Part shown: positions 1 to 64,000 of the stretch, in pieces | How the letters are laid out: every line of letters starts with the position of its first letter | Numbering within the stretch: position 1 is the stretch's first letter | DNA from: Candidatus Kaiserbacteria bacterium | Lineage (GTDB): Bacteria; Patescibacteriota; Minisyncoccia; Phycocordibacterales; JABMNX01 | DNA length: 64,000 bases | Assembly (NCBI GenBank): GCA_013204405.1 | Contig: JABMNX010000040.1 | Location: forward strand, 1,046-65,045 | Direction: 5' to 3' | Made by a program: the position numbers and the translations under genes | The notes under the pieces: model-generated | Database searches by the model: none | Told to the model about the DNA's origin: nothing | What the model saw: the letters and a program-made list of their open reading frames with translations, nothing else

Positions 1-927
<927 letters not shown>

Positions 928-929
928 CC

Positions 930-1169
930 ATGTTTCCACTTACTATCACAACTGTCGATAAGAAACTTTTCAAAGGAGAAGTTGTTTCAGTGACCGCACC
1001 AGCTCAAGAAGGTGAGGTTACTATTCTTGCTCATCACGCACCCTTTGTAAGTACTCTTACTAACGGTGTTATTACTGTACGGGAAGGGAAGGACGTAGAA
1101 CCGTTACTATTTGATATTGAAAAAGGAATTATTGAAGTAGGTGGCAACTTTGCAACTATTTTGGTGTAA
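930..1169 (+). CDS. atpC: ATP synthase F1 epsilon subunit, short form (N-terminal beta-sandwich only)
   Basis: 79 aa directly after atpD. The motif GEVTILAHHAPFVSTL matches the epsilon N-domain. No C-terminal helical hairpin. Confidence 0.8.
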   Translation: MFPLTITTVDKKLFKGEVVSVTAPAQEGEVTILAHHAPFVSTLTNGVITVREGKDVEPLLFDIEKGIIEVGGNFATILV

Positions 1170-1235
1170 CTTTGTTTTTAAGTCCGCTTAGTACAGGTAG
1201 AAAATATATAATCAAAATGATAGTATTATTTTAAT

Positions 1236-2411
1236 ATGAAAGTTGAACGAATATTTGTAGGTGGATGGTTTCAGAGAACGACTCTGCACCTCTCAGAAAT
1301 ATATGACTTCCTTAAAGATGGAGAGTCTCCACTGCCTTTAGATAAGAAAAAGCTACTTACACTTCGAGATTCTCTGTCACTGAGTGATATAGAACTAAGT
1401 GTTGAAGATTTAGAATATATACACGTTACTACCTCAGGTGGTATAGAAGTTAAGATTTTTGAAGACGGACTCATTGTGCTTGGTAAAGATAATGAAAAAG
1501 ATGTTAGGGCTGATATAACCGACCTTACCTCTTACTATGAAGAAAAACTGTCTCCAGCCATTAGTTATATTTTTTCACTTGGAGCGCCAGTTCCTAAGGA
1601 GCTCGCTAATATCAAGACTATTTACCCGTATTTTCTCGTATTAAAGAATGCTACCGATAGTGAAGTGCAGAATTTACTTGATGAATTTAAACAGGAAAAA
1701 TATTTTGAAATAAAAGAAAAGACATTTCAAGTCTATCGTGGAGATAAGCTTTATATTGTAAATAACATCTCAGAAAAAATTACTGATATTGAGAAATTTA
1801 TTCAAGAGCAGATATTTATGCGCGAGTTTAAAGGTCAATTGCACCGATATCTCAACCTCCATCGTATTATTTGGGAAAGAATAGCAGAAGTTAAAGAGAA
1901 GGGGAAAATACGCGGTAAAGACGTAGGAGCATTTAATACTCGAATAGAGGAATATGCCAAGACAATTAACCTTATTGATACCCGAATTAATCAGATGGGT
2001 GCATATATTTCTACTCGCGAGTCCGTTTTAAAGAATGACCCGCATATGCAGAAATTTTTAGGAGTACTTCAATTTAAATATGAAACGTTATCTGACACGT
2101 TGTCATATGTTAAAGATATATGGCAGATGACAAGTAATTATGTTGACTCTGCACTGAACCTCTTCTCTTCAATTCAAGCAAAGAGTACAGAATCGTCTGT
2201 TACAAACCTTACTATCATCACATCAATGGGAGTTGGTGCGACGCTTATGGGACTCTTCTCCAAAAGCGCTCCTGAGTTCACTCTCTTTGGAGTTGGTTAT
2301 TTTATTGCACTTGCTGTAATTGGATACTCTGCAAACAAAGTCATGAAGACTATCGCAGAACGACGTATGTACAAGATTCAGGACGTTGATGTTGCTAAAG
2401 ATATTACATAG
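1236..2411 (+). CDS. hypothetical protein with a large soluble N-domain and two C-terminal TM helices (CorA-like topology, no GMN motif)
   Basis: 391 aa. C-terminus reads LTIITSMGVGATLMGLF...GYFIALAVIGY, the spacing of CorA TM1-loop-TM2, but GMN is replaced by LMGLF. Confidence 0.45.
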   Translation: MKVERIFVGGWFQRTTLHLSEIYDFLKDGESPLPLDKKKLLTLRDSLSLSDIELSVEDLEYIHVTTSGGIEVKIFEDGLIVLGKDNEKDVRADITDLTSYYEEKLSPAISYIFSLGAPVPKELANIKTIYPYFLVLKNATDSEVQNLLDEFKQEKYFEIKEKTFQVYRGDKLYIVNNISEKITDIEKFIQEQIFMREFKGQLHRYLNLHRIIWERIAEVKEKGKIRGKDVGAFNTRIEEYAKTINLIDTRINQMGAYISTRESVLKNDPHMQKFLGVLQFKYETLSDTLSYVKDIWQMTSNYVDSALNLFSSIQAKSTESSVTNLTIITSMGVGATLMGLFSKSAPEFTLFGVGYFIALAVIGYSANKVMKTIAERRMYKIQDVDVAKDIT

Positions 2412-2523
2412 GGACATACGAAATAAAGAGGTTTGGGTGTTTGTGGTGCATAGAAGTCTTTTGATATATGCTTAGGTTAAATTTATGTTGCGGTGATAAT
2501 ATTAATAAAATAAATAAAAAATC

Positions 2524-3231
2524 ATGCTCAAGAAACTCATATATATACCAGCACTCGCAATCTTTCTGTTTGCAGGGGTTGTACAGGCGCAAACTGAAGA
2601 TATATTACCTAATGCTGGAATGTTGCCAGATAGTCCTTTTTACTTTCTTGAAAGGTTAACTGAAGGGGTTACCATATTTTTTACATTTGGAGATAAGGCT
2701 AAGGCAGAACGTCTTTTCAAACAGTCAGAGGAACGGTTAGCTGAAGTACAAGCGCTGGTTAATAAAGATAAATCAGAAAAGGCTGAAAAAATAATTGAAC
2801 GATATCAGGAGAAGATAGCTAAGGCTATAGAAAGAGCGAAGCGGGCTCGAGAAAAAAATGAAGATGTTGACGATATCCTCGAACATATCGCAGAGGCAAC
2901 ATCACGCCACCAGGAAGTACTTGGTGATGTGTACAAAAAGGCTCCTGAGGACGCAAAAGAAGCTATCAAACATGCTCTTGAAATGAGTTCAAAAGGGTAT
3001 GACTCAGTTCTTCAAGCTATCTCTGAAGATAGAATAGAGGAAGTACTCAAACGGGTAAAAGTTAGTGTTGAAGAGGCTAAAGAACGCTTGGAAAGCTTAC
3101 GGGAGAGAGGAATCCCAGTTCCAGGACTTAACGTGTACAACAAAGAGGACTTACGTGAGCGTATGGAAGACAGAATAGAGGATGTCGATGAAGAGCAAGA
3201 CATGACAGAAACTGAAGAGATGCAGCGGTAG
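2524..3231 (+). CDS. secreted coiled-coil protein, DUF5667-like
   Basis: Signal peptide MLKKLIYIPALAIFLFAGVVQAQ, then a PDSPFYFLERL motif and a long charged, helical, KE-rich region. Confidence 0.5.
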   Translation: MLKKLIYIPALAIFLFAGVVQAQTEDILPNAGMLPDSPFYFLERLTEGVTIFFTFGDKAKAERLFKQSEERLAEVQALVNKDKSEKAEKIIERYQEKIAKAIERAKRAREKNEDVDDILEHIAEATSRHQEVLGDVYKKAPEDAKEAIKHALEMSSKGYDSVLQAISEDRIEEVLKRVKVSVEEAKERLESLRERGIPVPGLNVYNKEDLRERMEDRIEDVDEEQDMTETEEMQR

Positions 3232-3264
3232 TAGTTAAAAAAATATAGAAAACACGCCACGTAT

Positions 3265-3591
3265 GTGGAGTGTTTTCATTGTAAAAAACAATGCTACTAT
3301 AGTGACATGTTTAAGCGTACTAAAGAGGATTTTAAGTGTGAACACTGCGGAGAGCAGGTAGTTGGTAATGGATATACTAACCATTGCCCAGGGTGTTTGT
3401 GGAGCAAACACGTTGATATTGAGCCTGGGGACCGTGCCTCAGAGTGTGGGGGTATGATGCGTCCTGTTTTATTAGAAGAAAAAAACGGAGGGTATGTAGT
3501 ACTTCATCGCTGTACTGAATGTAGTTTTGAAAAGCATAATAAGCTTCAAAATGAGGACAATTTTGACCCAGAGCAGGTACTCAACAGTTAG
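3265..3591 (+). CDS. RNHCP domain zinc-ribbon protein
   Basis: GYTNHCPGCLWSKHVD, plus CxxC pairs (CFHC, CEHC, CTEC) typical of the RNHCP family. Confidence 0.65.
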   Translation: MECFHCKKQCYYSDMFKRTKEDFKCEHCGEQVVGNGYTNHCPGCLWSKHVDIEPGDRASECGGMMRPVLLEEKNGGYVVLHRCTECSFEKHNKLQNEDNFDPEQVLNS

Positions 3592-3631
3592 TACTAGCGC
3601 AGTGTAGTATTTTTGTGACATAGTAAAGGTA

Positions 3632-4087
3632 ATGATTGATCCAATGGAATATATGAAGCAACCGTGGCCACCTCCTGTGCCACACTACCATGGTGATACT
3701 GTCCAGATGCTCTTTCTTACTGGTGGAATAATTATCTTAGCGTCACTCCCTTTCTTTAAAAACTTACTCCAAGCAGGGACTAGTTTTTTACCAATCTTCG
3801 TTGTCCTCTTAGTACTGGGAGGGGCTATAGTAAATCCATTTCAACGTTTAACTGTTGCTGTTAACTTAATCATAGCAGCGATTGCGGTAATTTTATTTGA
3901 ATACGCAGCAGTTATCGGTTTTGGAGAAGATGAATTTATTTTATCTGTAATTAGACAATCTCTCGCAATAATATTTCTCTTTGCACTTTACTACAGTGGC
4001 AGAACCCTACGTGCAATGTTTCTACATCAGATAGGCAAAAAGAATGGTCAGATTTATGATGATGATAACAAGTCTGACGAATTATAA
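3632..4087 (+). CDS. hypothetical integral membrane protein
   Basis: 151 aa with three or four hydrophobic helices. No recognisable motif. Confidence 0.5.
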   Translation: MIDPMEYMKQPWPPPVPHYHGDTVQMLFLTGGIIILASLPFFKNLLQAGTSFLPIFVVLLVLGGAIVNPFQRLTVAVNLIIAAIAVILFEYAAVIGFGEDEFILSVIRQSLAIIFLFALYYSGRTLRAMFLHQIGKKNGQIYDDDNKSDEL

Positions 4088-4124
4088 ACATGTTCTTCGA
4101 TCGTTTTTTTGATACACTATAGGT

Positions 4125-4352
4125 ATGTTTAAAAATATGTTAATGAAGAGACTACTTAAGTCTAAGATGAAGGACGTGCCTGAAGAGCAACAAGACATGA
4201 TTCTTTCTGCGATTGAGAAAAACCCTGATTTCTTTCAAAAGGTTGGATTAGAAATTCAGACCAAGATGAAAGAAGGAAAAGACCAAATGACAGCAACTAT
4301 GGAGGTGATGCAGTCTCATCAGGAAGAGTTGCAGGGATTTATGAAAAAATAA
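4125..4352 (+). CDS. hypothetical small soluble protein
   Basis: 75 aa, K/E/M-rich, between membrane-protein genes. Confidence 0.35.
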   Translation: MFKNMLMKRLLKSKMKDVPEEQQDMILSAIEKNPDFFQKVGLEIQTKMKEGKDQMTATMEVMQSHQEELQGFMKK

Positions 4353-4355
4353 ATT

Positions 4356-4850
4356 ATGGATATCTATACTATTCTCATTCTTACACACCTGGTTGGTACA
4401 GTTTTAGGTGTAGGTTCGGCAACATTTGCAGAGATTTTTTACCTTAAAGCACTTAAGGACGGTGAGGTTAGTCCAGATGAAGGTGCTCTTCTCAAGTCAA
4501 CGTATACTGTATTACGAGTTGGGCTTATTTTGGGGGTATTGTCAGGATTTGGGTTTTTATTGTTATATCGATTTACTGGGCAGGAAGAGCGTTTACTTGA
4601 CCCTAAGCTTTGGGCAAAAATGACCGTTATTGTAATTCTTGTTATTAATGCGCTCATGCTCCAACTCCACCGTATTCCTATGTGGCTTGGAGCATCACTT
4701 TCGGTTACGTCCTGGTATGCAGCAATGATTCTTGGGGCATGGCATGGTGTTCCGTATTCATACATAGAAATCATGGCGGGGTATATAGTTGCAGTTATTG
4801 TTATGATTTTTGTGCTCGAATTTATAAAGAAAACATATTTAAAAAAGTAA
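4356..4850 (+). CDS. hypothetical integral membrane protein
   Basis: 164 aa with four predicted TM helices. Confidence 0.5.
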   Translation: MDIYTILILTHLVGTVLGVGSATFAEIFYLKALKDGEVSPDEGALLKSTYTVLRVGLILGVLSGFGFLLLYRFTGQEERLLDPKLWAKMTVIVILVINALMLQLHRIPMWLGASLSVTSWYAAMILGAWHGVPYSYIEIMAGYIVAVIVMIFVLEFIKKTYLKK

Positions 4851-4860
4851 CACGATATCT

Positions 4861-5316
4861 ATGAGTCAAATATTTATAATTACACTTATTGTCCATGTTA
4901 TCTCCGGACTTGTTGGCTTTATTGCTACCTACGCGATATTAATGGCACTTTTTAGAAAAGAATCATCTATTAGAGTTTTGCGTTTTTCATCAGCTCTTGC
5001 ATTCCTTTCGTACATGACCTCTTGGTTAATGGGAGGATACTACTATGTCCTTAGGTACGGACCTGAGGTTAAGCCGGTAATTAAGAGTGGAGATAATCCA
5101 TGGGCCCACTCTTTTTTTATGGAGACAAAGGAACACATTTTCCTACTGTTACCAGTACTCACTTTTATGTTAGCTCTTATTTTTTTTGTTCGTGGAGAAG
5201 AGGTTGTCTCAAAAGGACGAATGAAACGAGCGGTTATATACATAACGGTGCTCACTGCGCTACTCGCACTCTTCATCACAGCTTCTGGAATTATTATAAG
5301 TGGAAGTGCGCGATAA
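4861..5316 (+). CDS. hypothetical integral membrane protein
   Basis: 151 aa with four TM helices. Immediately follows the previous membrane ORF. Confidence 0.5.
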   Translation: MSQIFIITLIVHVISGLVGFIATYAILMALFRKESSIRVLRFSSALAFLSYMTSWLMGGYYYVLRYGPEVKPVIKSGDNPWAHSFFMETKEHIFLLLPVLTFMLALIFFVRGEEVVSKGRMKRAVIYITVLTALLALFITASGIIISGSAR

Positions 5317-5330
5317 TATAGATAAAAATT

Positions 5331-5678
5331 ATGAAGACCAAGAATATGACCAAGGATAAAAAATCACAATACATTCTGGCATTTGCCATGAGCGCAAGTT
5401 TGGCTATAGTTACGATAGCTGTCCTGACAATAGTGGGGGAATTACATAAGCCACTTAAGGATTGGTTGGCTACAACATTTACTCATCATTGGATAGGCAA
5501 AGGTGTGATTTCGTTTGTTGGGTTTTATATAGTAGGATATGTTCTTAGCTTCTTAGTTTCAGCTGCTCGAGACAAAGAAGCGACAATCTTATTTTGGTTG
5601 TTTTGGGTCAGCGTACTGAGTACTCTCGCAATTTTTGGATTTTATTATTACGAGGCATTCATGGTGGTCCATGTGTAA
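5331..5678 (+). CDS. hypothetical integral membrane protein
   Basis: 115 aa with three TM helices. Confidence 0.45.
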   Translation: MKTKNMTKDKKSQYILAFAMSASLAIVTIAVLTIVGELHKPLKDWLATTFTHHWIGKGVISFVGFYIVGYVLSFLVSAARDKEATILFWLFWVSVLSTLAIFGFYYYEAFMVVHV

Positions 5679-5712
5679 ATATATTAGATAAATTTAAACC
5701 GTTACTATTTTT

Positions 5713-6309
5713 ATGAAAACAAAGAAAGTTTTAGTGTTTGTAGGACATCCTGATACTGATTCAACTGTCGGCTCACTTGCAACCGCATACGTTGAAGGTG
5801 CTCAAGCAGGAGGTCACGAAGTTCGTCGCATGAATATTGGAGAAATGCAGTTTGACCCCATCCTACACAAGGGGTACAAGGAAATTCAAGCACTTGAACC
5901 AGACTTATTGTCAGCACAAGAAAACTTTACATGGGCAGACCATATTGTGATTTTGTATCCAAACTGGTGGTGTTCAATGCCCGCTCTACTAAAGGGGATG
6001 TTTGACCGAATGTGGCTTCCGGGATTTGCTTTTAATTTTAAAAAAGATAAAGATGGAAACCGTACGAGTAAACTCATAAAGATGTTTGAAGGGAAAAGTG
6101 GGCGTGTAGTAGTAACAACCGGCACACACCCAATAATGATTCGATTTCACTTTGGAGACTTTACCAATGAGATAATTAGGGTTATCTTAGGATTCTCTGG
6201 TATTTCACCTGTGCGCCTCAGTACGTTTGGCCCTAGTGAAAAAGCATCAGAAAAGAAAAAAGAAGCATGGCGCACCGAAATGTACACGCTCGGACAAAAA
6301 GCAAAATAG
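5713..6309 (+). CDS. NAD(P)H dehydrogenase (quinone), flavodoxin-like fold (MdaB/YrkL/KefF-like)
   Basis: KVLVFVGHPDTDS...ADHIVILYPNWWCSMPALLKGMFDRMW matches the Flavodoxin_2 family signature. Confidence 0.75.
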   Translation: MKTKKVLVFVGHPDTDSTVGSLATAYVEGAQAGGHEVRRMNIGEMQFDPILHKGYKEIQALEPDLLSAQENFTWADHIVILYPNWWCSMPALLKGMFDRMWLPGFAFNFKKDKDGNRTSKLIKMFEGKSGRVVVTTGTHPIMIRFHFGDFTNEIIRVILGFSGISPVRLSTFGPSEKASEKKKEAWRTEMYTLGQKAK

Positions 6310-6416
6310 GAATTAACACAATCATGTCACTATCAATCGGTATGGTCAGAACACAATAAGACATTACAGCACCAAGAATGAGAGACTGATACCATTCTCC
6401 TTTACTATAAAATTAC

Positions 6417-6437
6417 CACCTCCTATGAAAAGAGGTG
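6417..6437. repeat. perfect hairpin CACCTC-ctatgaaaa-GAGGTG
   Basis: Read directly. The loop shares CCTATGAAA with the terminator hairpin at 18553-18577. Confidence 0.5.
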
Positions 6438-6528
6438 TAGATTACGGGTTCAGACCAAAAGAACCTATTTCTTATTAACAGTTGTGGATTTCTCCACTCA
6501 ACTTTACTGGTATCATTTAAGTGTATTA

Positions 6529-6802
6529 GTGGCTACCCCTATTGGGGTAGCGCTGTTGGTTAACAAGGTATCTTTCGAACCTCGCGGACGGTGTATTGAG
6601 GATACCTGCGAGCGTAACTCTCGGTAACAATATGCCCAGTCCTAACATCACGGTAAATAATAACCGTGCGGTATTTTTTTGTTTTCACAATAAAATCTCG
6701 TTAGTTTTCTGATAAACGACCTTATGACGTGTTGAACTCACGTCGAGTTGTCAAACGCTGTTGCTCAACTCGTCAGTCGTTATCTCCCAGAGGGGTAGCC
6801 AC
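6529..6802. repeat. 12-bp inverted repeat pair GTGGCTACCCCT (6529-6540) and AGGGGTAGCCAC (6791-6802) bracketing about 270 bp, possibly a MITE-like element. An internal hairpin GCTACCCC-tatt-GGGGTAGC lies at 6532-6551.
   Basis: Read directly in the sequence. No ORF lies inside. Confidence 0.4.
6651..6685 (+). terminator. putative rho-independent terminator
   Basis: CGGTaaataataACCG hairpin followed by tgcggta and TTTTTTTgTTTT. Confidence 0.4.
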
Positions 6803-6894
6803 CAATAAACTCAAAGAACAGAATAAAGTATTTTTGTTACCTTATATTATACCACACCTACTTCTATTTTTGAATAAAAATAGAAAATCTACAT

Positions 6895-7038
6895 TCATTT
6901 TTTTGTAATTTGACCATTTTTTATTTCATAACCCTCCGAAATAAGGCGGTTATGAATACGACGGAGTACTTCACCAAGAGTTACTAAACTTTCTATGGTT
7001 TCCTTTGAAAAAAGAGGTTCTGGCTTTTCGGTTTTCAT
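6895..7038 (-). CDS. small hypothetical ORF (47 aa), MKTEKPEPLFSKETIESLVTLGEVLRRIHNRLISEGYEIKNGQITKK
   Basis: ATG to TGA on the minus strand, inside the long non-coding stretch. Too short for the ORF track. Possibly a small DNA-binding protein or a gene remnant. Confidence 0.2.
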   Translation of the reverse strand: MKTEKPEPLFSKETIESLVTLGEVLRRIHNRLISEGYEIKNGQITKK

Positions 7039-7124
7039 ATTGTTAAACTAAGGATACAACTGAATATATTACCCGCAAGGGTAGAAGTCTAACCCTTATT
7101 ATATTTATAAGGTATGGCTTAAAA

Positions 7125-7230
7125 CCTATACAGTGCAAAAAACTCCGTCTCGGAGTCGCTGTATAGGTCGTGTGGGGAAACTCATACGGGCAGGAGCAAT
7201 CTTGTCGCAACGGGACGGAGCTTTTTGTAT
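7125..7230 (+). promoter_or_regulatory. structured leader upstream of a small membrane-protein gene, with mutually exclusive pairings
   Basis: Hairpin CCTATACAG...CTGTATAGG (7125-7167) encloses CTCCG-tct-CGGAG (7143-7155). CTCCGTC (7143-7149) can alternatively pair with GACGGAG (7214-7220), which is followed by CTTTTT. Confidence 0.25.
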
Positions 7231-7309
7231 GGAAATAAAAAATAGAACTCAATATCAAAAAAAGGTTACGTGGAAAAAGCACGGGTTTGAGAAAAACTTT
7301 GGTTCAAAA

Positions 7310-7519
7310 ATGTTAAATGGGATTACTTATGGAGTCTTTGGTTTGCCAATACTTCTTGGTATTTTTGCAGTGCCAGTTGCATTAGCGTTGTTGCCAGTAA
7401 CACTTCTTGTTGATTGGTTGTTTCCTAATCTTGTCTTTCCATACAATTTATTTTTCCAACTTCCTATTGCTATATACGTGGTCTGGCAAGTTTGGAAGTT
7501 TTTGGAGGAAAAAGATTAA
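7310..7519 (+). CDS. small hypothetical membrane protein (69 aa)
   Basis: MLNGITYGVFGLPILLGIFAVPVALALLPV... has two TM helices. The listed ORF 7133..7519 starts at GTG inside the structured leader, so the internal ATG at 7310 is preferred. Confidence 0.4.
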   Translation: MLNGITYGVFGLPILLGIFAVPVALALLPVTLLVDWLFPNLVFPYNLFFQLPIAIYVVWQVWKFLEEKD

Positions 7520-7523
7520 CTTT

Positions 7524-8123
7524 ATGAACGAGCAAGAATTATTCAGGAAGGTGTATGGTGAGATACTTGATTATGTGGAGGACGATTTACTTTTGAAATG
7601 TGCTAATTGGGGATATGGCGTTCACCAAACACTTCTGGAAAATAAACAGTATCTTATGCAGGTAGAAAAACAAGGGGAACAAAGTGCTCCGTTTATGTAT
7701 GCTGTGGCAACAGCGGTTATCGTCGGCGAGTTTGCTAAACTTGCATATAGAGACCATTTTTCTGACGAAACAAACCTTCTTTTGGACGAACTAGATTTGG
7801 AGTTTGAACAGGTGAGTGGCTTTCTCAATAAGTATATTGGTAAAGACCGTTTTGAAATGCTGGAGGAAATAAATGGTGTTAGTTTGAAGGACATTTGGGC
7901 TACGATAGGTGAGTGGAAAGAGGAGATATATAAATCACTAGTTCATATTTATAAAGAGCAAGGTGAAAAAGAGTCAGACCATAAAATATATACTTCACTA
8001 CTAACTCTGTTTGAGGAAATGGACGAGGAGACAGGAGATATTCTTCCAAGACTAATGGATAAGACTTTTGGTTATCCAGAAATGGAAGTATATGAGTATA
8101 TAAGTAATGGCTTCAAAAACTAA
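7524..8123 (+). CDS. hypothetical acidic protein (199 aa), island gene 1
   Basis: Internal ATG of ORF 7407..8123, starting 5 nt after the previous stop. No recognisable motif. Confidence 0.5.
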   Translation: MNEQELFRKVYGEILDYVEDDLLLKCANWGYGVHQTLLENKQYLMQVEKQGEQSAPFMYAVATAVIVGEFAKLAYRDHFSDETNLLLDELDLEFEQVSGFLNKYIGKDRFEMLEEINGVSLKDIWATIGEWKEEIYKSLVHIYKEQGEKESDHKIYTSLLTLFEEMDEETGDILPRLMDKTFGYPEMEVYEYISNGFKN

Positions 8124-8125
8124 TT

Positions 8126-8437
8126 ATGAAAGTTTCTATTCCAAAAGAATATCTGGGACATTTTCAAGAAGATATAGCATTCCTTACTTGGTGGAAGAAA
8201 CCAACACTACTTTTAATGAATAAAGACGAAAAAGAGTCCTTTCAAGAAACACTGGAGAAGGGTGTGTGGATACGCTTCGCGGAAGGTTGCGAATGGAGTC
8301 CTCTTTGTATGCCTATCGTTGAATTAGTCATAGAAGACGGAATAATTAGCATTCCTACCCCAGAAGACCCTAGAAGGCGTTTACGAGGTAAAAATAGGGT
8401 ATTTACAAGTGATAGAGCTGGTATTGTTCTATCTTAA
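8126..8437 (+). CDS. hypothetical protein (103 aa), island gene 2
   Basis: Starts 3 nt after gene 1. No recognisable motif. Confidence 0.45.
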   Translation: MKVSIPKEYLGHFQEDIAFLTWWKKPTLLLMNKDEKESFQETLEKGVWIRFAEGCEWSPLCMPIVELVIEDGIISIPTPEDPRRRLRGKNRVFTSDRAGIVLS

Positions 8438-8501
8438 TAAGGTGATTTGTCCCTATTGGAGTGTTATAAATTAGTATTAAGTTCGTGATAAAATAGAAGT
8501 A

Positions 8502-9092
8502 ATGACTAAACTAATGACAGTAACAAAGGAAAACGGGGTGACACAACGTAGTGACATCACTCTTACGAAAGAGACTGCTGTTACGCTGTCACAAAACATA
8601 CTTTTGGGCAGGAGTTTATTGACTAGAGAGGCAGAAAAAAAGGGAGTAGTAGAGCTTATTGGAAACGACGGAGGGCTTGTCACTGTGCCGTATCATACAC
8701 TACGTATGTGGATAGTTAGAAAGAATGTTATACCAGAGACAGGCAATGTTTTGAGGGACATTTTGGACGAAGCAAGAGAGGAATATCGTAACATCAAAAA
8801 GAGGGAAATGGACGAAAAACGGGAGGAAGTAATCGACAAGAAGTTTAATAGGGTTATATCTATGAGGACGAAAGAGCCAGCGGTAGGAATGTTCGGAGTG
8901 GTCAAAGACCCTATAACGAAAAAGCCAGTCTACATTGAGAATGTGAAACTGCTCGCAGAGCAAATGAAGAACGTACGCTTTTTGGCAGAGCGTTTATATT
9001 CAAACCGCTATGGAAAAGTTATGAAGAGTGAAAACAAGAACCTAACACTCTCTCTTTCAGACTTACGGAAGTATGAGGAGAGACAAAAATAA
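8502..9092 (+). CDS. hypothetical protein (196 aa), island gene 3
   Basis: Basic, K/E-rich C-terminus. No recognisable motif. Confidence 0.45.
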   Translation: MTKLMTVTKENGVTQRSDITLTKETAVTLSQNILLGRSLLTREAEKKGVVELIGNDGGLVTVPYHTLRMWIVRKNVIPETGNVLRDILDEAREEYRNIKKREMDEKREEVIDKKFNRVISMRTKEPAVGMFGVVKDPITKKPVYIENVKLLAEQMKNVRFLAERLYSNRYGKVMKSENKNLTLSLSDLRKYEERQK

Positions 9093-9139
9093 TACCTTCT
9101 ATTGCAATGTAAAGAATTGTAAAGTATACTGGTTTAATT

Positions 9140-10090
9140 ATGTCAAACAAAAAACTTGGTAAATTAGACAATGTTAAGTTGAGAGACATTTGGGAAAATG
9201 AGGAAAGAGATTTTTCTTCTTGGCTTATTGAACCAGAAAATCTAGCACTTCTTGGTGGCGAGTTAGGTATAGACATTTCTTTTATTGAAAAAGAAGCTGG
9301 TGTTGGAAAGTTTAGTTTGGATATTCTTGCGAAGGAGGCGAACACGAACAGAAATATAATAATTGAAAACCAGCTTGAAATTACAGACCACGACCACTTA
9401 GGTAAAATTATTACCTATGCGGCGGGGCATAATGCTTCCATTGTGATATGGATTTTTAAGGATATTCGGGAAGAACACAGACAAGCTGTTGATTGGCTGA
9501 ATGAAAATACGAATGAGGAGTTATCGTTTTTTGCTGTGAGAGTTGAGGCGTGGAAAATTGACAATTCTGCCCCTGCACCAAAGTTCCATATTATAAGTAG
9601 ACCAAATGAATGGGCTAAAACTGTCAGGAAAAGTTCTGAAGGTGGCAGTTTGGGTAAGACCAAACTTAAACAATTAGATTTTTGGACTAACTTGAAATCG
9701 TATGCAACAGGTAAAGAAGTCACATTATTTAGTAGGACACCTCGTTCACAACATTGGTATGACGTTTCTATTGGGTCGTCTGAAGCCCATATATCACTGA
9801 CTGTGAACACGAGAGACAAGATATTTTCTTGTGAGTTGTGGATAAATAACAATAAGGATATTTTTAATTTTTTGAAGGAACAAAAAGAAAAAATTGAAAA
9901 GGAATTAGACACCTCTCTTGTGTGGAAAGACGAGAATATGATTGCATCAAGAATAATACAACGACGACCTAATTCTGATTTGGATAGTGAGGAAGAAATG
10001 GAGACCTACTATGATTGGTTTATAGAAAGAACAATAGTTTTCCACAAGGTTTTTGGTAAGTTTCTTAATGATTTTAAGAATGAAAGCTAA
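9140..10090 (+). CDS. DUF4268-type protein with an N-terminal PD-(D/E)xK-like (restriction-endonuclease fold) domain
   Basis: The N-domain motif FSLDILAKE...IIIENQLEITDHDHLGKIITYAAG resembles the nuclease-like family commonly co-encoded with type I R-M systems. Confidence 0.5.
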   Translation: MSNKKLGKLDNVKLRDIWENEERDFSSWLIEPENLALLGGELGIDISFIEKEAGVGKFSLDILAKEANTNRNIIIENQLEITDHDHLGKIITYAAGHNASIVIWIFKDIREEHRQAVDWLNENTNEELSFFAVRVEAWKIDNSAPAPKFHIISRPNEWAKTVRKSSEGGSLGKTKLKQLDFWTNLKSYATGKEVTLFSRTPRSQHWYDVSIGSSEAHISLTVNTRDKIFSCELWINNNKDIFNFLKEQKEKIEKELDTSLVWKDENMIASRIIQRRPNSDLDSEEEMETYYDWFIERTIVFHKVFGKFLNDFKNES

Positions 10091-10262
10091 AGATTTTTAT
10101 ACTGCTCGAAACTTGGCAGACAAGTTAGGAGTAAATATAATGACGATTTATCGTTATATAAAAGCGGGTAAACTTAATGCTCACAAAATTGGAAAGGAGT
10201 TTCGCATTGACAAAACCGAGTTTGAGGCATTTTTAATAAAAACAAGAACAAATAAGAGGTAA
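10080..10262 (+). CDS. excisionase-family (TIGR01764-like) helix-turn-helix DNA-binding protein
   Basis: [46 protein letters not shown] matches the Xis-family HTH pattern. An alternative start lies at 10053. Confidence 0.6.
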
Positions 10263-10281
10263 AAATAATCAAACCTTTATT

Positions 10282-11844
10282 ATGGCAAAAGAAAAAAAAC
10301 AGAGAAAAACAGAGAAAAATGGGGACGAGAACTTTGAAGCACAACTATTCAAGGCGGCTGATAAACTCCGAAAAAATATAGACGCTGGCGAATACAAGCA
10401 CATAGTGCTTGGTCTTATTTTCCTTAAATATATCTCCGACGCTTTCGAAGACCATTATAAGAAACTAAAAGAAGGCAAGGGAAAATATAAAGGAGCAGAC
10501 CCAGAAGATAAGGACGAATATAAAGCTGAAAATGTCTTTTGGACACCACCAGAAGCACGTTGGACATATTTGCACTCACGAGCAAAACTTCCAAGCATAG
10601 GAAAGGATTTGGACGCGGCAATGGAAGTAATAGAAAAAGAAAACCCAACCCTTAAAGGTATCTTAACGAAAGATTATGCTAAACCTAACTTGGATAAAAT
10701 TGCGCTTGGTGAATTAGTTGATTTAATTTCTAATATAGCTCTTGGAAAGGAAACAGATAAGTCGAAAGATATTATCGGACGCGTTTATGAATACTTTCTT
10801 GGCGAGTTTGCTTCACTCGAAGGTAAAAAAGGAGGGCAGTTCTATACACCACGAAGCATTGTTGAGTTAATGGTAGGAATGACAGAGCCATTAAAGGGGC
10901 GTGTTTTTGACCCCGCTTGTGGCTCTGGTGGTATGTTTGTAAGCTCTGAAAGGTTTGTGGAAGCACACCAAGGGCGTGTAGCTGATATTTCAATCTATGG
11001 GCAAGAAAGCAACCACACCACCTACCGTCTTTGCCGTATGAACCTTGCTTTGCGTGGCATAGACGGCTCACAGGTATCTTGGAATAGCGAAGGGTCGTTT
11101 TTGAAGGACGCACACCCAGACCTTAAAGCGGACTATATCCTCGCCAACCCACCATTTAATCAAAGTGATTGGGGTCACGACATTTTGAGAAATGATGTCC
11201 GTTGGAAATATGGAGTACCGCCAGAAGGAAATGCGAACTACGCTTGGTTACAACATATGGTTCACCACCTTGCACCAAAGGGAGTTATGGCAACGGTTCT
11301 CTCTAACGGCTCACTTTCTGTTGGCGGAGTTGAGGGTGAAATGAGGAAGAAATTGGTAGACGACGATTTAGTAGATTGTATTGTGGCTTTACCAAAACAA
11401 CTTTTCTACAACACGGGTATTCCTGCTTGTTTATGGTTCATATCACGAAAACGTCTTGGAAATGGCGATAGAAAACGAACAGGAGAAATCCTTTTTATTG
11501 ACGCTTCAGAAAAGGGATTTATGGCAGACAGAACTCACAGAGAGTTTACACAAGAAGACATACAAGAGATTGCTAATACATATCACGAATGGAGGAAGGA
11601 AGGAGGTAAGTATGAAGACATTAAGGGCTTCTGTAAGTCTGCCTCCTTGGAAGAGGTAGAGAAGAATAATTATGCTCTAACTGCTGGGCGATATGTGGGT
11701 ATTGCAGACGAAGAAGACGACGGAGAACCGTTTGAGGATAAAATGAAACGACTAACAGAAACTTTGAAAGAACAAATGTCAGAAGAGGAAGAATTGAATA
11801 AAGAAATTAAAAAACAACTTAAAAGAGTTGGGTTTGATATATGA
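10282..11844 (+). CDS. hsdM: type I restriction-modification N6-adenine DNA methyltransferase subunit M
   Basis: Motif [13 protein letters not shown] and motif [14 protein letters not shown]. 520 aa. HsdM N-terminal region [25 protein letters not shown]. Confidence 0.92.
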
Positions 11845-12476
11845 GTAAAAATCTACCCTACACAGCACCATACAAAGGAGGAGACGCTTTCAACTGCCCA
11901 AACTGCGGAGCATTTGCTAATCAGTCGTGGGCAGAGCACTGGCATAATAACGAGGCAAGTTTGGACGGTCTTACTACGTCAAGGTGCGCGCGGTGCAATG
12001 ATTATGCGGTATGGAAATACGGAAATCTTATATGTCCTCAAACCTCACCCATAGAGCCACCAAGCAATGATTTACCAACAGAAGTAAAGACTGATTACGA
12101 GGAAGCAGCTAAAATTGTTCAGCAATCACCACGAGCTGCGGCAGCTCTTTTACGCTTAGCTATTCAAAAGCTTTGTGTTCACTTAGGAGGAAGCGGAAAG
12201 AAACTTAACAATGATATAGCTAATCTTGTTAAAGAGGGACTGCCAACTAAAATCCAACAAATGCTTGATACGGTTCGTGTTATAGGTAATCACTCTGTCC
12301 ACGCGGGGGTTATAGACTTAAATGATAATCCTCAAACAGCAGAAACTCTTTTCAAACTTGTAAATATAGTTACGGAGAAAATGATTACAGAGCCAAATGA
12401 AATAGACGCTATATACGATAGTTTACCAGAGGACGATAAGGAACAGATTGGTAAAAGAGATAACACAGAAAAGTAA
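11841..12476 (+). CDS. DUF4145 (HEPN-superfamily) protein with an N-terminal zinc ribbon, embedded between hsdM and hsdS
   Basis: CPNCG...CARC zinc ribbon. LRLAIQKL...[13 protein letters not shown] carries an R-x4-H motif typical of DUF4145/HEPN. Overlaps the hsdM stop by 4 nt. Confidence 0.6.
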
Positions 12477-13637
12477 ATGACAAAGACATTATCAAAATGG
12501 AATAGAGATAAATTAGGAAATACTATTGCTCTTGTAAAAAATAGTTGGCGTCCAAGTGACGAGAACATAAAATATGTTGGGTTAGAACATATAAACCAAG
12601 ACGAGCTTTCCTTAAATGGAGTTGGTGCTTCAGAGGGTTTGGCAAGCAATAAGTTTCGTTTTTCAAAGGGTGACATTCTTTTTGGTAAATTAAGACCATA
12701 CTTTCGCAAGGTGGTTAGACCAAGTTTTAATGGGGTGTGTTCGACAGATATTTGGGTTATGCGAGCTAAAGAGGGATATGACCAATCCTATTTGTTTTAT
12801 TTTATGGCTAATCCTGTTCTCATAAGTAAATCTATGGGAGCAAGCACAGGAACTCATATGCCGAGAGCTGATTGGAATTATCTGTCAGGGACAGAGTGGT
12901 ATTTTCCAGAATTATCAGAACAAAAAGAAATTGCGGAAGTACTTTCAAGCTTGGACGATAAAATAGAGCTTTTACAAAAGCAAAGCGAAACATTAGAACA
13001 AATAGCACAAGCACTTTTTAAGGAGTGGTTTTTGGAGTTTAATTTTCCAGATAAAAATGGAAAGCCGTATAAAAAGTCGGGTGGAAAAATGAGTGACAGT
13101 GAATTAGGTGAGATACCAGAGGGGTGGGAGGTTGGTTTTCTTAATGATATTTCGGAGATTACTTCTGGAAAGAGACCAGACAATAGTGTTGATAAAAAAA
13201 CTAAAACACACCAGATTCCTCTTGTTGGAGCTACGAGAATTATGGGGTATGTAGAAGAACCTTTGTATGACGAAGACATATTAGTTATTGGTAGGGTTGG
13301 AACACACGGCGTTATTCAAAGATTTTACGATAGAGTTTGGGTGTCGGACAATGCTTTTGTTATAAAATCAAAAGATTTTGTTTTTTTATACCACGTTCTT
13401 AAAAATATAAATTATGAAAAGTTAAATAAAGGAGCTGTACAGCCACTAATAACCCAGACTGATTTGAAAAATTATAAACTAGCAATGCCAAACGACAATG
13501 TTATGGATTTATTTGGAATGGCTGGTTCAGAAGTTTTCTTAAAATTAAAAGAGAACAGTTTTCAGGTTAACGTTCTTAGTAAAATCAGAGATTTTCTGTT
13601 ACCAAAACTAATGAACGGAGAAGTTCGGGTAAAATAA
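12477..13637 (+). CDS. hsdS: type I restriction-modification specificity subunit S
   Basis: 386 aa in two-TRD arrangement with conserved central and distal repeats (LPSLEEQKEIAEVLSSLDDKIELL-like segment: SEQKEIAEVLSSLDDKIELLQKQ). Confidence 0.88.
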   Translation: MTKTLSKWNRDKLGNTIALVKNSWRPSDENIKYVGLEHINQDELSLNGVGASEGLASNKFRFSKGDILFGKLRPYFRKVVRPSFNGVCSTDIWVMRAKEGYDQSYLFYFMANPVLISKSMGASTGTHMPRADWNYLSGTEWYFPELSEQKEIAEVLSSLDDKIELLQKQSETLEQIAQALFKEWFLEFNFPDKNGKPYKKSGGKMSDSELGEIPEGWEVGFLNDISEITSGKRPDNSVDKKTKTHQIPLVGATRIMGYVEEPLYDEDILVIGRVGTHGVIQRFYDRVWVSDNAFVIKSKDFVFLYHVLKNINYEKLNKGAVQPLITQTDLKNYKLAMPNDNVMDLFGMAGSEVFLKLKENSFQVNVLSKIRDFLLPKLMNGEVRVK

Positions 13638-13646
13638 GACATATGA

Positions 13647-14558
13647 GTGACTATGAAAAATATAAAACTGGCAATAGAGGAAAATGAAAAGTGGACTAAC
13701 TTGCACTCATACATTGAGTTAATAGAACAAAATTGTGATAGTAATCAGGGAGTTGCGCTTGACGGGGCAAAGAGTTTACTTGAAAGTATTTCAAAAACTA
13801 TTTTAGCTGACCGTGGAATTGTTTATGCTCCAGACGCGTCTCTTGGACGCCTTGTAAAAGACGCCGTTAGGTCACTTCCTTCTTTTGATATATTAGATAA
13901 ACAAGACGCTGATGTTGTGGTTCGTATAGTGAGTGGCTTGGAAAGCGTCTCGTCCAGTATTGGTTCTCTCCGAAACAGGCACGGAACGGTAGGACACGGA
14001 AAAGATTTACACGAAGAGCGAGAATTAGATAGACGTCTCGCGAACCTTGCAATTTCTTGTGTGGACAATCTAGCTGGTTTTCTAATGGAAGCACATTCCT
14101 CTGAACCAGACGGAATAAAAAGACTTCGCTATGAAGATTTCTCTGGTTTCAATGAAAGATTTGACGAACAACAGGAGCAAATAGAGATTGAAGGTATCGT
14201 AATAAGTCCAAGTCGCGCTCTTTTCGACCAAGATATTGAAGCGTTCAAGGAGACAGCAATTGCTTTTGGACAAAAAGAGAAGTTGGTTGACGATTTGGAG
14301 ACAAGTTTTAATTTTGTTACCACACACAACATCATTGAAGGTCTATCAAAACACAAAGATTTTTCAGAGGCACAAGTAAGACGTTTAGTATCTATATGCT
14401 CTACTAATAATCAGGTCGAGTGGATTATAGGAGACCCTGATGTTCATAAGTTTTATTCAGGAATCCTCTCAAATTACAGACATTATATGCCAACAGAACA
14501 AGCAGAGTACCTTTTTCTTTTATTAAATGAAAATAAATCTGAAGACCTTGATTTTTAG
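13647..14558 (+). CDS. hypothetical 303-aa protein in the PrrC-equivalent slot (between hsdS and hsdR), with a candidate HEPN-like R-x5-H motif
   Basis: SLRNRHGTVGHGKD at residues 108-121 (nt ~13971). No P-loop. Acidic C-terminal half. Confidence 0.4.
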   Translation: MTMKNIKLAIEENEKWTNLHSYIELIEQNCDSNQGVALDGAKSLLESISKTILADRGIVYAPDASLGRLVKDAVRSLPSFDILDKQDADVVVRIVSGLESVSSSIGSLRNRHGTVGHGKDLHEERELDRRLANLAISCVDNLAGFLMEAHSSEPDGIKRLRYEDFSGFNERFDEQQEQIEIEGIVISPSRALFDQDIEAFKETAIAFGQKEKLVDDLETSFNFVTTHNIIEGLSKHKDFSEAQVRRLVSICSTNNQVEWIIGDPDVHKFYSGILSNYRHYMPTEQAEYLFLLLNENKSEDLDF

Positions 14559-14602
14559 TACTAAGTGGACTATTTAGTGAATAGTTGTTCTAATAGATAA
14601 AA

Positions 14603-17600
14603 ATGACAAAAATATACGAAGACGACATAGAAAAATGGGTTATAGAACTTCTTGAAAAAGAGGGATATGTTTATTTATCCCCACAGGAGCAGGAAGTAGA
14701 AAGACCTGACCTAAAGGAAGTTATCCTAAAAGGACGCTTGGAACAGGCGGTGGCTCGGCTTAACTCCAATATCTCTCCAGAAGCCCGCGAGGAGGCAATA
14801 AAGCGGGTTTTTAACCTCGTTCCACAGCATTTGGTAGAAAGTAATGAGACATTTCAAACAATGCTCACAGACGGCGTGAGTGTGGAAGTCCCAGCCGAGC
14901 AAGGTGGCACTCGTGGAGAAATAGTTCACCTTGTTGATTTTGAAAATCCTACAAACAACGACCTTATAGTAACTAACCAATTTACTATTCCTTATGACCA
15001 TACTAGCAAGAGACCTGACGTAGTACTTTTGATAAATGGGCTTCCTCTTGCCGTAATTGAACTCAAAAATCCTGCTGACGAAAATGCTACGGTTCATAAG
15101 GCATTTACACAACTTCAAAACTACAAAGACGCAGTGCCACAACTTTTTGTATACAACGGTATTTTAATCGCTTCTGACGGATTAGACGGACGGGTAGGTT
15201 CTCTAACTGCTCCGTGGGAGAGATTTTATTTATGGAGAGAGCCAGATAAAAAAGAGAAAGAAAAAGTAAAACCACAAATGGAAACGATTATAAAAGAAAT
15301 GCTTCAGCCAGAAGTTCTTCTTGATTTAATAAGAAACTTTACTGTCTTTGAAAAAGTGAAGAAAGAAGATAAGAAAACAGGAAGAGTTGTTGTAGAGACA
15401 ATTAAAAAAGTGGCGGCGTATCACCAGTATTATGTAGTGAATAAAGCCATTACTTCTACTATAGAGGCGACAAGTGAGAAGGGAGAGCGAAAAATAGGAG
15501 TGGTTTGGCATACACAAGGTTCAGGAAAATCTCTTTCAATGGTTTTTTATACAGGAAAAGCTGTTCTCTCTCTTGGTAATCCAACAGTTGTCGTCATTAC
15601 AGACAGAAATGATTTGGACGACCAACTTTTTGGAACATTTTCAGCAAGCAAAGGACTTTTAAGACAAGAGCCAATTCAGGCAAAAAGTAGAGAGCACTTA
15701 AAAGAACTTTTACAAACAGCAGGTGGTGGAATTATCTTTACGACTATTCAAAAGTTTTTTCCAGAGAACGGAGGCGAAACTTATGATGAGTTAACAGATA
15801 GGAGAAATGTTGTAGTCATTGCAGACGAAGCTCACCGTTCACAATATGGTTTTGCGGCGAGAACTGTATTTAAGGACGAGCAAGCTATTACAAGATATGG
15901 TAATGCAAAGTATTTACGGGACGCTTTACCAAATGCTTCGTTTATTGGCTTTACTGGAACACCTATTGAAAGTGCAGATAAATCTACACCAGCAGTGTTT
16001 GGTAAATATATTGACGTATATGATGTTCAAGACGCGGTAGAGGACGGGGCAACCGTGCCTATTTACTACGAAAGTCGATTAGTAAAAGTTCATTTGCCAG
16101 TAGAAGAGAGTATGAAAATTGACGCGGAAGTTGAGGCGGTTGCCGAAGGGGTAGAGTTTACTGCTAAAGAGAAAGCAAAAGCAAAATGGGCGCAACTAGA
16201 GGCGGTAATTGGTAATCGTGCAAGACTTAAAGAGATTGCCAAAGATTTGGTGGAGCACTACGAAGCACGACAAGAAGTGAATATAGGAAAAGCAATGATA
16301 GTTGCTATGAGTAGGAGGATTGCTGTTGAACTGTATGAAGAAATCATTGAACTTCGTCCTGAATGGCACAACAAGGATTTTGACAAAGGAGCAATAAAGG
16401 TTGTGATGACTGCGAACTCTTCTGACCCAAAAGAGTTCCAGCCACATCATACAAATAAACAAGACAGACAAAGATTAGCTACTCGTTTCAAAGACGCAGA
16501 TAATGAACTAAAAATTGTTGTTGTTTGTGATATGTGGCTTACAGGATTTGATGTGCCAAGTTTACATACTATGTATGTAGATAAGCTAATGCGAGGACAC
16601 AACTTAATGCAAGCGATAGCTCGTGTAAACCGAGTGTTCAGAGATAAAGAAGGGGGACTTATTGTTGATTATATTGGTTTTGCGGCAGATTTACAGAAGG
16701 CACTTGCTATTTATACACAAAGCGGAGGAAAGGGAGACCCTACACTAACCCAACAAAAAGCTATTGAAGTGATGTTGGAGAAATATGAAGTGGTAAAACA
16801 AATGTTCCATAACTTTGATTATCGCCGATACTTTACTGTTGATACACAAGGAAAGCTAGAGGTTATTTTGGAAGCACAGGAACATATTCTTGCACAAGAT
16901 AATAAAGAAGGTAAAAGTGGAAAAGAAAAGAAGGAGGGTATACAAGAAAGATATACACGAGAAGTAACTGCACTCTCAAAAGTATTTGCTATCGCCATTC
17001 CAAGCGAAGAAGCTTTTTCTATACGAGACGAAGTAGCATTTTTTCAAGCCATTAAATCACGTTTAATAAAGTTTGACCCAGACCCAGAAGGCAGACGGGA
17101 AGATATAGATACTGCTATCAGGCAGATTATAGACCAAGCCATTGTTACTGAAGGTGTGGTGGATATTTTTGCAGCTGCAGGTATACAAAAGCCAGACCTT
17201 TCTGTTCTCTCTGACGAGTTCTTATCAGAGGTACAGAATATGAAGCACAGAAACTTGGCAATGGAATTATTGAAACGTGTAATTGACGACGAAATAAAGG
17301 CACGGTTAAGAAAGAACTTTATTCAAGGAAAGAAGTTATCTGAAATGCTTGAAAAGACGCTTAAAAAATACCAAAACAATCTTCTTACTGCTTCTGAAGT
17401 AATTCAAGAGTTGATTAAGTTGGCGAAGGAAATAAAAGACGCAGACGCCCGTGGCGAGGACTTAGGGCTATCAGAGGACGAGATAGCTTTCTATGACGCT
17501 TTGAGTGACAACGGTAGTGCAAAAGAGGTATTGGGAGATAACACACTTCGTGACTTAGCGAGAGTTCTTGTAGAGAAGGTCAGGGGTAGTGCAACGATTG

Positions 17601-17752
17601 ACTGGACTATCAGAGAGAATGTAAGAGCGAAGCTCCGTGTGCTTGTGAAAAGAACACTTAATCAGTTTGGGTATCCGCCAGACAAACAAGCTATTGCCAC
17701 AGAGTTTGTATTGAAGCAAGCAGAACTCTTTGCTGACGAGTGGACTAAATAG
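14603..17752 (+). CDS. hsdR: type I restriction enzyme endonuclease/helicase subunit R
   Basis: 1049 aa. Walker [16 protein letters not shown] box [11 protein letters not shown], motif [10 protein letters not shown], plus a C-terminal HsdR tail. Confidence 0.92.
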
Positions 17753-17872
17753 TTATGGAGACAAAAAAGAAAGTGGAATGGACAAAGGAAGAAAGAGACA
17801 GAATAGTCGGTTTCTTCGACCTTTTGATAAAAGTGGACAAGAGGCAAAATCCACATTTGTATAAAAAACAAA

Positions 17873-18520
17873 ATGAGCGGCAATCCAATAAATGAATTAG
17901 AAGAAAAGTTCAATGCTTTTATAAACGAAAAAGACGACCATAGATTTTTCCTGCGTCTTTCAAAGTATTTTCAATTTATTGAAGATACATTTCCTTTGGA
18001 CAACATAGTAAAAAAACTTTTCTCTTCTCCTTCTGAACTTTCTATGTTTAAGAATATAGAAGGTTTGTATAATTCTATCGTCCTACATAAATCACCTACT
18101 CGTTTTTCAATTAGTCCAAGTTCTGTGGACGGGTCTGGTATCCGTACTTTACACAAGCGTCTTATTGAAGAAGCGAGAAAATCAGGTCTTGCGAGGGTGT
18201 CTGTAATAGAAAGAAGTGTTGACGGTAGTTATACATTCAACGGGGCGACAATACCTTTTGGCAGAAAAACAATTAAATATCACATATTCGATTATCTATA
18301 TAACTCACCTAGCCACAGAGTTTCTTATGCGGAAATAGATAAATATCTTGTAAGGAATGGGTTTGGTGTAATGAAGAATAACGAAAAAAGAAGTGAAAGA
18401 ATAAGGAGGGCTGTGACAGGTTATCGTGACAAACAAAAAAAGCATTCACAGGTAGGCAATATATCCATATTAGAAATAGAGCACAATTTTGGAGTTAAGC
18501 TGAACAATCCTTTGGTTTGA
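17873..18520 (+). CDS. hypothetical protein (215 aa)
   Basis: No motif recognised. Last gene before the terminator. Confidence 0.45.
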   Translation: MSGNPINELEEKFNAFINEKDDHRFFLRLSKYFQFIEDTFPLDNIVKKLFSSPSELSMFKNIEGLYNSIVLHKSPTRFSISPSSVDGSGIRTLHKRLIEEARKSGLARVSVIERSVDGSYTFNGATIPFGRKTIKYHIFDYLYNSPSHRVSYAEIDKYLVRNGFGVMKNNEKRSERIRRAVTGYRDKQKKHSQVGNISILEIEHNFGVKLNNPLV

Positions 18521-18552
18521 GTTTGTGTTGTAGATAAAAAATAACGAACCTA

Positions 18553-18585
18553 GAAAAGCCCTATGAAAGGGGCTTTTTTGTTTTG
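18553..18585 (+). terminator. rho-independent terminator
   Basis: GAAAAGCCC-tatgaaa-GGGGCTTTT followed by TTTTGTTTTG. Confidence 0.6.
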
Positions 18586-18961
18586 TATACCAAAAAAGGA
18601 CTATTAGGGACTACTAAACCTGACTGGGAAAATATACATAGCACAACCACTTCGTGTGCAGTGCTTACAAGAGAAAAAGAAGACACGGTGTTTCGGGGAA
18701 GTCCGTGGATAAATAAAAACTTCTCCGTAAACGGAAGCTCTCTTCAGGCACAAATGCGAACGCTGGGGAAAATGTTGACCACTCGTCCCAGCCGTCTAAT
18801 TTGTGTCGGAATGGAGTAGGTGTGGGGAATGCGAGAGGTCGTTCATTCCTATCACATCAACTTTCTTCTCTCACATAAAACAACTCACAAATCCTATTTA
18901 GTAGGAAAGTGGGGCATATGAACAAAACTAGAAAAATAAAGTCAAAGATTATATAATTACT

Positions 18962-19147
18962 ATGCTACGCGAGAACAGTCAACTTCATAATAAAAAAATT
19001 GAACCCAGAAAGGGGCAACGAACTTCCTCGCGTAGCAATGTGAGGTCTCGTTGTCCCTCTTTGCGTTATGATTTTGTTAAAGAAAATCAAGAGAATGTTA
19101 ATAGAGCTTTTGATGTCCTTTTTGAAGCTATTACAAACGTGAGATAA
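18962..19147 (+). CDS. small basic ORF (61 aa) directly upstream of the recombinase gene, a possible recombination directionality factor
   Basis: MLRENSQLHNKKIEPRKGQRTSSRSNVRSR... A TATAAT-like box lies at about 18952. No homology recognised. Confidence 0.2.
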   Translation: MLRENSQLHNKKIEPRKGQRTSSRSNVRSRCPSLRYDFVKENQENVNRAFDVLFEAITNVR

Positions 19148-19155
19148 TTTTATTT

Positions 19156-20769
19156 ATGAATACACCACAGAAAACAACTAAACTTATTGCTATGTATGCT
19201 CGTGTTTCAACCTCCCACCAAGAGGAAGAACAGACTATAGAAAACCAAATGAACGCAATGAAAGAGTATATTGAAGGTAAGGGGTATACCGTGGTGCGTG
19301 TGTATAAAGACGAAGGGTGGAGTGGTGATAGTCTTATACGCCCAGCTCTTGATAGATTAAGGCAAGACGCTAAAGACAAAATCTGGGAGGGTGTACTTAT
19401 ATATGACCCTGACAGACTGGCTCGTCGATACTCATATCAAGAACTTGTTTCTGACGAACTTAGAGAAGCGGGTATTGAAGTTATGTATGTTACGGTTTCA
19501 GCTCCTAAAAACAATGAAGACAAAATACTTCACGGAGTAAGAGGATTGTTTGCAGAATACGAGAGAGCAAAAATTACTGAAAGATTTAGGTTGGGTAAAC
19601 TACGTAAAATAAAGAATGGTCACATTTTAGTAAGTGAACCGCTGTATGGATATTCTTATGTACCCAAAAATGATAAACAGCACGGTTATTATGAAATTAA
19701 CGAACAAGAAGCTAGTGTTGTGAGGCAGATTTTTTCTTGGGTTGCAGACGAAAAAATGACATTACGAGGAATTGTTAGGAGGTTACAGAAAGAGAATATA
19801 AAACCACGAAAAAGTAAGCGTGGGGTTTGGAGTACAAGCACATTAAGCACAATGCTACGAAATGAGGCATACATTGGCGAGGCACACTGGGGCAGTTCTT
19901 ATGCTGTTATTCCAGAAAAGCCACTGAAGGAGGAAAAATATAAGAAGATAAAGAAAAGTAGTCGGAGAATAAAACCGAAAGAGGAATGGCTAATTATTCC
20001 TGTTCCAGTAATAGTTGGTAAAGATATCTTTGAGAGAACACGAGCACAACTGAAAAGGAACTTTGCGCAGTGTAAAAGAAACAAAAAGAACGATTATCTA
20101 CTGTCCAGTCTTATTTATTGTGAGTGTGGTCGTAGGAGGGCTGGGGAGGGGGCTATGAATGGTAAACATTTATATTATCGTTGTACTGATAGGGTACATA
20201 GTTTCCCGCTAGCACCGACTTGCAAGGAAGGAGGTATAAACGCGAGAGTGTCAGATAAATTAGTGTGGGAGAAAATCTCAAAGCTAATGACTTCACCTGA
20301 ATTATTGAATAAGCAAATTGAAAGGTGGAACAGAAGCCAGAAAACAAAAACTAGTGGGACTATATTTAATGTTGAGTCTTTGGAGACTGAATTAAATAAG
20401 CTAAAGAAACAGGAAGATAGATACAACAAAGCGTATGGTGCTGGAGCATTTAGTGTTGAGCAACTAAAGGAGTACACATCTCCTCTGAAACAGCATATTA
20501 GTGAGGTAGAGATACAAATTGCGGAAACAAGAGAACAAGAAAAAGAGCAAAAGATTAGTAAATTACCAAGTGAAGCAGATGCCAAAGTATTTGCAGAGAG
20601 GGTTAAAGAAAATATAAATAACTTGAACTTTTCCTCAAAACGAGAGATAGTATTGTCTGCGGTGGAGAAAATCGTAGGCACACAAGAAAAGTTATGTGTA
20701 TCTGGGTATATCCCCGTAGATAATTATGTCTCATTCAAAACTAACCATCGGAATCGTTGGACTCCCTAA
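19156..20769 (+). CDS. large serine recombinase (resolvase/invertase N-domain, recombinase domain and zinc-ribbon)
   Basis: IAMYARVSTSHQEE (catalytic Ser), LDRLARR-like DPDRLARRY, and C-x2-C...C cysteines (CECGRR...YYRCTDR). 537 aa. Confidence 0.85.
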   Translation: MNTPQKTTKLIAMYARVSTSHQEEEQTIENQMNAMKEYIEGKGYTVVRVYKDEGWSGDSLIRPALDRLRQDAKDKIWEGVLIYDPDRLARRYSYQELVSDELREAGIEVMYVTVSAPKNNEDKILHGVRGLFAEYERAKITERFRLGKLRKIKNGHILVSEPLYGYSYVPKNDKQHGYYEINEQEASVVRQIFSWVADEKMTLRGIVRRLQKENIKPRKSKRGVWSTSTLSTMLRNEAYIGEAHWGSSYAVIPEKPLKEEKYKKIKKSSRRIKPKEEWLIIPVPVIVGKDIFERTRAQLKRNFAQCKRNKKNDYLLSSLIYCECGRRRAGEGAMNGKHLYYRCTDRVHSFPLAPTCKEGGINARVSDKLVWEKISKLMTSPELLNKQIERWNRSQKTKTSGTIFNVESLETELNKLKKQEDRYNKAYGAGAFSVEQLKEYTSPLKQHISEVEIQIAETREQEKEQKISKLPSEADAKVFAERVKENINNLNFSSKREIVLSAVEKIVGTQEKLCVSGYIPVDNYVSFKTNHRNRWTP

Positions 20770-21832
20770 TGTGGGGAAGTCCACATTATTTAATGCATTA
20801 ACAAAGCGCTCTGTACCAGCGGAGAATTTTCCATTTTGTACAATTGACCCTTCTGTAGGTGTTGTTGCAGTCCCAGACAGTAGACTTGAAAAACTTACCA
20901 CGCTTTCAAATTCACAAAAGACTATACCAACTGCAATTGAGTTTGTTGATATTGCAGGGCTTGTAAAAGGAGCATCCGATGGAGAAGGTCTTGGAAATAA
21001 ATTCCTTTCACATATTAGAGAAGTAGACGCAATAGCACACGTGGTGCGACTTTTTGAGGATACCGACATAACACATGTTCACGGCACTATTAATCCAGTT
21101 GATGATATTACAGTGATTAATCTAGAACTTATTATTGCTGATATGCAAACAGCCGCTAAACGGATGCAGTCAATAGAGCGAGAAGTGAGACGTGGAGATA
21201 AAGAAGCAGTTCTTGAGCACCATACTGTTACTAAAATTTTAAAGACTCTTGAGGCAGGGAATCTTGCTCGATCAACTGAACTTAATGAAAAAGAAGAAGA
21301 GGTTATTAAAGGACTCCACCTTTTGACTATGAAGCCAATGTTGTATGTCCTCAATAAGAAGGCAAATGCACTTAACTTGGACGAAGAGAACGGAGAACGG
21401 TATGAAAAACTCCTGCAATTTATTGAGGATTCACATGCACAGTATGTAATTATTGATGCGGGAGTAGAACATGAGCTTAAAGATGTTTCTCCTGAAGATA
21501 AAGATGAGTTTCTTCGTGAGTTTGGAGTAGTCGAAGATGGAGTAAGTGCATTTATTCAAATGGGATACAGATTACTTGATTTGATTACATTCTTTACGAC
21601 AGGTGAAGATGAAACACGGGCATGGACAGTACTACGGGATAGTTCTGCTCCTGATGCAGGAGCTGCTATCCATTCTGACTTTCGAGATAAATTTATTAGA
21701 GCTGACGTTGTTGCGTACGAGAAGCTTATGGAGGCAGGTTCATACGCCATTGCACGGGAAAAGGGTTCGGTGCGCACCGAAGGGAAGGCATATGTTGTGC
21801 AAGATGGCGACATTATAGAATTCAGAATATAA
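20726..21832 (+). CDS. ychF: ribosome-binding ATPase YchF
   Basis: IGIVGLPNVGKSTLFNALT G1 motif, DIAGLVKGAS G3 region and a C-terminal TGS domain. 368 aa. Confidence 0.93.
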   Translation: MSHSKLTIGIVGLPNVGKSTLFNALTKRSVPAENFPFCTIDPSVGVVAVPDSRLEKLTTLSNSQKTIPTAIEFVDIAGLVKGASDGEGLGNKFLSHIREVDAIAHVVRLFEDTDITHVHGTINPVDDITVINLELIIADMQTAAKRMQSIEREVRRGDKEAVLEHHTVTKILKTLEAGNLARSTELNEKEEEVIKGLHLLTMKPMLYVLNKKANALNLDEENGERYEKLLQFIEDSHAQYVIIDAGVEHELKDVSPEDKDEFLREFGVVEDGVSAFIQMGYRLLDLITFFTTGEDETRAWTVLRDSSAPDAGAAIHSDFRDKFIRADVVAYEKLMEAGSYAIAREKGSVRTEGKAYVVQDGDIIEFRI

Positions 21833-21877
21833 TTGACTTTTACATATTTAGTTGTATAATTTTTACTTAGGAACAGT

Positions 21878-22408
21878 TTGCAGCAAATTGCTGCTTCATC
21901 AGAAAAAGGATTTTCAAAAATGAAGGGTAACAAAGGTTTCCTTCTCATAATTACTTTGTTTGTTTTAGTTCTTTTGATTGGGCTTACCTTCTTCATCAAC
22001 AAGAAGGTTCATGCAGAGGAAACAGAAATATGGGAGTGCGTTCACGTACTTCCATCTAATAACCCAAACCTTGATGGCGAACTGAAGAAAAACCTAAAGG
22101 TTTTGAGTGTCAGTTGTGTTGAAGAGAAGCCTGATCATGCAGTTATCTTTCTTCAGGTTGGCCGCCCACACCGTAAGCATGAGCTAGGAAGTCCTCAGTT
22201 CTCAATTCTTGTTGGTGTCTGGGTCACATATAATGACGGACATTCTGTGAAGGAAGGTGAGTGGGTTGGAGAATCAAATCCCCAAGAAATCAAAGGAAAA
22301 TCTGGGTTTTCTAATAACGACCTGGTCGCGTGGGGAATGGTCGCTGAAGCAATCCAGAATGGGAAAAGCAATTTCCACACAACCGTCCGGCTATTGAGAG
22401 GACCGTGA
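21878..22408 (+). CDS. hypothetical membrane-anchored/secreted protein
   Basis: Signal anchor FLLIITLFVLVLLIGLTFFI. An alternative start lies at 21920 (MKGNKG). Confidence 0.45.
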   Translation: MQQIAASSEKGFSKMKGNKGFLLIITLFVLVLLIGLTFFINKKVHAEETEIWECVHVLPSNNPNLDGELKKNLKVLSVSCVEEKPDHAVIFLQVGRPHRKHELGSPQFSILVGVWVTYNDGHSVKEGEWVGESNPQEIKGKSGFSNNDLVAWGMVAEAIQNGKSNFHTTVRLLRGP

Positions 22409-22418
22409 CAAGAATAAA

Positions 22419-22460
22419 GACCCGTCAGTTCGTGAGAACTCGGCGGGTCGACTTTTTTTA
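22419..22460 (+). terminator. rho-independent terminator
   Basis: GACCCGtcAGTTCgtgaGAACTcggCGGGTC hairpin followed by gacTTTTTTT. Confidence 0.6.
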
Positions 22461-22514
22461 TACGTGTTGTATACTTTTTCTACCTATACTAGTAAATGAA
22501 TACTTAATATAACT

Positions 22515-23453
22515 ATGAAAACAACCCCCAAAGATTTCTTTTTCTCAGTAGGAGCATTCGCTGCACTCTACATAAGTGCTGTGAGTTTACTAACACTACT
22601 CTTTCAGTACATAGACATTCTTTTCAAGGATGCACTCGATACATTTTATGACCCATACTCTGGAGCAATTCGTTTCTCAATAGCATCATTAATTATTATT
22701 TTCCCGCTGTACGTTTACTTAACTCGTCTTATTAATCAGGACATACGGATGAATCCTGAGAAGAAAGAAGTTGGTGTACGAAAGTGGCTTATTTACCTTA
22801 CGTTATTTGTTGCAGGGGCTACTATTATTATTGACCTTATTGTACTTATTAATACATTTCTTGGTGGAGAAGAACTAACTTCTGGATTTATCTTGAAAGT
22901 CATTTCTGTCCTAGTAGTCATTGGAGGTGTCTTCCTGTATTACTTATATGATTTACGTGGTAAATGGGAAACCTCAAAAAGTCTTTCTCAAACAATTGGT
23001 GGAATAGTTTCTATTCTGATTCTTTCAGCTATTGTTGGCGGGTTCTTCATTATCGGTTCCCCTCAAACGCAACGATTAATTCGATTTGACCAAGATAAGA
23101 TTAATGACCTTTCAAGTATTCAATGGCAGATTGTAAATTTCTACCAACAGAAAGAAAGATTCCCAAAATCTCTTGATGAGCTAGAGGATCCTCTTGTTGG
23201 ATTTATTGTGCCAAAAGATTCTCAGACAGGTAATGATTACATATATAACTTAGGTGAAGGTACATTGTTTGAACTTTGTGCTAACTTCAACAAGGAAAGT
23301 AGGGGATACGCTATGGGTGAGTCTCGTATTGTTAAACCTATAAACTCAGAATATGGGTATGGACTTGAGAATGAAAATTGGACTCATGGGGAAGGTGAGG
23401 CGTGTTTTGAGAGAACAATTGACCCCGATAAGTTTCCTCCATTGAAACGATAA
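22515..23453 (+). CDS. hypothetical integral membrane protein (312 aa)
   Basis: Five or six N-terminal TM helices and a soluble C-terminal domain. Confidence 0.5.
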   Translation: MKTTPKDFFFSVGAFAALYISAVSLLTLLFQYIDILFKDALDTFYDPYSGAIRFSIASLIIIFPLYVYLTRLINQDIRMNPEKKEVGVRKWLIYLTLFVAGATIIIDLIVLINTFLGGEELTSGFILKVISVLVVIGGVFLYYLYDLRGKWETSKSLSQTIGGIVSILILSAIVGGFFIIGSPQTQRLIRFDQDKINDLSSIQWQIVNFYQQKERFPKSLDELEDPLVGFIVPKDSQTGNDYIYNLGEGTLFELCANFNKESRGYAMGESRIVKPINSEYGYGLENENWTHGEGEACFERTIDPDKFPPLKR

Positions 23454-23495
23454 TAAAAACTCTGTAGTGCAAGAAGGTAGTAACACTGAACGTAT

Positions 23496-26400
23496 ATGGC
23501 ATCGTATAATCACGAAGAGATAGAAAAAAAATGGCAGAAAAAATGGAAAGAGTCTGGAATTTATGACACGGAGAATCGAGACACTACTAAGGGCAAAGAG
23601 TATGTTTTAGTAGAGTGGCCGTATCCATCAGGCAACCTCCATATTGGTCACTGGTTTGCTTTTGCTGTTGTTGATATATATGTACGAGCAAGACGGATGC
23701 ATGGAAAGCAGGTATTTTTCCCTATGGGGTTTGATGCGTTCGGTCTTCCTGCTGAGAATGCTGCAATAAAAAATAATTTAAATCCAAAAGAGTGGACCGA
23801 TAAAAATATCGCATACATGAAAGGGCAGTTAGAAAGTATGGGGAATGCGTTTTCTTGGGACAAGACAACTAGCTCAACTGATCCTGAATACTATAAGTGG
23901 ACCCAGTGGATGTTCACTAAGTTTTTTGAAAATGATATCGCATACCGAGGTGAAGGAATTGTAAACTGGTGCTCGAGCTGTAACACAGTACTTGCAAATG
24001 AACAGGTACTTCCCGAGGGAGACTGTGAGCGGTGTGGTAATCAGGTTGAAAAGAAAAAGATGGATGAGTGGAAGATGCGTATTACAAAATATGCAGATAG
24101 ACTCATTGATGATTTAGATTCACTCGATTGGCCTGAGTCAATAAAAGAGTCGCAGCGTAATTGGATAGGGCGAAGTGAAGGGGCAGAGATTGATTTTCCG
24201 CTTTCGCTATCTTTATATGGAGGTGAAGTTGTGTTTGCAACAAACAATCATGGGAAGCTCGAGCGAATGCAGAAACTTTTTGATGCTGCAGGGTTTTCAA
24301 TAAAATTAAAGACACCACTTGAAATTGGTGTTAAAGATTTTAATGTAGAAGAAGATAGACCGACACTTGAAGAAAATGCTGAAAAGAAGGCTCGTGCTCT
24401 TGCTGAAAAAACAGACCTTCCTGTACTGGCCGATGACAGCGGGTTCTTTATTGATGGAGAAGAGATTGACCCAGTAACAGTAAAAAGAAACGCACTTGCT
24501 GGACAGTCTGAAGAAGGTATGACTATCGAAGAGGTAGGAAATTTAATGATTACATACTATCAAAATGTCGCTAAAGCTCGAGGAGGGTCTGTTGATGCTG
24601 AATGGCATAATGCTTTTTGTCTAATTACATCAAAAAAAATAGTGTCACACACACAAACCACTCGTCCTGTTACACTTACAGACGAACCAAAAGGTGTAAT
24701 GAATCCATACCTACCACTTAGGTCTCTGTACATATCAAAAGTGACTGGGAAACACGTGCTTTTACAAAGTGATGAAGAGGAACTCGAAGAATTAAATCCA
24801 ATTATTAAAGGAATACAAAATTTATTTACACCATCGATCAAAGTGTTCACCACGCGTCCAGACACACTTTATGGAGCTACATACATGGTACTTGCTCCAG
24901 AACATCCGCTTGTAGAGAAATTTAAGGGTGTGGTATCTAATTGGGACGAAATAGAAGCGTATCAAAAAGAAACTGCAACAAAAGACGACATAGTTCGGAC
25001 GACAGAAAATAAAGAAAAGACCGGAGTCAAACTTGAGGGAGTCCTTGCTATTAACCCAGCAAACCAAGAAGAAATTCCAGTTTTTATAGCAGACTACGTA
25101 TTATCTGGATATGGTACAGGTGCAATCATGGCAGTTCCAGCGCATGATGAGCGAGATTTTGCTTTCGCGAAGAAATTTAAACTTGCTACTAAAGAGGTTG
25201 TTTCAAACAAGCTCACAGACGAAAATATTTTTACTGGAGAGGGTACTCTTATAAACTCTGGAGAATTTGATGGACTTACAAGCGAGGAAGCAAAAGGAAA
25301 AATAACAAAAAAAGTTGGGGGAGAAATGAAATCAACGTATAGGCTTCGCGACTGGTCTGTTGGCCGTCAGCGATATTGGGGAGTTCCTATTCCTATTGTG
25401 TATGACAAGGAAGGAAAGGCTCACCCTGTTCCAGAAAAACATCTTCCATGGCTTTTACCAGAAGATGTTGACTTTAGGCCTACAGGAGAGCCACCATTAG
25501 CTAAAAGTAAAGAGCTTCTTGAACGAACAGAAAAGATATTTGGAGATGGCTGGACCCCAGAGGTTGAGACCATGGACACATTTGTTGATTCTTCATGGTA
25601 TTTTCTTCGCTATATAGATAATGAAAACGGCACAGAGTTTTCTTCAATGGAGAAGCAAAAAGAGTGGATGCCGATAGATATTTACTTCGGCGGTGCTGAG
25701 CATACAACAATGCATCTTCTTTATTCTCGTTTCTGGCAAAAGGTTCTTTTTGATTTAGGGCTTGTAACAGAGAGTGAGCCGTATAAGAGGCGAATTAATC
25801 GTGGACTCGTTCTCGGACCTGACGGCAACAAGATGAGTAAGTCAAAAGGAAACGTTATTGATCCTGATGAACAAGTGAAACGTCTCGGGTCTGATGCTGT
25901 AAAGATGTATTTAGCATTTATGGGACCGTACGGAGAAACAACTAACTACCCGTGGGACCTCGGTGGCATTGTTGGAATTCGTCGTTTCCTAGAACGAGTA
26001 GATAAGATGATTGATAAAGAAAATATAATGGATTCCGAAGACGTACATCTTGAGAGGCATTTACATCAGACAATTAAGAAAGTGGGAGGAGACATTGAGT
26101 TATATAAATTTAATACAGCAATATCTCAACTCATGATTTTTCTTAATCAAATGCAGACTCTTAAGGTAAGTAAAAATACACTCGAAATATTCCTTAGACT
26201 TCTTGCTCCATTTGCTCCACATCTCACAGAAGAACTCTGGGAGAGGCTGGGAAATATGACCTCAATCCACCTAGAAGAATGGCCCGAATTTGATGAATCA
26301 AAGCTTGTCTCTGACACAGTATCCATTGCTGTGCAGATACATGGGAAGGTGAGGGGGTTAGTAGAAAGTCCTTCTGGGTCAAGCGAAGACGAGGTTCTTG

Positions 26401-26498
26401 CTTTGGTTCGAAAGGATGAGGGTCTTTCTAAGTGGATAGAGGGGGAGCCAAAGAGGGTGATATATGTTGAGAATAAGCTTATTAATCTAGTGTTTTAA
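23496..26498 (+). CDS. leuS: leucyl-tRNA synthetase carrying a ~210-aa insertion with a Ham1/RdgB (ITPase)-like domain
   Basis: HIGH motif PSGNLHIGH. ZN-1 knuckle CSSC...CERC. NWIGRSEGAEIDF. T-rich VFTTRPDTLYGATYMVLAPEH. Editing motif GTGAIMAVPAHDERD. KMSKS motif NKMSKSKGN. Between GAEIDFPL and VFTTRPDTL lie residues ~237-447 (nt ~24204-24837). In that insert, EVVFATNNHGK, EEDRPTLEENAEKKAR, LPVLADDSG and EWHNAFCLI align to RdgB/Ham1 motifs. Confidence 0.9.
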   Translation: MASYNHEEIEKKWQKKWKESGIYDTENRDTTKGKEYVLVEWPYPSGNLHIGHWFAFAVVDIYVRARRMHGKQVFFPMGFDAFGLPAENAAIKNNLNPKEWTDKNIAYMKGQLESMGNAFSWDKTTSSTDPEYYKWTQWMFTKFFENDIAYRGEGIVNWCSSCNTVLANEQVLPEGDCERCGNQVEKKKMDEWKMRITKYADRLIDDLDSLDWPESIKESQRNWIGRSEGAEIDFPLSLSLYGGEVVFATNNHGKLERMQKLFDAAGFSIKLKTPLEIGVKDFNVEEDRPTLEENAEKKARALAEKTDLPVLADDSGFFIDGEEIDPVTVKRNALAGQSEEGMTIEEVGNLMITYYQNVAKARGGSVDAEWHNAFCLITSKKIVSHTQTTRPVTLTDEPKGVMNPYLPLRSLYISKVTGKHVLLQSDEEELEELNPIIKGIQNLFTPSIKVFTTRPDTLYGATYMVLAPEHPLVEKFKGVVSNWDEIEAYQKETATKDDIVRTTENKEKTGVKLEGVLAINPANQEEIPVFIADYVLSGYGTGAIMAVPAHDERDFAFAKKFKLATKEVVSNKLTDENIFTGEGTLINSGEFDGLTSEEAKGKITKKVGGEMKSTYRLRDWSVGRQRYWGVPIPIVYDKEGKAHPVPEKHLPWLLPEDVDFRPTGEPPLAKSKELLERTEKIFGDGWTPEVETMDTFVDSSWYFLRYIDNENGTEFSSMEKQKEWMPIDIYFGGAEHTTMHLLYSRFWQKVLFDLGLVTESEPYKRRINRGLVLGPDGNKMSKSKGNVIDPDEQVKRLGSDAVKMYLAFMGPYGETTNYPWDLGGIVGIRRFLERVDKMIDKENIMDSEDVHLERHLHQTIKKVGGDIELYKFNTAISQLMIFLNQMQTLKVSKNTLEIFLRLLAPFAPHLTEELWERLGNMTSIHLEEWPEFDESKLVSDTVSIAVQIHGKVRGLVESPSGSSEDEVLALVRKDEGLSKWIEGEPKRVIYVENKLINLVF

Positions 26499-26576
26499 AG
26501 AGGTATTATGGGGGGCTTGACGAAACACTAGACAAATGATAAAAATTAGAGTACACTATCTGTTAATAATCAATAT

Positions 26577-27605
26577 ATGGCTAAAATAACCTTTAAACCA
26601 AAACAGGTCTCGAAGACTCTACTTTCAGTATTACCTCCACGAGCTCAGGAGGTTCTTACTAGTCGGTATGGTCTCGGGAAGACAACCACTAAAATGACCC
26701 TAGAATCTATTGGTGAAAGGTATGGTATTACTCGGGAACGAGTACGTCAGATTGAAAACCATGCTGTTTTGAGTATTCGAAAGTCGGATACATTTGAGAA
26801 GACTACTCCTGTTTTTGATGAGTTGGAGCAATATATTAATTCTCTTGGAGGTGTAGTGTCAGAAGAGGAACTTCTTTCAAGTATCTCAAAAGACAAGGGA
26901 ACTCAGAACCATATTCATTTCCTTTTAGTTCTTGGTAACTCATTTACACACAAAAAAGAAGACAGTGAATTTACACACCGGTGGTATGTTGACGAAGAAT
27001 TTGCAGACCAAATTCATGTTGCACTCCGTAAACTTTACTCAAACTTGTCTGATGACGAGTTAATTACTGAGTCAACATTACTCGATTCGTTTTTAAATGA
27101 GGTGAAGCATCTTAACGAAGAATACTTACAAGAAGAAATCCTTCGAAGATGGTTATCTCTTTCAAAAACAATAGCAAAAAATCCTCTTGGAGAATGGGGA
27201 CAAGCATCATCTTCAAACGTTAAAGCTAAGGGAATGCGAGACTTTGCATATTTAGCAATTAAACGACATGGTTCCCCTATGCACTTTACTGAAGTGGCCA
27301 ACGCAATTACTGACCTATTTAATAAAAAGGCACACGTTGCCACATGTCACAATGAACTCATCAAAGATAAACGCTTTGTGTTGGTTGGACGAGGTCTCTA
27401 TGCTCTTGCAGAGTGGGGGTACTCGAGTGGTGTGGTAAAGGAAGTACTTCGAGCAATTCTTAGCAAAGAAGGACCGTTAACTCGAGAGGAGTTAATAGAC
27501 AGAATTCGAAAAGAACGGTATGTCAAAGACAATACTATCTCAGTAAACCTTCAAGACACGTCTGTATTTAAAAAAGATAAAAACGGTAAATACATATTAG
27601 CGTAA
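26577..27605 (+). CDS. sigma-70 region-4 (HTH) domain protein with a winged-helix-like C-terminal domain
   Basis: LPPRAQEVLTSRYGL...TLESIGERYGITRERVRQIENHAV matches the sigma-70 r4 signature. No region 2 or region 3. Confidence 0.55.
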   Translation: MAKITFKPKQVSKTLLSVLPPRAQEVLTSRYGLGKTTTKMTLESIGERYGITRERVRQIENHAVLSIRKSDTFEKTTPVFDELEQYINSLGGVVSEEELLSSISKDKGTQNHIHFLLVLGNSFTHKKEDSEFTHRWYVDEEFADQIHVALRKLYSNLSDDELITESTLLDSFLNEVKHLNEEYLQEEILRRWLSLSKTIAKNPLGEWGQASSSNVKAKGMRDFAYLAIKRHGSPMHFTEVANAITDLFNKKAHVATCHNELIKDKRFVLVGRGLYALAEWGYSSGVVKEVLRAILSKEGPLTREELIDRIRKERYVKDNTISVNLQDTSVFKKDKNGKYILA

Positions 27606-27679
27606 CCAGACTAGAGAGTTCACAATATGTTTGTAAAAGGGCTGTTACATACAGCTCTTTTGCGTTATGATTTACTGTA

Positions 27680-29065
27680 ATGGCATTTAAACCGTTGGAA
27701 ATTTTTGATGATCTAGAATTACAGACTCATTCCGTAGTATTACTGCTTGTAATTTTTGGGAGTCTTTTGTGGTATGCATATTCGTTATTTTCTCCATTGT
27801 TTAGTCCAGCATTACGAATAATTTTTTTTCTTGCACCAATATGGGTTCCACTCGTACTGGGAATTATGTCTTGGAGGCTGTGGCTTGAATTTATTCGTGC
27901 AAAATTTATAAGCAAACAAGAATACGTTCTCCTTGATATACGACTACCACGCGAAATCTCACGTTCCCCGTTGGCTATGGAGACACTGCTTACAAACTTT
28001 CATATTGGAATAGGAGAGACAACATTCATTGACCGATATATTCTAGGGAAAGTACGTCCATGGCACTCACTTGAAATGGTTTCATTGGGAGGTGAGATAC
28101 ATTTTTATATTTGGACACGAAAATTTCTTCAAAAAGTAATTGAGACACAGATTTATGGGCAATACCCAGCCGTTGAAATCTATGAAGCTGAAGATTACGC
28201 TAAAAAACTTCATTACACACCAGAGCAGTATGGGGTATGGGCATGTGATTTTAAATTAACTGGAAAAGACGCATATCCAATTAAGACGTATGTTGATTAC
28301 GGTCTTGATAAAGATCCTAAAGAAGAATTTAAAATTGATCCAATGGCGGGATTCTTTGAATTTCTCGGTCAGATTGGTCCTGATGAACAGATTTGGTTTC
28401 AGATTTTGATTCGGGTCAATAAGGGCGACCTTGAGGAGGATAGAAAATACATAAGTGCAAAAGATTTAAGAAAAGAGAGAGAAGAAGAGAAAAAGGATGG
28501 TTGGATTTTTTTTGGAGAAACAAGAAGTTGGAAAGAGGAAGCTAAAAAGGAGATCAAGAAAATTATAGATGACGCAACTCCCAAATACACTGATGATACA
28601 GGAAAGGAACGCCCAGGATTCCCTAATATGACACCAGGAGACACAGATAAGATTAAAGCACTTGAACGGAGTGTGTCAAAACTTGGGTTTGACGTTGGGA
28701 TACGTGGAATTTATATAGCAAAGTCAGACAAGTTTAACCCAACAAATATTGTTGCACTTACTGCGTCTCTTAAACAGCTTAACTCCTCAAACCTCAATGG
28801 ATTTTCTCCAACAAGGTGGTTTATTGATTTTAGTTATCCATGGCAAGATTTTCGAGGGAAAAAGAAAGAAGCTTATCGAAGAGAGGTTATTGATGCGTAC
28901 CGACGTCGTTCATGGTTCCATGCACCATACAAGACTCCTTCGTTTGTACTTAATACAGAAGAACTTGCAACAATATTTCATTTCCCTGGTTCAGTGGTAC
29001 AAGCTCCAACGCTTGGACGTGTTCAGTCTACCAAGGGAGATGCTCCATCTAATTTACCAATGTAA
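27680..29065 (+). CDS. hypothetical membrane protein (461 aa)
   Basis: Two N-terminal TM helices and a large soluble domain rich in K and E. Confidence 0.45.
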   Translation: MAFKPLEIFDDLELQTHSVVLLLVIFGSLLWYAYSLFSPLFSPALRIIFFLAPIWVPLVLGIMSWRLWLEFIRAKFISKQEYVLLDIRLPREISRSPLAMETLLTNFHIGIGETTFIDRYILGKVRPWHSLEMVSLGGEIHFYIWTRKFLQKVIETQIYGQYPAVEIYEAEDYAKKLHYTPEQYGVWACDFKLTGKDAYPIKTYVDYGLDKDPKEEFKIDPMAGFFEFLGQIGPDEQIWFQILIRVNKGDLEEDRKYISAKDLRKEREEEKKDGWIFFGETRSWKEEAKKEIKKIIDDATPKYTDDTGKERPGFPNMTPGDTDKIKALERSVSKLGFDVGIRGIYIAKSDKFNPTNIVALTASLKQLNSSNLNGFSPTRWFIDFSYPWQDFRGKKKEAYRREVIDAYRRRSWFHAPYKTPSFVLNTEELATIFHFPGSVVQAPTLGRVQSTKGDAPSNLPM

Positions 29066-30132
29066 TGAATAATGAAGTTGCTGAAGAAATATATAAGGGT
29101 GAACAAGTATCTACTACTATCCATCGGAGAAGGTTTTTGGCTTTGGTGAAAGATTTTTTGCTTCATACTTTTTGGGAGTCTCCCGTAAAAAAGGCGATAT
29201 CTTTTTCAATTGCTCTTTTATTAATCGCTTCATATATATCTTTAATTAGCCCACCTTCCGGTTTTCCAGTTGGTCACATTATTACTGTTGAAAAAGGAAC
29301 CACACTTAAGGATATTGCTGATAATTTAAACTCTAGTGATGTAGTTCGTTCCCCGCTTCTTTTTTACAGTGCAGTAATAATTCTTGGTGGAGAAAAGAGT
29401 GCTCATGCTGGGGATTATTATCTTTATGAAAAAGAAGGGGTCTTCACTCTGGCATATCGTATTGTGCATGGAAAATTTGGACTGACACCCATTGTTGTAC
29501 AAATTCCTGAAGGGCTTAATATTAAAGAGTTGGCTCAACATCTTACGAATTCAATCGACACATTTGATATGTCAGAATTTCTTAGGTTAGCAGAACATGA
29601 AGAAGGGTACCTATTTCCTGATACATACCACTTCCTACCAAATGTAAGTGAAGAAGAGGTGTATCACACAATGAGGGACACGTTTGATATTCGTATAGAA
29701 GAAATTTCTACTGAGGTAAAAGATTTTACCCAAAAAATGAACCGGTCATTAGAGGAGGTTATCACTATGGCTTCAATAATTGAATTAGAGGCATCTGAAT
29801 TTGAAACAAAGCGTAATGTCTCAGGGGTGCTCTGGAACCGTATGGAGATAGGAATGGCACTTCAAGTTGATGCTTCGTTTGCACATCTTCTTAATAAAGG
29901 GACGTCACAACTCTCACTTGAAGATTTAGAAATTGATTCTCCATATAATACATATAAACATAAAGGACTTCCTCCAGGGCCAATTTCCAACCCAGGACTT
30001 GATTCAATTTTAGCGGCTGTAACCCCAATAGAGCACAACTATTTTTACTATTTAGCTGACAAAAGTGGTGTTACTCACTTTAGTAAAACCTTCAATGAAC
30101 ATACTCAAAAAAAGGCAACGTATATAGATTAG
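29065..30132 (+). CDS. mltG: endolytic murein transglycosylase MltG (YceG-like)
   Basis: N-terminal TM. YceG signature ASIIELEASEFETKRNVSGVLWNRMEIGMALQVDASF. Confidence 0.8.
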   Translation: MNNEVAEEIYKGEQVSTTIHRRRFLALVKDFLLHTFWESPVKKAISFSIALLLIASYISLISPPSGFPVGHIITVEKGTTLKDIADNLNSSDVVRSPLLFYSAVIILGGEKSAHAGDYYLYEKEGVFTLAYRIVHGKFGLTPIVVQIPEGLNIKELAQHLTNSIDTFDMSEFLRLAEHEEGYLFPDTYHFLPNVSEEEVYHTMRDTFDIRIEEISTEVKDFTQKMNRSLEEVITMASIIELEASEFETKRNVSGVLWNRMEIGMALQVDASFAHLLNKGTSQLSLEDLEIDSPYNTYKHKGLPPGPISNPGLDSILAAVTPIEHNYFYYLADKSGVTHFSKTFNEHTQKKATYID

Positions 30133-30160
30133 CATCTATCTTCGTGCTATAAACAGTTCT

Positions 30161-31219
30161 GTGAATAAAATAAGTGGCAAAACAGTATTTGTTGGTGTGA
30201 GTGGCGGGGTGGACTCGTCTGTTTCTGCTGCACTTCTTAAAGATCAGGGATATACAGTAATTGGTGTTTTTATTAAGGTGTGGCAGCCTGTGTTTTTGAA
30301 ATGTGATTGGGAAAAAGAACGAACCGATGCAATGCGGGTGTGTGCTCGACTTGATATACCGTTTATAACTCTCGACTTAGAGCACGAGTATAAAGAAGAG
30401 GTTGCAGATTATATGATTTCTGAATATAAAAACGGACGGACTCCTAACCCTGACGTTATGTGTAATAAATATATTAAGTTTGGAAGTTTTCTTTCATTTG
30501 CAAAAGAAAAAGGTGCAGACTACATAGCCACTGGTCACTATGCTCAAGTAAAAGAGGTTGGTGGTGAGTACGTAATGTTTCAGGGTGTAGATAGTAATAA
30601 AGACCAATCATATTTTCTATGGACACTTGGGCAATATGAACTTGGCTCAGTACTATTTCCTGTTGGTGGATACAAAAAGGACAGTGTACGTAAGCTCGCT
30701 AAAGAATACAATTTATTAACCGCAGATAAAAAAGACAGTCAAGGAATTTGTTTTTTGGGTCATGTGGACCTTGAGGAATTTCTTGGTCATTACATAGACC
30801 TTAAAGAAGGTGAGGTGTTTAATACAAAAGGGGAAGTGGTAGGGGTACACAATGGGTCTGAGCTCTACACAATGGGACAGCGTCACGGTTTTACAATCAA
30901 CGAAAAAGATACAGATAGAGAACCGTACTATGTTGTGTCTAAAGACATTGAGAAGAACACAGTAACTGTCTCTCATGAACCCAACGACAAAGATTTTAAT
31001 AAAAAAGAAGTTTCTCTTGAGGGAGTTAATTGGATAACAAATCCTCCAAAAGATGGAAAAGAGTACCAAGCACGCATCAGACACCGCGGAGAGCTACATT
31101 CGTGCACAGTCAGTGGCAGTTCTGTGGTCTTTAAAGAACCACAGCACGGACTCGCTCCTGGACAGTCTTTGGTTTTGTTTGATAAAAAAAGGTGTATAGG
31201 AGGTGGGATTGTTTCTTGA
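30161..31219 (+). CDS. mnmA: tRNA-specific 2-thiouridylase MnmA
   Basis: PP-loop VFVGVSGGVDSSVSAALL. Family-typical CNKYIKF and ATGHYA motifs. Confidence 0.9.
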   Translation: MNKISGKTVFVGVSGGVDSSVSAALLKDQGYTVIGVFIKVWQPVFLKCDWEKERTDAMRVCARLDIPFITLDLEHEYKEEVADYMISEYKNGRTPNPDVMCNKYIKFGSFLSFAKEKGADYIATGHYAQVKEVGGEYVMFQGVDSNKDQSYFLWTLGQYELGSVLFPVGGYKKDSVRKLAKEYNLLTADKKDSQGICFLGHVDLEEFLGHYIDLKEGEVFNTKGEVVGVHNGSELYTMGQRHGFTINEKDTDREPYYVVSKDIEKNTVTVSHEPNDKDFNKKEVSLEGVNWITNPPKDGKEYQARIRHRGELHSCTVSGSSVVFKEPQHGLAPGQSLVLFDKKRCIGGGIVS

Positions 31220-31231
31220 TAGACTATTCTT

Positions 31232-32065
31232 ATGACCGAAGAGATTCTTATTAAAAAGACCGATGGGAGCACGGAGGCCTTTGATGCGTCAAAGTTGGAA
31301 GGTTCTCTAAAGCGTGCTGGGGCGTCAGAATCTATCATAAAAGAGATTGTAGACAAGGTGAACTCCAAACTTGTTCCAGGCATGACTACTAAAGAGATTT
31401 ATCAAGACGCTTTTGAGCTGCTTCGTGATAAAGAAGAAAAACCTATTGCTGCGAAATATTCTCTTAAAAAAGCTGTTTTTGAACTTGGTCCAAGTGGTTT
31501 TCCTTTTGAGGATTTTATAACAGAAATTTTTCGAGCAACTGGTCACGAAGCATCTAATGGAGTCATTATGGCAGGGAAGTGCGCAGAGCATGAGGTGGAT
31601 ATGTTCGCTGTGCACAAGGGAGGTAAACGGCATGGTGCAGAAATAAAATTTCACAACCACCCAGGAATTAAGACTGACCTTAAAGTAGCTTTGTATGTCC
31701 ATGCACGATTTGATGACCTTATTAAAGGCGGGAAGGTGGATGAAGGGGTCCTTATTACAAATACACGATTTACCAGTAATGCCCTTGAATATGGTAAGTG
31801 TGCAGGACTTAAGATGATTAGTTGGAATTACCCAGAAAAAGATAACCTGTATTCACTCATTGAAGAAACGGGACTGCATCCAATTACATGCCTCACTACT
31901 ATTCCTGATAGAAATAAGAAAATACTCATTGATAATGAAATAGTATTGTGTCGATCTATTAGGGAGAATGCAAGTGTGCTCAGTGAATACGGAGTTCCAG
32001 TAGACCGTATTCCAAGCATACTTGAGGAAGTAGGTTCCTTGTGCCAACCGGGTGCTGGAGTGTAG
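31232..32065 (+). CDS. ATP-cone domain fused to a restriction-endonuclease-like (Mrr-cat-type) domain
   Basis: N-terminal ILIKKTDGSTEAFDASKLEGSLKRAG resembles an NrdR-like ATP-cone. The C-terminal half has a restriction-endonuclease-like core (GAEIKFH...VDEGVLITNTRFT). Confidence 0.55.
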   Translation: MTEEILIKKTDGSTEAFDASKLEGSLKRAGASESIIKEIVDKVNSKLVPGMTTKEIYQDAFELLRDKEEKPIAAKYSLKKAVFELGPSGFPFEDFITEIFRATGHEASNGVIMAGKCAEHEVDMFAVHKGGKRHGAEIKFHNHPGIKTDLKVALYVHARFDDLIKGGKVDEGVLITNTRFTSNALEYGKCAGLKMISWNYPEKDNLYSLIEETGLHPITCLTTIPDRNKKILIDNEIVLCRSIRENASVLSEYGVPVDRIPSILEEVGSLCQPGAGV

Positions 32066-32093
32066 AATGGACCATATCAGTAAATATACACGC

Positions 32094-32618
32094 ATGAATA
32101 CCATGACAGGAAATCAGAATATTAAGCTAATTGGAGTATTTCTCATAGGGGTAGTGGTTGGGAGTTTTTCTCTATGGATGTGGACTGCAACACAAGATGC
32201 TCTTTCTAAAGAAACAGAAGAAGGTTTGGTAATAAATAAAGAAGCTTCCAAAGACCAAAATACTGTTGCTCAAAATTTAAATACAGAGGAAACACAACTC
32301 TATAGTGATTCAATAGTAGTTCGAAACCAAGCACATGGGGCGTCAGTCATTGTAGAGAAGGCTCGTTTTGAAGAAGATGGATGGGTAGTGATTCATGAGG
32401 GGACCGTAAGTCAGATTGGAAATGCACTTGGAGCTGTTCGGTTTGACGCAGGGGAGCACAGTGGTGTTGTTGAGTTATTACGGTCAACTGAAGTGGGTAA
32501 TGTATACCGCGCTGTACTGTATCGAGATAACGGAGATAAGGAGTTTAGCCTTGATAGTGATTTCCCGTTTCTTCGTGATGGGAATCAACCCATCCTCACC
32601 ACATTTAGTGTAGAATAA
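32094..32618 (+). CDS. hypothetical membrane-anchored secreted protein
   Basis: Internal ATG (MNTMTGNQNIKLIGVFLIGVVVGSF signal anchor) of ORF 32052..32618. Confidence 0.45.
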   Translation: MNTMTGNQNIKLIGVFLIGVVVGSFSLWMWTATQDALSKETEEGLVINKEASKDQNTVAQNLNTEETQLYSDSIVVRNQAHGASVIVEKARFEEDGWVVIHEGTVSQIGNALGAVRFDAGEHSGVVELLRSTEVGNVYRAVLYRDNGDKEFSLDSDFPFLRDGNQPILTTFSVE

Positions 32619-32638
32619 TATTATTATAGATAATAATT

Positions 32639-33148
32639 ATGGAACCAGTATTTTTTAATTCGACACTTGTAATATTTGGGCAGCTCATCCTAGCAATTCT
32701 TTTAGGAATGACGCTTGGAACAGAGCGTTCTGTTATTGCTAATAAGCGAGCTGGTACACGAACGTATTCACTTGTCGCCCTTGGATCGTGTCTATTTTCT
32801 ATTATTTCAATTCAAGTAACAAGCCAATATCTCGGACTTGTTTCCTTTGACCCAATGCGTGTTACTGCAGGGATTATTACTGGTATTGGTTTCTTAGGTG
32901 CTGGAATTATCATCTTTAAGGACAGTACACTTCAAGGGCTCACTACCGCTGCAGGACTTTGGGTGTCTGCTGGGATAGGTGTAGCGGTTGCCTTTAGTCT
33001 TTATGCTATAGCTATTTTTACAACAATTCTTACGCTTCTCGTGTTTACGGTATTATGGTTTGTGGAAAATAAACTCGATATGTTCTTTGATGAACAGAGT
33101 CGCATACGACTCGTAAAAAATAAGGAAGCTACGGAGCCACGAGATTAG
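32639..33148 (+). CDS. mgtC: MgtC/SapB family membrane protein
   Basis: LGMTLGTERSVIANKRAGTRTYSLVALGSC matches the MgtC signature. Confidence 0.8.
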   Translation: MEPVFFNSTLVIFGQLILAILLGMTLGTERSVIANKRAGTRTYSLVALGSCLFSIISIQVTSQYLGLVSFDPMRVTAGIITGIGFLGAGIIIFKDSTLQGLTTAAGLWVSAGIGVAVAFSLYAIAIFTTILTLLVFTVLWFVENKLDMFFDEQSRIRLVKNKEATEPRD

Positions 33149-33227
33149 CTTTTAAAATTCAAAGGTTGAGTTACGGATAGTTGATTTATTATATAGTTAC
33201 TTGATTATATGATAATATTATATTGTT

Positions 33228-33515
33228 ATGGAAACACTTATACATGCTGACATATTTTTCTTTATTACCAGTATCGCGGTAGTGGTTGTCACCATTGCTC
33301 TGTGCATAGTTACATATTTTGCGTTCAAAGCGTTTCGTGTATTAAAGGAAATAGGCGAAATAGTGCGCGACGAAGCAAAACTGATAAAGGAGGACATAGA
33401 TGGTGCGCGTAATACAATACGCACAAATACGAAAGTTATTAATACAATTATTAAGTCAGTCGCAGGGATGGGTTCTAAAAAAAAGAAAACATCAAGTACT
33501 GAAAGAAATAAATAA
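33228..33515 (+). CDS. small membrane protein (DUF948/YtxH-like)
   Basis: N-terminal TM followed by a charged coiled-coil region. Confidence 0.4.
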   Translation: METLIHADIFFFITSIAVVVVTIALCIVTYFAFKAFRVLKEIGEIVRDEAKLIKEDIDGARNTIRTNTKVINTIIKSVAGMGSKKKKTSSTERNK

Positions 33516-33522
33516 TATACAT

Positions 33523-33912
33523 ATGGCAACAAAAAAGAAAACAACAGGTGGAGCAAAGAAAGGACTTATATTAGCAGGAGTTGCTGCAGCAGCCGCCGCA
33601 GGAGCATACTATCTTTACGGACCAAAGGGAAAACAACACCGAAAAAAAATAAAGGGTTGGACACTTAAAGCGCAAGGCGAAGTAATGGAGCGTGTAGAAA
33701 AACTTAAGGAAGTAGACCGTGAGTCACTAAATAAAATAGTTGACACAGTGGCAAAGAAATACAAAACCGCACAAGGAATTTCAACTGCGGAAGTCGTAGC
33801 ATTTGCAAAAGATGTTAAGGGGCAGTGGAGTCATATAGAGAAAGAGTTTAAGAAAGGTGTTGCTGCTACTAAAAAAGTAGTAAAGAAGTCTAAGAAGACC
33901 GCAAAAAAATAA
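33523..33912 (+). CDS. hypothetical basic protein with an N-terminal hydrophobic segment
   Basis: Internal ATG (MATKKKTTGGAKKGLILAGVAAAAAAGAYY) of ORF 33400..33912. Confidence 0.4.
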   Translation: MATKKKTTGGAKKGLILAGVAAAAAAGAYYLYGPKGKQHRKKIKGWTLKAQGEVMERVEKLKEVDRESLNKIVDTVAKKYKTAQGISTAEVVAFAKDVKGQWSHIEKEFKKGVAATKKVVKKSKKTAKK

Positions 33913-33931
33913 TCTTTTAAAGTTACACACT

Positions 33932-35062
33932 ATGAAAAAAACCTTAATTATCTTAGTTGCTCTATTTATGGTGACAGCATTCTCTGCGTCTGCTGCAACA
34001 TTTAAAGTTGGTGATGTATATGAATACAAAGGAAGCACACAAGCTGATGATATATATATTGCTGGAGGCTCAATAGACGTATCAGGAGATATTAATGGAG
34101 ATGGTGTAATAGCTGGTGGAGATGTCTCTATTATAGGAGATATCTCTCAGGATGCGACAGTTGTCGGTGGTTCAATACGGCTTCTAGGTTCAGTGGGAGA
34201 TGATGCTCGAATTACTGGCGGAAACATTACCATCTCAAGCGATATTGCTGGTGACCTAGTTGCCGCAGGTGGTTTTATTAAGACTCTTTCTGGCTCAACT
34301 ATTTCTGGAGACGTTGTAATTGCTGGTGGAACTATATTTATTGATGGAAACGTTGGTGGCGACCTAACTATTTATGGGGAAGAGGTAAGGATAAACGGTG
34401 AAATCAAAGGAAATGTTAATCTTAAGTTTACAAAAAAAGTAATCTTAGGTGAAAATGCAATAATTGTAGGAAACCTTACGTACTCTGCAGATAAAGACAT
34501 AGAGATGTCAGATGGTACTGTAGTTGGCGGCATTGTTACTCGGCTTGAGTCACCAGTACATAGATTTGATTTTGATAAAAATGATATTGGAAAAGTTATA
34601 GGGTTTCTTTTCCTTGTTAAGTTACTGCTTATGCTTGTAGCAGGAGTTCTTGCAGTAGTCGTATTTAAGAAATTTTCAAAAACTGTTGGAGAACATACAT
34701 ACGAAGACTTCTGGAAGAATGCTCTTATTGGATTCATTACCCTTATTGTTGTTCCTGTTGCTGTAATCTTACTATTCGCAACCATACTTGGTATATGTGT
34801 TGGATTCATTCTTCTTGGCGCATACGTGTTAATGCTTATAATTTCTAAAGTACTCGCAGGTATTGTCGTGGGAGGACTCTTGTCGAAATGGATTAAAAAA
34901 GAAACTATAATCGATTGGAAATGGGCTGTGCTTGGTATTGTGGCACTCCAAGTAATTTCTTTTGTACCTCTGTTTGGTGGCATTGCAGCATTAATAATAG
35001 TACTCGCTACATTTGGAACACTTGGAACTCTTGCATATAAAAGGTTCTGGATTACTCGATAG
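33932..35062 (+). CDS. secreted bactofilin-like beta-helix repeat protein with C-terminal TM helices
   Basis: Signal peptide, then repeated GxxVxIxGDIxGDxxxxGG units (GGSIDVSGDINGDGVIAGGDVSIIGDIS...). Three C-terminal TM helices. Confidence 0.5.
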   Translation: MKKTLIILVALFMVTAFSASAATFKVGDVYEYKGSTQADDIYIAGGSIDVSGDINGDGVIAGGDVSIIGDISQDATVVGGSIRLLGSVGDDARITGGNITISSDIAGDLVAAGGFIKTLSGSTISGDVVIAGGTIFIDGNVGGDLTIYGEEVRINGEIKGNVNLKFTKKVILGENAIIVGNLTYSADKDIEMSDGTVVGGIVTRLESPVHRFDFDKNDIGKVIGFLFLVKLLLMLVAGVLAVVVFKKFSKTVGEHTYEDFWKNALIGFITLIVVPVAVILLFATILGICVGFILLGAYVLMLIISKVLAGIVVGGLLSKWIKKETIIDWKWAVLGIVALQVISFVPLFGGIAALIIVLATFGTLGTLAYKRFWITR

Positions 35063-35074
35063 ACTGTTGTATAA

Positions 35075-35623
35075 ATGAAAAAGACCAACAAGGAATTGAA
35101 TAAAAAAATAGAGGCTAAATCTATGGAAAACTACAGAAAAATTACCATCGGAGTAATGGGCTCATGGAGTGCAACCGATAAGGAAAACAAGAATGCAGAG
35201 ACACTGGGGAAGCTTATAGCTAATAAAGGCTGGGTAACTCTATCTGGTGGAGAGCCTGGTGGAGTGATGCAAGCAGTCTCTAAGGGTGCAAAAGAAGCTG
35301 ATGGATGGGTGGTTGGGATTTTACCCCAAACATCAGATAAACCCTATTCAGAATATCTAGACGTTGCAATATTTACCAACGCTTCAGCTGGACGAAACTA
35401 CTTCAATATACTTTCGTCAGATGTTGTGATTATCGCTTCAAAATTATCTGCTGGTACCTTAATGGAGGCTACTACAGCACTGAGGTTGAAGAAGCCAATA
35501 GTTGTGCTCAACAACAACAAAAAAGACCAAGAACTTTTGAAAGACAGGGGGAAAAAGCTTGTTTCAATTGCAAAATCCCCAGAAGACGTAATACGTCTGT
35601 GTGAAAAATTCCTAGAGAAATAA
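35075..35623 (+). CDS. LOG/SLOG-family (TIGR00725-like) Rossmann-fold protein
   Basis: ITIGVMGSW...VTLSGGEPGGVMQAVSKGAKEADGWVVGILP matches the LOG/SLOG family. Confidence 0.6.
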   Translation: MKKTNKELNKKIEAKSMENYRKITIGVMGSWSATDKENKNAETLGKLIANKGWVTLSGGEPGGVMQAVSKGAKEADGWVVGILPQTSDKPYSEYLDVAIFTNASAGRNYFNILSSDVVIIASKLSAGTLMEATTALRLKKPIVVLNNNKKDQELLKDRGKKLVSIAKSPEDVIRLCEKFLEK

Positions 35624-35685
35624 GCTTCAAAGAAAGTGAGTGAGTTAACTAAACTGCCAGAGTATCTAGGCCGTTTTTTGTTTTC

Positions 35686-36564
35686 TTGTATGATATACTG
35701 TCTCTAATTATGGGAGCATTTTACAATCCAAATAGAGGAGCTGGTTGGAACTATGGTGGCAATAAATGGCGCCTTTCTCGTTCTAAAATAGACCTTTTTA
35801 TTTCATGTCCCCGGTGTTTTTGGCTTGATAACAAACTTGGAACCAAACGTCCTCCAGGGTACCCATTTAACTTAAATATTGCAGTTGATACGCTCTTAAA
35901 GAAAGAGTTTGATATTCACCGTCAGAATAAAACTCCACATCCGTTTATGGAAGAGTATGGAATTGATGCGGTTCCATTTCAGCACACTGATATGGACTTA
36001 TGGCGAGACAACTTCAAAGGGATTCAATGCTTACACGAACCTACAGGACTTACTGTTTCTGGAGCAGTGGATGATGTGTGGGTATCCCCAAGCGGTGAGT
36101 TAATTATTGTTGACTATAAAGCGACCAGTAAGAACGATGAAGTAAATCTCGATGCAGAGTGGCAAGACGGATACAAACGTCAGATGGAAGTATACCAATG
36201 GCTCTTCCGAAAAAACGGATTCAAGGTTTCAGACACTGGATATTTTGTATATGTGAATGGTAAAACTGATGTTGAGAAATTCGACGCAAAACTAGAATTT
36301 GATATTAAACTTCTCCCATATACTGGAAGTGACAATTGGATTGATGTGGTACTTGGTAAGGTTAAAAATTGTCTTGAGTCAGATTCAATTCCTGAAGTTG
36401 GAGAAGGGTGTGACTATTGCCCATACAGAGAAGTAGCAGGAAAGAAATTACAAGCTATACATTTAGCCAAAACTAAGACTTCAGAGAAACTTGAAGTGAA
36501 AGAGAAAAAAGAGGCTAAAAAAGAGGTAAAAGAAGAACAAGTTGATACTGGCACATTATTTTAA
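35686..36564 (+). CDS. PD-(D/E)xK nuclease, Cas4/RecB-like, with a C-terminal Fe-S cysteine cluster
   Basis: IIVDYKATS (D..K), QMEVYQWL (QxxxY) and C-terminal EGCDYCPY, plus an N-terminal CPRC. Not adjacent to any CRISPR array. Confidence 0.65.
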   Translation: MYDILSLIMGAFYNPNRGAGWNYGGNKWRLSRSKIDLFISCPRCFWLDNKLGTKRPPGYPFNLNIAVDTLLKKEFDIHRQNKTPHPFMEEYGIDAVPFQHTDMDLWRDNFKGIQCLHEPTGLTVSGAVDDVWVSPSGELIIVDYKATSKNDEVNLDAEWQDGYKRQMEVYQWLFRKNGFKVSDTGYFVYVNGKTDVEKFDAKLEFDIKLLPYTGSDNWIDVVLGKVKNCLESDSIPEVGEGCDYCPYREVAGKKLQAIHLAKTKTSEKLEVKEKKEAKKEVKEEQVDTGTLF

Positions 36565-36566
36565 TT

Positions 36567-37025
36567 ATGCACGGACTTGATACTGAGCAACAAATATTTT
36601 TTTATGAACAAGAGTTCTATGTATTTTCAAACTTTTCTTCATTTAAACTCGAATGGAAAGGAGAGATGTGGATGACCTCTGAACACGCATATCATTCAGA
36701 AAAATTTGAAGATGAAGACATATTAGAGCAACTCAGAAATAGTAGTTCTGCTCATGATTCTATGAAGATTGCATACGCGTATAAAGATAAGTACAGGAAG
36801 AATTGGGATGAAGTAAAGCTTCAGGTAATGAAAGATATTTTACATGCGAAAGTTGAACAGCATCCATACGTAAAAAAGAAGTTACTTGAGTCGGGAGACA
36901 AGGAACTTATAGAAAATTCATGGAGGGACGATTTTTGGGGATGGGGGCCCAATAAAGACGGAAATAATCAACTAGGGAAACTCTGGATGGAAGTTCGTGA
37001 TGAAGTACGTTCTCACATTAATTAA
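36567..37025 (+). CDS. NADAR-family (YbiA-like) protein
   Basis: FYVFSNFS...MTSEHAYHSEKF...KLQVMKDILHAKVEQHPYVKKKLLESG...WGWGPNKDGNNQLGKLWM matches the NADAR pattern. Confidence 0.75.
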   Translation: MHGLDTEQQIFFYEQEFYVFSNFSSFKLEWKGEMWMTSEHAYHSEKFEDEDILEQLRNSSSAHDSMKIAYAYKDKYRKNWDEVKLQVMKDILHAKVEQHPYVKKKLLESGDKELIENSWRDDFWGWGPNKDGNNQLGKLWMEVRDEVRSHIN

Positions 37026-37059
37026 ATACGTATTTAAATACACACTTAATCAGTTTCAT

Positions 37060-37305
37060 ATGTTCACAGAAAAAGTATTAGAAGTTGTAAAAAGTATTCC
37101 AAAAGGGAAGACACTTTCGTATAAAGAGGTTGCGGAGAAAGCTGGGTCTCCAAAAGCATATCGAAAAGTTGGAAGTCTTATGAAGGCAAACTACGACGCT
37201 ACTGTGCCGTGTCACCGAGTCATCAAGTCTGATGGTTCTCTTGGAGCGTATAACCGCGGTGCTGATTTAAAATATAAAAAATTAAAAGAAGAGGGAGCTC
37301 TTTAG
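37060..37305 (+). CDS. MGMT-family DNA-binding protein (O6-alkylguanine-DNA alkyltransferase C-domain with PCHR cysteine)
   Basis: Internal ATG of ORF 36997..37305. IPKGKTLSYKEVAEKAGSPKAYRKVGSLMKAN...VPCHRVIKSDGSLGAY. Confidence 0.75.
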   Translation: MFTEKVLEVVKSIPKGKTLSYKEVAEKAGSPKAYRKVGSLMKANYDATVPCHRVIKSDGSLGAYNRGADLKYKKLKEEGAL

Positions 37306-37982
37306 GAACACCAGTCGATTTCTTTGCTGTTATATTCCTTTAGGTACACATTCGCAAGTTTAAAGTGATTACATCCAAGAAACCCCCTATGTGCTGAAAG
37401 TGGAGAGGGGTGAGGAGCCATGAGGACAAGATGTTTATCTGTATCTATAAGTTGTGATTTCTCTTGAGCGTATGCTCCCCAAAGCATAAACACAACGTGG
37501 CTATTATTGTCTGAAACTGCAGATATAACAGCGTCTGTGAATTTGTGCCACCCATAATCGGCGTGAGAATTTGCAACTCCTTCACGAACTGAAAGTGACG
37601 TATTGAGAAGAAAGACACCTTGTTTCGCAAAACGCGTAAGGTCAGGGTTATGGTTACAGAGGTTGTCATACTCTAAATCTATTTCTTTAAACACATTTTG
37701 TAGCGAGGGAGGAACTTTGTTTTTTGAGTCAGTTGAAAATGCGAGTCCGTCAGCAACTCCGGGTGTATGGTAGGGGTCTTGTCCAAGTATAACGACACGA
37801 ACATCTGTTGGTAAACATAACTCAAACGCTCGAAAAACTTGCTTTGGTGGGGGATACACTATTTTGTTAAGATATTCTTCTCTAACCTTCAAAGTAAGAC
37901 CTTTAAAATACAATTTATCGAATTCTTCAGTGAGAAGATTCTTCCACTCAACAGGTATGTGGATTTTGTGTGATTCCACCAT
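37302..37982 (-). CDS. ung: uracil-DNA glycosylase (family 1)
   Basis: VVILGQDPYH and APHPSPLSAH motifs. Start set at MVESHKIHIP by alignment to Ung. The ORF remains open up to 38087. Confidence 0.85.
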   Translation of the reverse strand: MVESHKIHIPVEWKNLLTEEFDKLYFKGLTLKVREEYLNKIVYPPPKQVFRAFELCLPTDVRVVILGQDPYHTPGVADGLAFSTDSKNKVPPSLQNVFKEIDLEYDNLCNHNPDLTRFAKQGVFLLNTSLSVREGVANSHADYGWHKFTDAVISAVSDNNSHVVFMLWGAYAQEKSQLIDTDKHLVLMAPHPSPLSAHRGFLGCNHFKLANVYLKEYNSKEIDWCS

Positions 37983-38033
37983 ATACATATAGTGTAGCAG
38001 TAGAGTCTCCCCTCTGCTATGATGCTCTAACAT

Positions 38034-38615
38034 ATGATCCATACTCCACAAATAGAAAAAGCAATTCATAAAGCTTCTCTCTTGCACAGGAAACAGGTGC
38101 GGAAAGGTGAGGACGAACTACCGTACATTACTCACTTGTTTTCAGTATTTGTTATTTTGACGAAATATACCAAAGATGAAGACGTCCTAATTTCAGGGCT
38201 TTTGCATGACACACTTGAAGATACCCCGTACACAGCTGAAGAGCTTGAGCGAGACTTTGGACCTCGAGTTCGGAGTATTGTTGAGGGTGTATCTGAACAA
38301 AAGACCAAAGACGGAATAGTAATTGAGTGGGAAGATAGAAAAAGGGGATATGTACAAGGTCTTGAAACAGGTCCAGAGGAATCTTTATACGTTTCAGCGG
38401 CGGATAAAATCCATAACTTTCAGTCGACACTTGACTCATATAAGGATAATAAAGAAGGGTATAAAAAAGATTTTGTATCAAAAGACAGAGTCTTATTTTA
38501 TGGCTCGGTCGTCGAGGTAATAGCGAGGCGCCTGGGGGATAATCATCCACTTTCTGTGCGGTTACAAGAAATGTTTAATAGCTATAAAGATTTTTTGAAA
38601 AGTGTGTATAATTAA
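38034..38615 (+). CDS. HD-domain hydrolase, RelA/SpoT-type (p)ppGpp hydrolase-like
   Basis: AIHKASLLHRKQVRKGEDELPYITHLFSVFVIL...ISGLLHDTLEDT matches the HD(4) signature. Confidence 0.7.
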   Translation: MIHTPQIEKAIHKASLLHRKQVRKGEDELPYITHLFSVFVILTKYTKDEDVLISGLLHDTLEDTPYTAEELERDFGPRVRSIVEGVSEQKTKDGIVIEWEDRKRGYVQGLETGPEESLYVSAADKIHNFQSTLDSYKDNKEGYKKDFVSKDRVLFYGSVVEVIARRLGDNHPLSVRLQEMFNSYKDFLKSVYN

Positions 38616-38621
38616 AAAATC

Positions 38622-39044
38622 ATGTGGTTATTTTATGCATTTCTTTCAGCAATAATGGCGGCGTTAGTCGCAATTTTTGCTAAGCTTGGATTGAAGGAAC
38701 TAGACTCAACACTTGCAACTACTATTCGTGCAATTATCATGGCTTTGTTTTTGGTTCTTGTAAGTTTTTTCTTGAACAAATTTGATGGATTTTCTGTTAC
38801 TAATTTAAGTTCAAAGGAATGGCTTTTGATATCACTTGCTGGTATTGCAGGTGCGCTATCATGGCTTTTTTATTTCTTTGCCCTTAAAACAGGTTTTGCT
38901 ACTGAAGTTGTAGCAATTGATAGGCTCTCAATTGTCTTTGTTGTTATACTTGCCGCACTTTTTCTTGGCGAAGGGTTTGGATGGAAAGTAATCCTTGGGG
39001 CGCTTTTCATGACAGCAGGTGCAATTTTAATAACACTTAAATAG
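38622..39044 (+). CDS. EamA-domain (DMT superfamily) small membrane transporter
   Basis: 140 aa with four TM helices and an EamA-like profile (FAKLGLKE...). Confidence 0.55.
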   Translation: MWLFYAFLSAIMAALVAIFAKLGLKELDSTLATTIRAIIMALFLVLVSFFLNKFDGFSVTNLSSKEWLLISLAGIAGALSWLFYFFALKTGFATEVVAIDRLSIVFVVILAALFLGEGFGWKVILGALFMTAGAILITLK

Positions 39045-39046
39045 AG

Positions 39047-40996
39047 TTACCAAATTTTCACTCGGTCTTTAGGTTTCCTATATAATTTATCTCCTTTAGT
39101 TAGTTTAAATGCTTCATAAAACTCAGGTAAATTTGACATTGGACCATTCACTCGAAATATTGGTCGTGAATGAGAATCTACAAGAGCCAATGTTCGAATA
39201 ACCTCTGGACGTTCGTGCCCACATTCGAAAATTGTTACACCTAAAAAGAATCGCTGTTCCGGTGTAAAATCCTGTATTATTTTCCCTGTAGTGTGTTTAA
39301 GATGTTCTTTGTATGCATCATAAGCAATACTAATACCACCAAGATCCGCAATGTTTTCTCCAAGAGTCATCTTTCCATCCATTTTTACGTTACCTATTTT
39401 AAATTGGTTAAACTGGGCAACGAGAGGTTTTGTTTTTTCTTCAAAACGCTTCTTGTCTCCCTTTGTCCACCAGTTATGAAAGTTTCCATTGTGGTCAAAT
39501 TTTGCTCCTGAATCATCAAATCCATGCGTGATTTCATGTCCAATAATAGCTCCGATAGAACCATAGTTAATTGCATCATCAGCATTCGGATCAAAGAATG
39601 GTGGTTGTAGGATTCCAGCAGGGAAGACTATTTCATTCATATTTGGATCATAAAATGCATTAACAGTTTGAGGTGTTGTGAACCACTCTTTTTTATCTAC
39701 TTTTTTGTCCAGTTTTTTGAACGCTTTATTTTTTTCAAATCCTATAGACCGAATAACATTCTCAACATACGTACCAGGTTTAATTGTGAGTCCACTGTAA
39801 GATTTCCACTTGTCAGGGTAACCAAGTTTTCGTGTCATATGTTTGAGTTTTAAAAGAGCTTTTTTCTTTGTAGATGCTGTCATCCACTCATTACTTTGTA
39901 TCCTCTTTTTGTACGCAACAAACAAGTGGTCAACTAGCTCATTTACTTTTTCTTTCGCTTCTGGTGGAAAATAGGTTTTCACGTACTCTTTACCAATAGC
40001 TTCTCCAATATTATTTTCTAGAACACCAATAACCCTCTTCCACTCAGGTTCAGACTGTTTTTGTCCAGTAAGTGTTTTTCCATAGAATTCAAATCGAATA
40101 TTTATAAAATCTTTCGAAAGTAATGAGCCAAAACCGTCAATTATCTGCCACCGTAGATACATTTTCCATATTGAAATAGGTACCGACTCAATCATCTGTG
40201 AAGCTTCTTTTAGATATTCTGGTTGCGTTACAACCACCTCTGTTGCTTTCTTAAGTCCAACCTCATCTAAAAATGCCCTCCAATCAACAGAAGGAGCAAT
40301 TTTTTGTAATTGAGGGAGTGTCTTTTTATTGTAGAGTTTTTCAATGTCCCGAGAATCAACTTTATCCATAGAGGCTTTAGCTAGTCTTTTTTCAAACGCA
40401 AAAATTGAATCTGCATTCCTAGAGGCTTCTTTTTTAGGAATATTTACAAGGACTAAAGTTTCCAAAATATATTTCTTAAAAGCTTTCTGTATACGTATGG
40501 ATTCGTTATCTTTTTTAAGGTAAAAGTCTCTATCAGGCAACGTTAGTCCATTCTGGTATAGAAATGTGTTATGAACCTCCCCATTTTTGTCATCTTGAGC
40601 AACTGTTGTTCCCCATAGAAGTGAAAACCCTTTTGCATGTTCTTGTGTGATAAATTTAACTATTTCTTCTGGGGAGGTAATCCTCTCTATGCAATCAAGT
40701 AGATGTTGTATAGGAAGAATTCCAAGTTTGTTTCTAACATTCATGTTTAAACCAGAGCGGTAGAAATCCCTTGTTAACTGTTCTTCAGATCCATTTTTTA
40801 TATTTTTTTTCTTTGAGTTTTTCTCAATAACCTTTTTTATCTTTTTTAATCCATCTTCACGAAGTATGAAGAAGGTACCCCATTTTGATTTTGTTGGGGG
40901 AATTGGATTGTTTTTAATCCACACCCCGCAAGAGAACTTAAAAAAATCATCCTGTGGGCGAACTGTAGTATCAATGTTTTTAAAGTATGACTTCAT
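39047..40996 (-). CDS. pepO: M13 family zinc metalloendopeptidase (neprilysin/PepO-like)
   Basis: HEITHGFDD (HExxH) and GENIADLGG (ExxxD). 649 aa. Confidence 0.9.
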   Translation of the reverse strand: MKSYFKNIDTTVRPQDDFFKFSCGVWIKNNPIPPTKSKWGTFFILREDGLKKIKKVIEKNSKKKNIKNGSEEQLTRDFYRSGLNMNVRNKLGILPIQHLLDCIERITSPEEIVKFITQEHAKGFSLLWGTTVAQDDKNGEVHNTFLYQNGLTLPDRDFYLKKDNESIRIQKAFKKYILETLVLVNIPKKEASRNADSIFAFEKRLAKASMDKVDSRDIEKLYNKKTLPQLQKIAPSVDWRAFLDEVGLKKATEVVVTQPEYLKEASQMIESVPISIWKMYLRWQIIDGFGSLLSKDFINIRFEFYGKTLTGQKQSEPEWKRVIGVLENNIGEAIGKEYVKTYFPPEAKEKVNELVDHLFVAYKKRIQSNEWMTASTKKKALLKLKHMTRKLGYPDKWKSYSGLTIKPGTYVENVIRSIGFEKNKAFKKLDKKVDKKEWFTTPQTVNAFYDPNMNEIVFPAGILQPPFFDPNADDAINYGSIGAIIGHEITHGFDDSGAKFDHNGNFHNWWTKGDKKRFEEKTKPLVAQFNQFKIGNVKMDGKMTLGENIADLGGISIAYDAYKEHLKHTTGKIIQDFTPEQRFFLGVTIFECGHERPEVIRTLALVDSHSRPIFRVNGPMSNLPEFYEAFKLTKGDKLYRKPKDRVKIW

Positions 40997-41061
40997 AGTA
41001 ATTTATTACCAGAGATAATAGCATGTTTTCATAAAAAAGAAGTGATATACTAATACGTATT

Positions 41062-41277
41062 ATGGATTTACTTTTTTGGGGAATGACAATTAGTGTAGTT
41101 GGTAAAGTACTTCTTGGAGTCACTGTGATTAGAGTGCATTCTAAGATAGTACACGAACACAAGGTTGATGGGGCAGTGCTTAAAGAGATGCGGAAAGAGA
41201 AGATTCTTGCAATTCTTGGGGTATTCTTTATGGTAGTAGGATATATTCTCGAAGCGATGTTCTATGGATACTTCTGA
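41062..41277 (+). CDS. small hypothetical membrane protein
   Basis: 71 aa with two TM helices. Confidence 0.35.
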   Translation: MDLLFWGMTISVVGKVLLGVTVIRVHSKIVHEHKVDGAVLKEMRKEKILAILGVFFMVVGYILEAMFYGYF

Positions 41278-43126
41278 AATTAGAAAGAAATACTTTACAT
41301 TTTTTGAAAAAAAAGGGCATACGGTAATTCCTTCAGCTTCTCTGCGCCCAGAGAATGACCCCACTACTCTATTTGTTGGATCAGGTATGCAACCACTACT
41401 GCCATATCTACTCGGTGAAAAACATCCCAGGGGTGTTCGGTTGGTAAACTCACAAAAAAGTTTTCGAGCTGAAGATATAGAAGAAGTAGGAGACAATCGT
41501 CACACAACATTTTTTGAAATGCTCGGAAACTGGTCTTTAGGCGATTACTTTAAAAAGGAACAGCTTCCATGGGCTTTTGAGTTTTTAACTGAAGAAATAG
41601 GACTTAACCCAGAAAAACTTTACGTTACTGTCTTTATAGGTGATGAGACTCTTGGTATTCCAAAAGACACGGAGTCAGTTCAAATCTGGAAAGGACTTTT
41701 TAAAGAAAAAGGGATAGAGGCTATTGATATAGAGATAGGTTCTGAAGAGGATGGATATGCAAAAGGAATGCAACAAGGAGACAAAGAGGGAAGAATTTTT
41801 TATTATGACGCAAAGAAAAATTGGTGGAGCCGTTCTGGCACTCCAGACAAGATGCCTGTGGGTGAGCCAGGAGGTCCTGACTCAGAAATGTTTTATGACT
41901 TTGGAACAGAGCACAATACAAGTTTTGGTGAACACTGCCATCCTAATTGCGACTGCGGTCGTTTTATGGAAATCGGAAACTCTGTGTTTATGGAGTACAT
42001 CAAAAAAGAAGATGGAAGTTTTGTACAATTGCCACAGAAGAATGTTGACTTTGGTGGAGGACTAGAGAGAATTGCCGCAGCAACAAATGGTAATTCGGAC
42101 ATATTTTTAATAGACACGCTACAAGTAATTATAGAATATATCGAGAAGACCTCTGGGAAAAAATATGATGATACTCGATATACACACGCTTTCCGTGTTA
42201 TCGCTGACCACATCCGAGCCGCTATTTTTATTATTGCTGACGGAGTGGTGCCTTCAAATTCTGAACAAGGGTATTTTGTACGACGGTTGATTCGTCGAGC
42301 AGTTCGGTATGCTGATTTACTTGGGGTACCAGATGGTGTTCTCGCTGCTTCGGTAACTGCAGTGAGTGGCACATACAAAGACCAATATGAAATTCTTCTA
42401 GAGAAGGGCGGTGAGATTGCTGGAATAATTGCAGCTGAAGAAGAGAAGTTTCGAAAAACACTAACGAGAGGACTCAAAGAGTTTGAAAAACTAAGCAATA
42501 ATAATATATCAGGAAACGATGCTTTTATACTTTTTACTACGTACGGATTCCCATATGAACTAACTGAAGAGCTTGCAGAGGAAAAAGGAATATCAGTAGA
42601 TAGGAAAGGTTTTGATGTAGAGATGAAAAAACACCAAGAACTTTCCCGTAGTGGTTCAGAACAAAAGTTTAAAGGTGGATTAGTTGACCATGGGGAAATG
42701 AGTATTAAATACCATACCGCGACACATCTTCTTAACCAAGCACTTCGCAATGTTCTTGGAAATTCTGTACAGCAGAAAGGAAGTAATATCACACCGGAGC
42801 GTATGCGTTTTGATTTTTCATTTGACCGTAAGATGACTGACGAGGAAAAAAAGAAAGTTGAGGATATTGTAAATGAACACATAAAAGCGGCTATTGTAGT
42901 GACAAATCAGGAACTACCACTTGAAGAAGCAAAAAAACTTGGCGCCATAGGCTTGTTTGAAGAAAAGTACGGAGATGTTGTAAAAGTATATACAATAGGG
43001 GATTTTAGCCTTGAGTTTTGTGGAGGTCCTCACGTGACAAACACAAGCCAACTTGGACACTTTAAAATAGTAAAAGAAGAATCAATCTCAGCAGGAGTGC
43101 GTCGTATTCGTGCGGTTCTAGAATAA
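41264..43126 (+). CDS. alaS: alanyl-tRNA synthetase, short form ending after the editing domain (no C-Ala domain)
   Basis: FTFFEKKGHTVIPSASL...FFEMLGNWSLGDYFK matches class II AlaRS. Editing-domain HxxxH and CGGPHV motifs present. 620 aa. Confidence 0.9.
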   Translation: MDTSEIRKKYFTFFEKKGHTVIPSASLRPENDPTTLFVGSGMQPLLPYLLGEKHPRGVRLVNSQKSFRAEDIEEVGDNRHTTFFEMLGNWSLGDYFKKEQLPWAFEFLTEEIGLNPEKLYVTVFIGDETLGIPKDTESVQIWKGLFKEKGIEAIDIEIGSEEDGYAKGMQQGDKEGRIFYYDAKKNWWSRSGTPDKMPVGEPGGPDSEMFYDFGTEHNTSFGEHCHPNCDCGRFMEIGNSVFMEYIKKEDGSFVQLPQKNVDFGGGLERIAAATNGNSDIFLIDTLQVIIEYIEKTSGKKYDDTRYTHAFRVIADHIRAAIFIIADGVVPSNSEQGYFVRRLIRRAVRYADLLGVPDGVLAASVTAVSGTYKDQYEILLEKGGEIAGIIAAEEEKFRKTLTRGLKEFEKLSNNNISGNDAFILFTTYGFPYELTEELAEEKGISVDRKGFDVEMKKHQELSRSGSEQKFKGGLVDHGEMSIKYHTATHLLNQALRNVLGNSVQQKGSNITPERMRFDFSFDRKMTDEEKKKVEDIVNEHIKAAIVVTNQELPLEEAKKLGAIGLFEEKYGDVVKVYTIGDFSLEFCGGPHVTNTSQLGHFKIVKEESISAGVRRIRAVLE

Positions 43127-43183
43127 GCGTCTTAGTTGTTATTCCGTTGCTCTTCCTTGCTAGGCGACTTATACTATTTAGTA

Positions 43184-44383
43184 ATGAAGCTTTCTCAGAT
43201 ATCAGAAACAGTAAAAAATCTTTTAAAGCGAATACGTGGAGTTCAACCTGTTGTTATTTTTGATATTGGAAGTTCTAGTATTGGTGGCGCGGTGGTATTT
43301 TTTGGTAAAGAAGTTCCTGAGATTACATACAGCACAAGAGTTCAATTACCATTTCAAGAAATAGCCGACAAAAAACATTTATTACCTCAAATCGAAGAGG
43401 TTCTTTCTCAGGTTGCTGAAGATGTACAAAAGAACGGATTACAAGCGGTTAAAGGGAAGTCGGTTGTTCCTCAAGAGATAGTCTGCATTCTCTCTTCTTT
43501 GTGGAGTAATACTCGTACAACTAATGCCACATTTGAAAATAAAGAAAAATTTATAGTGACTGATGAGATTATGGATAATCTTTTAATTCAAATTCATGAA
43601 AATAATAAAGGAGAGAAAGAAGAAGGGGTTGTCACCATAGAAGAAATTATCGTTAATTCTTTCTTAAACGGATACCCGACTCAATTACCTTTAGGGAAAG
43701 AAGCACAGCACATTAGTGTTTCATTTCTTGAGAGTACGGTGACGAAAGAATTGAATACTAAAATACATGATGTGGTATATAAAATTTTTAGCCCAGATAT
43801 TCCTCTTCTATTACGTTCATTTACGTTAGTAGCATTCTCTGTTACGCGAGATATGTTTGAACATATACGGGATTTTGTCCTTGTGGACGTTACTGGTGAG
43901 ATTACAGAGATTGCAGTAGTACGTAATTCTACATTAGATGAGACGTTCTCATTTCCATACGGGAAAAATACCATTGTCAGAGATATTGCTAAAAAAACAG
44001 GCAGCGTCCCTGAGGATGTCCTCACTCGCCTTAAGATTGAGATTTCTAAAACCAAGTCTGATATAAAAGGAGAAGTATCTGAAGAAGAAAAGAAGTGGAC
44101 AGAATTGTTCGGTAAAGCATGTGAAGAACTTTCTTCGGAGACGAGTCCATTACCACCGCATGTTTTTCTTATTGTAGATACTCCCTATGAAAAGTGGTTT
44201 CACTCAATGATAGAAAGGGTTGATTTTAGTCAGTTTACCGCAACACGCGATGCTTTCAATGTTAATCCTCTTCTTGAAAAGCAGGTTGAGGGTATGTGCA
44301 TATTACACAAAGGAATTACATACGATAATTTTCTTGTTATAGAATCTATTTTTTATAATAGGGAATATCTTCCTCGCACGTAA
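43184..44383 (+). CDS. actin-like ATPase fold protein (PilM/FtsA-like)
   Basis: VVIFDIGSSSIGGAVV (phosphate-1) and LVDVTGEITEIAVVRN (phosphate-2-like). Internal start of ORF 43136..44383. Confidence 0.5.
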   Translation: MKLSQISETVKNLLKRIRGVQPVVIFDIGSSSIGGAVVFFGKEVPEITYSTRVQLPFQEIADKKHLLPQIEEVLSQVAEDVQKNGLQAVKGKSVVPQEIVCILSSLWSNTRTTNATFENKEKFIVTDEIMDNLLIQIHENNKGEKEEGVVTIEEIIVNSFLNGYPTQLPLGKEAQHISVSFLESTVTKELNTKIHDVVYKIFSPDIPLLLRSFTLVAFSVTRDMFEHIRDFVLVDVTGEITEIAVVRNSTLDETFSFPYGKNTIVRDIAKKTGSVPEDVLTRLKIEISKTKSDIKGEVSEEEKKWTELFGKACEELSSETSPLPPHVFLIVDTPYEKWFHSMIERVDFSQFTATRDAFNVNPLLEKQVEGMCILHKGITYDNFLVIESIFYNREYLPRT

Positions 44384-44412
44384 TACCATTTATGGTATAG
44401 TATTAAGTAATT

Positions 44413-45705
44413 ATGAAGAGAAGCATTGATGACATAATTCTTCCTGAAGATCGGGACCGTAGGTCAATCCGCAAGGTTAGTGTTGATCGTTCTCCTCGCC
44501 GAAAAAGACCAGAGTTAGTCCAAGAAGTTGAACAAGACTTACCACCACGACCACCGCGTTCTCGTAGAGCGTCATCACGTCTTGGGCTTTGGATAATATC
44601 CATAGTCTCTTTATTGGTTCTTGTGTTTGGTTTCTCATTTCTTTTTTCGGGGGCAAAACTTGTTGTAACCCCTAAACAACGAACAGTGTTAGTCGATGCA
44701 GAATTTAAAGCATTTAAAAATCCAAAAGTTAATGAGCTCGGATATGAAATAATAACAATTGAGAGAGAAGGTACTCAAGATGTGACAGCTAGTGGTGAGG
44801 AGTTTGTTAAGGAAAAATCCTCAGGGACAATAGTTGTGTATAACAACTACAGTACCGCTAATCAACGTTTGATTAAGAATACTCGATTTGAAACTCCTGA
44901 AGGGCTTATTTATCGAATTAATGAATCAATTACAGTTCCTGGTAAACAAAAAGAGAATGGGGTTACTGTTCCAGGGAGTATAGAAGTGACTGTGTATGCA
45001 GACGAAGTAGGGGAAGCATACAATATTGGGCTTACTGACTTCACTATTCCTGGGTTTGAAGGGGACCCGCGATATGATGATTTTTACGCACGTTCTAAAA
45101 CTAACATGTTTGGAGGTTTTGAAGGACAAAAGAAGGTAGTAAGCGAAGCCGATGAAACCAAGGCTCGTGACGAGATTAAAGAGAAACTAAAAACCCAACT
45201 ACTTAAAGATGTTTTTTCTCAAAAACCGGAAGGATTTGAGATATATGAAGATGGGGTATTTATCACATTTGCATCACTACCTGACGGCGAGAATGGTGAC
45301 CGTGTAGCAGTGAAGGAAAAAGCTGTGTTGTATGGGGTACTTTTTGAACGAACTAAGTTTGCCCAGTTTGTAGCCCAAAATACTATTGCAGGTTTTGAGG
45401 GTGGTGAAGTAGAGATTCTTGACCCGAACACTCTTACTTTTAGTGTACTTGGAAAAGACCAAACAGAACCGTGGATTAATGAAGAGTTCTTATTTAAACT
45501 TGGGGGAAATGCTCATATTGTATGGGATTTTGAGTCAGATCAGCTTAAAAATGACCTCTCAGGTAAGTCAAAAGATGCTCTTCAGACGGTTCTTACTGGA
45601 TATCCAAGCATAGATGAGGCACAGATAGTCCTCAGGCCTTTTTGGAGACAAACATTCCCTGATAATATTAAGGATATAAAGATTACTACGATAATAGAGA
45701 AATAG
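44413..45705 (+). CDS. hypothetical membrane-anchored protein (430 aa)
   Basis: R/P-rich N-terminus, one TM helix and a large extracytoplasmic domain. Confidence 0.45.
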   Translation: MKRSIDDIILPEDRDRRSIRKVSVDRSPRRKRPELVQEVEQDLPPRPPRSRRASSRLGLWIISIVSLLVLVFGFSFLFSGAKLVVTPKQRTVLVDAEFKAFKNPKVNELGYEIITIEREGTQDVTASGEEFVKEKSSGTIVVYNNYSTANQRLIKNTRFETPEGLIYRINESITVPGKQKENGVTVPGSIEVTVYADEVGEAYNIGLTDFTIPGFEGDPRYDDFYARSKTNMFGGFEGQKKVVSEADETKARDEIKEKLKTQLLKDVFSQKPEGFEIYEDGVFITFASLPDGENGDRVAVKEKAVLYGVLFERTKFAQFVAQNTIAGFEGGEVEILDPNTLTFSVLGKDQTEPWINEEFLFKLGGNAHIVWDFESDQLKNDLSGKSKDALQTVLTGYPSIDEAQIVLRPFWRQTFPDNIKDIKITTIIEK

Positions 45706-45771
45706 CAGATTATATACACCAAAAACCTTGACGTGTAAGGCTAGTTTCTGGTAGTATATGTCCACTCTGTA

Positions 45772-45993
45772 ATGTCACAAGTGAACGGAAAACCAGAAGC
45801 AGTTATGGGGATAGTGGATGAGGCTTTGCCTAATACATTATTCCGAGTAACCCTTGAAGAAGGGGGTGAGCAGATTCTCACGTACCTTTCAGGGAAAATG
45901 CGGATGTACCGGATTAAAGTTCTAGTTGGCGACAAGGTGGCTGTTGAGTTAGAGCCTTATGGAGGAAAAGGAAGGATTATAAAGCGCTTATAA
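45772..45993 (+). CDS. infA: translation initiation factor IF-1
   Basis: [45 protein letters not shown] matches IF-1. Confidence 0.88.
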
Positions 45994-46050
45994 TTTCAAA
46001 CGAGGAGTATTGGAGAATTTTATTTTCATACAATGTCCGAGTGTAGGAAT

Positions 46051-46082
46051 TATATAGCGAACCACACAATACGCGCTATATA
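46051..46082 (+). promoter_or_regulatory. perfect 9-bp-stem hairpin TATATAGCG...CGCTATATA in the leader of the rpmJ-rpsM-rpsK-rpsD-rpoA operon
   Basis: Read directly in the sequence. Could be an autoregulatory leader element or an operator. Confidence 0.3.
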
Positions 46083-46147
46083 GTTGGATACGATTGAGTT
46101 CCGTCTATACCACCCACACAAGGAAAGCGCAATTTTTTGTTGTCACA

Positions 46148-46270
46148 ATGAAAATAAAATCTTCAGTAAAAAAAATATGTGCAAAATGCCAGACAGTCCG
46201 CCGAAAGGGGAATCTGTATGTTATTTGTTCAGGTCCTCAAGGAGGGCGTCATAAACAACGACAAGGATAA
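46148..46270 (+). CDS. rpmJ: 50S ribosomal protein L36
   Basis: Translates [40 protein letters not shown]. Not in the ORF track (under 60 aa). Confidence 0.85.
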
Positions 46271-46286
46271 TTTTTTAATATACGTT

Positions 46287-46667
46287 ATGCGAATTTCAGG
46301 TATCACAATTCCAGATAATAAACGACTCGAAATAGGACTCACCTCTGTGTATGGGGTTGGGCGCCCTCGAGCAGAAGAGATATTGAAAGAGCTTAAAATC
46401 GACGCAGGTAAAAGACCTGGAGATTTAAATACAGAAGAGGAAAATGCTATTCGGGAAAAAATTGAATCATTTCCTATAGAGGGAGAACTTCGTCGTACAG
46501 TTTCAGGAAACATTAAGCGGCTTAAGGACATTCTTGCATACCGAGGTGTTAGGCACAGTAGGAATCTTCCTTCACGAGGACAACGAACTAAGACAAATTC
46601 TCGAACAGTTCGTGGTAATAAGCGAAAGACCATGAGTTCTGGTCGACGTACTGTAGATAAGAAATAA
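46287..46667 (+). CDS. rpsM: 30S ribosomal protein S13
   Basis: MRISGITIPDNKRLEIGLTSVYGVGRPRAEEIL. Internal start of ORF 46179..46667. Confidence 0.9.
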   Translation: MRISGITIPDNKRLEIGLTSVYGVGRPRAEEILKELKIDAGKRPGDLNTEEENAIREKIESFPIEGELRRTVSGNIKRLKDILAYRGVRHSRNLPSRGQRTKTNSRTVRGNKRKTMSSGRRTVDKK

Positions 46668-46669
46668 AT

Positions 46670-47104
46670 ATGGGAAAGAAACGAATTATAAAAAAAGCAG
46701 GTGGGGGAATGGATTCAGGGTTAAAATCTCGTTCTCTTTCTCGTGTCCCTAAAAAGAAAATAGACTCAGGGGTACTACATATCCAAGCCACATTTAATAA
46801 TACAAAGCTTATGCTTTCAGATAAATCAGGAAATGCGTTCATGTGGTCTTCAAGTGGAGCACTTGGATTTAAGGGGGCTAAGAAGGGTACTCCTTTCGCA
46901 GCTGCTAAAGTAGGGGAAGTGCTTGGAGAAAAGGCTCAAATAATGGGCATGAAGGATGTTGACGTTATCATGCGTGGTGTGGGTTCTGGACGAGAATCTT
47001 CACTTCGTGCATTTTCATCAAAAGGGATAGGGGTGTCTAGTATCAAAGATATGACCCCAGTTCCCTTTAACGGGCCACGGGCTAAGAAGCCACGACGAGT
47101 TTAA
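46670..47104 (+). CDS. rpsK: 30S ribosomal protein S11
   Basis: GVLHIQATFNNTKLMLSDKSGNAFMWSSSGALGFKGAKKGTPFAA. Confidence 0.92.
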   Translation: MGKKRIIKKAGGGMDSGLKSRSLSRVPKKKIDSGVLHIQATFNNTKLMLSDKSGNAFMWSSSGALGFKGAKKGTPFAAAKVGEVLGEKAQIMGMKDVDVIMRGVGSGRESSLRAFSSKGIGVSSIKDMTPVPFNGPRAKKPRRV

Positions 47105-47125
47105 CAAAAAGATTACACTTTAATT

Positions 47126-47737
47126 ATGATAATAGGACCACGATACAAAATAGGTAAACGACTTGGAGCAAGCGTTTTTGAAAAGTGCCAAACACAGAAG
47201 TTTGTGCTTTCTGAAGCTCGTTCTAAAAAACGACGTACCTCAAGGCGACCTAAACAACTTTCTGATTTTGGAAAACAACTTCTTGAAAAGCAAAAAGTTA
47301 GGTTTATGTACGGTATTACAGAAAAGCAGTTTTCTAAATACGTTAAAATAGGGACATCTGCTCCAGGAGAGTCAAAGAATAAGATTTTTCAAGATCTTGA
47401 GACCCGGTTAGATAATGTCGTGTATCGTCTCGGACTTGTTCCTACCCGAAGATTTGCACGACAAGCAGTATCACACGGACACATTATGGTTAATGGAAAG
47501 CGGGTAACAATTCCATCTTTTAAAGTTGGAATGAAGGACGTGGTAGCTGTTCGACCAAACAGTAAGGAAAAAGGAATATTCATTGGTTTCGAGGAACGTT
47601 TTAAGGATTATTCAGTACCGAAATGGCTTACTTTTGATGCAAAGAAGATGGAAGGGAGCATGTCAGTATATCCAGAACTTTCTGACGCGGATGCATCCAT
47701 TGACCTTGATATGGTCCTTGAATTTTACAGTAGATAA
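47126..47737 (+). CDS. rpsD: 30S ribosomal protein S4
   Basis: S4 N-domain and S4 RNA-binding domain (VDNVVYRLGLVPTRRFARQAVSHGHIMVNGKRV). Confidence 0.92.
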   Translation: MIIGPRYKIGKRLGASVFEKCQTQKFVLSEARSKKRRTSRRPKQLSDFGKQLLEKQKVRFMYGITEKQFSKYVKIGTSAPGESKNKIFQDLETRLDNVVYRLGLVPTRRFARQAVSHGHIMVNGKRVTIPSFKVGMKDVVAVRPNSKEKGIFIGFEERFKDYSVPKWLTFDAKKMEGSMSVYPELSDADASIDLDMVLEFYSR

Positions 47738-47772
47738 ATATAAGAATTTATTAATTTATAATAATACGTATT

Positions 47773-48732
47773 ATGTCAGACTATAATGTAGCACTTCCAT
47801 CTAAACCACGAATTGTTTCCGAAAAAGAGTTCGGTGGTGTATATGAAATTGATGGTCTTTACCCTGGGTATGGACACACTCTTGGTAACTCACTTCGACG
47901 AATTATCCTTTCTTCATTACCAGGAGCTGCAATTACTTCAGTAAAGATTGATGGGGTACAGCACGAATTTTCAACAATCGAGGGGGTTAAAGAAGATGTT
48001 ATTACAATTCTTCTTAATCTTAAGCGGGTACGAATTCAGATGCTTTCTGATGAACCGCAGCAGATGAAAATAAATATAAAAGGAGCTAAAGTGGTTACCG
48101 CTGCTGATATTGAAATCCCTGGACAGGTACAGATTCTTAACCCAGAACAGCCAATTGCTGAGGTCACGGGGAAGAATTCAAACCTATCTATAGAAATGAC
48201 AGTAGAGCGAGGACTCGGGTATGTTGCTAAAGAAGTGCTTCAAAAAGACCGTGTAGAAGTTGGTGTTATTTCTCTTGATGCAGTTTTCACACCAATTCGT
48301 CGAGTTAACTACGAAGTAGAAAACATGCGTATTGGAGACCAAACAGATTTCAACCGACTTCGAATATTTATTGAGACTGATGGAACTGTTACTGCAAAGG
48401 AGGCACTAGAGAAATCAATAGAGATAATGATTAACCAACTCAAAGCAATTGTTGGTTTCAAAGAAGAGATTGAGCTTCCTGAGGAGACTCTAGTAGAAGA
48501 AGAGCCAGAAGAAGAAAAGAAAGAAGTTGATTCAGAGTTTCTTAAGACACGTATTGACGATCTTGACCTCTCAGCACGAACAACTAACTCATTAGAGAGT
48601 GCAAATATCCGTACTGTTGGAGGTCTTGTTCGCAAACGGGAGGAAGATATTCTTTCAATTGAAGGGATAGGACAAAAAGGGTTACAAGAAATTAAACGAG
48701 CATTAAGCAACTTTGGAGTTACTCTTAAGTAA
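47773..48732 (+). CDS. rpoA: DNA-directed RNA polymerase alpha subunit
   Basis: GHTLGNSLRRILLSSLPG N-domain. C-terminal HhH (TNSLESANIRTVGGLV). Confidence 0.93.
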   Translation: MSDYNVALPSKPRIVSEKEFGGVYEIDGLYPGYGHTLGNSLRRIILSSLPGAAITSVKIDGVQHEFSTIEGVKEDVITILLNLKRVRIQMLSDEPQQMKINIKGAKVVTAADIEIPGQVQILNPEQPIAEVTGKNSNLSIEMTVERGLGYVAKEVLQKDRVEVGVISLDAVFTPIRRVNYEVENMRIGDQTDFNRLRIFIETDGTVTAKEALEKSIEIMINQLKAIVGFKEEIELPEETLVEEEPEEEKKEVDSEFLKTRIDDLDLSARTTNSLESANIRTVGGLVRKREEDILSIEGIGQKGLQEIKRALSNFGVTLK

Positions 48733-48750
48733 CCAATTAAATAAAGTATT

Positions 48751-49104
48751 ATGAAACACAAAGCGCACGGAAGAAAATTTGGAAGAGTACGAAAAGTTAG
48801 GGTTGCCTTAATCCGTTCTCTTCTGCGTGCACTAATTCTTCACGGGAAAATCGAAACTACTGAGGCAAAAGCAAAAGAGATACAACGTTCTGTTGAAAAA
48901 CTTATTACAAAGAGTAATAAAGGGACTCTTGCATCATACAGGGGAGTTATCTCTGTACTTGGAGGGGAAGAACGAGTAGCTAAAATGCTTAAAGAGGAAG
49001 TTGCTCCCAAATACACTGAACGGGAAGGTGGGTATACCCGAATTACAAAAATTCATGTACCATCTCATGATGCACGTAAACGTGCAGTAATCGAATTCGT
49101 ATAA
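48751..49104 (+). CDS. rplQ: 50S ribosomal protein L17
   Basis: MKHKAHGRKFGRVRKVRVALIRSLLRALILHGKIETTEAKAKE. Confidence 0.92.
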   Translation: MKHKAHGRKFGRVRKVRVALIRSLLRALILHGKIETTEAKAKEIQRSVEKLITKSNKGTLASYRGVISVLGGEERVAKMLKEEVAPKYTEREGGYTRITKIHVPSHDARKRAVIEFV

Positions 49105-49108
49105 GCTT

Positions 49109-49450
49109 ATGGAATACACAATAGACGCAAAAGGAAAAAAATTAGGACGAGTTGCAAGTGAAGCAGCGCATGTTCTTATGGGTAAGGACACTCCTTCTTT
49201 TGAAAAACACACTGTTGCTGATGTGACAGTTACTGTTATGAACAGTGATGCTTTACTTATAACCCCTAAAAAGGCCTTAACTAAAATTTATACACACTAC
49301 ACAGGGCATCCAGGAGGACTCCGAAAACAGACTCTTGAAAAAATAAAAGAATCTAAAGGTATGGAAGAGGTGATACGCAAGGCTGTTTATGGTATGCTTC
49401 CGGGGAACAAATTACGAGCACAGATGATGAAACATCTAATTATCAAATAA
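49109..49450 (+). CDS. rplM: 50S ribosomal protein L13 (short)
   Basis: [22 protein letters not shown]...[11 protein letters not shown]. Confidence 0.88.
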
Positions 49451-49457
49451 TACATAC

Positions 49458-49871
49458 ATGGCTGACTTTACACACAAAGAAGAATATATTGAGACTGTCG
49501 GACGTCGAAAGACTGCGTCTGCTCGTGTTCGAATTTCTAAGAGCGAATCAAAGAATGAAGTTGTTATCAATGAGAAGAGTCTTGAAGAACACTTTCCTAC
49601 AAAAGAATTACAGGGTGTTGCTGGAGATGCACTCAAGCACTCATCTGAAGGGGATACATTTAAAGTAACAGCAATCATTAGAGGTGGTGGTATTCATGCC
49701 CAAGCCGAAGCATTGCGCCACGGTATTGCACGTGCGCTTGTTGAATACAATGCAGAATTGCGTAAAGCACTCAAAAAAGCAGGTTTTCTTAAGCGAGATC
49801 CTCGTAAGAAGGAACGAAAGAAATTTGGTCTCAAAAAAGCTCGAAAGTCACCCCAGTGGTCGAAGCGATAG
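49458..49871 (+). CDS. rpsI: 30S ribosomal protein S9
   Basis: [12 protein letters not shown]...[20 protein letters not shown]...[17 protein letters not shown]. Confidence 0.92.
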
Positions 49872-49940
49872 TACACGTTCTCTTAAATTAAGAGAAGTAA
49901 AAACTTACGTTACATTAAGTAACGTAAATGGAATTACCAT

Positions 49941-50516
49941 ATGCCAAAAAAGAAGTTCACAAAAATTGACAATGATAATGACCTGGAACATAATATCACC
50001 GATGATATTGTTCTAGAAGATGATTCTGAGGGTGTTTCTGATAAGATTAAGAAGATTCAGAAAAAGCTCAAGGAGTGTGAGAAAGAACGACAAGAATATC
50101 TCGATGGATGGCAGCGAGCACGGGCTGATGCAGTGAACAAGGAGAAAGAAACTGTGCTAGAACGAGAGCGAGCAGTATCGAGGGCCGAGATAAGGGCCTA
50201 TTCGGAACTTTTCCCAGTACTTGATAGTTTTGATATGGCTTTTTCTAATAAGGAGCTTTGGGAGAAGGTAGACAAGGATTGGCGGGTAGGTATAGAACAC
50301 ATTTACACTCAGGCTATCAGAATCTTTGAGAGTGCTGGAATTTCAACAATAGATGCAGAAGGAGTACTTGATCCACATCTCCACGAACCAATACAAGTTA
50401 AGGAGGTGGATGCCGAGAAGGATGATGGACATATTCTTTCTGTAGTTCAAAAGGGGTATATCAAAGGAGAACTTGTGTTACGTCCAGCAAAGGTAATTAT
50501 TGGAAAATTTAAATAA
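49941..50516 (+). CDS. grpE: nucleotide exchange factor GrpE
   Basis: Coiled-coil N-region followed by [12 protein letters not shown]...[12 protein letters not shown]-domain. Confidence 0.88.
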
Positions 50517-50539
50517 TTATTAATTTAAGAAAAAATATC

Positions 50540-52459
50540 ATGGGAAAAATTCTAGGAATTGATTTAGGAACAACTAACTCTGCAATGGCATATATCGCAG
50601 GCGGGGAGCCTGTTGTTATTGAGAACGCAGAAGGTAATCGCACAACTCCTTCTGTAGCAGCTATTTCGAAGACTGGTGAGCGTCTTGTTGGAGTCCTCGC
50701 TCGACGTCAAGCTGTAACAAACCCTAAAAATACTATTTATGGAATTAAGCGATTTGTCGGACACCGATATGCAGATGAAGTGGTGAAAAAAGACAAAGAT
50801 ACCCTTCCCTACGAAGTAAAAGAATCAAAAGATGGAGGAGTCCTAATTTCTCTTAATGAAAAAGACTACCGACCCGAGGAAATCTCAGCAATGATTCTAC
50901 AAAAACTCAAGCAAGATGCTGAGGCAAAAATAGGAGAAAAAATCACCGAGGCTATCATCACGGTACCTGCATACTTTGATGATGCACAGAGGAAAGCCAC
51001 TAAAGACGCAGGGAAGATTGCTGGTCTTGATGTGAAGCGTATCATCAACGAACCAACAGCTGCAGCTCTTGCGTATGGATTTAATAAGAAAAAAGATGAA
51101 CAAATCGTGGTCTATGACTTTGGAGGAGGTACGTTTGATGTATCAGTTCTTGAAGTAGGCGATGAAGTAATAGAAGTTAAATCAACTGATGGAGACTCAC
51201 ATATGGGCGGACGAGATATCGACCAGAAAATCATTATGTGGATTGGAGAGGAATTTAAAAAGCAGAGCGGTATAGATATAACAAAGGACCCACTTGCTCT
51301 TCAGCGTCTCGATGAAGCAGCTGAGAAGGCTAAGATGGAACTATCTTCATCTTCTGAAACAGAAATTAACATACCGTTCATCACATCAGATGAGTCTGGT
51401 CCAAAACATCTCTTGCTTAAACTTACTCGATCAACACTCGAACAACTTGCTAAAGAGTACATTGACCGATCTATTGAAATTACCAAACGTGCTATAGAAG
51501 CATCTCCGTTTGAAATTAAAGATATTGACGAAGTGATTCTTGTTGGAGGTCAGACTCGAATGCCTGCAATTGAGGCACGAGTTAAAGAACTTTTTGGAAA
51601 AGAACCCAATAAATCAATCAACCCGGATGAGGTTGTAGCACTTGGTGCTGCACTTCAGGCAGGAATTATGCAAGGGGATGTTAAAGACATTCTTCTTCTT
51701 GACGTGATTCCTCTTTCTCTTGGTATCGAAACTCTAGGAGGAGTGGGTACGAAACTTATAGAACGAAATACAACTATTCCAACTTCAAAATCTCAAACAT
51801 TTTCAACCGCAGCTGACAATCAGACTTCAGTTGAAGTACATATTGTTCAAGGTGAGCGTGCGATGGCAGCAGACAACAAGGACCTTGGGAGATTTATTCT
51901 TGAAGGAGTGCCACCAGCACCCCGTGGAGTACCGCAAGTAGAAGTAACGTTCGATATTGACGCAAACGGAATACTTAACGTTACTGCAAAAGATAAAGCA
52001 TCTGGAAAGGAGCAGTCAATTCGAATTGAGGCAAGTTCAGGGCTTTCTGATGAGGAGGTTAAAAAGATGCAAGAGGATGCAGAAGGTCATGCAGAAGAAG
52101 ACGCAAAGAAAAAAGAGCTTGTTGAAGTAAGAAATGTTGCTGAACAACTTGCGTACACTGCAGAGAGCTCTATCAAGGAGTATGGTGATAAAGTTACTGA
52201 TACTATAAAAGCAGATGTAGAAGAAAAAATTAAAGCAGTACGAGAAGTAAAAGATAAAGACGATGTTGAGGCAATTAAAAAAGCATCAGAAGAACTTTCT
52301 ACTGCTGTCCAAGAGATAGGGAAGGCTATGTCAGAAAACAAAGAAGAAAACAAAGCAGAAGAAGGACAACCAGAAGCCCATGAAGGCGATACATCTACTG
52401 AAACTCCAAACGATTCTCAAGAGGAAGCCACTAAAGAGTCAACTGAAGAAAACAAGTAG
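50540..52459 (+). CDS. dnaK: molecular chaperone DnaK (Hsp70)
   Basis: [20 protein letters not shown] and [10 protein letters not shown] motifs. 639 aa. Confidence 0.97.
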
Positions 52460-52506
52460 TTAATCTCGGTGCTTGTTTTTAGTGTTAAGACGAGTACAAT
52501 AGTTTC

Positions 52507-53595
52507 ATGCAGAAGGACTACTACAAGACATTACAAGTTGCAAAGAATGCAACAAAAGATGAAATTAAAAAAGCATTCCGCACTCTAGCTCACAAGTATC
52601 ACCCAGATAAACAAACTGGAGATGAGGCAAAATTTAAAGAAATAAGTGAGGCGTATAGTGTGCTTTCAGATGATAAGAAACGTGCTGAGTATGACTCATA
52701 TGGACGGGTCTTTTCTGGCGGCGGATCAGCAGGAGGAGGGCAACAAGGACAGGGATTTGGAGGATTTGATTTTTCTGGATTTCAAGGAGGATTTGGGCAA
52801 GGTGGTTTTGAAGGTGTTGATTTGGGAGATATTTTTGGAGATATTTTCGGAGGAGGTAGGGGTGGTATACAGCGAGGAAGGGATATTTCTATTGATTTAG
52901 AGATTTCTTTTAAAGAGGCGGTATTTGGTGTTGAACGGCGGGTTCTACTCACCAAGACTTCTGTCTGTGACAGTTGTAGTGGTACTGGTGCAGAGAAAGG
53001 TTCTGAACTTGAAACATGTAAGGGATGTAATGGGAACGGAAAAGTTCATGAAAGTAAATCTTCTGTGTTCGGCACATTTACCAGTGTTCGTGCATGTGGA
53101 GAATGTCACGGTACTGGGAAAGTTCCTAAAGAAAAATGTAAAACATGTAAGGGAGCACGAGTTGCTCGAAAAGAAGAAGAGGTGGTTATCCGAGTCCCAT
53201 CAGGTATTAATAATGGAGAAATGATTCGTTTAACTGGTGGCGGAGAGGCTGTTGCTGGCGGAGATACTGGAGACCTTTATATAAAAATTCATGTACATCA
53301 AGATAAAAACTTCCACAAAGAAGGGAGTAATCTCATAACATCTCTTTCAGTAAAACTTACTGACGCGCTCTTAGGTGGGGAATACACACTACAAACTCTT
53401 GACGGAGATGCTATTGTTGTAAAAGTACCTCAAGGCGTTTCGTTTGGAGAAATTATCCGAGTTAAAGGACGAGGTGTTCCCTCATCTTTAAGTTCTCGCG
53501 GCGACCTTCTGATAAAAATCTTGATTGATATGCCAAAGAAGTTAAGTAAGAAATCAAAAGACGCAATTGGGGAACTCAAACAGGAGGGTATTTAG
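52507..53595 (+). CDS. dnaJ: molecular chaperone DnaJ
   Basis: J-domain HPD (KYHPDK), G/F-rich region and four CxxCxGxG zinc-finger repeats. Confidence 0.95.
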
Positions 53596-53614
53596 TTAGA
53601 AGTAATATACATTA

Positions 53615-54118
53615 GTGTTTATGGATTTCTTTAACACACTATCTGGAGCGATTACAACGGATATTATTATTATATTTGTAGTCTTTACCTTTTTATTTCT
53701 ATTTAGTGTTCGGTATGGAAAAAGTAGCAGTACATCACTTCTTCTTTCTCTTTACGTTGGGATTCTGACATTTCTCAGTTTTCCATACTTAGAAGAGGCA
53801 ACATTTTTAAAAAGTTCTGAAGTGCAGGTAACTATTTCTCATATTGTATTATTTCTTGTTCTAGTATTTATGATTCATTCTGTCGTTCGTAGGTTTATCT
53901 TTACCGAGTACTCAGGTAGTGGGTTTCTAAAGTACGGCGAGATGACGATTCTATCAGGAGTGACAACAGCACTTTTATTTGCATTCGCGTATCATACAAT
54001 CCCGCTCGCAACACTTTATGATTTTGGAGACTCTATAGATAGTCTTTTTTCATCCCAGTATTTCTTCTGGTGGCTTGTAGCTCCCATGGCCGCACTTCTG
54101 TTAGTCTCTCGTGAATAA
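53615..54118 (+). CDS. hypothetical integral membrane protein
   Basis: 167 aa with four or five TM helices. Confidence 0.45.
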   Translation: MFMDFFNTLSGAITTDIIIIFVVFTFLFLFSVRYGKSSSTSLLLSLYVGILTFLSFPYLEEATFLKSSEVQVTISHIVLFLVLVFMIHSVVRRFIFTEYSGSGFLKYGEMTILSGVTTALLFAFAYHTIPLATLYDFGDSIDSLFSSQYFFWWLVAPMAALLLVSRE

Positions 54119-54178
54119 GTAAAACTTAGCTACATAACCCATAATTAGCTTCCAAAATCCCCATTTTCTGGTACTATT

Positions 54179-55135
54179 TTGAGAATGAAAGGAAAGAAAA
54201 GACTTCTCACTGGTTTACAGGCATCAGGAACTCTTCATATAGGAAACTATTTCGGTGCACTTAAGCCATTTGTTGATACGTATGAAGATTATGAGAGCAT
54301 GCTCATGGTTGCTGATTATCATGCGCTTACATCAATAAAGGACGCTTCTTTGTTACGCAGTAATATATTTGATGTCGTTAAGGACTATCTTGCAGTAGGC
54401 ATTGACCCGAAGAAGGCAATTATATTCAAACAATCTGATGTGCTTGAACACACAGAACTTAGTTGGATTTTTAACTGTCTTGTGACAGTACCTTTCTTAA
54501 TGCAGGCCCATGCCTATAAAGATAAAATTGCTAAAGGTCTAGAAGCTAACGCAGGTCTTTTTACATACCCAATGCTTATGGCAGCTGATATTCTACTGTA
54601 TGACACAGATGTCGTACCAGTCGGAGAAGACCAACGACAACATGTCGAATACGCAAGAGAAGCTGCTATGAAATTCAACAATGCTTTTGGTGACACATTC
54701 AGCGCTCCAAAAGAACTAATTCTTGAAGGAGTTGGTACTGTTCCGGGAACAGACGGTTTAAAGATGGCAAAAAGTAGGCCTCAGTACGTTATTCCATTAT
54801 TTGGTAGTAAAGACGAAATTACAAAGGCAGTCATGTCCATTGTCACAGACTCTTCAGCAGATCGTCCTGAGCACGTATATGCAATTCACAAACTCTTTAA
54901 AACTGAAGAAGAGTTAGAGGTTTTATATAAAGAAAAAATGGGAAACTATAAAGATCTTAAAGAAGCACTGATTGAGGATATTGATTCGTATATGTCTCCT
55001 ATTCGCGAAAGACGAATTCACATCACCGATGACGAGGTAAAAAAAGTCTTGGAAGATGGAGGAAAGCGTGCACGAGAAATTGCGCAAAAGAAAATGGAAG
55101 ACGTTCGCAAGAAAATAGGAGTGACAATTAACTAA
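54179..55135 (+). CDS. trpS: tryptophanyl-tRNA synthetase
   Basis: LTGLQASGTLHIGNYFGAL (HIGH), VPVGEDQRQHVE, KMAKS. Confidence 0.9.
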   Translation: MRMKGKKRLLTGLQASGTLHIGNYFGALKPFVDTYEDYESMLMVADYHALTSIKDASLLRSNIFDVVKDYLAVGIDPKKAIIFKQSDVLEHTELSWIFNCLVTVPFLMQAHAYKDKIAKGLEANAGLFTYPMLMAADILLYDTDVVPVGEDQRQHVEYAREAAMKFNNAFGDTFSAPKELILEGVGTVPGTDGLKMAKSRPQYVIPLFGSKDEITKAVMSIVTDSSADRPEHVYAIHKLFKTEEELEVLYKEKMGNYKDLKEALIEDIDSYMSPIRERRIHITDDEVKKVLEDGGKRAREIAQKKMEDVRKKIGVTIN

Positions 55136-55142
55136 TTCAATT

Positions 55143-56435
55143 ATGGAAAGAACATACATACAAAATTTAAAAGATAATGTAGATAAAGAAGTAACCATCT
55201 CTGCTTGGGTTGATGTTGCACGAGACCAAGGAAAGATGGCTTTTTTTGATTTTCGTGATGGAACTGGTTTTGTTCAAGGTGTTGTTTTTGGAAAGCCAGA
55301 CGTACTTGAAGTAGCAAAGAAACTTCGTCCTGAGTGGGTTGTTTCTATAACCGGGAAAGTAAATAAGCGACCAGAGAAAATGGTTAATGAAGGAGTAGAC
55401 AACGGTGACATCGAGCTTGAAATTACGGGGATAGAAGTATTGAGTGAAGCACACGAGCTTCCATTTGATAAAGATACTGAACTCAATATTGATACATATC
55501 TCGATAACATGCCACTTACACTGCGGTCAGAAAAAGCGAGAAAGACATTTAAGACACAAGCAAATATTATAAAAGCGTATAGAGAAATACTTAATGAAAA
55601 AGGGTTCACTGAGTTCCAAGCACCAAAACTAGTTGGAGATGATGCTGAAGGAGGCGGTAACGTGTTTAAGGTAGAGTACTTTAAAGACAAAGACGCATAC
55701 CTCGCAACAAGTCCACAGCTTTACAAACAGATTATGGTTGGAGTATTCGAAAAAGTTTTTTCTACAGGAAATGTTTTTCGGGCAGAGAAACACAGCACAA
55801 CACGACACCTAAACGAGTACACGAGTCTTGATGCAGAGTTTGGATTTATTAAAGACCACACAGATGTTATGGCTGTATTAACAGATGTAATGAAACACAT
55901 CAATAAATCTATAGACGGTGATTTGAAAATTCCAGAAGAGATACCTGTTATGAAATTGCGTGAAGCTCAAGCGCTTATCTCAAAAGAAACAGGAGAAGAC
56001 TGTACTGAGGAACCGGACCTAGAACCAGCACATGAGCGGTGGTTATCTGAATACGCACTCAAAGAATTTAATTCAGATTTTATATTCATCACACACTATC
56101 CAGTATCAAAACGGCCATTCTACACATATGAAGACGAGGATGATAAAGGATTTACCAAGAGTTTTGACCTTCTGTTGCGAGGAGTTGAAATAACAACAGG
56201 AGGGCAGCGAGTTCACAATTACGATGAATATTTAAGAAAGTTAAAAGAGAAAGGTCTCAACCCAGAAGGATTTTCATTTTATCTACAGGCCTTTAAAAAT
56301 GGTATGCCACCTCACGGTGGATGGGGGATGGGACTAGAACGTCTTACACAAAAAATACTTAACCTAGATAACGTGAAAGAAGCAACGCTTTTCCCGAGAG
56401 AAATGAACCGAATTGATACACTGTTAACCGACTAA
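55143..56435 (+). CDS. aspS: aspartyl-tRNA synthetase, archaeal/eukaryotic short type
   Basis: OB-fold N-domain. Class II motif 2 GNVFRAEKHSTTRHLNEYTSLDAE. Motif 3 GGWGMGLERL. 430 aa. Confidence 0.85.
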   Translation: MERTYIQNLKDNVDKEVTISAWVDVARDQGKMAFFDFRDGTGFVQGVVFGKPDVLEVAKKLRPEWVVSITGKVNKRPEKMVNEGVDNGDIELEITGIEVLSEAHELPFDKDTELNIDTYLDNMPLTLRSEKARKTFKTQANIIKAYREILNEKGFTEFQAPKLVGDDAEGGGNVFKVEYFKDKDAYLATSPQLYKQIMVGVFEKVFSTGNVFRAEKHSTTRHLNEYTSLDAEFGFIKDHTDVMAVLTDVMKHINKSIDGDLKIPEEIPVMKLREAQALISKETGEDCTEEPDLEPAHERWLSEYALKEFNSDFIFITHYPVSKRPFYTYEDEDDKGFTKSFDLLLRGVEITTGGQRVHNYDEYLRKLKEKGLNPEGFSFYLQAFKNGMPPHGGWGMGLERLTQKILNLDNVKEATLFPREMNRIDTLLTD

Positions 56436-56445
56436 ATATACCAAA

Positions 56446-57849
56446 ATGAAAATAACTACAGAGACCAAAAAAGCAGGAACACTGCCAAAGAAAATTGTTA
56501 AAGTAACTCTTACAGAAAAGAATCAAACACGATTTATTGAAGACGCCGAGGGCTCAACAAGTATAGAAATAAAAATAAATAAAAACGATAAGAATAACTT
56601 AAGAAAATTTATTAAGGTTGTTCGTAAAGTGGTACGAACCGCTAAACAGTATAAGGTAGAACAAATTGCTATTAATATTGATGAGTTTAGTCAGATAACA
56701 GAGCTAACCGGAAAAGAGCTTGGCTCAATAGTTGTACAAAACTTAGAGATGGCTAGTTATGAGTTTCGTGATTTTAAAACAAAACCAAAAGACGGTTGGA
56801 AAGATTTAGAAAAAGTAATTATTTCAAATGTTTCTCAAAAGACAGTTAAAGATGGAATTTCTGAGGGAAAGAAAATCGGAGAAATGGTGAACGAATGTCG
56901 TATGATTTCAAATACTCCAGGAGGAGACATGACTCCACAAATTCTTGCAGGACATGCAAAACGACTTTCTAAAAACACGACTATAAAAACAACAGTTCTT
57001 GGGGAGAAAGAAATGGAGAAATTAAAAATGGGAGCGATTCTAGGAGTTTCTAAAGGTTCTCCAGAAGAATCCAAGTTTATAATCATGGACTATAAGGGAG
57101 GCAAGAAAGGGGAGCGTCCTATAGTACTTGTTGGAAAAGGAGTAACGTTTGATACAGGGGGGCTTAATATAAAGGGAGGGGATGGTATGTTAGGAATGCA
57201 CTTCGACATGTCTGGTGGAGCATCTGTTATAGCGACACTTTCTCTAGTCGCACAGCTTAAATTAAAGAAAAATGTTATTGGACTTATTCCTTCTGTTGAA
57301 AACATGGTTTCAGGAAGTGCGTTTCGTCCAGGAGATGTTCTTAAGTCTATGTCAGGAAAAACCATTGAGGTTCTTAACACAGATGCAGAAGGGCGGCTCA
57401 TATTAGCTGATGCACTTACGTATGCTAAAAAGTTTAACCCGAGAGCTGTTATTGATGTTGCGACACTAACAGGAGCTTCTTTAGTTGCGTTAGGGCAAAA
57501 TGCTTCAGCAATAATGACAAGGAGTAAAAAACTACAAGATACTCTTGAGGAATTAGGAGAAAAATCTGGTGACTATGTATGGCCACTACCTCTATGGGAA
57601 GAGTATGAAGCTGATGTAAAAGGGCAGATTGCAGACGTTGCAAACCTTGGAACTAAAAACCCACGTAATGGTGGCTCTATTAACGGAGGGATTTTTCTTT
57701 TACAGTTTGTAAAAGATTATCCAAAAGACTGTGTATGGGCACATATTGATATGGCACCGCGTATGACAACAATCCCAAGCGACAATCTTTCAACCGGAGC
57801 AGCAGGGGAACCAGTTCGATTATTGACTCAATTCGTTAAGGAATACTAA
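56446..57849 (+). CDS. pepA: leucyl aminopeptidase (peptidase M17)
   Basis: VLNTDAEGRLILADALTYA and VGKGVTFDTGGLNIK motifs. Confidence 0.9.
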   Translation: MKITTETKKAGTLPKKIVKVTLTEKNQTRFIEDAEGSTSIEIKINKNDKNNLRKFIKVVRKVVRTAKQYKVEQIAINIDEFSQITELTGKELGSIVVQNLEMASYEFRDFKTKPKDGWKDLEKVIISNVSQKTVKDGISEGKKIGEMVNECRMISNTPGGDMTPQILAGHAKRLSKNTTIKTTVLGEKEMEKLKMGAILGVSKGSPEESKFIIMDYKGGKKGERPIVLVGKGVTFDTGGLNIKGGDGMLGMHFDMSGGASVIATLSLVAQLKLKKNVIGLIPSVENMVSGSAFRPGDVLKSMSGKTIEVLNTDAEGRLILADALTYAKKFNPRAVIDVATLTGASLVALGQNASAIMTRSKKLQDTLEELGEKSGDYVWPLPLWEEYEADVKGQIADVANLGTKNPRNGGSINGGIFLLQFVKDYPKDCVWAHIDMAPRMTTIPSDNLSTGAAGEPVRLLTQFVKEY

Positions 57850-57861
57850 TTTTAATTACTA

Positions 57862-58608
57862 ATGAGAGCAACTGAAGAAACAGCAAAAGATTTTAAAGTA
57901 ACATTTGAAGGGTTTGAGGGACCGCTCGAACTCCTTCTTTCGTTAATAGAGAAACGGAAACTTCCAATCAATGATGTTTCTCTGGCTTCTGTGACAGACG
58001 ACTACATTAAACACATTGAACAACAGGGACAGTTTCCACTTTCTCAAACATCCCACTTCATACTTATAGCATCAACACTTTTGTTGATTAAATCTAAGTC
58101 TCTGCTTCCAACACTCGACCTGACTTCCGAAGAAGAAGAGAGTATGGAATCTCTTGAGAGACAACTTAAGCTTTATAAACAAAATAAAGAGTTGTCGATT
58201 CACATTGCACGTATGTTTGGGGAACATATTCTTTTTAGTGCAGAAGAAGTAAAAATACTTGACCCTGTTTTTTCTCCTCCTCAAGATGCATCTCTTGGGT
58301 CACTACAAGAGGGGATAGTCCGTGTGCTTCAGAGGTTACCCAAAGTTAATCTTGTTCCAGAAGCAGTAGTTAAAAAAGTAGTGAGTATTGAGGAGATGAT
58401 TGAAAACTTAACAGCTCGAATTACTAAAAATCTTCGCGTGAGCTTTTCAGAATTCTCAAATATAGGGAAAGCAGAAAAAATTGAGGTAATCGTTGGGTTT
58501 TTAGCAATGTTAGAACTTGCAAAGCAAGGTATAATTAGTCTCACGCAAGATAAAACATTTTCAGATATCACCATGGAAACCGACTCTGTTGGTACACCTA
58601 AATACTAG
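57862..58608 (+). CDS. scpA: segregation and condensation protein A
   Basis: FEGPLELLLSLIEKRKLPINDVSLASVTDDYI. Confidence 0.85.
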   Translation: MRATEETAKDFKVTFEGFEGPLELLLSLIEKRKLPINDVSLASVTDDYIKHIEQQGQFPLSQTSHFILIASTLLLIKSKSLLPTLDLTSEEEESMESLERQLKLYKQNKELSIHIARMFGEHILFSAEEVKILDPVFSPPQDASLGSLQEGIVRVLQRLPKVNLVPEAVVKKVVSIEEMIENLTARITKNLRVSFSEFSNIGKAEKIEVIVGFLAMLELAKQGIISLTQDKTFSDITMETDSVGTPKY

Positions 58609-58610
58609 TA

Positions 58611-59177
58611 ATGATGAATATGGATAACCAACCAAACAATCTTTCACAGAAAATAGAAGCAGTGCTCTTTTTTAAGAATGAGCCAGTAAAAAGGAAATGG
58701 CTTGAGACAACACTCAACAAGAGCGCAGATGAGGTCTCCGAGGCCCTTTTAGAGCTTAAAAATGCCCTTTCTTCAAGAGGGGTGACCCTTGTGGAACTTA
58801 ATGACAGTGTGGCACTTCGCACAGCCCCAGAGCACTCCGACACCCTTTTAGAGCTCAGAAAAGATGAACTTTCAAGAGATCTTGGGAAAGCAGGACTTGA
58901 GACTCTTTCAATAATTTTATATCGGTCTCCAATCACTCGTGCTGAAGTTGACTACATTCGTGGAGTAAATTCTACATTCATTATTAGGAACCTTCTTGTG
59001 CGTGGACTGGTCGAAAAAATGTCAAACCCACAAGACGCTCGTAGCTTCTTGTATCAGCCAACCTTTTCATTGCTTTCATTTCTTGGTATACCTAACGTTA
59101 ATGAACTTCCAGAATATGAGGAAGTGCGGAAAGAAATAGACCAGTTTGAAAAAGAACAAAAAGAATATGTCGAATAA
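58611..59177 (+). CDS. scpB: segregation and condensation protein B
   Basis: IEAVLFFKNEPV...TLVELNDSVALRTAPE and a second wHTH (LSIILYRSPITRAEVDYIRGVNS). Confidence 0.85.
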   Translation: MMNMDNQPNNLSQKIEAVLFFKNEPVKRKWLETTLNKSADEVSEALLELKNALSSRGVTLVELNDSVALRTAPEHSDTLLELRKDELSRDLGKAGLETLSIILYRSPITRAEVDYIRGVNSTFIIRNLLVRGLVEKMSNPQDARSFLYQPTFSLLSFLGIPNVNELPEYEEVRKEIDQFEKEQKEYVE

Positions 59178-60156
59178 CGAATCAGAGAACACAACAATAG
59201 TAGTAGAGGAAAAGATGAATTCAATGCTTGTCCGTCTTGGAGTTCTCGGTGGTCTTTTGATGTTGAGTCTCTTTGTGTTTAACAGCAGTATTTTCACAAT
59301 AGAAAGCACTACTGCTGTTGCCACTCCAGTTAAAGCACTGCCTACACTAATTAGTCCGTTTGAACACGTGACTGTCGAGGCGAAAGCCGCATATGTGTAT
59401 GACGTTGTAAACGAAGAGATACTTTTTGCAAAAAATGAACGGTCGCAACTTCCACTGGCTTCTGTTACTAAACTTATGACTGCGCTTGTTGCGTCAGAAC
59501 TTATCTCTGAAGGAACTATTATCACAATAGGAGAAGACTCAGTAGCGGTAGATGGAGACAACGGGTTCCATGTTGATGAACACTGGAAATTTAAAGACCT
59601 TCTTGATTACACACTCCTTGTTTCTTCAAACGATGGCGCACACGCAATCGCGTCTGTTGCAGGCTCATTTTCTACCGACACAGCTCAGAGCTTAGAGGGG
59701 AAAAGTTCTAACCAGATATTTATAGACAAGATGAATCAAACAGCAGTGTCTCTCGGACTTACCCAATCGTACTTTATTAATGAAAGCGGTCTTGATAGAA
59801 GCACACTTGTTGGAGGGGGTTATGGTTCAGCTCGCGATATTGCATCACTTCTTGCATACATTATTTTTAATCGACCGGGGCTTTTGGAAGCAACGGCGTA
59901 TGAAAACCTTAATTTTATTTCAGAAGACCAATTTGTATACAACGCAACAAACACTAACTCAGCAGTAGGGAATATCCCCGGACTCCTCGCATCAAAAACT
60001 GGTTACACAGATTTGGCAGGAGGAAACCTCGCAATAGCATTCGACGCAGGAATCAACCATCCAATCGTAGCAGTAGTCCTTGGCTCCTCATTTGAAGGCC
60101 GATTTAGGGATATTGAAAAACTTGTTGACGCCAGTCTCGAAGAGATGGCTCAGTAA
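59146..60156 (+). CDS. dacA: D-alanyl-D-alanine carboxypeptidase (peptidase S11, PBP5/6-like)
   Basis: SxxK (ASVTKLMT), SxN (VSSNDGA) and KTG (ASKTGYT) motifs, plus an N-terminal signal anchor. Confidence 0.85.
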   Translation: MKKNKKNMSNNESENTTIVVEEKMNSMLVRLGVLGGLLMLSLFVFNSSIFTIESTTAVATPVKALPTLISPFEHVTVEAKAAYVYDVVNEEILFAKNERSQLPLASVTKLMTALVASELISEGTIITIGEDSVAVDGDNGFHVDEHWKFKDLLDYTLLVSSNDGAHAIASVAGSFSTDTAQSLEGKSSNQIFIDKMNQTAVSLGLTQSYFINESGLDRSTLVGGGYGSARDIASLLAYIIFNRPGLLEATAYENLNFISEDQFVYNATNTNSAVGNIPGLLASKTGYTDLAGGNLAIAFDAGINHPIVAVVLGSSFEGRFRDIEKLVDASLEEMAQ

Positions 60157-60169
60157 AAAGACAGAAATA

Positions 60170-60196
60170 AACGCCAAGGGTACCCTTGGCGTTTAA
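60170..60196 (+). terminator. terminator-like perfect hairpin AACGCCAAGGG-ta-CCCTTGGCGTT
   Basis: 11-bp stem with a weak T tract (TTaaTaTc). A second perfect hairpin AACAACAAGG-tcac-CCTTGTTGTT at 60226-60249 is followed by TGGTTTCGTTGATTTT. Confidence 0.45.
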
Positions 60197-60296
60197 TATC
60201 AATGGGAATAAGGGTTATTTACATAAACAACAAGGTCACCTTGTTGTTTGGTTTCGTTGATTTTAACAATATTTTGTGCGATTATAATATGCAATT

Positions 60297-61004
60297 ATGG
60301 CATATCTAAAATTTATACCAGACAAAAACCTCATTGCTATTGTGGGTAAAGTAGTTGAGGTGATCATAGCAGCTGAGAATAATGCAGATGAAAAATTATA
60401 TAAGAATGTGATTGACCCATTTTCTGCATTATTTCACGGAATAACCAAATCAATGTCATACAAAGAATGGCTTACTGAAGAGAAAACCCGGCAAATACAA
60501 AAGACTATGCAAAACGCAATTGGTAATTTTCACCAAGAAATAATTGGCTCTGTGCGTGATTGGGAAGACCTTGGTGCCGGTGGTGGTTTAGATGTTATAA
60601 ACAAAAAAAAGAGAATCATTGCAGAAATGAAGAATAAATTTAATACTACTAAAGGTAACCATAGGGTTGAAATATATGATGCTATAGAAGCGAAAATTAA
60701 GTCAAAAGAATACACTGGGTATACTGGGTATTATGTAGAAGTTATCTCACAAGGTAGGAATGTATATGACAATCTGTTTACTCCACCAGATAATAAGATT
60801 AAGAAAAATCGCCCTGAAAATAAAAAAATTCGAGTAATCGACGGTGTAAGTTTTTATGCGTTAACGACAGGTCGACCACACGCTTTGCAGGAATTATTCC
60901 AAGCGATTCCTGAAGTGTTATCAGACAACTATAAATACAAATTGAATAAAAAAGATCTCAAGCAATATTTTAGTTTGTTTGAAAAAGCTTTTTCCACAGA
61001 GTAA
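60297..61004 (+). CDS. candidate type II restriction endonuclease, possibly Eco47II-family-like
   Basis: Immediately upstream of and co-oriented with an m5C methyltransferase. Candidate PD-(D/E)xK core GLDVINKKKRIIAEMKNK (D...ExK). The family call is from memory only. Confidence 0.45.
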   Translation: MAYLKFIPDKNLIAIVGKVVEVIIAAENNADEKLYKNVIDPFSALFHGITKSMSYKEWLTEEKTRQIQKTMQNAIGNFHQEIIGSVRDWEDLGAGGGLDVINKKKRIIAEMKNKFNTTKGNHRVEIYDAIEAKIKSKEYTGYTGYYVEVISQGRNVYDNLFTPPDNKIKKNRPENKKIRVIDGVSFYALTTGRPHALQELFQAIPEVLSDNYKYKLNKKDLKQYFSLFEKAFSTE

Positions 61005-61063
61005 CCATTGCATAGGCAATGGTTACTTTCGTATAATAACTACAACTTAAAAGTTGTAGTTAT
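61001..61063 (+). promoter_or_regulatory. two perfect palindromes between the R and M genes: GTAACCATTGC-ata-GGCAATGGTTAC (61001-61026) and ATAACTACAACTT-aa-AAGTTGTAGTTAT (61036-61063), with a TATAAT box at 61032-61037
   Basis: Read directly. The first palindrome overlaps the REase stop codon. The second abuts the methyltransferase ATG and RBS. The methyltransferase has an N-terminal HTH that could bind such an operator. Confidence 0.5.
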
Positions 61064-61064
61064 T

Positions 61065-62312
61065 ATGAAAATAAAAAGACAATTCATAACAGCTGGAGAA
61101 GCGGCTATAAAATTGAATATCTCTATTGATACTGTTCGTCGTTGGGATAAGAGAAATTTAATAAAATCTTTTAGAGATAAGAGAAACTTGAGAATGTTTA
61201 GTCTGGAGGAGATAAAAAGAATACAAGAAAAGGCTAATGGAAAGAAAAAGGATAAATTTATTATCTTAAAGAACAAAAAAAAATACAATTACACTGCTAT
61301 CGAGCTGTTTGCTGGTGCTGGTGGGACTGCTTTAGGAATGGAGTATGCTGGCATTAAGCATGTTTTATTAAATGAACACGATAAGCATGCTTGCGAAACA
61401 CTGAGAACTAATAAGCCAGAATGGAACATCATAGAGGGGGACGTTAAAGAAATAAAATTTAAAGAAGGACAAGCTGACATAGTGCAAGGTGGATTTCCAT
61501 GTCAGTCTTTCTCATATGCAGGTAAAAAAATGGGGCTAGATGACATTCGAGGAACTTTGTTTTTTGAGTTTGCTAGATGTGTGAAAGAAGTTAAACCTAA
61601 AATAGCAATAGGAGAGAACGTTAAGGGTTTATTGAATCATGATGGAGGTAGAACTATCAAGACTATGGTTTCTATATTAGAGAAACTTGGATATAAGGTC
61701 AAATATAAAATTTTAAAGTCTCAATATCTTGATGTTCCACAAAAAAGAGAGCGGTTAATAATTATTGGGGTTAGAAATGATTTAAACATACCTATAGTGT
61801 TTCCAGAGGAAAAAGATTACATTGTTTCCTTGCGAGATGCATTACATAAATGTCCTCAGTCAGATGGACAGCAATATCCAGAAAAAAAGAGGAGGATCAT
61901 GGAATTAATCTCGCCTGGAGGATATTGGAAAGATTTACCAGAAAAACTCCAAAAGGAATACATGGGTGCTAGTTTTTATATGGGAGGTGGTAAAACAGGA
62001 ATGGCGCGCCGTTTAGACTGGGACGAACCATCTCTTACTTTAACTTGTAGTCCAGCTCAAAAACAGACTGAGCGATGCCACCCTGAAGAAACACGACCAT
62101 TGTCTGTTAGAGAATACGCTAGAATTCAAACATTCCCTGATAGTTGGAAATTTGCTGGATCCGTGACTCAACAATATAAGCAAATTGGAAATGCAGTACC
62201 AGTAAACCTTGGTTATCATATAGGCAATACTGTTATCAAAATGTTGGAAGGTAAAACTGAGGAACATATCGATGATCTGGTCTATACAGAACAAAAAATG
62301 TTCCAGTTCTGA
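61065..62312 (+). CDS. dcm: DNA (cytosine-5)-methyltransferase with an N-terminal HTH regulatory domain
   Basis: Motif I ELFAGAGG, motif IV GFPCQSFS, motif VI ENVKGL, motif VIII QKRERLIIIG. The N-terminal ~60 aa (ITAGEAAIKLNISIDTVRRWDKRNL) is MerR/Xis-like HTH. The listed ORF starts at 61008. Confidence 0.9.
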   Translation: MKIKRQFITAGEAAIKLNISIDTVRRWDKRNLIKSFRDKRNLRMFSLEEIKRIQEKANGKKKDKFIILKNKKKYNYTAIELFAGAGGTALGMEYAGIKHVLLNEHDKHACETLRTNKPEWNIIEGDVKEIKFKEGQADIVQGGFPCQSFSYAGKKMGLDDIRGTLFFEFARCVKEVKPKIAIGENVKGLLNHDGGRTIKTMVSILEKLGYKVKYKILKSQYLDVPQKRERLIIIGVRNDLNIPIVFPEEKDYIVSLRDALHKCPQSDGQQYPEKKRRIMELISPGGYWKDLPEKLQKEYMGASFYMGGGKTGMARRLDWDEPSLTLTCSPAQKQTERCHPEETRPLSVREYARIQTFPDSWKFAGSVTQQYKQIGNAVPVNLGYHIGNTVIKMLEGKTEEHIDDLVYTEQKMFQF

Positions 62313-62343
62313 TGAAATATTTAATGCCTATACAAATAAAAAC

Positions 62344-62565
62344 ATGCAACCATATAACGATGTAGATAATGATTCTAATATTGAGGCATTTGAAACTGGT
62401 GATGATTACATATCAGTAAAGTTTTTCCATGGGTCTACATACACTTATACTTATTCAAGTGCAGGATCTAACAATGTTGAAGAAATGAAAAGATTAGCGC
62501 ATGCCCATGATGGGCTTAATTCATATATTAATAGACACAAGCCTGATTATGCTAGTAAACGATAA
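62344..62565 (+). CDS. KTSC domain protein
   Basis: ISVKFFHGSTYTYTYSS...GSNNVEEMKRLAHAHDGLNSYINRH fits the KTSC pattern (I.V.F..G..Y.Y..V). Internal ATG of ORF 62272..62565. Confidence 0.5.
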   Translation: MQPYNDVDNDSNIEAFETGDDYISVKFFHGSTYTYTYSSAGSNNVEEMKRLAHAHDGLNSYINRHKPDYASKR

Positions 62566-62582
62566 TAGAGAATGCGAATAGT

Positions 62583-63008
62583 GTGAAAGTTCTAATTTAT
62601 ATAGGAATAGCTATTATATCGATATTTACTCTGTTGTTTGTTATTGGTTTCATAATGTCTTTTATAAATTCAAGGAAAAGATTTAAACCACATGCCCACT
62701 TTCTTTATGATCAGTTCTCTGGTGTCGAAAAAGAATCTATCATGGAAATATGGAATGCGTTTAAATCTAAGAAACCAGATTTGGCAAACAATACAGCTCT
62801 AAACATTAACAGTGCTGATGAGGTACACATAAGAGAAGTTTTAAATCTTTTAAACAGACCTAGCGATTTATCTGGAGGCAAAACAAATGACACGGTAATT
62901 TGGAAAATCTACGTTTCAGAAGCAGAAAAGATTGGACTAAACCGAAGCGCCGCAGAGATAGTAGCTGGGATTGGATTCCATGGAATTGATGAAATAAAAT
63001 ATTTATAA
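62583..63008 (+). CDS. membrane-anchored protein with ComEA-like helix-hairpin-helix motifs
   Basis: N-terminal TM. LNINSADEVHIREVL and LNRSAAEIVAGIGFHGIDEI are HhH-like. Confidence 0.4.
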   Translation: MKVLIYIGIAIISIFTLLFVIGFIMSFINSRKRFKPHAHFLYDQFSGVEKESIMEIWNAFKSKKPDLANNTALNINSADEVHIREVLNLLNRPSDLSGGKTNDTVIWKIYVSEAEKIGLNRSAAEIVAGIGFHGIDEIKYL

Positions 63009-63017
63009 TTAATAAAA

Positions 63018-63416
63018 ATGTTTCGAATAATAAGAAGAGTTAGGAGAAGGAAGCCGACTAAGCACTACAGTGCACATAAGGAAACGGCTCGGGCATTTGT
63101 ACATGCTCACGTGGCTCTGTACGCGAAAGAGCATGGGTTTAAGTACAACAGGATTGCGATTCGTAATTCCAGGCGGTCTTGGGGAAGCTGTTCTGAACTA
63201 GGCAACCTAAACTTTCACTATAGAATTATATTTCTCCCACAAGAACTAGCGGAGTATCTAATCGTACACGAACTATGTCATCTGAGAGAGTTAAATCACT
63301 CTCCTCAATTTTGGGCACATGTAGAAGAAATTATTCCAAATTACAAAGAACACAAGAAAAACCTCATGACGCATAGCGGTTTAGCTACTAAAACGCCTAG
63401 TGTTTTAGTGGTTTAA
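63018..63416 (+). CDS. DUF45/YgjP-like zinc metallohydrolase (WLM/M48-like fold)
   Basis: LIVHELCHLRELNHSPQFWAHVEEIIPNYKEHKKNL carries the HExxH plus NHS...FW signature. Confidence 0.7.
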   Translation: MFRIIRRVRRRKPTKHYSAHKETARAFVHAHVALYAKEHGFKYNRIAIRNSRRSWGSCSELGNLNFHYRIIFLPQELAEYLIVHELCHLRELNHSPQFWAHVEEIIPNYKEHKKNLMTHSGLATKTPSVLVV

Positions 63417-63436
63417 TGATGTGCTAAAATGTCTAG

Positions 63437-64000
63437 ATGACATTAACTAAGACGGAGTTTAAGGAGTGGCTATTGTGTGGCAAATGCTTGTGGCTAAAGA
63501 AGAAAAGGCCAGAAGAGTATGTTGCTGGGGAGTTTTCTCTTTTTCTTAAAAAACTTATAAAAGACGGTTACGAAGTTGAGGCACAAGTTCAAAAACTATA
63601 TCCAAACGGTATTTTCGTATCTGGAGATAAAGAAACTCTTTTGTCGAAGACAAAAGAGTTGCTGGGGGGAGACAAGCCAATCTTTCAGGCAACATTTGAA
63701 ACAGTGCAGGGGCTTTTCGCTAAAGTCGATATGCTTAATTTTAATAAAGAAACGAGCAAGTGGGATTTGTATGAAATAAAGGCATCTTCTGAGATAAAGA
63801 CAGATTTAAAACATAATCACATTAAGGACGTCGTCTTTCAAACTATTGTTGTGGAAGATGCAGGAGTTGAAGTTGGTGATAGCTATATCATATATATAAA
63901 TAAAAAATACAGGCGTGACGGAGAAGTCGACCTTAAAGAACTTTTTGTTATTGAAAATGTTACTGAAATAGTTTCCGAGCAGAAAAGTGGAGTTCGTGAC
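63437..64000 (+). CDS. DUF2779-like PD-(D/E)xK nuclease family protein (3' truncated by window edge)
   Basis: Open frame from the ATG at 63437 to the window end. Not in the ORF track because it has no stop. N-terminus LTKTEFKEWLLCGKCLWLKKKRPEE matches the DUF2779 start pattern. Putative D...EIK motif (DLYEIKASS). Confidence 0.5.
   Translation, partial: MTLTKTEFKEWLLCGKCLWLKKKRPEEYVAGEFSLFLKKLIKDGYEVEAQVQKLYPNGIFVSGDKETLLSKTKELLGGDKPIFQATFETVQGLFAKVDMLNFNKETSKWDLYEIKASSEIKTDLKHNHIKDVVFQTIVVEDAGVEVGDSYIIYINKKYRRDGEVDLKELFVIENVTEIVSEQKSGVRD

What the first reader, a model, noticed from the sequence alone, without database searches (positions are those of the whole stretch)
7310..9092. Four co-directional unknown genes at the head of the island
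A small two-TM protein (7310-7519) and three tightly spaced soluble proteins of 199, 103 and 196 aa lie immediately upstream of the R-M locus, and none shows a motif I can recognise. Gaps are 5 and 3 nt between the first three genes and 65 nt before the last, consistent with an operon. Uncharacterised operons next to R-M systems in accessory islands are frequent hiding places for new anti-phage systems. Their function is not established.
Basis: inference. Interest (0 to 1): 0.5.

Follow-up and report, generated by a model that had tools for sequence, protein, structure and literature searches.

The report
Conserved core operon of mobile island
The four unknown genes are real. They look less like a hidden anti-phage system than like the conserved core of a 14.4-kb mobile island in a CPR bacterium: a structured RNA leader, a small membrane protein, two partner proteins and a phage-type small terminase. 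The restriction and defence genes appear to be the island's cargo.

Summary
The four co-directional ORFs exist: 7310-7519, 7524-8123, 8126-8437 and 8502-9092, with gaps of 4, 2 and 64 nt. None matches Pfam, NCBIfam, PADLOC or PDB sequences. Gene 4 belongs to a small family whose other members sit directly upstream of large terminase and a portal-sized gene in five phage contigs, and 7 of 9 members hit a small-terminase profile. Genes 2 and 3 are partners: they are adjacent in several loci and fused in one protein, and gene 3 is weakly MraZ/AbrB-like. A LOOT RNA (Rfam RF03000) lies at 7086-7206, upstream of a membrane-protein gene followed by gene 2, here and in four other loci. It carries an unannotated covarying helix that ends in a U-tract. 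The module sits at the left end of a 14.4-kb island (about 6341-20751). The island is bounded by a 5-bp ATCGG repeat, inserted in the 5' end of ychF, and carries a large serine recombinase. Related modules occur with other small-terminase lineages, other cargo (type I R-M, a KAP NTPase) and a tyrosine integrase. My best reading is the late or packaging operon of a phage-satellite-like element (confidence 0.45). A new defence system is not excluded.

The parts
6336..6340 (.). Left junction (attL) core ATCGG of the island
   Evidence: The same 5-mer is at 20747-20751. Contigs from three other assemblies break exactly here: L028 and L029 end at 6340 and L011 starts at 6311. Joining 6324-6340 to 20752 onward restores a YchF N-terminus, MSLSIGIVGLPNVGKS.
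6341..6476 (+). Orphan reading frame with no start codon. In the excised circle it would be the last 45 codons of the integrase gene.
   Evidence: Joining 19156-20751 to 6341 onward gives a 577-aa ORF, against 537 aa in the integrated form. Its end...LIPFSFTIKLPPPMKRGVDYGFRPKEPISY, matches the contiguous C-terminus of an ORF that runs in from the end of L020 (...LIPFSFMIKLPPPIKRGVDYGFRPRL), just upstream of that locus's LOOT module.
6480..6830 (+). Strongly structured non-coding stretch with terminator-like hairpins. Possibly the integrase terminators of the circular form; function unknown.
   Evidence: Positions 6400-6900 fold at -142.7 kcal/mol, z = -6.2. Inverted repeat 6516-6545 / 6786-6815. 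Terminator-like hairpins at 6532-6551 and 6649-6668. No Rfam match.
6895..7038 (-). 47-aa ORF divergent from the LOOT promoter region. Candidate small regulator; not validated.
   Evidence: ORF listing and gene calls. No family hit. No homologue in related loci.
7038..7066 (+). Promoter-like region: a -10-like TATTGT (7038-7043) and the conserved box ACAACTGAATA (7056-7066) just upstream of LOOT
   Evidence: A TATAAT-like hexamer followed by the box ACAAC(T/C)GAATA (ACTACTAAATA in L020) precedes LOOT in all five loci printed. Coordinates. Inference from sequence only.
7086..7206 (+). LOOT RNA (Rfam RF03000)
   Evidence: cmscan score 79.8 bits against a gathering score of 46.4, E = 2e-13, full-length model match. 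The same motif lies upstream and co-oriented with a membrane-protein gene followed by g2 in L023/L015, L017, L016 and L020, and upstream of a membrane-protein gene in L026.
7143..7228 (+). Unannotated long-range helix of LOOT: the P2 apex (7143-7152) pairs with 7211-7220, followed by the invariant CUUUUUGU (7221-7228). This looks like a pseudoknot or terminator-like 3' extension.
   Evidence: Across six sequences, 100% of cells are paired and 6 of 9 pairs show compensatory changes. Slid controls pair at only 34-61%. RNAalifold recovers the helix independently.
7310..7519 (+). g1: small hydrophobic (membrane) protein, 69 aa
   Evidence: ORF. Hydrophobic stretch over residues 1-43. Small membrane-protein ORFs occupy the same slot before g2 in L005, L016, L017, L020, L022 and L023. 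No sequence homologue found.
7524..8123 (+). g2: 199-aa all-alpha protein of a small uncharacterised family, with no catalytic signature
   Evidence: 6 relatives among 5.8e9 proteins. 41 cluster representatives among 1.84e9. Invariant and near-invariant residues are all hydrophobic. The AF2 model is all-helical but poor, pLDDT 50. Fusions exist with a g3-like MraZ-type domain (P0046) and with a CpXC domain (P0041).
8126..8437 (+). g3: 103-aa partner of g2, weakly MraZ/AbrB-like, probably DNA-binding
   Evidence: Homologues lie directly after g2 in L019, L017 and L005, and directly before a g4 homologue in L030. hhalign to the N-terminal domain of the fusion protein P0046 gives E = 3e-6. That domain hits Pfam MraZ at E = 5e-6. 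g3 itself has no direct Pfam hit.
8502..9092 (+). g4: homologue of the phage terminase small subunit (TerS)
   Evidence: 7 of 9 family members hit phrog_1482, terminase small subunit, best E = 1.9e-6. Homologues lie directly upstream of TerL in L006/7, L008 and L009 (phrog_2, E 1e-33 to 1e-36). In L014 and L033 they lie upstream of TerL-sized (558-594 aa) and portal-sized genes. The AF2 model (pLDDT 70) shows a small N-terminal helix/hairpin domain plus a long helical hairpin. The top BFVD fold hits are TerS-annotated but not significant.
9140..18520 (+). Cargo: DUF4268/PDC-S11; an HTH_17 gene (10080-10262); type I R-M hsdM/hsdS/hsdR with embedded DUF4145/PD-T7-4 and an Abi_C protein; and a 215-aa unknown protein
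   Evidence: Pfam and PADLOC hits.
19156..20769 (+). Large serine recombinase (integrase). Its 3' end crosses the right junction.
   Evidence: Resolvase, Recombinase and Zn_ribbon_recom domains. The ORF overlaps the start of ychF (20726).
20747..20751 (.). Right junction (attR) core ATCGG. The island supplies a replacement ychF 5' end (20726-20746).
   Evidence: L013 starts at 20747. L011 (14,466 bp, starting at 6311) ends at 20776 by arithmetic. Island-state YchF begins MSHSKLTIGIVGLPNVGKS.

Best explanation
The four genes, together with the LOOT RNA just upstream, form the conserved backbone operon of a family of small integrative elements of CPR (Patescibacteria) bacteria. The R-M and other defence genes are interchangeable cargo.

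The copy in this window is a 14.4-kb island. A large serine recombinase inserted it into the 5' end of ychF. The island carries a phage-type small terminase (g4) but no large terminase, portal, capsid or tail genes.

The most likely mechanism is that of a phage satellite, in four steps:

1. A promoter just upstream drives the LOOT leader, which ends in a covarying helix plus a U-tract. This would keep the operon off or attenuated until a signal, for example infection by a helper phage, allows read-through.
2. Read-through expresses the membrane protein g1, the g2-g3 pair and g4. g3 is a probable MraZ/AbrB-type DNA-binding protein and g2 is its alpha-helical partner.
3. g4 would recognise the island's own DNA and recruit the helper phage's large terminase, so that the island is packaged into helper capsids.
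4. g1-g3 would regulate this step or interfere with helper packaging.

Shown here:

- gene structure and homologies;
- recurrence of the module with different cargo and integrases;
- island borders;
- RNA covariation.

Inferred:

- regulation by LOOT;
- any packaging or hijacking activity;
- the roles of g1-g3.
For: 1. g4 is a TerS homologue.
- 7 of 9 family members hit phrog_1482.
- In five distinct phage-like contigs the homologue is followed by a 558-594-aa gene and a 666-679-aa portal-sized gene. In the three contigs tested, the first of these is TerL (phrog_2, E about 1e-33 to 1e-36).

2. In the window no TerL or structural gene follows. Cargo and an integrase follow instead.

3. The module recurs.
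- TM-g2-g3-TerS-like in L017 and L005.
- TM-g2-TerS-like in L023 (Wolfebacteria CP011209).
- g2-g4 homologue-KAP NTPase-tyrosine integrase-tRNA-Thr in L031.
- g3-g4 homologue in L030.

4. At least three small-terminase-like lineages occupy the slot after g2/g3.
- Island copies of the g4 family fall at two separate places among phage copies in a neighbour-joining tree.
- An unrelated Terminase_2-like family fills the slot in L017, L023 and L005.
- This pattern fits repeated matching to different helper phages.

5. g2 and g3 are functionally tied. They are adjacent, and they are fused in P0046.

6. LOOT lies co-oriented upstream of a membrane-protein gene followed by g2 in 5 loci, with a conserved promoter-like box upstream and a covarying helix plus U-tract downstream.

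7. The island borders are precise, and contigs break there in several assemblies. This fits coexisting empty-site or excised forms.

8. The architecture matches published PICI organisation: 7-20 kb in size, an integrase, TerS, accessory genes after terS, and no structural genes (PMC10085698; PMC13376191 abstract).
Against: - No primase or replicase and no capsid-remodelling gene was recognised on the island. The island therefore fails two of the five PICI core components.
- No helper phage is identified, and no excision or packaging has been observed.
- The window's own g4 does not hit the TerS profile directly; the assignment passes through homologues that are 41-62% identical.
- Fold searches with the g4 model were not significant.
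- The TerS label of the second family (L017, L023, L005) is weak: Pfam Terminase_2 E = 0.005, phrog_51 E = 0.015, and no PDB match.
- In L017 and L023 the TerS-like gene sits next to hsdM. This adjacency could instead reflect a functional tie to type I R-M.
- g2 relatives were not found in IMG/VR contigs or GenBank phages, so no phage link exists for g2 itself.
Confidence: 0.45

Rival explanations
1. The four genes are a new anti-phage defence or abortive-infection module, or an accessory or regulator of the adjacent type I R-M system. Under this reading the TerS-like protein would act as a DNA-binding sensor or decoy, the MraZ-like protein as a regulator, and the membrane protein as an effector.
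For: - g2 relatives are next to defence genes in the window and in L001, L017, L021, L023 and L031.
- The TerS-like gene directly precedes hsdM in L017, and precedes it with one small gene between in L023.
- A small membrane protein is a common abortive-infection effector (general knowledge).
Against: - No PADLOC hit for any of the four.
- g2 has no conserved polar residues.
- The neighbouring defence genes differ between loci (type I R-M, KAP NTPase, Eco57I/PLD-helicase) while the module stays constant.
- g4-family members are ordinary small terminases in phages.
- In L005 the module is flanked only by HTH_17 genes.
Confidence: 0.2
2. The module belongs to an integrative element that is not packaged by phages. 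Its DNA-binding proteins (the TerS-like wHTH protein g4 and the MraZ-like g3, with g2) would control excision, integration directionality or maintenance. Examples would be a recombination directionality factor or an element-level repressor.
For: - 5 of 9 g4-family members weakly match a MerR-like regulator profile (phrog_2474). Excisionases also have MerR-type folds (general knowledge).
- The module travels with two integrase types, serine and tyrosine.
- attP lies inside the int gene, so excision changes the integrase C-terminus. This calls for directionality control.
Against: - Full-length homology of g4 to proteins that sit next to TerL in phages.
- Replacement of the slot by a second terminase-like family is hard to explain for a directionality factor, which must match one integrase.
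- An HTH_17 excisionase-type gene is already present at 10080-10262.
Confidence: 0.2
3. The genes are a decaying remnant of a prophage late region (regulators plus terS) left beside an R-M island. They would have no current function.
For: - g4 is phage-derived.
- No other phage genes remain on the island.
Against: - All four ORFs are intact.
- The module is conserved in at least eight loci down to 40-50% identity, always without TerL.
- The upstream RNA shows compensatory covariation.
- The island has intact borders and an intact integrase.
Confidence: 0.08

Closest known systems
Phage-inducible chromosomal islands (PICIs, including SaPIs) and minimalist satellites (PICMIs)
   Same: - A small integrative island (14.4 kb) with an integrase at one end.
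- A terS homologue but no terL, capsid, tail or lysis enzymes.
- Accessory and defence genes placed after terS, as described for PICIs in PMC10085698.
- An HTH_17 (AlpA/excisionase-type) gene is present.
- terS lineages appear to have been exchanged with phages.
   Different: - The host is a CPR bacterium (Kaiserbacteria). No satellite of Patescibacteria was found in the paper library.
- The integrase is a large serine recombinase whose attP lies inside its own 3' end.
- No primase-replicase and no known capsid-remodelling or Ppi/Rpp-type gene was recognised.
- g2 and g3 have no counterparts in known satellites.
- A structured RNA (LOOT) heads the operon.
Phage terminase small subunits (PHROG 1482; Pfam Terminase_2-type proteins)
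   Same: - g4-family members match the TerS profile and sit immediately upstream of TerL in phage contigs.
- The predicted architecture is a small N-terminal DNA-binding-like domain plus a long helical hairpin.
   Different: - In the window, and in L030 and L031, the gene has no TerL partner and follows g2/g3.
- There is no significant match to solved TerS structures.
LOOT RNA motif (Rfam RF03000; one of the 224 candidate RNAs of Weinberg et al. 2017, PMC5737381)
   Same: Full-length, high-scoring matches to the covariance model: 66-87 bits against a gathering score of 46.4.
   Different: - Rfam types LOOT as an sRNA gene with no known function or gene association.
- Here it is consistently a 5' element of one operon type on mobile islands.
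- It has an additional covarying helix and a U-tract beyond the 121-nt model.
Leader-terminator control of phage late operons (lambda pR'-6S RNA with Q antitermination; HK022 put RNA). Recalled knowledge, analogy only.
   Same: A promoter, then a short structured leader ending in a terminator-like element, then a small membrane protein gene, then terS.
   Different: No sequence or structural homology was tested or is claimed. No antiterminator has been identified.
MraZ / AbrB (SpoVT-AbrB) DNA-binding proteins and antitoxins
   Same: - g3 has two '(I/V)xIP' half-motifs.
- g3 is homologous to the N-terminal domain of P0046, and that domain hits Pfam MraZ.
   Different: - g3 itself gives no Pfam hit.
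- Its partner g2 has no toxin-like catalytic residues.

Membership tests
Phage terminase small subunit (for g4) | Sequence match to a TerS family profile | tested here: met
   7 of 9 members of the g4 family hit phrog_1482, best E = 1.9e-6. The window protein itself is linked only through 41-62% identical homologues. Its own best PHROG hit is a family of unknown function (E = 0.0013).
Phage terminase small subunit (for g4) | Gene lies directly upstream of the large terminase gene | tested here: not met
   Met for homologues in the five phage contigs L006/7, L008, L009, L014 and L033. Not met in the window, where DUF4268 and the R-M genes follow, nor in L031.
Phage terminase small subunit (for g4) | N-terminal HTH DNA-binding domain plus a central helical oligomerisation core; fold similar to solved TerS structures | tested here: inconclusive
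Phage terminase small subunit (for g4) | Ring oligomer that binds a pac/cos site and stimulates TerL | not testable with these tools
   Needs biochemistry.
PICI-type phage satellite (for the island) | Integrase and defined attachment sites | tested here: met
   Large serine recombinase at 19156-20769. ATCGG at both junctions, a restorable ychF, and contig breaks at the junctions. Known PICIs mostly use tyrosine integrases (recalled knowledge).
PICI-type phage satellite (for the island) | Regulation module (AlpA or Stl-type) | tested here: inconclusive
   The HTH_17 gene at 10080-10262 (E = 1e-11) is of the AlpA/excisionase type, but it sits between cargo genes. The 47-aa divergent ORF at 6895-7038 is unassigned.
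PICI-type phage satellite (for the island) | Primase-replicase module | tested here: not met
   No primase, replicase or helicase-loader domain was found in any island ORF. g2 and the 215-aa protein remain unassigned.
PICI-type phage satellite (for the island) | Small terminase or another packaging-redirection gene, and absence of structural and lysis genes | tested here: met
   g4 is a TerS homologue. No capsid, portal, tail or TerL domains are present on 6341-20751.
PICI-type phage satellite (for the island) | Induction, excision and packaging by a helper phage | not testable with these tools
   Only indirect hints exist: assembly-graph breaks at both junctions in several samples.
LOOT RNA (RF03000) | Score above the Rfam gathering threshold over the full model | tested here: met
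   79.8 bits against 46.4, model positions 1-121.
MraZ / SpoVT-AbrB (for g3) | Match to the Pfam family model | tested here: not met
   No hit for g3 or its close homologues at E up to 5. Only a transitive link exists, through the P0046 N-terminal domain.
Known anti-phage defence systems (PADLOC-DB v2) | Match of any of g1-g4 to a defence-system protein model | tested here: not met
   0 families for all four at E up to 1, while the downstream genes hit PDC-S11, PD-T7-4 and AbiJ/PDC-S34.

The most novel reading that the evidence does not exclude
The island represents a previously undescribed family of phage satellites of CPR/Patescibacteria. The orphan LOOT RNA would be their helper-responsive switch: a leader whose covarying pseudoknot or terminator helix gates expression of a membrane protein, a g2-g3 regulatory or interference pair, and a hijacking small terminase. 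Defence systems would ride as cargo.
Probability: 0.25. Interest if true: 0.8.

Novelty: new variant of a known kind. Interest (0 to 1): 0.6.

Why it matters
- It gives the first genomic context and a testable role to LOOT, an orphan structured RNA, and extends its structure beyond the Rfam model.
- It defines a conserved four-part module (membrane protein, g2, g3, small terminase) as the core of mobile islands that move R-M and other defence systems among CPR bacteria. Mobile elements and phage-host biology in this group are almost unexplored.
- If these islands are satellites, phage parasitism by satellites extends to ultra-small episymbiotic bacteria, and this would explain how their defence islands spread.
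- It warns against reading every unknown operon beside an R-M system as a new defence system.

Tried and rejected
Searches and predictions that led nowhere:

- Pfam, NCBIfam and PADLOC scans of g1-g4 gave no hits. PHROGs gave only weak matches to families of unknown or unrelated function.
- PDB sequence and profile searches gave only noise for g2 (6- and 36-sequence profiles), g3, g4 and the second TerS-like family.
- The AF2 model of g2 had pLDDT 50, too poor for a fold search, so none was run.
- The g4 fold searches gave no significant match. The afdb50 library was unavailable.
- The search for related loci with the broad g2 alignment failed because the alignment lacks a conserved enough stretch. 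The narrow alignment found nothing in viral or genome contigs.
- tblastn of g2 and g4 against GenBank phages found no match.
- The context of the closest g4 homologue, P0008, was uninformative because the contig is only 1.4 kb.
- The supplement of Weinberg et al. 2017 that describes LOOT is not held.

Ideas considered and rejected:

- g2-g3 as a toxin-antitoxin pair. g2 has no conserved polar residues, and the two are fused in P0046.
- g2 as an endolysin. It is all-alpha with no enzyme signature.
- A long direct repeat as the att site. Only a 5-bp core exists, which is compatible with a serine recombinase.
- The 128-aa gene call for g1. It overlaps LOOT.
Full report
**1. Observation**

The window carries four co-directional ORFs on the + strand:

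- g1, 7310-7519, 69 aa
- g2, 7524-8123, 199 aa
- g3, 8126-8437, 103 aa
- g4, 8502-9092, 196 aa

In 100 shuffles of the window, ORFs of at least 196 aa occur 0.01 times per 64 kb. ORFs of at least 103 aa occur 4.9 times and ORFs of at least 69 aa 41 times. g2 and g4 are therefore real by length alone. g3 is validated by positional homologues. g1 is supported only by its hydrophobicity and by the recurrence of a membrane-protein ORF in the same slot elsewhere.

None of the four hits Pfam, NCBIfam or PADLOC, and PHROGs gave only weak matches to families of unknown or unrelated function. PDB sequence and profile searches also found nothing.

The genes are not directly next to hsdM. A DUF4268/PDC-S11 gene (9140-10090) and an HTH_17 gene (10080-10262) intervene. 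The type I R-M operon itself contains a DUF4145/PD-T7-4 gene and an Abi_C gene.

The contig is annotated in NCBI as Candidatus Kaiserbacteria, a CPR lineage.

**2. The island**

Upstream genes are housekeeping: ATP synthase subunits through to a Flavodoxin_2 gene that ends at 6309. Further right, 19156-20769 encodes a large serine recombinase with Resolvase, Recombinase and Zn_ribbon_recom domains. Its 3' end overlaps the start of ychF at 20726.

In another sample the region was assembled as a separate 14,466-bp contig that starts at window 6311. The next contig starts at 20747. In two further samples the upstream contig ends exactly at 6340. The pentamer ATCGG occurs at 6336-6340 and at 20747-20751.

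Joining 6324-6340 to 20752 onward gives MSLSIGIVGLPNVGKS..., an intact YchF N-terminus. In the island-bearing state the island supplies a replacement 5' end, MSHSKLTIGIVGLPNVGKS. The island is therefore about 6341-20751, or 14.4 kb. The contig breaks fit coexisting empty-site or excised forms. That last point is an inference.

In the excised circle the integrase ORF would run on from 20751 into 6341-6476, giving 577 aa instead of 537 aa. The added tail...LIPFSFTIKLPPPMKRGVDYGFRPKEPISY, matches the contiguous C-terminus of an ORF at the start of L020, which lies just upstream of that locus's LOOT module. So attP lies inside the int gene, and integration swaps the integrase C-terminus.

**3. g4 is a phage small-terminase homologue**

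Its family is small: 9 clusters among 5.8e9 proteins.

In five distinct phage-like contigs (L006/L007, L008, L009, L014, L033) the homologue sits at most one tiny gene upstream of a 558-594-aa protein. A 666-679-aa portal-sized protein and further genes of conserved sizes follow. In L006, L008 and L009 the first of these proteins hits terminase large subunit phrog_2 at E = 1e-33 to 1e-36. The corresponding proteins of L014 and L033 were not scanned.

Seven of nine family members hit phrog_1482, terminase small subunit, with a best E of 1.9e-6. Five weakly match phrog_2474, annotated as a MerR-like regulator.

**4. g2 and g3**

g2 has 6 relatives in the word-indexed search and 41 cluster representatives in the exhaustive HMM search. 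In a 36-sequence alignment the invariant and near-invariant positions are all hydrophobic: W29, F57, A60, I66, F70, L139 and F197. There is also a conserved C-terminal motif, AYxYVSNGFQY. This points to a binding or structural protein rather than an enzyme. The AF2 model is all-helical but poor, with pLDDT 50.

g3 homologues follow g2 in L019, L017 and, more distantly, L005. A g3 homologue precedes a g4 homologue in L030.

One family member, P0046, is a fusion of a g3-like domain with a g2 domain. hhalign of the g3 family against that domain gives E = 3e-6. The domain hits Pfam MraZ at E = 5e-6. g3 is therefore a probable MraZ/AbrB-type protein and a functional partner of g2, although g3 itself gives no Pfam hit. 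Another member, P0041, fuses a CpXC domain to g2.

**5. The module recurs with changing partners**

| Locus | Gene order |
|---|---|
| L017 | LOOT, 106-aa membrane protein, g2, g3, 153-aa Terminase_2-like protein, hsdM, DUF4145, GmrSD_N protein, hsdS, Abi_C-like |
| L023/L015 (Candidatus Wolfebacteria CP011209) | LOOT, 317-aa membrane protein, g2, 179-aa homologue of the L017 protein, small membrane protein, hsdM, hsdS |
| L005 | HTH_17, membrane protein, g2, g3-like, 158-aa protein whose N-terminus is homologous to the Terminase_2-like proteins, HTH_17 |
| L031/L032 | g2 homologue, g4 homologue, KAP NTPase, two small genes, tyrosine integrase, tRNA-Thr, prfB |
| L030 | zincin-like 307-aa protein, g3 homologue, g4 homologue |
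| L001, L021 | g2 next to other R-M or defence genes |

The cargo varies (type I R-M, KAP NTPase and others), and so does the integrase (serine or tyrosine). The core of g2, g3 and a small-terminase-like gene persists.

In a neighbour-joining tree the island copies of the g4 family fall in two separate places among phage copies. A second, unrelated terminase-like family fills the same slot in three loci. Its TerS label is weak: Pfam Terminase_2 E = 0.005, phrog_51 E = 0.015, and no PDB match.

**6. LOOT RNA**

Rfam finds LOOT (RF03000) at 7086-7206 with 79.8 bits against a gathering score of 46.4. The same motif, at 66-77 bits, lies co-oriented upstream of a membrane-protein gene followed by g2 in L023/L015, L017, L016 and L020.

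In the IMG/VR contig L026 it scores 86.5 bits. There it lies next to a serine recombinase and upstream of a membrane or secreted protein, with no g2.

In the five loci examined, a TATAAT-like hexamer and the box ACAAC(T/C)GAATA (ACTACTAAATA in L020) precede the motif.

Just past the Rfam model, a G-rich strand (window 7211-7220) pairs with the apex of hairpin P2 (7143-7152). The invariant CUUUUUGU follows at 7221-7228. Across six sequences, all 53 cells pair and 6 of 9 pairs show compensatory changes. Slid controls pair at only 34-61%.

RNAalifold recovers this helix independently and adds A-tract/U-tract pairing. With the basal P2 stem kept, the helix is topologically a pseudoknot. Together with the U-tract it looks like a built-in terminator or switch.

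I found no functional description of LOOT in the paper library.

**7. Interpretation**

The evidence fits a mobile-element backbone operon better than a defence system. The island has these features:

- precise ends;
- an integrase;
- a phage-type terS without terL or structural genes;
- cargo placed after terS;
- a size of 14.4 kb.

This is the organisation described for PICI-type satellites (PMC10085698). No primase-replicase or capsid-remodelling gene was recognised, so I do not file the island as a PICI.

I commit, at 0.45, to a satellite-like mechanism. LOOT gates a late operon whose small terminase redirects a helper phage's packaging machinery to island DNA. g1-g3 act as regulators or interference factors.

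The rivals are:

- a new defence or R-M accessory module (0.2);
- excision or maintenance control of a non-packaged element (0.2);
- a decaying prophage remnant (0.08).

No satellite of Patescibacteria was found in the paper library.

**8. Verdict**

I rate novelty as a new variant of a known kind and interest at 0.6. The interest rests mainly on three things:

- the link between LOOT and this operon, plus the new helix;
- the precise island and attP-in-int anatomy;
- the prospect of satellite-like elements in CPR bacteria.

Noticed in passing
window 7086-7228: LOOT RNA (RF03000) lies about 100 nt upstream of g1. It has an extra covarying helix (7143-7152 with 7211-7220) and an invariant CUUUUUGU beyond the Rfam model.
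   Followed up: yes
window 6324-6340 and 20726-20776: The island is inserted in the 5' end of ychF. The original start, ATGTCACTATCAATCGG, is stranded at the left border, and the island supplies a substitute ychF 5' end at the right border. Contigs from three other samples break exactly at these points.
   Followed up: yes
window 6341-6476 and 19156-20769: attP lies inside the serine recombinase gene. The integrase is 537 aa when integrated and would be 577 aa in the excised circle, with the last 45 codons stored at the opposite end of the island.
   Followed up: yes
window 6480-6830: A highly structured non-coding stretch: positions 6400-6900 fold with z = -6.2, and a 30-nt inverted repeat closes about 300 nt. 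It has two terminator-like hairpins and no Rfam match. Its function is unknown.
   Followed up: partly
window 6895-7038 (- strand): A 47-aa ORF is divergent from the LOOT promoter region. Gene finders call it, but no family or homologue was found. It could be a small repressor.
   Followed up: partly
window 10080-10262: A 60-aa HTH_17 (excisionase/AlpA-type) gene lies between the DUF4268 gene and hsdM. HTH_17 genes also flank the g2 module in L005.
   Followed up: partly
window 9140-17752: The R-M locus is a composite defence cluster: PDC-S11 (DUF4268), hsdM, PD-T7-4 (DUF4145), hsdS, an Abi_C/AbiJ-like gene, and hsdR. The DUF4145 insertion between hsdM and hsdS recurs in L017 at 64% identity.
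   Followed up: partly
window 17873-19155: A 215-aa protein with no family assignment is followed by about 640 nt of non-coding DNA before the integrase gene. A hairpin followed by a T-run at about 18560-18590 was seen by eye.
   Followed up: no
L031 1-6859 (NCBI GCA_964350485.1): A second island type: g2 homologue, g4 homologue, 949-aa KAP NTPase, two small genes, tyrosine integrase, tRNA-Thr, prfB.
   Followed up: partly
L026 8361-12384 (IMG/VR UViG_3300009694_001303): The best-scoring LOOT copy (86.5 bits) lies next to a divergent large serine recombinase. A membrane or secreted protein lies downstream, and convergent TerL-like and TerS-like genes follow. There is no g2.
   Followed up: partly
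L020 311-1312 and L023 3785-4339: ClpP/SDH-type serine protease genes lie upstream of LOOT in two loci. In PHROGs they score as 'head maturation protease'. Their role is unknown.
   Followed up: no
L030 93-1016: In this locus a 307-aa protein occupies the g2 slot before the g3 and g4 homologues. It carries an HExxH motif and gives weak zincin (MPTase-PolyVal) hits.
   Followed up: partly

Follow-up and report, generated by a model that had tools for sequence, protein, structure and literature searches.

Several defence genes are already known to lie nested within type I restriction-modification (R-M) operons. In the type IC EcoprrI locus (hsdM-hsdS-prrC-hsdR), the gene for the RNase PrrC separates hsdS from hsdR, and the PrrC family is strictly associated with the R-M lineage that carries it (PMC3710099). 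In the RptR-HsdM-HsdS-DarTG2-HsdR-M48 island of EPEC and the T1RM-TgvAB locus of V. cholerae VPI-2, a small DNA-binding protein comes first and is followed by a type I operon, and an unrelated defence system lies between the hsd genes on a horizontally acquired island. The embedded systems (a DarTG2 toxin-antitoxin and a GmrSD-like pair, TgvAB) act independently of the host R-M system. In addition, a 2013 survey of HEPN proteins predicted coupling to R-M for AbiJ-type proteins that are without N-terminal sensor domains. Since such nesting is documented, the locus described here is a further case of a known phenomenon, in Candidatus Kaiserbacteria.

The window (the whole stretch of DNA that was analysed, 64,000 nt) contains a compact string of seven genes at 9140-17752, which encode a DUF4268 protein (orf1), an Xis-like HTH protein (orf2), HsdM, a DUF4145 protein (orf4), HsdS, a 301-aa protein (orf6) and HsdR; these, and all other features given below, are on the + strand. 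Our preferred reading, with a probability of roughly 0.75, is that one operon here provides several layers of anti-phage defence, and that it lies on a probable integrative island in a CPR genome. It resembles EcoprrI in that a HEPN RNase gene separates hsdS from hsdR in an apparently IC-like type I system, and in the strict association of that RNase family with one R-M lineage (seen here across the orf6 loci). Like the EPEC and VPI-2 loci, it has a small DNA-binding protein followed by a type I operon, with unrelated defence genes between the hsd genes on a probably acquired island. It differs from both in that two slots and the upstream position are all filled, and in that the cargo consists of two HEPN RNases and a DUF4268 nuclease.

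The original prediction was made from the sequence alone, and its gene order, coordinates and strand match the ORF list almost to the base. Its main claim, that this is a composite defence locus and not a plain R-M system, is supported by PADLOC, in which PD-T7-4 and PDC-S11 are matched at full length and the three hsd genes match type I models, and by the presence of intact, full-length genes. Pfam models were likewise matched for HsdM, HsdS and HsdR and for DUF4268 and DUF4145, the two families on which the prediction turned. An origin of the separate genes by frameshift or mis-splitting can be excluded, as the alignment of orf4 with the 219-aa chain of RAZR runs from end to end, and HsdM and HsdS are complete. 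What was directly observed is which genes are present and to which families they belong, that their catalytic residues are intact, that they are packed like an operon, and that the architecture recurs.

The packing is tight throughout. Going downstream from orf1, neighbouring genes overlap by 11 nt, are 19 nt apart, overlap by 4 nt, abut directly (0 nt), and are then separated by ∼15 and ∼44 nt. The sole strong terminator-like site is a hairpin at 18551-18580 (12 pairs followed by a T run, resembling an intrinsic terminator); weaker matches on the + strand of 9140-18520 are a 7-pair stem at 10395, a 6-pair stem at 12881 and a 5-pair stem at 17806. A promoter scan gave 32 promoter-like matches, compared with 35.4 in shuffled sequence, and with no enrichment the single-transcript model is therefore drawn from spacing alone. 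A search for operator-like repeats upstream of orf1 and hsdM gave only short, imperfect palindromes, none of them convincing.

All three subunits of a type I enzyme are recognized by Pfam, PADLOC and TIGRFAM, together with the motifs NPPF, FxGxG, GSGKS, DEAH and D...ELK. HsdM, the methyltransferase subunit (520 aa, 10282-11844), matches HsdM_N (1.1e-25), N6_Mtase (7.3e-112) and PADLOC MTase_I (5e-205), and its translation contains the FDPACGSGG and NPPF motifs. The specificity subunit HsdS (386 aa, 12477-13637) opens on the base directly after the orf4 stop, and matches Methylase_S in two stretches and PADLOC Specificity_I over residues 7-386 (1.8e-82). HsdR, the restriction and translocase subunit (1049 aa, 14603-17752), matches HSDR_N (6.6e-48), SWI2_SNF2 (2.8e-78), T1RH-like_C (1.3e-128) and TIGR00348 (1.6e-194), and shows PD...ELK, GSGKS and DEAH motifs. 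Its best PDB matches are the EcoR124I/II HsdR structures, but only at 1e-33 over residues 104-486; the T1RH-like_C domain is also present. As the first layer of defence, this complete, apparently EcoR124/IC-like HsdM-HsdS-HsdR enzyme would methylate self DNA and cut unmethylated incoming DNA.

The gene between hsdM and hsdS, orf4 (211 aa, 11841-12476), encodes a Cys4 zinc ribbon and a predicted DUF4145 HEPN RNase domain (Pfam, 3.5e-18). By sequence it is a full-length homologue of the zinc-finger HEPN RNase known as RAZR or PD-T7-4: residues 7-209 match positions 4-209 of the 211 in the PADLOC PD-T7-4 model (2.4e-82), and a PDB search returned 9y9c (24 chains; E = 1.6e-55) at 46.9% identity over 194 aligned residues. 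The latter is the RAZR structure from E. coli UMB1727, solved in 2026. The two proteins have similar lengths (219 aa for RAZR) and share the N-terminal Cys4 zinc ribbon and C-terminal DUF4145 HEPN domain, with R146 and H154 at identical positions. The original prediction was right that DUF4145 here forms a separate gene, but not that this is unusual, because a stand-alone zinc ribbon with DUF4145 is the RAZR architecture, and the family is large (5633 matches). The predicted CxxC...CxxC pattern was found at residues 19-22 and 49-52, and the 4-nt overlap with hsdM is the ATGA at 11841-11844.

The one residue assignment that we would change concerns the catalytic histidine. A 13-residue stretch from residue 144 contains R146 (codon at nt 12276), H151 and H154, so the residues of the proposed R146/H151 motif are present, but H154 is most likely the catalytic one. 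All 37 homologues compared have C19, C22, C49, C52, R146 and H154, and the four cysteines align with those of 9y9c. Position 151, on the other hand, is His only in the closest (CPR) sequences, is Glu, Asn or Asp elsewhere in this set, and is Gln in E. coli RAZR. Since mutation of either R146 or H154 in RAZR abolishes defence (PMC13017515), the catalytic pair of orf4 is probably R146/H154, and H151 was rejected for this role.

Active RAZR is a 24-mer ring that forms on phage portal or recombinase rings and acquires non-specific RNase activity (PMC13017515). By homology, orf4 would become active only on assembling around a large phage protein of ring shape (a portal or ring-forming recombinase), and would then cleave RNA non-specifically and halt translation; the protein from which this mechanism is carried over is only 47% identical. 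Differences of orf4 from E. coli RAZR are the additional His at 151 in its clade, its CPR host, and its setting. E. coli RAZR functions alone, and overlap with an integrase gene has been reported for it and its homologues (PMC9519451), whereas orf4 sits within a type I operon, in translational coupling with hsdM. This setting recurs. The upstream neighbour of RAZR homologues is an N6_Mtase gene in 14 of 71 cases, ten of which also have HsdM_N, and about one in six of the close homologues lies directly after a type I hsdM. The original prediction suggested a comparison of related loci for variable inserts, and the cargo in both slots indeed proves highly variable; in the RAZR-bearing type I operons, the hsdS-hsdR slot holds Shedu SduA_C, PIN_12, an SDH protease, AbiJ_NTD4 or Abi_C.

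The second HEPN protein, orf6 (301 aa, 13653-14558), has an Abi_C-type HEPN domain at residues ∼30-150 (Pfam Abi_C, 1e-13) and a helical C-terminal domain. Its ORF is open from 13647, but the real start is likely 13653, as called on an identical public contig. The gene had been correctly placed between hsdS and hsdR, but listed as unknown; its family is in fact identifiable, as Abi_C. R107, N108 and H115 are invariant among homologues, and fold, Arg and His together place orf6 in the HEPN superfamily; a PDB sequence search gave chance-level matches only. In AbiJ of Lactococcus lactis (Abi_C, PF14355), the HEPN domain has the same conserved R-N...H motif, but follows an N-terminal sensor domain; in orf6 the HEPN domain comes first and the C-terminal domain is different. 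A true AbiJ was rejected as the identity of orf6, since the PADLOC match covers the HEPN part alone (AbiJ model positions 172-273 of 281) and Pfam gave no match to AbiJ_NTD. Nor is orf6 a PrrC by domain content: PrrC is an anticodon nuclease with an N-terminal ABC-ATPase, whereas orf6 has its Abi_C HEPN domain at the N-terminus, and no ABC-ATPase domain was found in it. It would instead be an obligate passenger of its type I lineage, occupying the prrC position. Together, orf4 and orf6 would form a second layer, with two metal-independent HEPN RNases as abortive-infection backstops.

The activities and triggers of these layers, and their independence of one another, are predictions, and it is on the last that the principal alternative differs. 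In that alternative, one or both HEPN RNases would be held inactive by the type I enzyme as accessory subunits of the R-M complex, similar to PrrC, and would be set free only by a phage anti-restriction protein (Ocr- or Stp-like) that puts this enzyme out of action. We regard this as a tentative possibility. The orf6 family was found in the hsdS-hsdR slot, where prrC also lies, at 31 of the 32 loci examined, all of one type I lineage, and the HsdR of the window is closest to that of type IC EcoR124 in the PDB search. RAZRs embedded in R-M operons occupy two regions of the tree, and the ATGA overlap with hsdM is kept in the window and in five other loci. The coupling predicted in the 2013 survey for sensor-less AbiJ-type proteins is also consistent with it. 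However, strict co-location can be explained by co-inheritance alone, and orf6 is without the ABC-ATPase domain by which PrrC is regulated. E. coli RAZR has its own promoter, acts alone and responds directly to phage ring proteins (PMC13017515), ∼80% of close RAZR homologues are not beside R-M genes, and the embedded DarTG2 and TgvAB do not depend on their host R-M systems.

A stronger form seems to us unlikely: here, a widespread type I lineage, borne largely by CPR, would have an orf6-type protein as its obligate fourth component, and the hsdM-coupled RAZR subfamily would have been recruited into the same complex. If it were true, orf6 would be an ATPase-less analogue of PrrC that senses Hsd inactivation and then shuts down translation, and RAZR activation in such operons would require both phage ring proteins and the R-M enzyme.

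In the preferred reading, the third layer would be provided by orf1 (316 aa, 9140-10090), which joins a predicted N-terminal PD-(D/E)xK-like nuclease domain to a C-terminal DUF4268 domain (Pfam, 1.3e-26, residues 178-308). It matches PADLOC PDC-S11, which is a candidate defence family only, at full length (4.5e-115, residues 2-310). The modelled fold of its N-terminal half is a NucS-like PD-(D/E)xK fold, and D61, E76, N77 and Q78 are conserved in homologues, with Q78 standing where the motif has its canonical Lys; a PDB sequence search with orf1 gave chance-level matches only. DUF4268 has been tied to type IV enzymes (PMC4619093), and occurs in GmrSD-type enzymes and in the modification-dependent nucleases MdgA/MdgB. 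Both MdgA/MdgB and the GmrSD-DUF4268 fusions resemble orf1 in that a nuclease domain is joined to DUF4268, and the catalytic E77 of MdgA has a counterpart in the invariant E76 of orf1, a link made through shared domain content and a similar position of the Glu. The nuclease domains themselves are different, being ParB-like/HNH-type in GmrSD and NucS-like PD-(D/E)xK in orf1. The most likely role of orf1 is DNA cleavage, with modified phage DNA that gets past the type I enzyme as a plausible target.

The small protein orf2 (60 aa, 10080-10262) is an excisionase-family HTH_17 DNA-binding protein that most likely regulates transcription of the operon. Its ORF is open from 10053, but 10080 is the likely real start, as called on the identical public contig, which gives an 11-nt overlap with the end of orf1. 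It matches HTH_17 (Pfam, 1.9e-11), TIGR01764 “excise” (1.3e-11) and PADLOC mad1 (7.9e-10). The sole significant PDB match is the phage excisionase Gp37 (4j2n, 3.9e-4), and RptR (9R2Z) is absent even at E values up to 1, so that orf2 was rejected as an RptR homologue; RptR is reported to have a fold of no known class, as opposed to the HTH_17 of orf2. The matches to TIGR01764, the PHROG excisionase families and Gp37, and the presence of a serine recombinase 9 kb downstream on the same strand, would also fit an excisionase (recombination directionality factor) acting for that recombinase. We think this rather improbable, as an HTH_17 gene recurs in unrelated loci directly upstream of hsdM (L083/L084) or of a type III-like methylase (L088), with no recombinase seen within the sequence stretch examined, and as the MADS system has the same pairing of HTH protein and methylase. 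Weaker tblastn matches to orf2 were found upstream of hsdM in two more loci (L005 and L097).

Downstream of hsdR, orf8 (215 aa, 17873-18520) is the last gene before the strong terminator-like site, and possibly the last gene of the operon. It has no match in Pfam, PADLOC, NCBIfam or PHROGs, and a stretch 43% identical to it lies 1.8 kb downstream of the RAZR homologue in locus L003. Beyond this is a large serine recombinase (19156-20769; Resolvase, Recombinase and Zn_ribbon_recom domains; PHROG 95 integrase, 1.1e-94), whose 3′ end overlaps the start of ychF at 20726, and recombinases also adjoin related operons in L085 and L093. The adjoining recombinase makes it probable that the locus is part of an integrative island. 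The longest words shared between the island ends are 11 nt, and uninformative as att-like direct repeats; the flanking ORFs at 7133-9092 have no match in PHROGs, Pfam, NCBIfam or PADLOC, and a search of the related loci with the island backbone proteins gave essentially no matches. That the extra genes are selfish, toxin-like cargo which stabilizes or rides on the island, with little or no phage protection in the host, is very unlikely: the recombinases at this and related operons and the variable cargo of both slots would fit, but anti-phage activity is demonstrated for RAZR (PMC13017515), the invariance of catalytic residues across diverged homologues indicates selection on activity, and neither HEPN gene has an evident antitoxin-like partner.

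The locus is a clean natural example of layered immunity in one operon, with restriction, a probable second DNA nuclease and two predicted suicide RNases, in a lineage (CPR/Patescibacteria) from which CRISPR is reported to be largely absent (PMC4742961). For the two RNase families, the comparison makes two points. A sizeable RAZR subfamily occupies the hsdM-hsdS slot of type I operons, where the overlap of start and stop codons is conserved; this association is left undiscussed in the 2026 RAZR paper, in whose text “type I” does not appear (PMC13017515). By virtue of its near-constant position between hsdS and hsdR, the orf6 family is a tractable candidate for a PrrC-like guard without an ATPase. 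Both points may help workers on these systems, and they leave current concepts unchanged.

The segment from 9140 to 17752 carries seven closely packed genes on the + strand in the order originally predicted, and the families named in that prediction (DUF4268, DUF4145 and the HsdM, HsdS and HsdR domains) were all matched by Pfam. The genes encode a DUF4268 protein (orf1, 9140-10090), a small HTH_17 protein (orf2, ending at 10262, with the start at 10080 and length of 60 aa used on an identical public contig; Pfam and gene callers), HsdM (10282-11844; HsdM_N and N6_Mtase), a DUF4145 protein (orf4, 11841-12476), HsdS (12477-13637; two stretches of Methylase_S), an Abi_C protein (orf6, 13647/13653-14558, with the 13653 start, giving 301 aa, on the identical public contig; Pfam and gene callers) and HsdR (14603-17752; HSDR_N, SWI2_SNF2 and T1RH-like_C). 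NCBIfam supports the hsdR and excisionase-family HTH assignments, and its hsdM equivalog match falls below the curated cut-off. The successive spacings are an 11-nt overlap, 19 nt, a 4-nt overlap, 0 nt, about 15 nt and 44 nt, and the only strong terminator-like hairpin, at 18551-18580, follows a further gene at 17873-18520. A promoter scan found no excess of promoter-like matches over shuffled sequence, and the single-operon reading therefore rests on this packing. The best sigma-70-like match of the region, TTGGCA-17-TATAAT (11/12; 10113-10141, +), lies within the HTH gene, upstream of hsdM, between two short imperfect inverted repeats (10105-10131 and 10135-10159); this element may be an internal promoter/operator or may have arisen by chance.

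The DUF4145 protein is a homologue of the phage-defence protein PD-T7-4, whose PADLOC model matches orf4 across the whole model length (2.4e-82). A 2026 Nature paper gave PD-T7-4 its present name, RAZR, and describes a zinc-finger and divergent-HEPN protein that is inactive until a 24-mer ring assembles around phage portal or recombinase rings, whereupon it cleaves RNA non-specifically, aborting the infection; the substitutions R146A and H154A abolish defence (PMC13017515). The only PDB match of orf4 is 9y9c (1.6e-55; 46.9% identity over 194 aligned residues), annotated just as “DUF4145 domain-containing protein”, and its 24 chains and the positions of its R146 and H154 agree with the RAZR ring of that paper. 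The two predicted CxxC motifs of the zinc ribbon are present, at residues 19-22 and 49-52, and the hsdM stop does overlap the DUF4145 start, in a 4-nt ATGA. The four cysteines, R146 and H154 of orf4 have aligned counterparts in E. coli RAZR, in which position 151 is Q. The predicted arginine, R146, is correctly placed at nt 12276, but its proposed partner, H151, is not the conserved one: R146 and H154 are invariant across 37 homologues, whereas position 151 is His solely in the closest (CPR) clade and E, N or D in others. R146/H154 is thus the conserved pair, and the predicted Rx4H is a clade-specific coincidence or an extra feature. In that clade H151 stands beside the invariant H154 (12291-12302), giving a canonical Rx4H within the Rx7H of the family. 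Nor is the separate DUF4145 gene the oddity it had been taken for, because the family is large (5633 matches) and a free-standing zinc ribbon plus DUF4145 is its norm.

The setting of this gene was compared across 80 RAZR-homologue loci from species-representative genomes, by tblastn with the window proteins and a Pfam scan of immediate neighbours. A type I hsdM lies directly upstream of the RAZR homologue in about 14 of these loci, and hsdS and hsdR follow downstream in most of those that extend far enough; among 71 upstream neighbours, 14 are N6_Mtase, ten of them with HsdM_N. The remaining homologues occur in miscellaneous contexts. The embedded arrangement reads hsdM-RAZR-(0-2 small genes)-hsdS-X-hsdR, and the ATGA overlap is kept in the window and in five other loci (L004, L005, L011, L012 and L014), of which L011, L012 and L014 are labelled Gammaproteobacteria or Pseudomonadales. 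On the neighbour-joining tree, embedded RAZRs occupy two regions, one being a clade almost wholly R-M-embedded. Identity of the accompanying HsdM proteins to that of the window spans 24% to 75%, so the association of RAZR extends beyond a single type I family. Comparison with related loci, as the original prediction had proposed, identifies X, between hsdS and hsdR, as variable defence cargo: Shedu SduA_C (L011, L040), PIN_12 (L012), a ClpP-like SDH protease (L015), AbiJ_NTD4 (L019) or an orf6-type Abi_C gene (L017). In several RAZR-bearing type I operons a gene also overlaps the end of hsdR (L005:15813-16631, L011:16101-17015, L014:15746-16531 and L057:16137-16856). That of L005 is Peptidase_S49/ClpP-like, and resembles in this respect the EPEC RptR island, where an M48 peptidase follows hsdR.

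The gene between hsdS and hsdR, originally listed as unknown, has a Pfam Abi_C match at residues 68-147 and is the second HEPN protein of the locus. Residues R107, N108 and H115 of orf6 are invariant among 26 relatives. Identification as AbiJ was rejected; the AbiJ model is matched in its HEPN part only, and the HEPN domain of orf6 is N-terminal. The helical domain that follows it is similar solely to the C-terminus of the PADLOC candidate PDC-S34. This small family comprises 33 clusters, most of them from CPR, and its position is nearly fixed. The hsdS-hsdR interval holds an orf6-type gene in the window, in L017 and in six independent contigs recovered by exact look-up; of 23 metagenome loci, 22 show the same placement, and the sole exception is a weak partial match. 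In most of these loci hsdS ends about 12-30 nt upstream of the orf6 gene, and the genes on either side are of a single type I lineage (HsdM 59-76% and HsdR 44-75% identical to those of the window). The space between hsdM and hsdS is usually empty in orf6-bearing operons, and sometimes holds RhuM/Fic, Schlafen/AlbA_2 ATPase or uncharacterised genes in place of RAZR. From the fetched loci, the conserved core is thus hsdM-hsdS-orf6-hsdR, with an HTH_17 gene ahead in several, and RAZR and the upstream DUF4268 gene are facultative.

The DUF4268 protein aligns over its full length with the PADLOC candidate PDC-S11 (4.5e-115), and its family is large and well conserved (5089 matches). Its D61, E76, N77 and Q78 are invariant, with Gln in place of the Lys of the classical PD-(D/E)xK motif. 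DUF4268 is a known accessory domain of GmrSD type IV enzymes (PMC4619093). It also occurs in the nucleases MdgA and MdgB, which give protection from T4 though not from T4-GT7; MdgA E77A is inactive. By this shared domain content, orf1 is therefore most likely a modification-dependent DNase. Its homologues are solitary in two loci (L089, L090), and in a third (L106) the DUF4268 gene directly follows hsdR. In L088 (7001-13763) a 66%-identical DUF4268 gene overlaps a following HTH_17 gene by 11 nt, as in the window, and the two precede an N6_N4_Mtase and ResIII pair (type III-like R-M) with no type I system; the DUF4268-HTH unit thus resembles a cassette that can attach to R-M systems of different types. 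The HTH protein itself, orf2, is of the excisionase/MerR-like HTH_17 family and matches MAD1 of the methylation-associated defence system (PADLOC). In related loci an HTH_17 gene directly precedes the methylase gene, and in others the same place is taken by weaker tblastn matches. A regulatory role, functionally like that of RptR or C proteins, is therefore more likely for orf2 than one as excisionase for the adjoining serine recombinase.

The best-supported reading of the locus, with activities assigned from sequence, is layered immunity. The type I enzyme would attack unmethylated DNA, the DUF4268 nuclease would probably cover DNA beyond its reach, the RAZR homologue would fire on phage ring proteins, and orf6, as a predicted HEPN RNase, would add a further suicide arm. 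Alternatively, orf6 might act as a guard of the R-M system in the manner of PrrC. It is linked almost absolutely to one R-M lineage and occupies the position that prrC, flanked by hsdS and hsdR, has in the type IC EcoprrI locus (PMC3710099); among solved structures, EcoR124 is nearest to the window HsdR. A 2013 survey of HEPN proteins also proposed a guard function for R-M-linked members, and in particular for AbiJ-type proteins without N-terminal domains. Independence of the layers has precedents: E. coli RAZR acts alone (PMC13017515), and the embedded DarTG2 and TgvAB act apart from their host type I systems. We regard the guard mechanism of orf6 as a live but less likely alternative.

The window proteins are 100% identical to proteins that NCBI names Candidatus Kaiserbacteria bacterium, and the host is therefore a CPR/Patescibacteria organism. 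Upstream of the operon are a flavodoxin-like gene and four ORFs of 128, 238, 103 and 196 aa (7133-9092, +); downstream are orf8 (215 aa, 17873-18520, +), a large serine recombinase (19156-20769) and ychF, whose start at 20726 is overlapped by the recombinase ORF by 44 nt. Searches of Pfam, NCBIfam, PADLOC and PHROGs gave no match for the four upstream ORFs or for orf8. Across the fetched loci orf8 has a single relative, in L003, a locus without R-M genes; it is 1.8 kb downstream of the closest RAZR homologue. A public 14,466-nt assembly contig (L001) equals 6311-20776 of the window exactly, starting 2 nt past the stop of the flavodoxin-like gene and ending in the conserved P-loop of ychF. This extent is compatible with a separately assembling integrative island of roughly 14 kb, and is weak evidence for one because the right-hand break falls in that conserved P-loop. 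A search for att-like repeats at the island ends gave none that were informative. In L085 and L093, too, a large serine recombinase is found within a few kb of a related hsdM-hsdS-Abi_C-hsdR operon, which suggests that this operon type is often carried on serine-recombinase islands. Further downstream, the leucyl-tRNA synthetase (1000 aa, 23496-26498, +) has a Pfam Ham1p_like (ITPase family) match at residues 245-321 (8e-15; model positions 1-73 of 186), within the synthetase between catalytic-domain matches, and this stretch may be an unusual insertion domain.

The interpretation of the locus as a composite defence locus and not a plain R-M system is supported, with H154 replacing H151 as the probable catalytic histidine. 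Every component is in a described family, and defence genes within type I operons are on record: PrrC in EcoprrI (PMC3710099), the Campylobacter rlo genes (cited by the TgvAB preprint), DarTG2 with RptR, and TgvAB. The 2013 survey counted “at least 16 clades of HEPN proteins linked to R-M systems” and listed DUF4145 as “in operon with R-M”. The locus is therefore a further case of documented nesting, ordinary in kind and well-formed. Three features are modestly new: a RAZR subfamily whose place between hsdM and hsdS is conserved and translationally coupled, of which the RAZR paper makes no mention (PMC13017515); a family, that of orf6, strictly placed between hsdS and hsdR; and the combination of one R-M system with three accessory modules in a CPR genome.

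Follow-up and report, generated by a model that had tools for sequence, protein, structure and literature searches.

Results

A type I restriction-modification cassette with two embedded HEPN genes

The window, by which we mean the whole 64,000-nt stretch of DNA analysed here, carries a type I restriction-modification (R-M) operon on its forward strand. A small HTH_17 gene at the head of the cassette (10080-10262, +; 60 aa; Pfam HTH_17, E 1.3e-11) is followed by hsdM (10282-11844, +; HsdM_N plus N6_Mtase, E 7e-112), a HEPN gene (11841-12476, +), hsdS (12477-13637, +; Methylase_S in two stretches), the gene under study, here called X (13647-14558, +), and hsdR (14603-17752, +; HSDR_N, SWI2_SNF2, T1R_D3-like and T1RH-like_C). 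The gene between hsdM and hsdS is a second HEPN gene besides X. Its 211-aa product consists of a Zn-ribbon-like N-terminus plus DUF4145 (Pfam 3.5e-18) and is a PD-T7-4 homolog (full-length PADLOC match, E 2.4e-82); its first bases overlap the stop of hsdM, and hsdS begins directly after its own stop. An HTH_17 gene also directly precedes hsdM in a Planctomycetota cassette (L108, 2843-3073). In the mobile R-M unit this gene could act as a controller or as a regulator of the excisionase type.

In a scan for consensus matches only, the best promoter-like match (10113-10141) lies inside the HTH_17 gene, no terminator-like site was found on the + strand between hsdS and hsdR, and the strongest terminator-like hairpin (18551-18580, +; a 12-bp stem plus T-run) is the probable end of the transcription unit. 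Between hsdR and this hairpin lies a 215-aa ORF (17873-18520, +), probably co-transcribed with the R-M operon, which had no match in Pfam, PADLOC, NCBIfam or PHROGs and no homolog in the other cassettes by tblastn.

Housekeeping genes on both sides (an ATP synthase subunit at 127-927; YchF, LeuRS and YceG from 20.7 kb) bound an island of roughly 17 kb. At its edge is a large serine recombinase gene (19156-20769, +; Resolvase/Recombinase/Zn_ribbon_recom), whose last 44 nt run into the housekeeping gene ychF (start at 20726). Large serine recombinases also flank the cassettes L004 (215-1846), L012/13 (L012 2544-4142) and L108 (10211-11791). This recurrence in several unrelated genomes suggests that the R-M/Abi_C cassette and the serine recombinase form one mobile unit, and the window is correctly annotated as a mobile type I R-M cassette with two different embedded HEPN genes. 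Just upstream of the cassette, a 316-aa DUF4268 protein (9140-10090, +; PADLOC PDC-S11 over the full length, E 4.5e-115) is probably the product of another defence gene of the island. Beyond the island, the 1000-aa leucyl-tRNA synthetase ORF (23496-26498, +) has a match to Ham1p_like (ITPase family) at aa 245-321 (Pfam E 8e-15), which may be an inserted domain.

Gene X encodes a member of the Abi_C/AbiJ family

Gene X encodes 303 aa from a GTG at 13647, or 301 aa from an in-frame ATG at 13653, which is the start used in public gene calls. It begins 9-15 nt 3' of the hsdS end and stops 44 nt 5' of hsdR. A preliminary description of this DNA had placed a 303-aa ORF between hsdS (ending at 13637) and hsdR (starting at 14603), in the slot that prrC occupies in its own type I operon, and both the ORF and its embedding in a type I operon are confirmed by ORF and Pfam analysis. 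The same description had called the gene unknown and without recognisable homology, and this did not hold. X scores 51.6 bits (E 1e-13) against Pfam Abi_C (PF14355), for which the gathering threshold is 24 bits, and the match at aa 68-147 covers profile positions 2-82 of 83. An identical protein at NCBI is named 'abortive infection family protein [Candidatus Kaiserbacteria bacterium]'. PF14355 is likewise carried by 19 of 19 close homologs and by the top 120 listed matches of a search seeded with a short form of the protein. X is a member of the known Abi_C/AbiJ HEPN family, a recognised passenger of type I R-M operons. Judged by homologs conserved across phyla and by a confident predicted fold (full-length model, mean pLDDT 82), gene X is real and not a chance ORF.

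The lack of an ATPase P-loop, which had been noted from the letters, was borne out: no ATPase family was found in X with Pfam, NCBIfam or PADLOC. The peptide 'GTVGHGKD' resembles a P-loop by chance; its last residue is D, and K119 is variable in homologs. No antitoxin or nucleotidyltransferase (NTase) gene lies beside X in the window operon, where its neighbours are hsdS and hsdR. We thus rejected a HEPN-MNT type II toxin-antitoxin system, because there is no adjacent minimal nucleotidyltransferase gene.

X carries conserved HEPN motifs

The HEPN domain spans aa 1-152 (13647-14102, +) and is predicted to fold as an all-alpha, up-and-down helical bundle, as HEPN proteins do. Within it, SLRNRHGTVGHGKD contains the predicted RNase active-site motif R109-N110-x6-H117-G118 (13971-14000, +; R109 codon at 13971, H117 codon at 13995), which was delimited by conservation. 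All four residues are invariant in an alignment of 19 X sequences. When this set was enlarged to 47 with distant short forms of other phyla and with 50 %-identity representatives, R109 was kept in 46/47, N110 in 45/47, H117 in 46/47 and G118 in 45/47, and the RN-x6-HG spacing was constant throughout. The other HEPN motif, Ex3[KR], is represented by E46-x3-K50 (13782-13796, +), likewise found by conservation: E46 is kept in 46/47, and position 50 is K in 42/47 plus R in two (K or R in 44/47).

Both motifs follow definitions (Rx4-6H; Ex3[KR]) given by Anantharaman et al. (PMC3710099). The R-to-H gap in X is seven residues; this exceeds the canonical Rx4-6H by one and fits the range of RN-X(2-6)-H given for Abi_C proteins (PMC13590631). 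The Abi_C protein SadR of S. aureus has been shown to act as an RNase on ssRNA and total RNA, and the R, N and H of its RNEYGDAH motif are essential for both RNase activity and phage defence (PMC13590631). The loop around H117 is poorly modelled in X (pLDDT <50 at 116-122).

These data bear out the earlier guess of a HEPN-type protein, in the helical-bundle fold returned by structure prediction as well as in the conserved RN-x6-H and Ex3K motifs. They move its catalytic arginine. The preliminary description had proposed R111-x5-H117; the peptide is present and H117 is conserved, but position 111 is T, E, S, K or D in homologs, and the invariant arginine is R109. Its interpretation is therefore supported in part: the kind of protein was right, and the label 'unknown' and the chosen arginine were wrong.

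A conserved mid-module and a mobile tail follow the HEPN domain

No Pfam family matched X over aa 155-303, but conservation delimits a family-specific mid-module at aa ~160-205 (14124-14261, +). Its conserved positions are Y162, F168-N169, D173, S189, L192, D196 and A199-Y/F200, with a beta-hairpin at aa 179-186. N169, S189 and D196 are kept in 47/47, so that the mid-module is conserved more strictly than the active site. It is present in long forms, in short forms and in a non-HEPN variant, P0073. The mid-module is modelled with pLDDT 76-81 in full-length X and with only 47-66 when the HEPN domain is left out, a fall which suggests that it packs on the HEPN domain.

The remainder of the protein (aa ~205-297; 14259-14537, +) is a C-terminal HEAT/ARM-like helical tail that behaves as a mobile accessory domain. 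Within the family it is of the window type, is replaced by a repeat-rich alternative, or is absent, as in short forms of ~210-245 aa. The same ~90-aa HEAT-like tail occurs in proteins that carry a PIN_12 nuclease domain (hhalign 99.7 %). Genes for these PIN_12+tail proteins were near type I genes in 3 of 30 loci (each at least 5 kb), and there downstream of hsdR; since such proximity is rare, the tail is not an R-M-specific element. The PADLOC system PDC-S34 was considered for X and rejected: only aa 203-279 match (profile positions 296-372 of 384), and the tail domain is the sole common part.

Two side observations concern this tail. The best tail match to PDC-S34 (76 bits) is P0067, a 531-aa protein with no Pfam match in which an RNx3H HEPN-like motif ('YTRNIIVHNQG') precedes this HEAT-like tail; PDC-S34 itself may be a HEPN+tail protein. 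At locus L046, a PIN_12+tail gene is closely followed by an Abi_C-like HEPN coding region (3087-3482; match to X aa 16-150), which shows that the PIN_12 and Abi_C-like nuclease types can also be neighbours.

X is locked into type I R-M operons across phyla

All contexts of X homologs that are readable on both sides are type I R-M operons with X directly after hsdS, which agrees with the hsdS-X-hsdR synteny that the preliminary description had proposed to look for. These comprise the window, nine distinct metagenomic contexts, eight species-level genomes (Falkowbacteria, Chitinophagaceae, Methylococcaceae, Bacteroidales, Nitrospirota, an unclassified bacterium, Ignavibacteriaceae and Cyclobacteriaceae), a Paraburkholderia plasmid, and a Planctomycetota chromosome plus related contigs. 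In the cultured Paraburkholderia sp. FT54, the X cassette sits on a 30-kb plasmid (NZ_CP134199.1) and the X protein (WP_310819800.1) has every motif. The cassette layout also recurs, with a small HTH_17 gene, hsdM, hsdS, X and hsdR, and a large serine recombinase nearby.

The packing is tight. The gap from hsdS to X is -8 to +31 nt in 16 of the 16 loci with hsdS visible; from X to hsdR it is -23 to +44 nt in 11 loci, three of them with 4-nt overlaps, while the remaining loci have one to three extra genes, or a disrupted hsdR, between the two. The position of X next to hsdR is operonic and probably translationally coupled. X also co-diverges with HsdR and HsdM: pairwise identities of X and HsdR are correlated with Mantel r 0.67, a value reached in 0 of 5000 permutations, and those of X and HsdM with r 0.67-0.74, compared with 0.84 for HsdR and HsdM. 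One exception was found in Saccharibacteria (L022), where GlmS and an MFS transporter on the other strand come after X, with no downstream hsdR; the upstream side of this X is cut off by the contig end.

The search seeded with the Paraburkholderia short form returned at least 734 clusters. Many of these matches are ~80 % identical between Burkholderia pseudomallei, Paraburkholderia, other Betaproteobacteria and Planctomycetota; 'abortive infection family protein' is the name that they routinely bear. The wider family is therefore common, already annotated and horizontally mobile. No X copies were found on viral contigs or in phage genomes. Unrelated defence genes are inserted in the same operons, among them DUF4145/PD-T7-4, GmrSD_N, Bro-N, SLFN_AlbA_2 and NTase/HEPN-like genes. 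Two of the loci deserve separate mention. In L002, the gene that comes directly after the X homolog and before hsdR (8064-8849) has a weak AbiJ_NTD4 match (E 3.9e-4, below cutoff) and may encode an AbiJ N-terminal sensor domain as a separate gene beside a HEPN 'solo'. In L005 (6016-7978), an NTase_sub_bind (HEPN-like) gene and an HsdS with an N-terminal Polbeta/NTP_transf_2 domain lie between hsdM and X, an arrangement resembling an MNT-HEPN-type pair in partial fusion with the specificity subunit.

A slot occupant without a HEPN domain

Three kinds of occupant were found in the slot: HEPN+mid-module+tail, HEPN+mid-module, and the variant P0073, known from three near-identical short contigs (L105-L107). 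The N-terminal half of P0073 is hydrophobic, possibly membrane-spanning, and is not HEPN; it is followed by the mid-module and then the tail. The gene (L105, 657-1556) comes from a UGA-recoded organism, in which UGA is read as sense, and is preceded by a 184-aa, very hydrophobic ORF. Nine nucleotides 3' of it begins a gene for an HsdR N-terminus (33 % identity over 69 aa, E 4e-10, pairwise). The mid-module is the element common to all three kinds, a correlation that for P0073 is drawn from three near-identical short contigs.

Discussion

A probable defence RNase functionally tied to its R-M operon

We lean towards the reading that X is a defence RNase functionally tied to the R-M system. On this reading it is an integral accessory gene of a mobile cassette that runs from HTH through hsdM, a PD-T7-4-like HEPN gene, hsdS, X and hsdR to a serine recombinase further on. 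By the precedent of SadR, other HEPN toxins and PrrC, X would be a metal-independent endoribonuclease and, as with other HEPN enzymes, would probably work as a dimer. From the same family knowledge, it would cleave cellular and/or phage RNA, stop translation and abort the infection, and would thereby back up DNA restriction. Less certainly, since no antitoxin gene and no ATPase is there to silence X, either the Hsd complex may do so through direct contact, or the C-terminal region of X itself. The mid-module would then be the best candidate contact surface with the Hsd complex. In members that have the HEAT-like tail, a phage or host factor could plausibly bind there. Release might occur when a phage disables, overwhelms or bypasses restriction, or when a phage component is bound by the tail. 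The least certain step of this scheme is that the R-M complex physically masks X, as proposed by analogy. The seven-residue R-to-H gap and the low model confidence of the H117 loop also weigh against the scheme.

The same observations have to be weighed against an autonomous enzyme. X could be a single-gene Abi RNase of the AbiJ/SadR kind that merely rides in the R-M operon, with promoter and mobility in common with it and no physical or regulatory link to Hsd, its own C-terminal region sensing infection and gating the HEPN domain. Co-divergence and tight packing are equally expected from simple co-inheritance of a mobile operon, and characterised Abi_C proteins act alone; that SadR and lactococcal AbiJ work without an R-M system counts against a tie to restriction. 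The tail is common to stand-alone PIN_12 proteins that are rarely near R-M genes (3/30 loci), type I operons here host many different defence inserts, and L022 has no downstream hsdR. However, across very distant phyla the slot of X stays fixed directly after hsdS and before hsdR instead of shifting about the island, and X can overlap each of its two neighbours at a start or stop codon. Tail-less short forms, which have no obvious sensor, keep the slot, and the non-HEPN variant, with only mid-module and tail in common, is also found 9 nt upstream of an hsdR. On balance we consider an autonomous enzyme, the main rival, somewhat unlikely.

Two further roles were considered. As an addiction or stabilisation toxin of the mobile R-M/serine-recombinase cassette, X would be unmasked as the Hsd complex decays after cassette loss and would kill the segregant, with phage defence as a secondary effect. 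The cassette is mobile, with a serine recombinase in the window, L004, L012/13 and L108 and a plasmid location in Paraburkholderia, and ~80 % identical copies in Burkholderia and Planctomycetota indicate horizontal transfer. Yet R-M systems alone already give post-segregational killing, and X would need to outlive the Hsd proteins; sequence alone cannot separate this role from that of a defence RNase tied to R-M, and we hold it to be very unlikely. There is a still smaller chance that X is no toxin at all. It would then have a regulatory task, as an RNase or an RNA-binding subunit, and would tune hsd mRNA (for example to set the HsdR:HsdM ratio while the cassette becomes established in a new host) or modulate restriction in some other way. 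Its location immediately upstream of hsdR, often with translational coupling, would suit such a role, and some HEPN proteins are described in PMC3710099 as non-toxic RNA-binding or RNA-processing factors. Against it, many type I operons with the same type of HsdR work in the absence of X, the closest relative that has been characterised is a non-specific defence RNase, and the replacement of HEPN by a hydrophobic N-terminus fits interchangeable toxic effectors better than a dedicated regulator.

The three kinds of slot occupant raise a bolder idea, to which we give little credence at present: that the ~45-aa mid-module docks the type I R-M complex and lets interchangeable effectors plug in and be held latent. 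The docking partner would most plausibly be HsdR, whose gene follows. In most members the effector may be the Abi_C HEPN RNase, and in P0073 its place may be taken by the hydrophobic N-terminus of membrane type. Were this true, the PrrC principle would be generalised to a widespread, ATPase-free, modular family of 'R-M-guarded effectors'. To our knowledge, PrrC/EcoprrI is essentially the only R-M-coupled HEPN nuclease for which the coupling has been shown experimentally. Our literature search found no experimental tests of the R-M-linked HEPN nucleases predicted in 2013, including R-M-embedded Abi_C proteins. With 210-300 aa, neither ATPase nor antitoxin, and a fixed place beside hsdR in lineages as far apart as CPR bacteria and Burkholderia, the X family is a convenient test system. 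Its cultured Paraburkholderia and Burkholderia orthologs can be used to ask whether keeping watch over a latent RNase is common among type I R-M complexes.

Comparison with known systems

By HMM, AbiJ (Lactococcus, Abi-859) and SadR (Staphylococcus aureus) belong to the same HEPN sub-family as X and have the same RN...HG motif; AbiJ is predicted and SadR has been shown (PMC13590631) to be a defence RNase. In these proteins, Abi_C is C-terminal, usually behind an AbiJ-NTD sensor, whereas in X the HEPN domain is N-terminal and is followed by the mid-module and HEAT-like tail. The spacer of X is RN-x6-H, compared with the commoner RN-x5-H. AbiJ and SadR act alone, whereas X is tied in position to a type I R-M operon. 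The PADLOC AbiJ model gave a partial, weak match to X (24 bits, E 5.9e-6), and we rejected a canonical AbiJ since no AbiJ-NTD was detected and the Abi_C region is in the N-terminal half. X corresponds to the 'no NTD' class of AbiJ proteins, extended at its C-terminus.

Anantharaman et al. 2013 (PMC3710099) identify AbiJ as a HEPN family, link at least 16 HEPN clades to R-M systems, and describe AbiJ-family HEPN 'solos', which have no N-terminal domain, inside R-M operons as proposed second-line suicidal RNases. X belongs to this R-M-embedded category as set out there. The main text of PMC3710099 holds no description that we found of the mid-module, the C-terminal tail or the strict hsdS-X-hsdR position. 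In the parts of the literature consulted, we likewise found no earlier description of the effector-swapped variant, the shared HEAT-like tail or the mid-module, none of which we claim as new.

The PD-T7-4-type gene at 11841-12476 is likewise a HEPN defence gene embedded in the operon of X, between hsdM and hsdS, but its HEPN family and architecture differ from those of X. PD-T7-4 has been validated as a single-gene system in E. coli. The PIN_12+tail proteins and PDC-S34 have the HEAT-like C-terminal domain in common with X and a PIN nuclease instead of HEPN. Unlike X, the PIN_12+tail proteins have no convincing mid-module and are not R-M-linked (3/30 loci).

The closest parallel in position is PrrC, the tRNA-Lys anticodon nuclease of EcoprrI, which occupies the same hsdS-hsdR slot of a type I system and belongs to the same nuclease superfamily, HEPN. 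PrrC has an N-terminal ABC-type ATPase and a C-terminal HEPN domain of another family, whereas X has no ATPase and an N-terminal Abi_C HEPN domain. X was therefore rejected as a PrrC/RloC member, having no ABC ATPase, another HEPN sub-family and the opposite domain order. For PrrC, masking by R-M and activation by Stp are experimentally shown; for X, masking by the Hsd complex is a proposal by analogy. What the two may have in common is the logic put forward for PrrC in PMC3710099, an RNase held latent and used when restriction fails, and X would follow this PrrC logic without the PrrC ATPase.

Follow-up and report, generated by a model that had tools for sequence, protein, structure and literature searches.

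The gene ychF of Candidatus Kaiserbacteria appears to be interrupted at its very start by a 14.4-kb integrative island that is mobilized by a large serine recombinase (LSR); we put the probability of this explanation as a whole, its inferred parts included, at about 85%. The DNA analyzed is a stretch of 64,000 nucleotides (GenBank assembly GCA_013204405.1, contig JABMNX010000040.1, positions 1,046 to 65,045), hereafter the window. All positions are those of the window, and features lie on the forward strand unless stated otherwise. An integrative element inserted at the start of ychF had been proposed in the first-pass annotation, and the junctions, the empty sites and the dyads of the attachment sites support this proposal.

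Borders of the island and the empty site

The island measures 14,411 bp (6341 to 20751) and is inserted at codon 6 of ychF. At its left border, attL (6315 to 6364) consists of the host B arm, a central GG (6339 to 6340) and the P' arm of the element, as placed by comparison with attR and the empty sites and by a consensus of 25 P' arms. At the right border, attR (20726 to 20775) consists of the P arm of the element (20726 to 20749), the central GG (20750 to 20751) and the host B' arm. Both sites contain the 5-nt core ATCGG (6336 to 6340 and 20747 to 20751), and comparison of attL with attR confines the crossover to this core; because GG is the center of the dyad, the cut would be made there. 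Rejoining the DNA left of 6340 and right of 20752 gives ATGTCACTATCAATCGG followed by AATCGTTGG, which encodes MSLSIGIVGLPNVGKST, the N terminus of every close YchF relative, all of which are 365 aa long. The attB site reads ATGTCACTATCAATC-GG-AATCGTTGG (junction sequence, AATCATGTCACTATCAATCGGAATCGTTGGACTCCC) and lies at the glycine codon preceding the P-loop of ychF; its symmetry is confined to offsets 2 and 3. The attP site (junction sequence, ATGTCTCATTCAAAACTAACCATCGGTATGGTCAGAACACAATAAGACAT) is a 50-bp imperfect dyad, ATGTC-N19-GG-N19-GACAT, the center of which falls in codon R532 of the LSR gene. Across 24 reconstructed attP sites, ATGTC occupies positions -24 to -20, GACAT occupies positions +21 to +25, and GG is invariant and exactly central. 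Imperfect inverted repeats around a central dinucleotide had been predicted from the window; they are present at both borders, and the dinucleotide is GG.

The comparison with relatives lacking the island, suggested at the same time, yielded empty sites and allowed attB, attL and attR to be placed. In the closest relatives (L003 to L008) a flavodoxin gene is followed, after 5 to 10 nt, by a 365-aa ychF, and the synteny on both sides of the empty site is identical in related genomes. The exact predicted attB junction opens a Logan contig (L103) from SRR28106037, a sibling sample with the same strain, and this contig has 1 other mismatch to the window in 5.7 kb. Logan contigs of the left flank end at 6340, and the right-flank contig, found with the DUF5671 gene as the query, begins at 20747; the assembly breaks at 6340, 6311, 20776 and 20747 form the pattern expected from a k=31 graph with coexisting alleles. 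At the level of assembled sequence, these contigs show that the same strain exists both with and without the island. A tRNA gene as the target is excluded, as ARAGORN finds no tRNA or tmRNA in the window. Neither GC content nor GC skew sets the island apart from its flanks, its left end (6341 to 7100) holds no conserved DNA beyond the recombinase tail described below, and a 176-aa ORF in the right flank (21878 to 22408) returned no record on look-up.

How does ychF survive the insertion? The gene is now a chimera of 368 codons (20726 to 21832) with Pfam matches to MMR_HSR1 and YchF-GTPase_C, in which codons 1 to 8 together with the first base of codon 9 derive from the element and the remainder from the host. 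Its N terminus after integration is MSHSKLTIG, the surrogate at attR, instead of MSLSIG, which is stranded at attL. Because the P arm encodes a replacement ychF start in another frame, the gene remains intact. The original 5' end is orphaned at 6324 to 6359, where ATG..ATCGG still reads MSLSIG and the frame then enters element DNA, reaching a stop after 11 codons. At 24 further loci, attL likewise contains this orphan start. The P arm at attR thus has a triple role, presumably as a recombinase half-site and in addition as LSR codons 524 to 532 and as the surrogate ychF start codons. That the element replaces the start of ychF and does not merely abut it, and that the recombination site lies within the LSR reading frame, are points absent from the first-pass annotation. 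Transcription of ychF would come from the promoter of the element that serves the small ORF and the LSR gene. A promoter-like site (18929 to 18957; TAGAAA-17-TATAAT) lies ahead of the small ORF, LSR and ychF; it was recognized by its match to the consensus, and sites of this kind are no more numerous than expected from shuffled sequence.

The recombinase and its detached tail

In the integrated state the LSR gene (19156 to 20769) encodes a C-terminally truncated form of 537 aa. Re-reading of the ORFs bore out the reported stop codon (TAA, 20767 to 20769), the ychF start at 20726 and the overlap of 44 nt (20726 to 20769), in which ychF is read in the +1 frame relative to LSR; the last five LSR residues (NRWTP) are an out-of-frame reading of ychF DNA. 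The assignment as a recombinase also holds, with Pfam matches to Resolvase, Recombinase and Zn_ribbon_recom. The resolvase-type catalytic domain contains the serine nucleophile (PF00239, E = 5e-29), R16 and S18 are invariant across 30 relatives and align with the catalytic domain of TP901-1 integrase, and the recombinase domain (PF07508) and zinc ribbon (PF13408) score above their cut-offs. The zinc-ribbon cysteines C322, C324, C343 and C356 are invariant among the relatives, and residues 377 to 463 of a relative form long helices in its AlphaFold2 model, corresponding to an inserted coiled coil. Full-length serine integrases rank highest in Foldseek (9y66, 9dxf, PhiC31, Bxb1 and 4kis).

Integration cuts a conserved tail of 28 to 52 aa off the LSR, since the invariant GG at the center of attP falls within codon R532 of the ORF. 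In the window the last 45 codons of LSR plus a stop (YGQNTIRHYSTKNERLIPFSFTIKLPPPMKRGVDYGFRPKEPISY; 6341 to 6478) end up 14 kb away at attL. This segment lacks an in-frame start codon in the integrated state and is in frame with R532 solely in the excised attP form. Its reading frame is open at attL in 25 of 25 sites, with indels of whole codons, and the entropy at the three codon positions of the tail motif IPFxFxIKLP is 0.71/0.43/1.52, with no periodicity in the P' arm; the codon usage of the tail shows a coding signature. AlphaFold2 models the motif as a β strand with moderate confidence (pLDDT, 66 to 77). LSR relatives with a contiguous tail are 570 to 581 aa long, and in one metagenome contig (L096) the 3' end of LSR is joined to the left end of the island through the core, as in the rejoined attP form. 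That contig represents a relative of this element, and its junction could in principle be a tandem one. A protein query composed of the LSR C terminus plus tail matched no more than 7 fragments, all weakly, since the word index has little sensitivity for so variable a region.

Could the island be a fixed relic, left by one past LSR insertion and no longer mobile, with the tail at attL a recent remnant? No attP circle was observed for this very element, and some loci show decay or rearrangement (a partial LSR in L091, a double attL in L055 and a frameshift in L015), as such a history would predict. We nevertheless consider it unlikely, given that one and the same strain is found both carrying and lacking the island, with a base-perfect junction, that the LSR ORF is unbroken and keeps its catalytic residues and that the attP junction is known for the related element in L096. 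Moreover, the tail is open in all 25 diverged elements and shows third-position wobble, which requires selection to continue in the rejoined state.

Quite unlikely, too, is the possibility that the segment to the right of attL is conserved for a role as DNA or RNA (as a promoter, an origin or a set of accessory sites for the recombinase) and that the true end of LSR is near codon 532. The tail is never translated when integrated, and the P' arm, which makes up its first 24 nt, is conserved as DNA without codon periodicity. Past the arm, however, it is the amino acids that are conserved, while third codon positions vary synonymously and indels keep the frame. A coding tail is likewise favored by the full-length ORFs of distant bacteria and L096, which share the motif, and by the prediction of the motif as a structured strand.

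From these observations we infer that the tail would have a function in recombination. Full-length LSR of about 577 aa would be producible only from the excised circle and would be the form that performs integration, and the truncated chromosomal LSR would carry out excision, probably with the small protein encoded upstream as a directionality factor, or else be inert. The crossover point inside the LSR ORF means that the integrated and free states encode different LSR isoforms; in the literature searched we found no report of state-dependent isoforms of serine integrases. LSR relatives on non-CPR chromosomes (Bradyrhizobium, Nemorincola, Limisphaerales and Bacteroidota) have a contiguous tail and an attP-like dyad, with no ychF behind. 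The crossover site in those lineages may lie elsewhere, and so attP within the ORF may be specific to the ychF-targeting clade. Tandem insertion as the origin of these contiguous genes is unsupported, as no second LSR or ychF is found within 10 kb.

Cargo and spread of the island family

The cargo gene array (7524 to 18520) was delineated with Pfam, PADLOC and gene calls. It starts with three unknown ORFs and ends with two, and in between it encodes PDC-S11/DUF4268 (9140 to 10090; Pfam, PADLOC), an HTH_17 ORF (10080 to 10262), hsdM (10282 to 11844), PD-T7-4/DUF4145 (11841 to 12476), hsdS (12477 to 13637), an Abi_C/AbiJ-like protein (13653 to 14558) and hsdR (14603 to 17752). The type I restriction-modification system, together with PDC-S11, PD-T7-4 and the Abi-like gene, would provide antiphage defense. 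The first-pass annotation was right that an accessory region with unknown genes and type I restriction-modification precedes the recombinase, although not about its size of 12 kb: the inserted segment is 14.4 kb and includes LSR. A terminator-like hairpin with a 12-bp stem and a T run (18551 to 18580; consensus scan only) closes the array. It is followed by a 61-aa ORF (18962 to 19147) directly upstream of LSR, a candidate accessory or directionality factor. Homologues of this ORF occupy the same position in 8 to 11 loci and an HTH_17 ORF does so in 46; altogether, 55 of 82 loci have a small ORF whose end lies no more than 45 nt ahead of the LSR start (HTH_17 type, 46; 61-aa type, 11).

The 5' end of the array is marked by a LOOT RNA (Rfam RF03000; 7086 to 7206), which matches the full-length model (1 to 121) with 79.8 bits against a gathering score of 46.4. 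Beside it, a 47-aa ORF on the reverse strand (6895 to 7038), called in a Logan contig, has no Pfam match. All 32 LOOT matches in related loci are inside islands. Other islands lack homologues of the genes that follow LOOT in the window, which means that no particular cargo gene goes with LOOT; the literature searched gives no function for this RNA.

Many characterized large serine recombinases are phage integrases, and the small HTH_17 ORF beside the integrase resembles an excisionase, which raises the question of whether the island is a prophage or phage satellite. We regard this as very unlikely. Pfam and PADLOC detect no virion structural (capsid, portal), packaging (terminase) or lysis genes in the island, the cargo being restriction-modification, Abi-type defense and unknown genes; islands of the family measure 3.5 to 14 kb; and the attP pattern has 0 matches in 2.9 million viral contigs.

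An integrative island that travels by its own LSR is also what the wider family suggests. Among 185,579 species genomes, 135 stretches encode an LSR relative, and 25 attL sites have the orphan ychF start and a conserved P' arm. The same LSR-ychF junction is present in 64 of 80 genome loci encoding an LSR relative, and the overlap is therefore structural and not due to chance. Identities of LSR and host YchF are uncorrelated (rho 0.07; 1225 pairs), as illustrated by a pair of loci (L024 and L031) with 98% identity in LSR and 69% in YchF; the islands have therefore spread horizontally. These comparisons of loci show islands of common design, ranging from about 3.5 to more than 10 kb and mostly in Patescibacteria, that moved horizontally; the taxonomic assignment of several MAG loci is probably unreliable. 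The compact gene overlap of a reduced genome, which the first-pass annotation had offered as the alternative and in which LSR would be a vertically inherited, domesticated or housekeeping gene beside ychF, fits the recurrence of the overlap and a base composition equal to that of the flanks but can be dismissed, because the recurrent overlap always brings a variable island and attL and is incongruent with host phylogeny, no more than those 135 stretches with an LSR relative were found, an orphan ychF start remains at attL, and the nearest relatives and the same strain in the sibling sample lack the whole segment.

Known systems and implications

The LSR shares its catalytic resolvase domain, recombinase domain and zinc ribbon with inserted coiled coil with PhiC31, Bxb1, TP901-1, A118/LI, SPbeta SprA and the Ccr recombinases of SCCmec. 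Like other serine-integrase elements, the island carries its integrase gene at one end and is free of long direct repeats; its attP, about 50 bp long, forms an imperfect dyad centered on a nonpalindromic dinucleotide, and its attB is short, asymmetric and located within a gene. In contrast to those elements, attP lies inside the integrase ORF, the C terminus of which is swapped on integration; the P arm also encodes the replacement 5' end of the target gene; the insertion falls in the P-loop region of a GTPase gene that is universally conserved; the hosts are mainly Patescibacteria; and the cargo consists of defense genes and LOOT RNA, not a phage genome.

In the SSV1-type integrases of Sulfolobus fuselloviruses, attP is also located within the integrase coding sequence, the integrated element has a partitioned int gene and full-length protein is made only from the episomal form. 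SSV1 integrase is a tyrosine recombinase, split near its 5' end, that targets a tRNA gene in archaeal hosts; the enzyme studied here has attP in its ORF but is a serine recombinase, and the likeness is one of analogy only. Some mycobacteriophages with integration-dependent immunity have attP in the repressor gene, use a tyrosine integrase and remove a tail that is a degradation tag. Both there and here integration alters the C terminus of a regulator or enzyme encoded by the element, so that the protein differs between the integrated and free states; the protein affected is the repressor in the phages and the recombinase itself in the island. Islands that target tRNA genes carry a surrogate copy of the interrupted end, by which the target gene stays functional. 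The ychF island follows the same principle, except that what is restored here is a protein gene's 5' end, including the start codon, and that it overlaps the integrase frame. In Streptococcus pneumoniae, a prophage-like element between dnaN and ychF excises spontaneously, and its junction alters ychF expression (PMC6375853). That element resembles ours in its position immediately upstream of ychF, but it occupies the ychF promoter region with 14-bp direct repeats (PMC6375853), neither inserts into the coding sequence nor replaces the N terminus, and is unlinked to this LSR family.

A broader and tentative hypothesis, which we think rather doubtful in its entirety, is that attP within the ORF constitutes a built-in state switch. 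Only the circle would encode full-length LSR, with a β-strand tail that is needed for, or licenses, integration, and the truncated chromosomal LSR would only excise or stay silent; under this scheme the state of the DNA, and not solely a separate directionality factor, would determine direction and commitment. The ychF-targeting LSR family would be the main site-specific vehicle for defense genes across Patescibacteria, with the universally conserved P-loop of ychF serving as its landing site across phyla and LOOT as its dedicated regulatory RNA.

The island gives the orphan LOOT RNA its first genomic context. In practical terms, the family is a source of serine integrases with their natural att sites, directed at a target conserved across bacteria. 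To our knowledge, few good descriptions exist of mobile elements in CPR/Patescibacteria. A 2025 survey of CPR genomic islands, which includes a type I restriction-modification island, names no integration mechanism (PMC12455944). Our analysis provides a concrete and widespread integration mechanism for CPR islands, with attB, attP, attL and attR at base-pair resolution. It also illustrates an unusual degree of overlapping coding, in which one 24-nt arm would act as a recombinase half-site while it forms the end of the conserved body of LSR and the start of an essential-type host gene.

A defence island at the start of ychF

Our analysis demonstrates that a real, well-delimited defence island, driven by a large serine recombinase (LSR), lies within the 5' coding end of ychF. 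Pfam identifies the upstream ORF (19156-20769, + strand, 537 aa, TAA at 20767-20769) as an LSR with Resolvase, Recombinase, and Zn_ribbon_recom domains and the downstream ORF (20726-21832, + strand, 368 aa) as YchF with MMR_HSR1 and YchF-GTPase_C domains. The two have 44 nt in common in different frames, as the first-pass annotation had read them. The databases list an identical protein, annotated as a recombinase, from a Candidatus Kaiserbacteria MAG, and by every testable feature the window protein is an LSR.

Right behind a flavodoxin-like gene (5713-6309), ATGTCACTATCAATCGG at 6324-6340 codes for MSLSIG and then enters unrelated sequence and a stop. The border on the LSR side reads ...ATGTCTCATTCAAAACTAACCATCGG up to the junction and AATCGTTGGACTCCC beyond it. 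Fusing the left and right flanks over their common ATCGG gives MSLSIGIVGLPNVGKST; close YchF relatives (78-88% identical) are all 365 aa long and all begin exactly MSLSIGIVGLPNVGKST, and the 368-aa YchF of the window begins MSHSKLTIGIVG. Because the fusion rebuilds the N-terminus of these 365-aa relatives, the insert spans 6341-20751, or 14,411 bp with the core counted once. The first 8 codons of ychF are thus donated by the element, the original start being stranded at the left border, attL.

The first-pass annotation had suggested a comparison with relatives lacking the island, and related genomes (L003-L008) indeed show the empty site with synteny kept on both sides. There, 5-10 nt separate the flavodoxin gene from a 365-aa ychF downstream of it; the order is that of the window both upstream (RNHCP and small ORFs) and downstream (a 147-150-aa ORF, DUF5671, LeuRS, sigma factor, DUF8128, and YceG). 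The empty-site DNA, ATGTCACT(A/T)TCAAT(C/T)GGAAT(T/C)GT..., equals the left part of attL joined to the right part of attR, the right border. Logan metagenome assemblies add evidence from one and the same strain. Logan contig SRR28106031_4056 (14,466 bp) matches window positions 6311-20776 with 0 mismatches and consists of the island plus 30 nt on either side; left-flank contigs of two sibling runs stop exactly at 6340, and a right-flank contig of SRR28106031 begins exactly at 20747. From graph logic, we infer that these break points are the k=31 de Bruijn graph pattern of coexisting island-bearing and island-free alleles. The empty junction itself is direct sequence: contig SRR28106037_12391 begins with AATTAACACAATCATGTCACTATCAATCGGAATCGTTGGACTCCC, the predicted attB, and has 1 other mismatch over 5.7 kb. 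The earlier proposal of an integrative element at the start of ychF is thus borne out by the reconstructed N-terminus, the empty sites, and the attB junction.

The element is a site-specific integrative island, and its identification as a prophage was rejected. A pneumococcal element adjoining ychF uses the promoter as its integration site and has 14-bp repeats (PMC6375853); unlike the window island, it does not lie in the ychF coding sequence.

Elsewhere in the 64-kb window, nearly all genes lie on the + strand and the cumulative GC skew climbs steadily (1-64000); no tRNA or tmRNA genes were found. The leucyl-tRNA synthetase (23496-26498, + strand) has 1000 aa, and Pfam marks its residues 245-321 as Ham1p_like, an ITPase-type segment (E=8e-15); the enzymes of its closest relatives have 794-815 aa and no listed Ham1p_like match.

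A family of ychF-targeting islands

Scanning one genome per species with an alignment of 30 LSR relatives yielded 135 stretches that encode such a protein, and 80 loci were kept. In 64 of these 80, ychF begins within the last LSR codons at an identical junction, ...ATGTCnnGTTCAAAACTAnCnATC followed by GGnATnGTnGG.... The lineages named for the island loci are Kaiser-, Buchanan-, Komeili-, Yanofsky-, Doudna-, Jorgensen-, Nomura-, Wolfe-, Levy-, and Gracilibacteria, among others, and the carriers in Patescibacteria (CPR) include the complete genome CP011209. A few loci are labelled non-CPR; with a YchF 68-72% identical to that of Kaiserbacteria, some of them have probably been mis-binned.

The left border fell within the 10-kb flank in 24 loci, and in each of them host-specific sequence gives way to an orphan ychF start (ATG..ATnGG) and then to a conserved arm, YATGGnGTGAACACAAccnGACAT. 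The islands measure 3.5-14.4 kb. In the reconstructed attP, the rejoined site of the excised element (n=24), ATGTC at -24..-20 and GACAT at +21..+25 form a dyad with the invariant GG at its exact centre. The reconstructed attB is asymmetric, its right arm being the DNA for GIVGLPNVG and its left arm the short ychF start.

The identities of LSR and host YchF are uncorrelated (Spearman 0.07, 1225 pairs): the LSRs of L024 and L031 are 98% identical versus 69% for YchF, and those of L084 and L085 are 52% identical versus 80%. It follows that this recombinase is no core gene and that the elements travel between diverged hosts. Our search of the literature on ychF with CPR, serine recombinases, or attB found no description of a ychF-targeting family, and recombinases go unmentioned in a 2025 study of islands in Patescibacteria (PMC12455944).

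An attachment site inside the recombinase gene

Residue R532, whose CGG codon holds the central GG, is invariant in the alignment of LSR relatives, and the sequences after it fall into two classes. In the first, the tails are short and unrelated and prove to be out-of-frame readings of ychF P-loop DNA; RHCWFAKCRQINTF, for instance, derives from ATCGGCATTGTTGGTTTGCCAAATGTCGGCAAATCAACACTTTT. In the second, a longer tail is conserved (R-[HY]-G-x-N-T-x-R-H ... IPFxFxIxLPPP ...). The window holds such a tail, YGQNTIRHYSTKNERLIPFSFTIKLPPPMKRGVDYGFRPKEPISY, at 6341-6475, directly right of the attL core and in frame with R532; it lacks a start codon in its own frame, which differs from that of the orphan ychF ATG. 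A tail profile placed the tail upstream, at attL, in ychF-linked loci and contiguous with the LSR in loci without ychF (Bradyrhizobium, an alphaproteobacterium, Limisphaerales, Bacteroidota, and Nemorincola). Each of the 25 copies at attL has an open frame of 28-52 codons, and the copies differ in length by whole codons. Entropy values for the three codon positions of the 12-codon IPF motif (0.71/0.43/1.52) are a coding signature; those for the 24-nt element half of attL (P' arm; 0.98/0.67/0.71) show no periodicity, the signature of a DNA site.

A degenerate attP pattern matched 11 metagenome stretches. One of them, L096, joins the two ends of the L028 island: nt 1-766 correspond to its LSR 3' end and nt 759-2214 to its left end, and the ORF passes through the core into ...LIPFSFTIKLPPPQYKRAIVARNRQGQIVHSIPV. 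Judged by its sequence, L096 appears to be a true attP junction; it could also be a tandem junction. Five further matches are full-length LSR genes of 570-581 aa. No attP circle of the window's own island was seen. For a full-length relative, AlphaFold2 predicts (mean pLDDT 71) the usual LSR domains, disorder in a linker at 527-542, and a beta strand formed by the tail motif at 546-555 (pLDDT 66-77); Foldseek groups the model with the full-length serine integrases 9y66, 9dxf, PhiC31, Bxb1, and 4kis. In SSV1-type archaeal integrases, attP splits the gene of a tyrosine recombinase, and in mycobacteriophage integration-dependent immunity, a repressor is truncated upon integration; these two systems seem the closest analogies for the split gene.

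LSR relatives with a contiguous tail occur at L015, L018, L023, L039, L042, L044, L049, L062, L063, L074, L081, L088, and L094-L099. No ychF follows the LSR in these non-CPR loci, most of which keep an attP-like dyad inside the ORF, and the LSR of L018 adjoins GmrSD and SMODS-type defence genes. Bradyrhizobium L015 has a second attP-like copy with tail at 1263-1427, 10 kb upstream, and a 1-nt frameshift in its LSR tail; Nemorincola L074 has an attL-like site at 17650-17740, 6 kb downstream of its contiguous LSR; and L055 carries two attL sites (2362-2470 and 3398-3520) at a distance of 1 kb. These extra sites suggest serial insertions or rearrangements. The LSR relative P0029 (648 aa) meets no early stop past the junction, continues for ~100 residues, and ends in genuine YchF sequence, VRIFEDDNIIHVHG; it is thus either a fusion of LSR and YchF or a gene call with a frameshift.

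Cargo and a proposed integration cycle

The window cargo is defence: the M, S, and R subunits of a type I restriction-modification system with PD-T7-4/DUF4145 embedded, PDC-S11/DUF4268, an Abi_C/AbiJ-like gene, and unknown ORFs. Of 82 loci, 55 have a small ORF whose end lies at most 45 nt ahead of the LSR start: an excisionase-like HTH_17 type in 46 and a second, 61-aa type in 11. In the window, the 61-aa type stands directly upstream of the LSR (18962-19147, + strand), and an HTH_17 ORF lies at another place in the cargo (10080-10262, + strand); both are candidate directionality factors or regulators. Consensus-type sites, a terminator-like hairpin at 18551-18580 and a promoter-like site at 18929-18957, may bracket a unit of small ORF, LSR, and ychF; no terminator-like site lies between the window LSR and ychF.

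Rfam places a LOOT RNA (RF03000) at 7086-7206 (+ strand). A model built from seven matches and run over 1.55 Mb of loci found 32 copies (the window and 31 in L010-L086), all upstream of the LSR in ychF-linked loci and usually at the 5' end of the variable cargo operon; the same 1.55 Mb held 0 copies in 10-kb downstream host flanks, empty-site loci, or contiguous-LSR loci. This orphan metagenomic RNA is a frequent passenger of ychF-targeting islands; the literature searched on LOOT assigns it no function. The ~600 nt between the detached tail and LOOT (6479-7085) hold several strong hairpins, e.g., GGCTACCCCTATTGGGGTAGC near 6540, and, on the minus strand, an ORF of 47 aa (6895-7038); this stretch has no homologue and no Rfam match, and its DNA is not conserved in other islands.

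The att sites, the replaced ychF start, the separation of LSR and tail, the presence/absence polymorphism, the family-wide conservation, and the horizontal spread are established, and around them we propose the following cycle. The excised circle would restore an LSR of ~577 aa, the form that integrates into ychF. The integrated chromosome would encode the 537-aa LSR without its tail, which may excise with a small accessory protein or be inactive, and ychF would then be expressed through read-through from the element.

Two features of these islands are unusual, namely, surrogate start codons for the target gene and an attP inside the integrase ORF. Their wide distribution in Patescibacteria was previously undescribed. 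With YchF P-loop DNA as the B' arm, the elements have a landing site whose nucleotide sequence is conserved among very distant hosts, and the surrogate start carried by the element keeps ychF intact.
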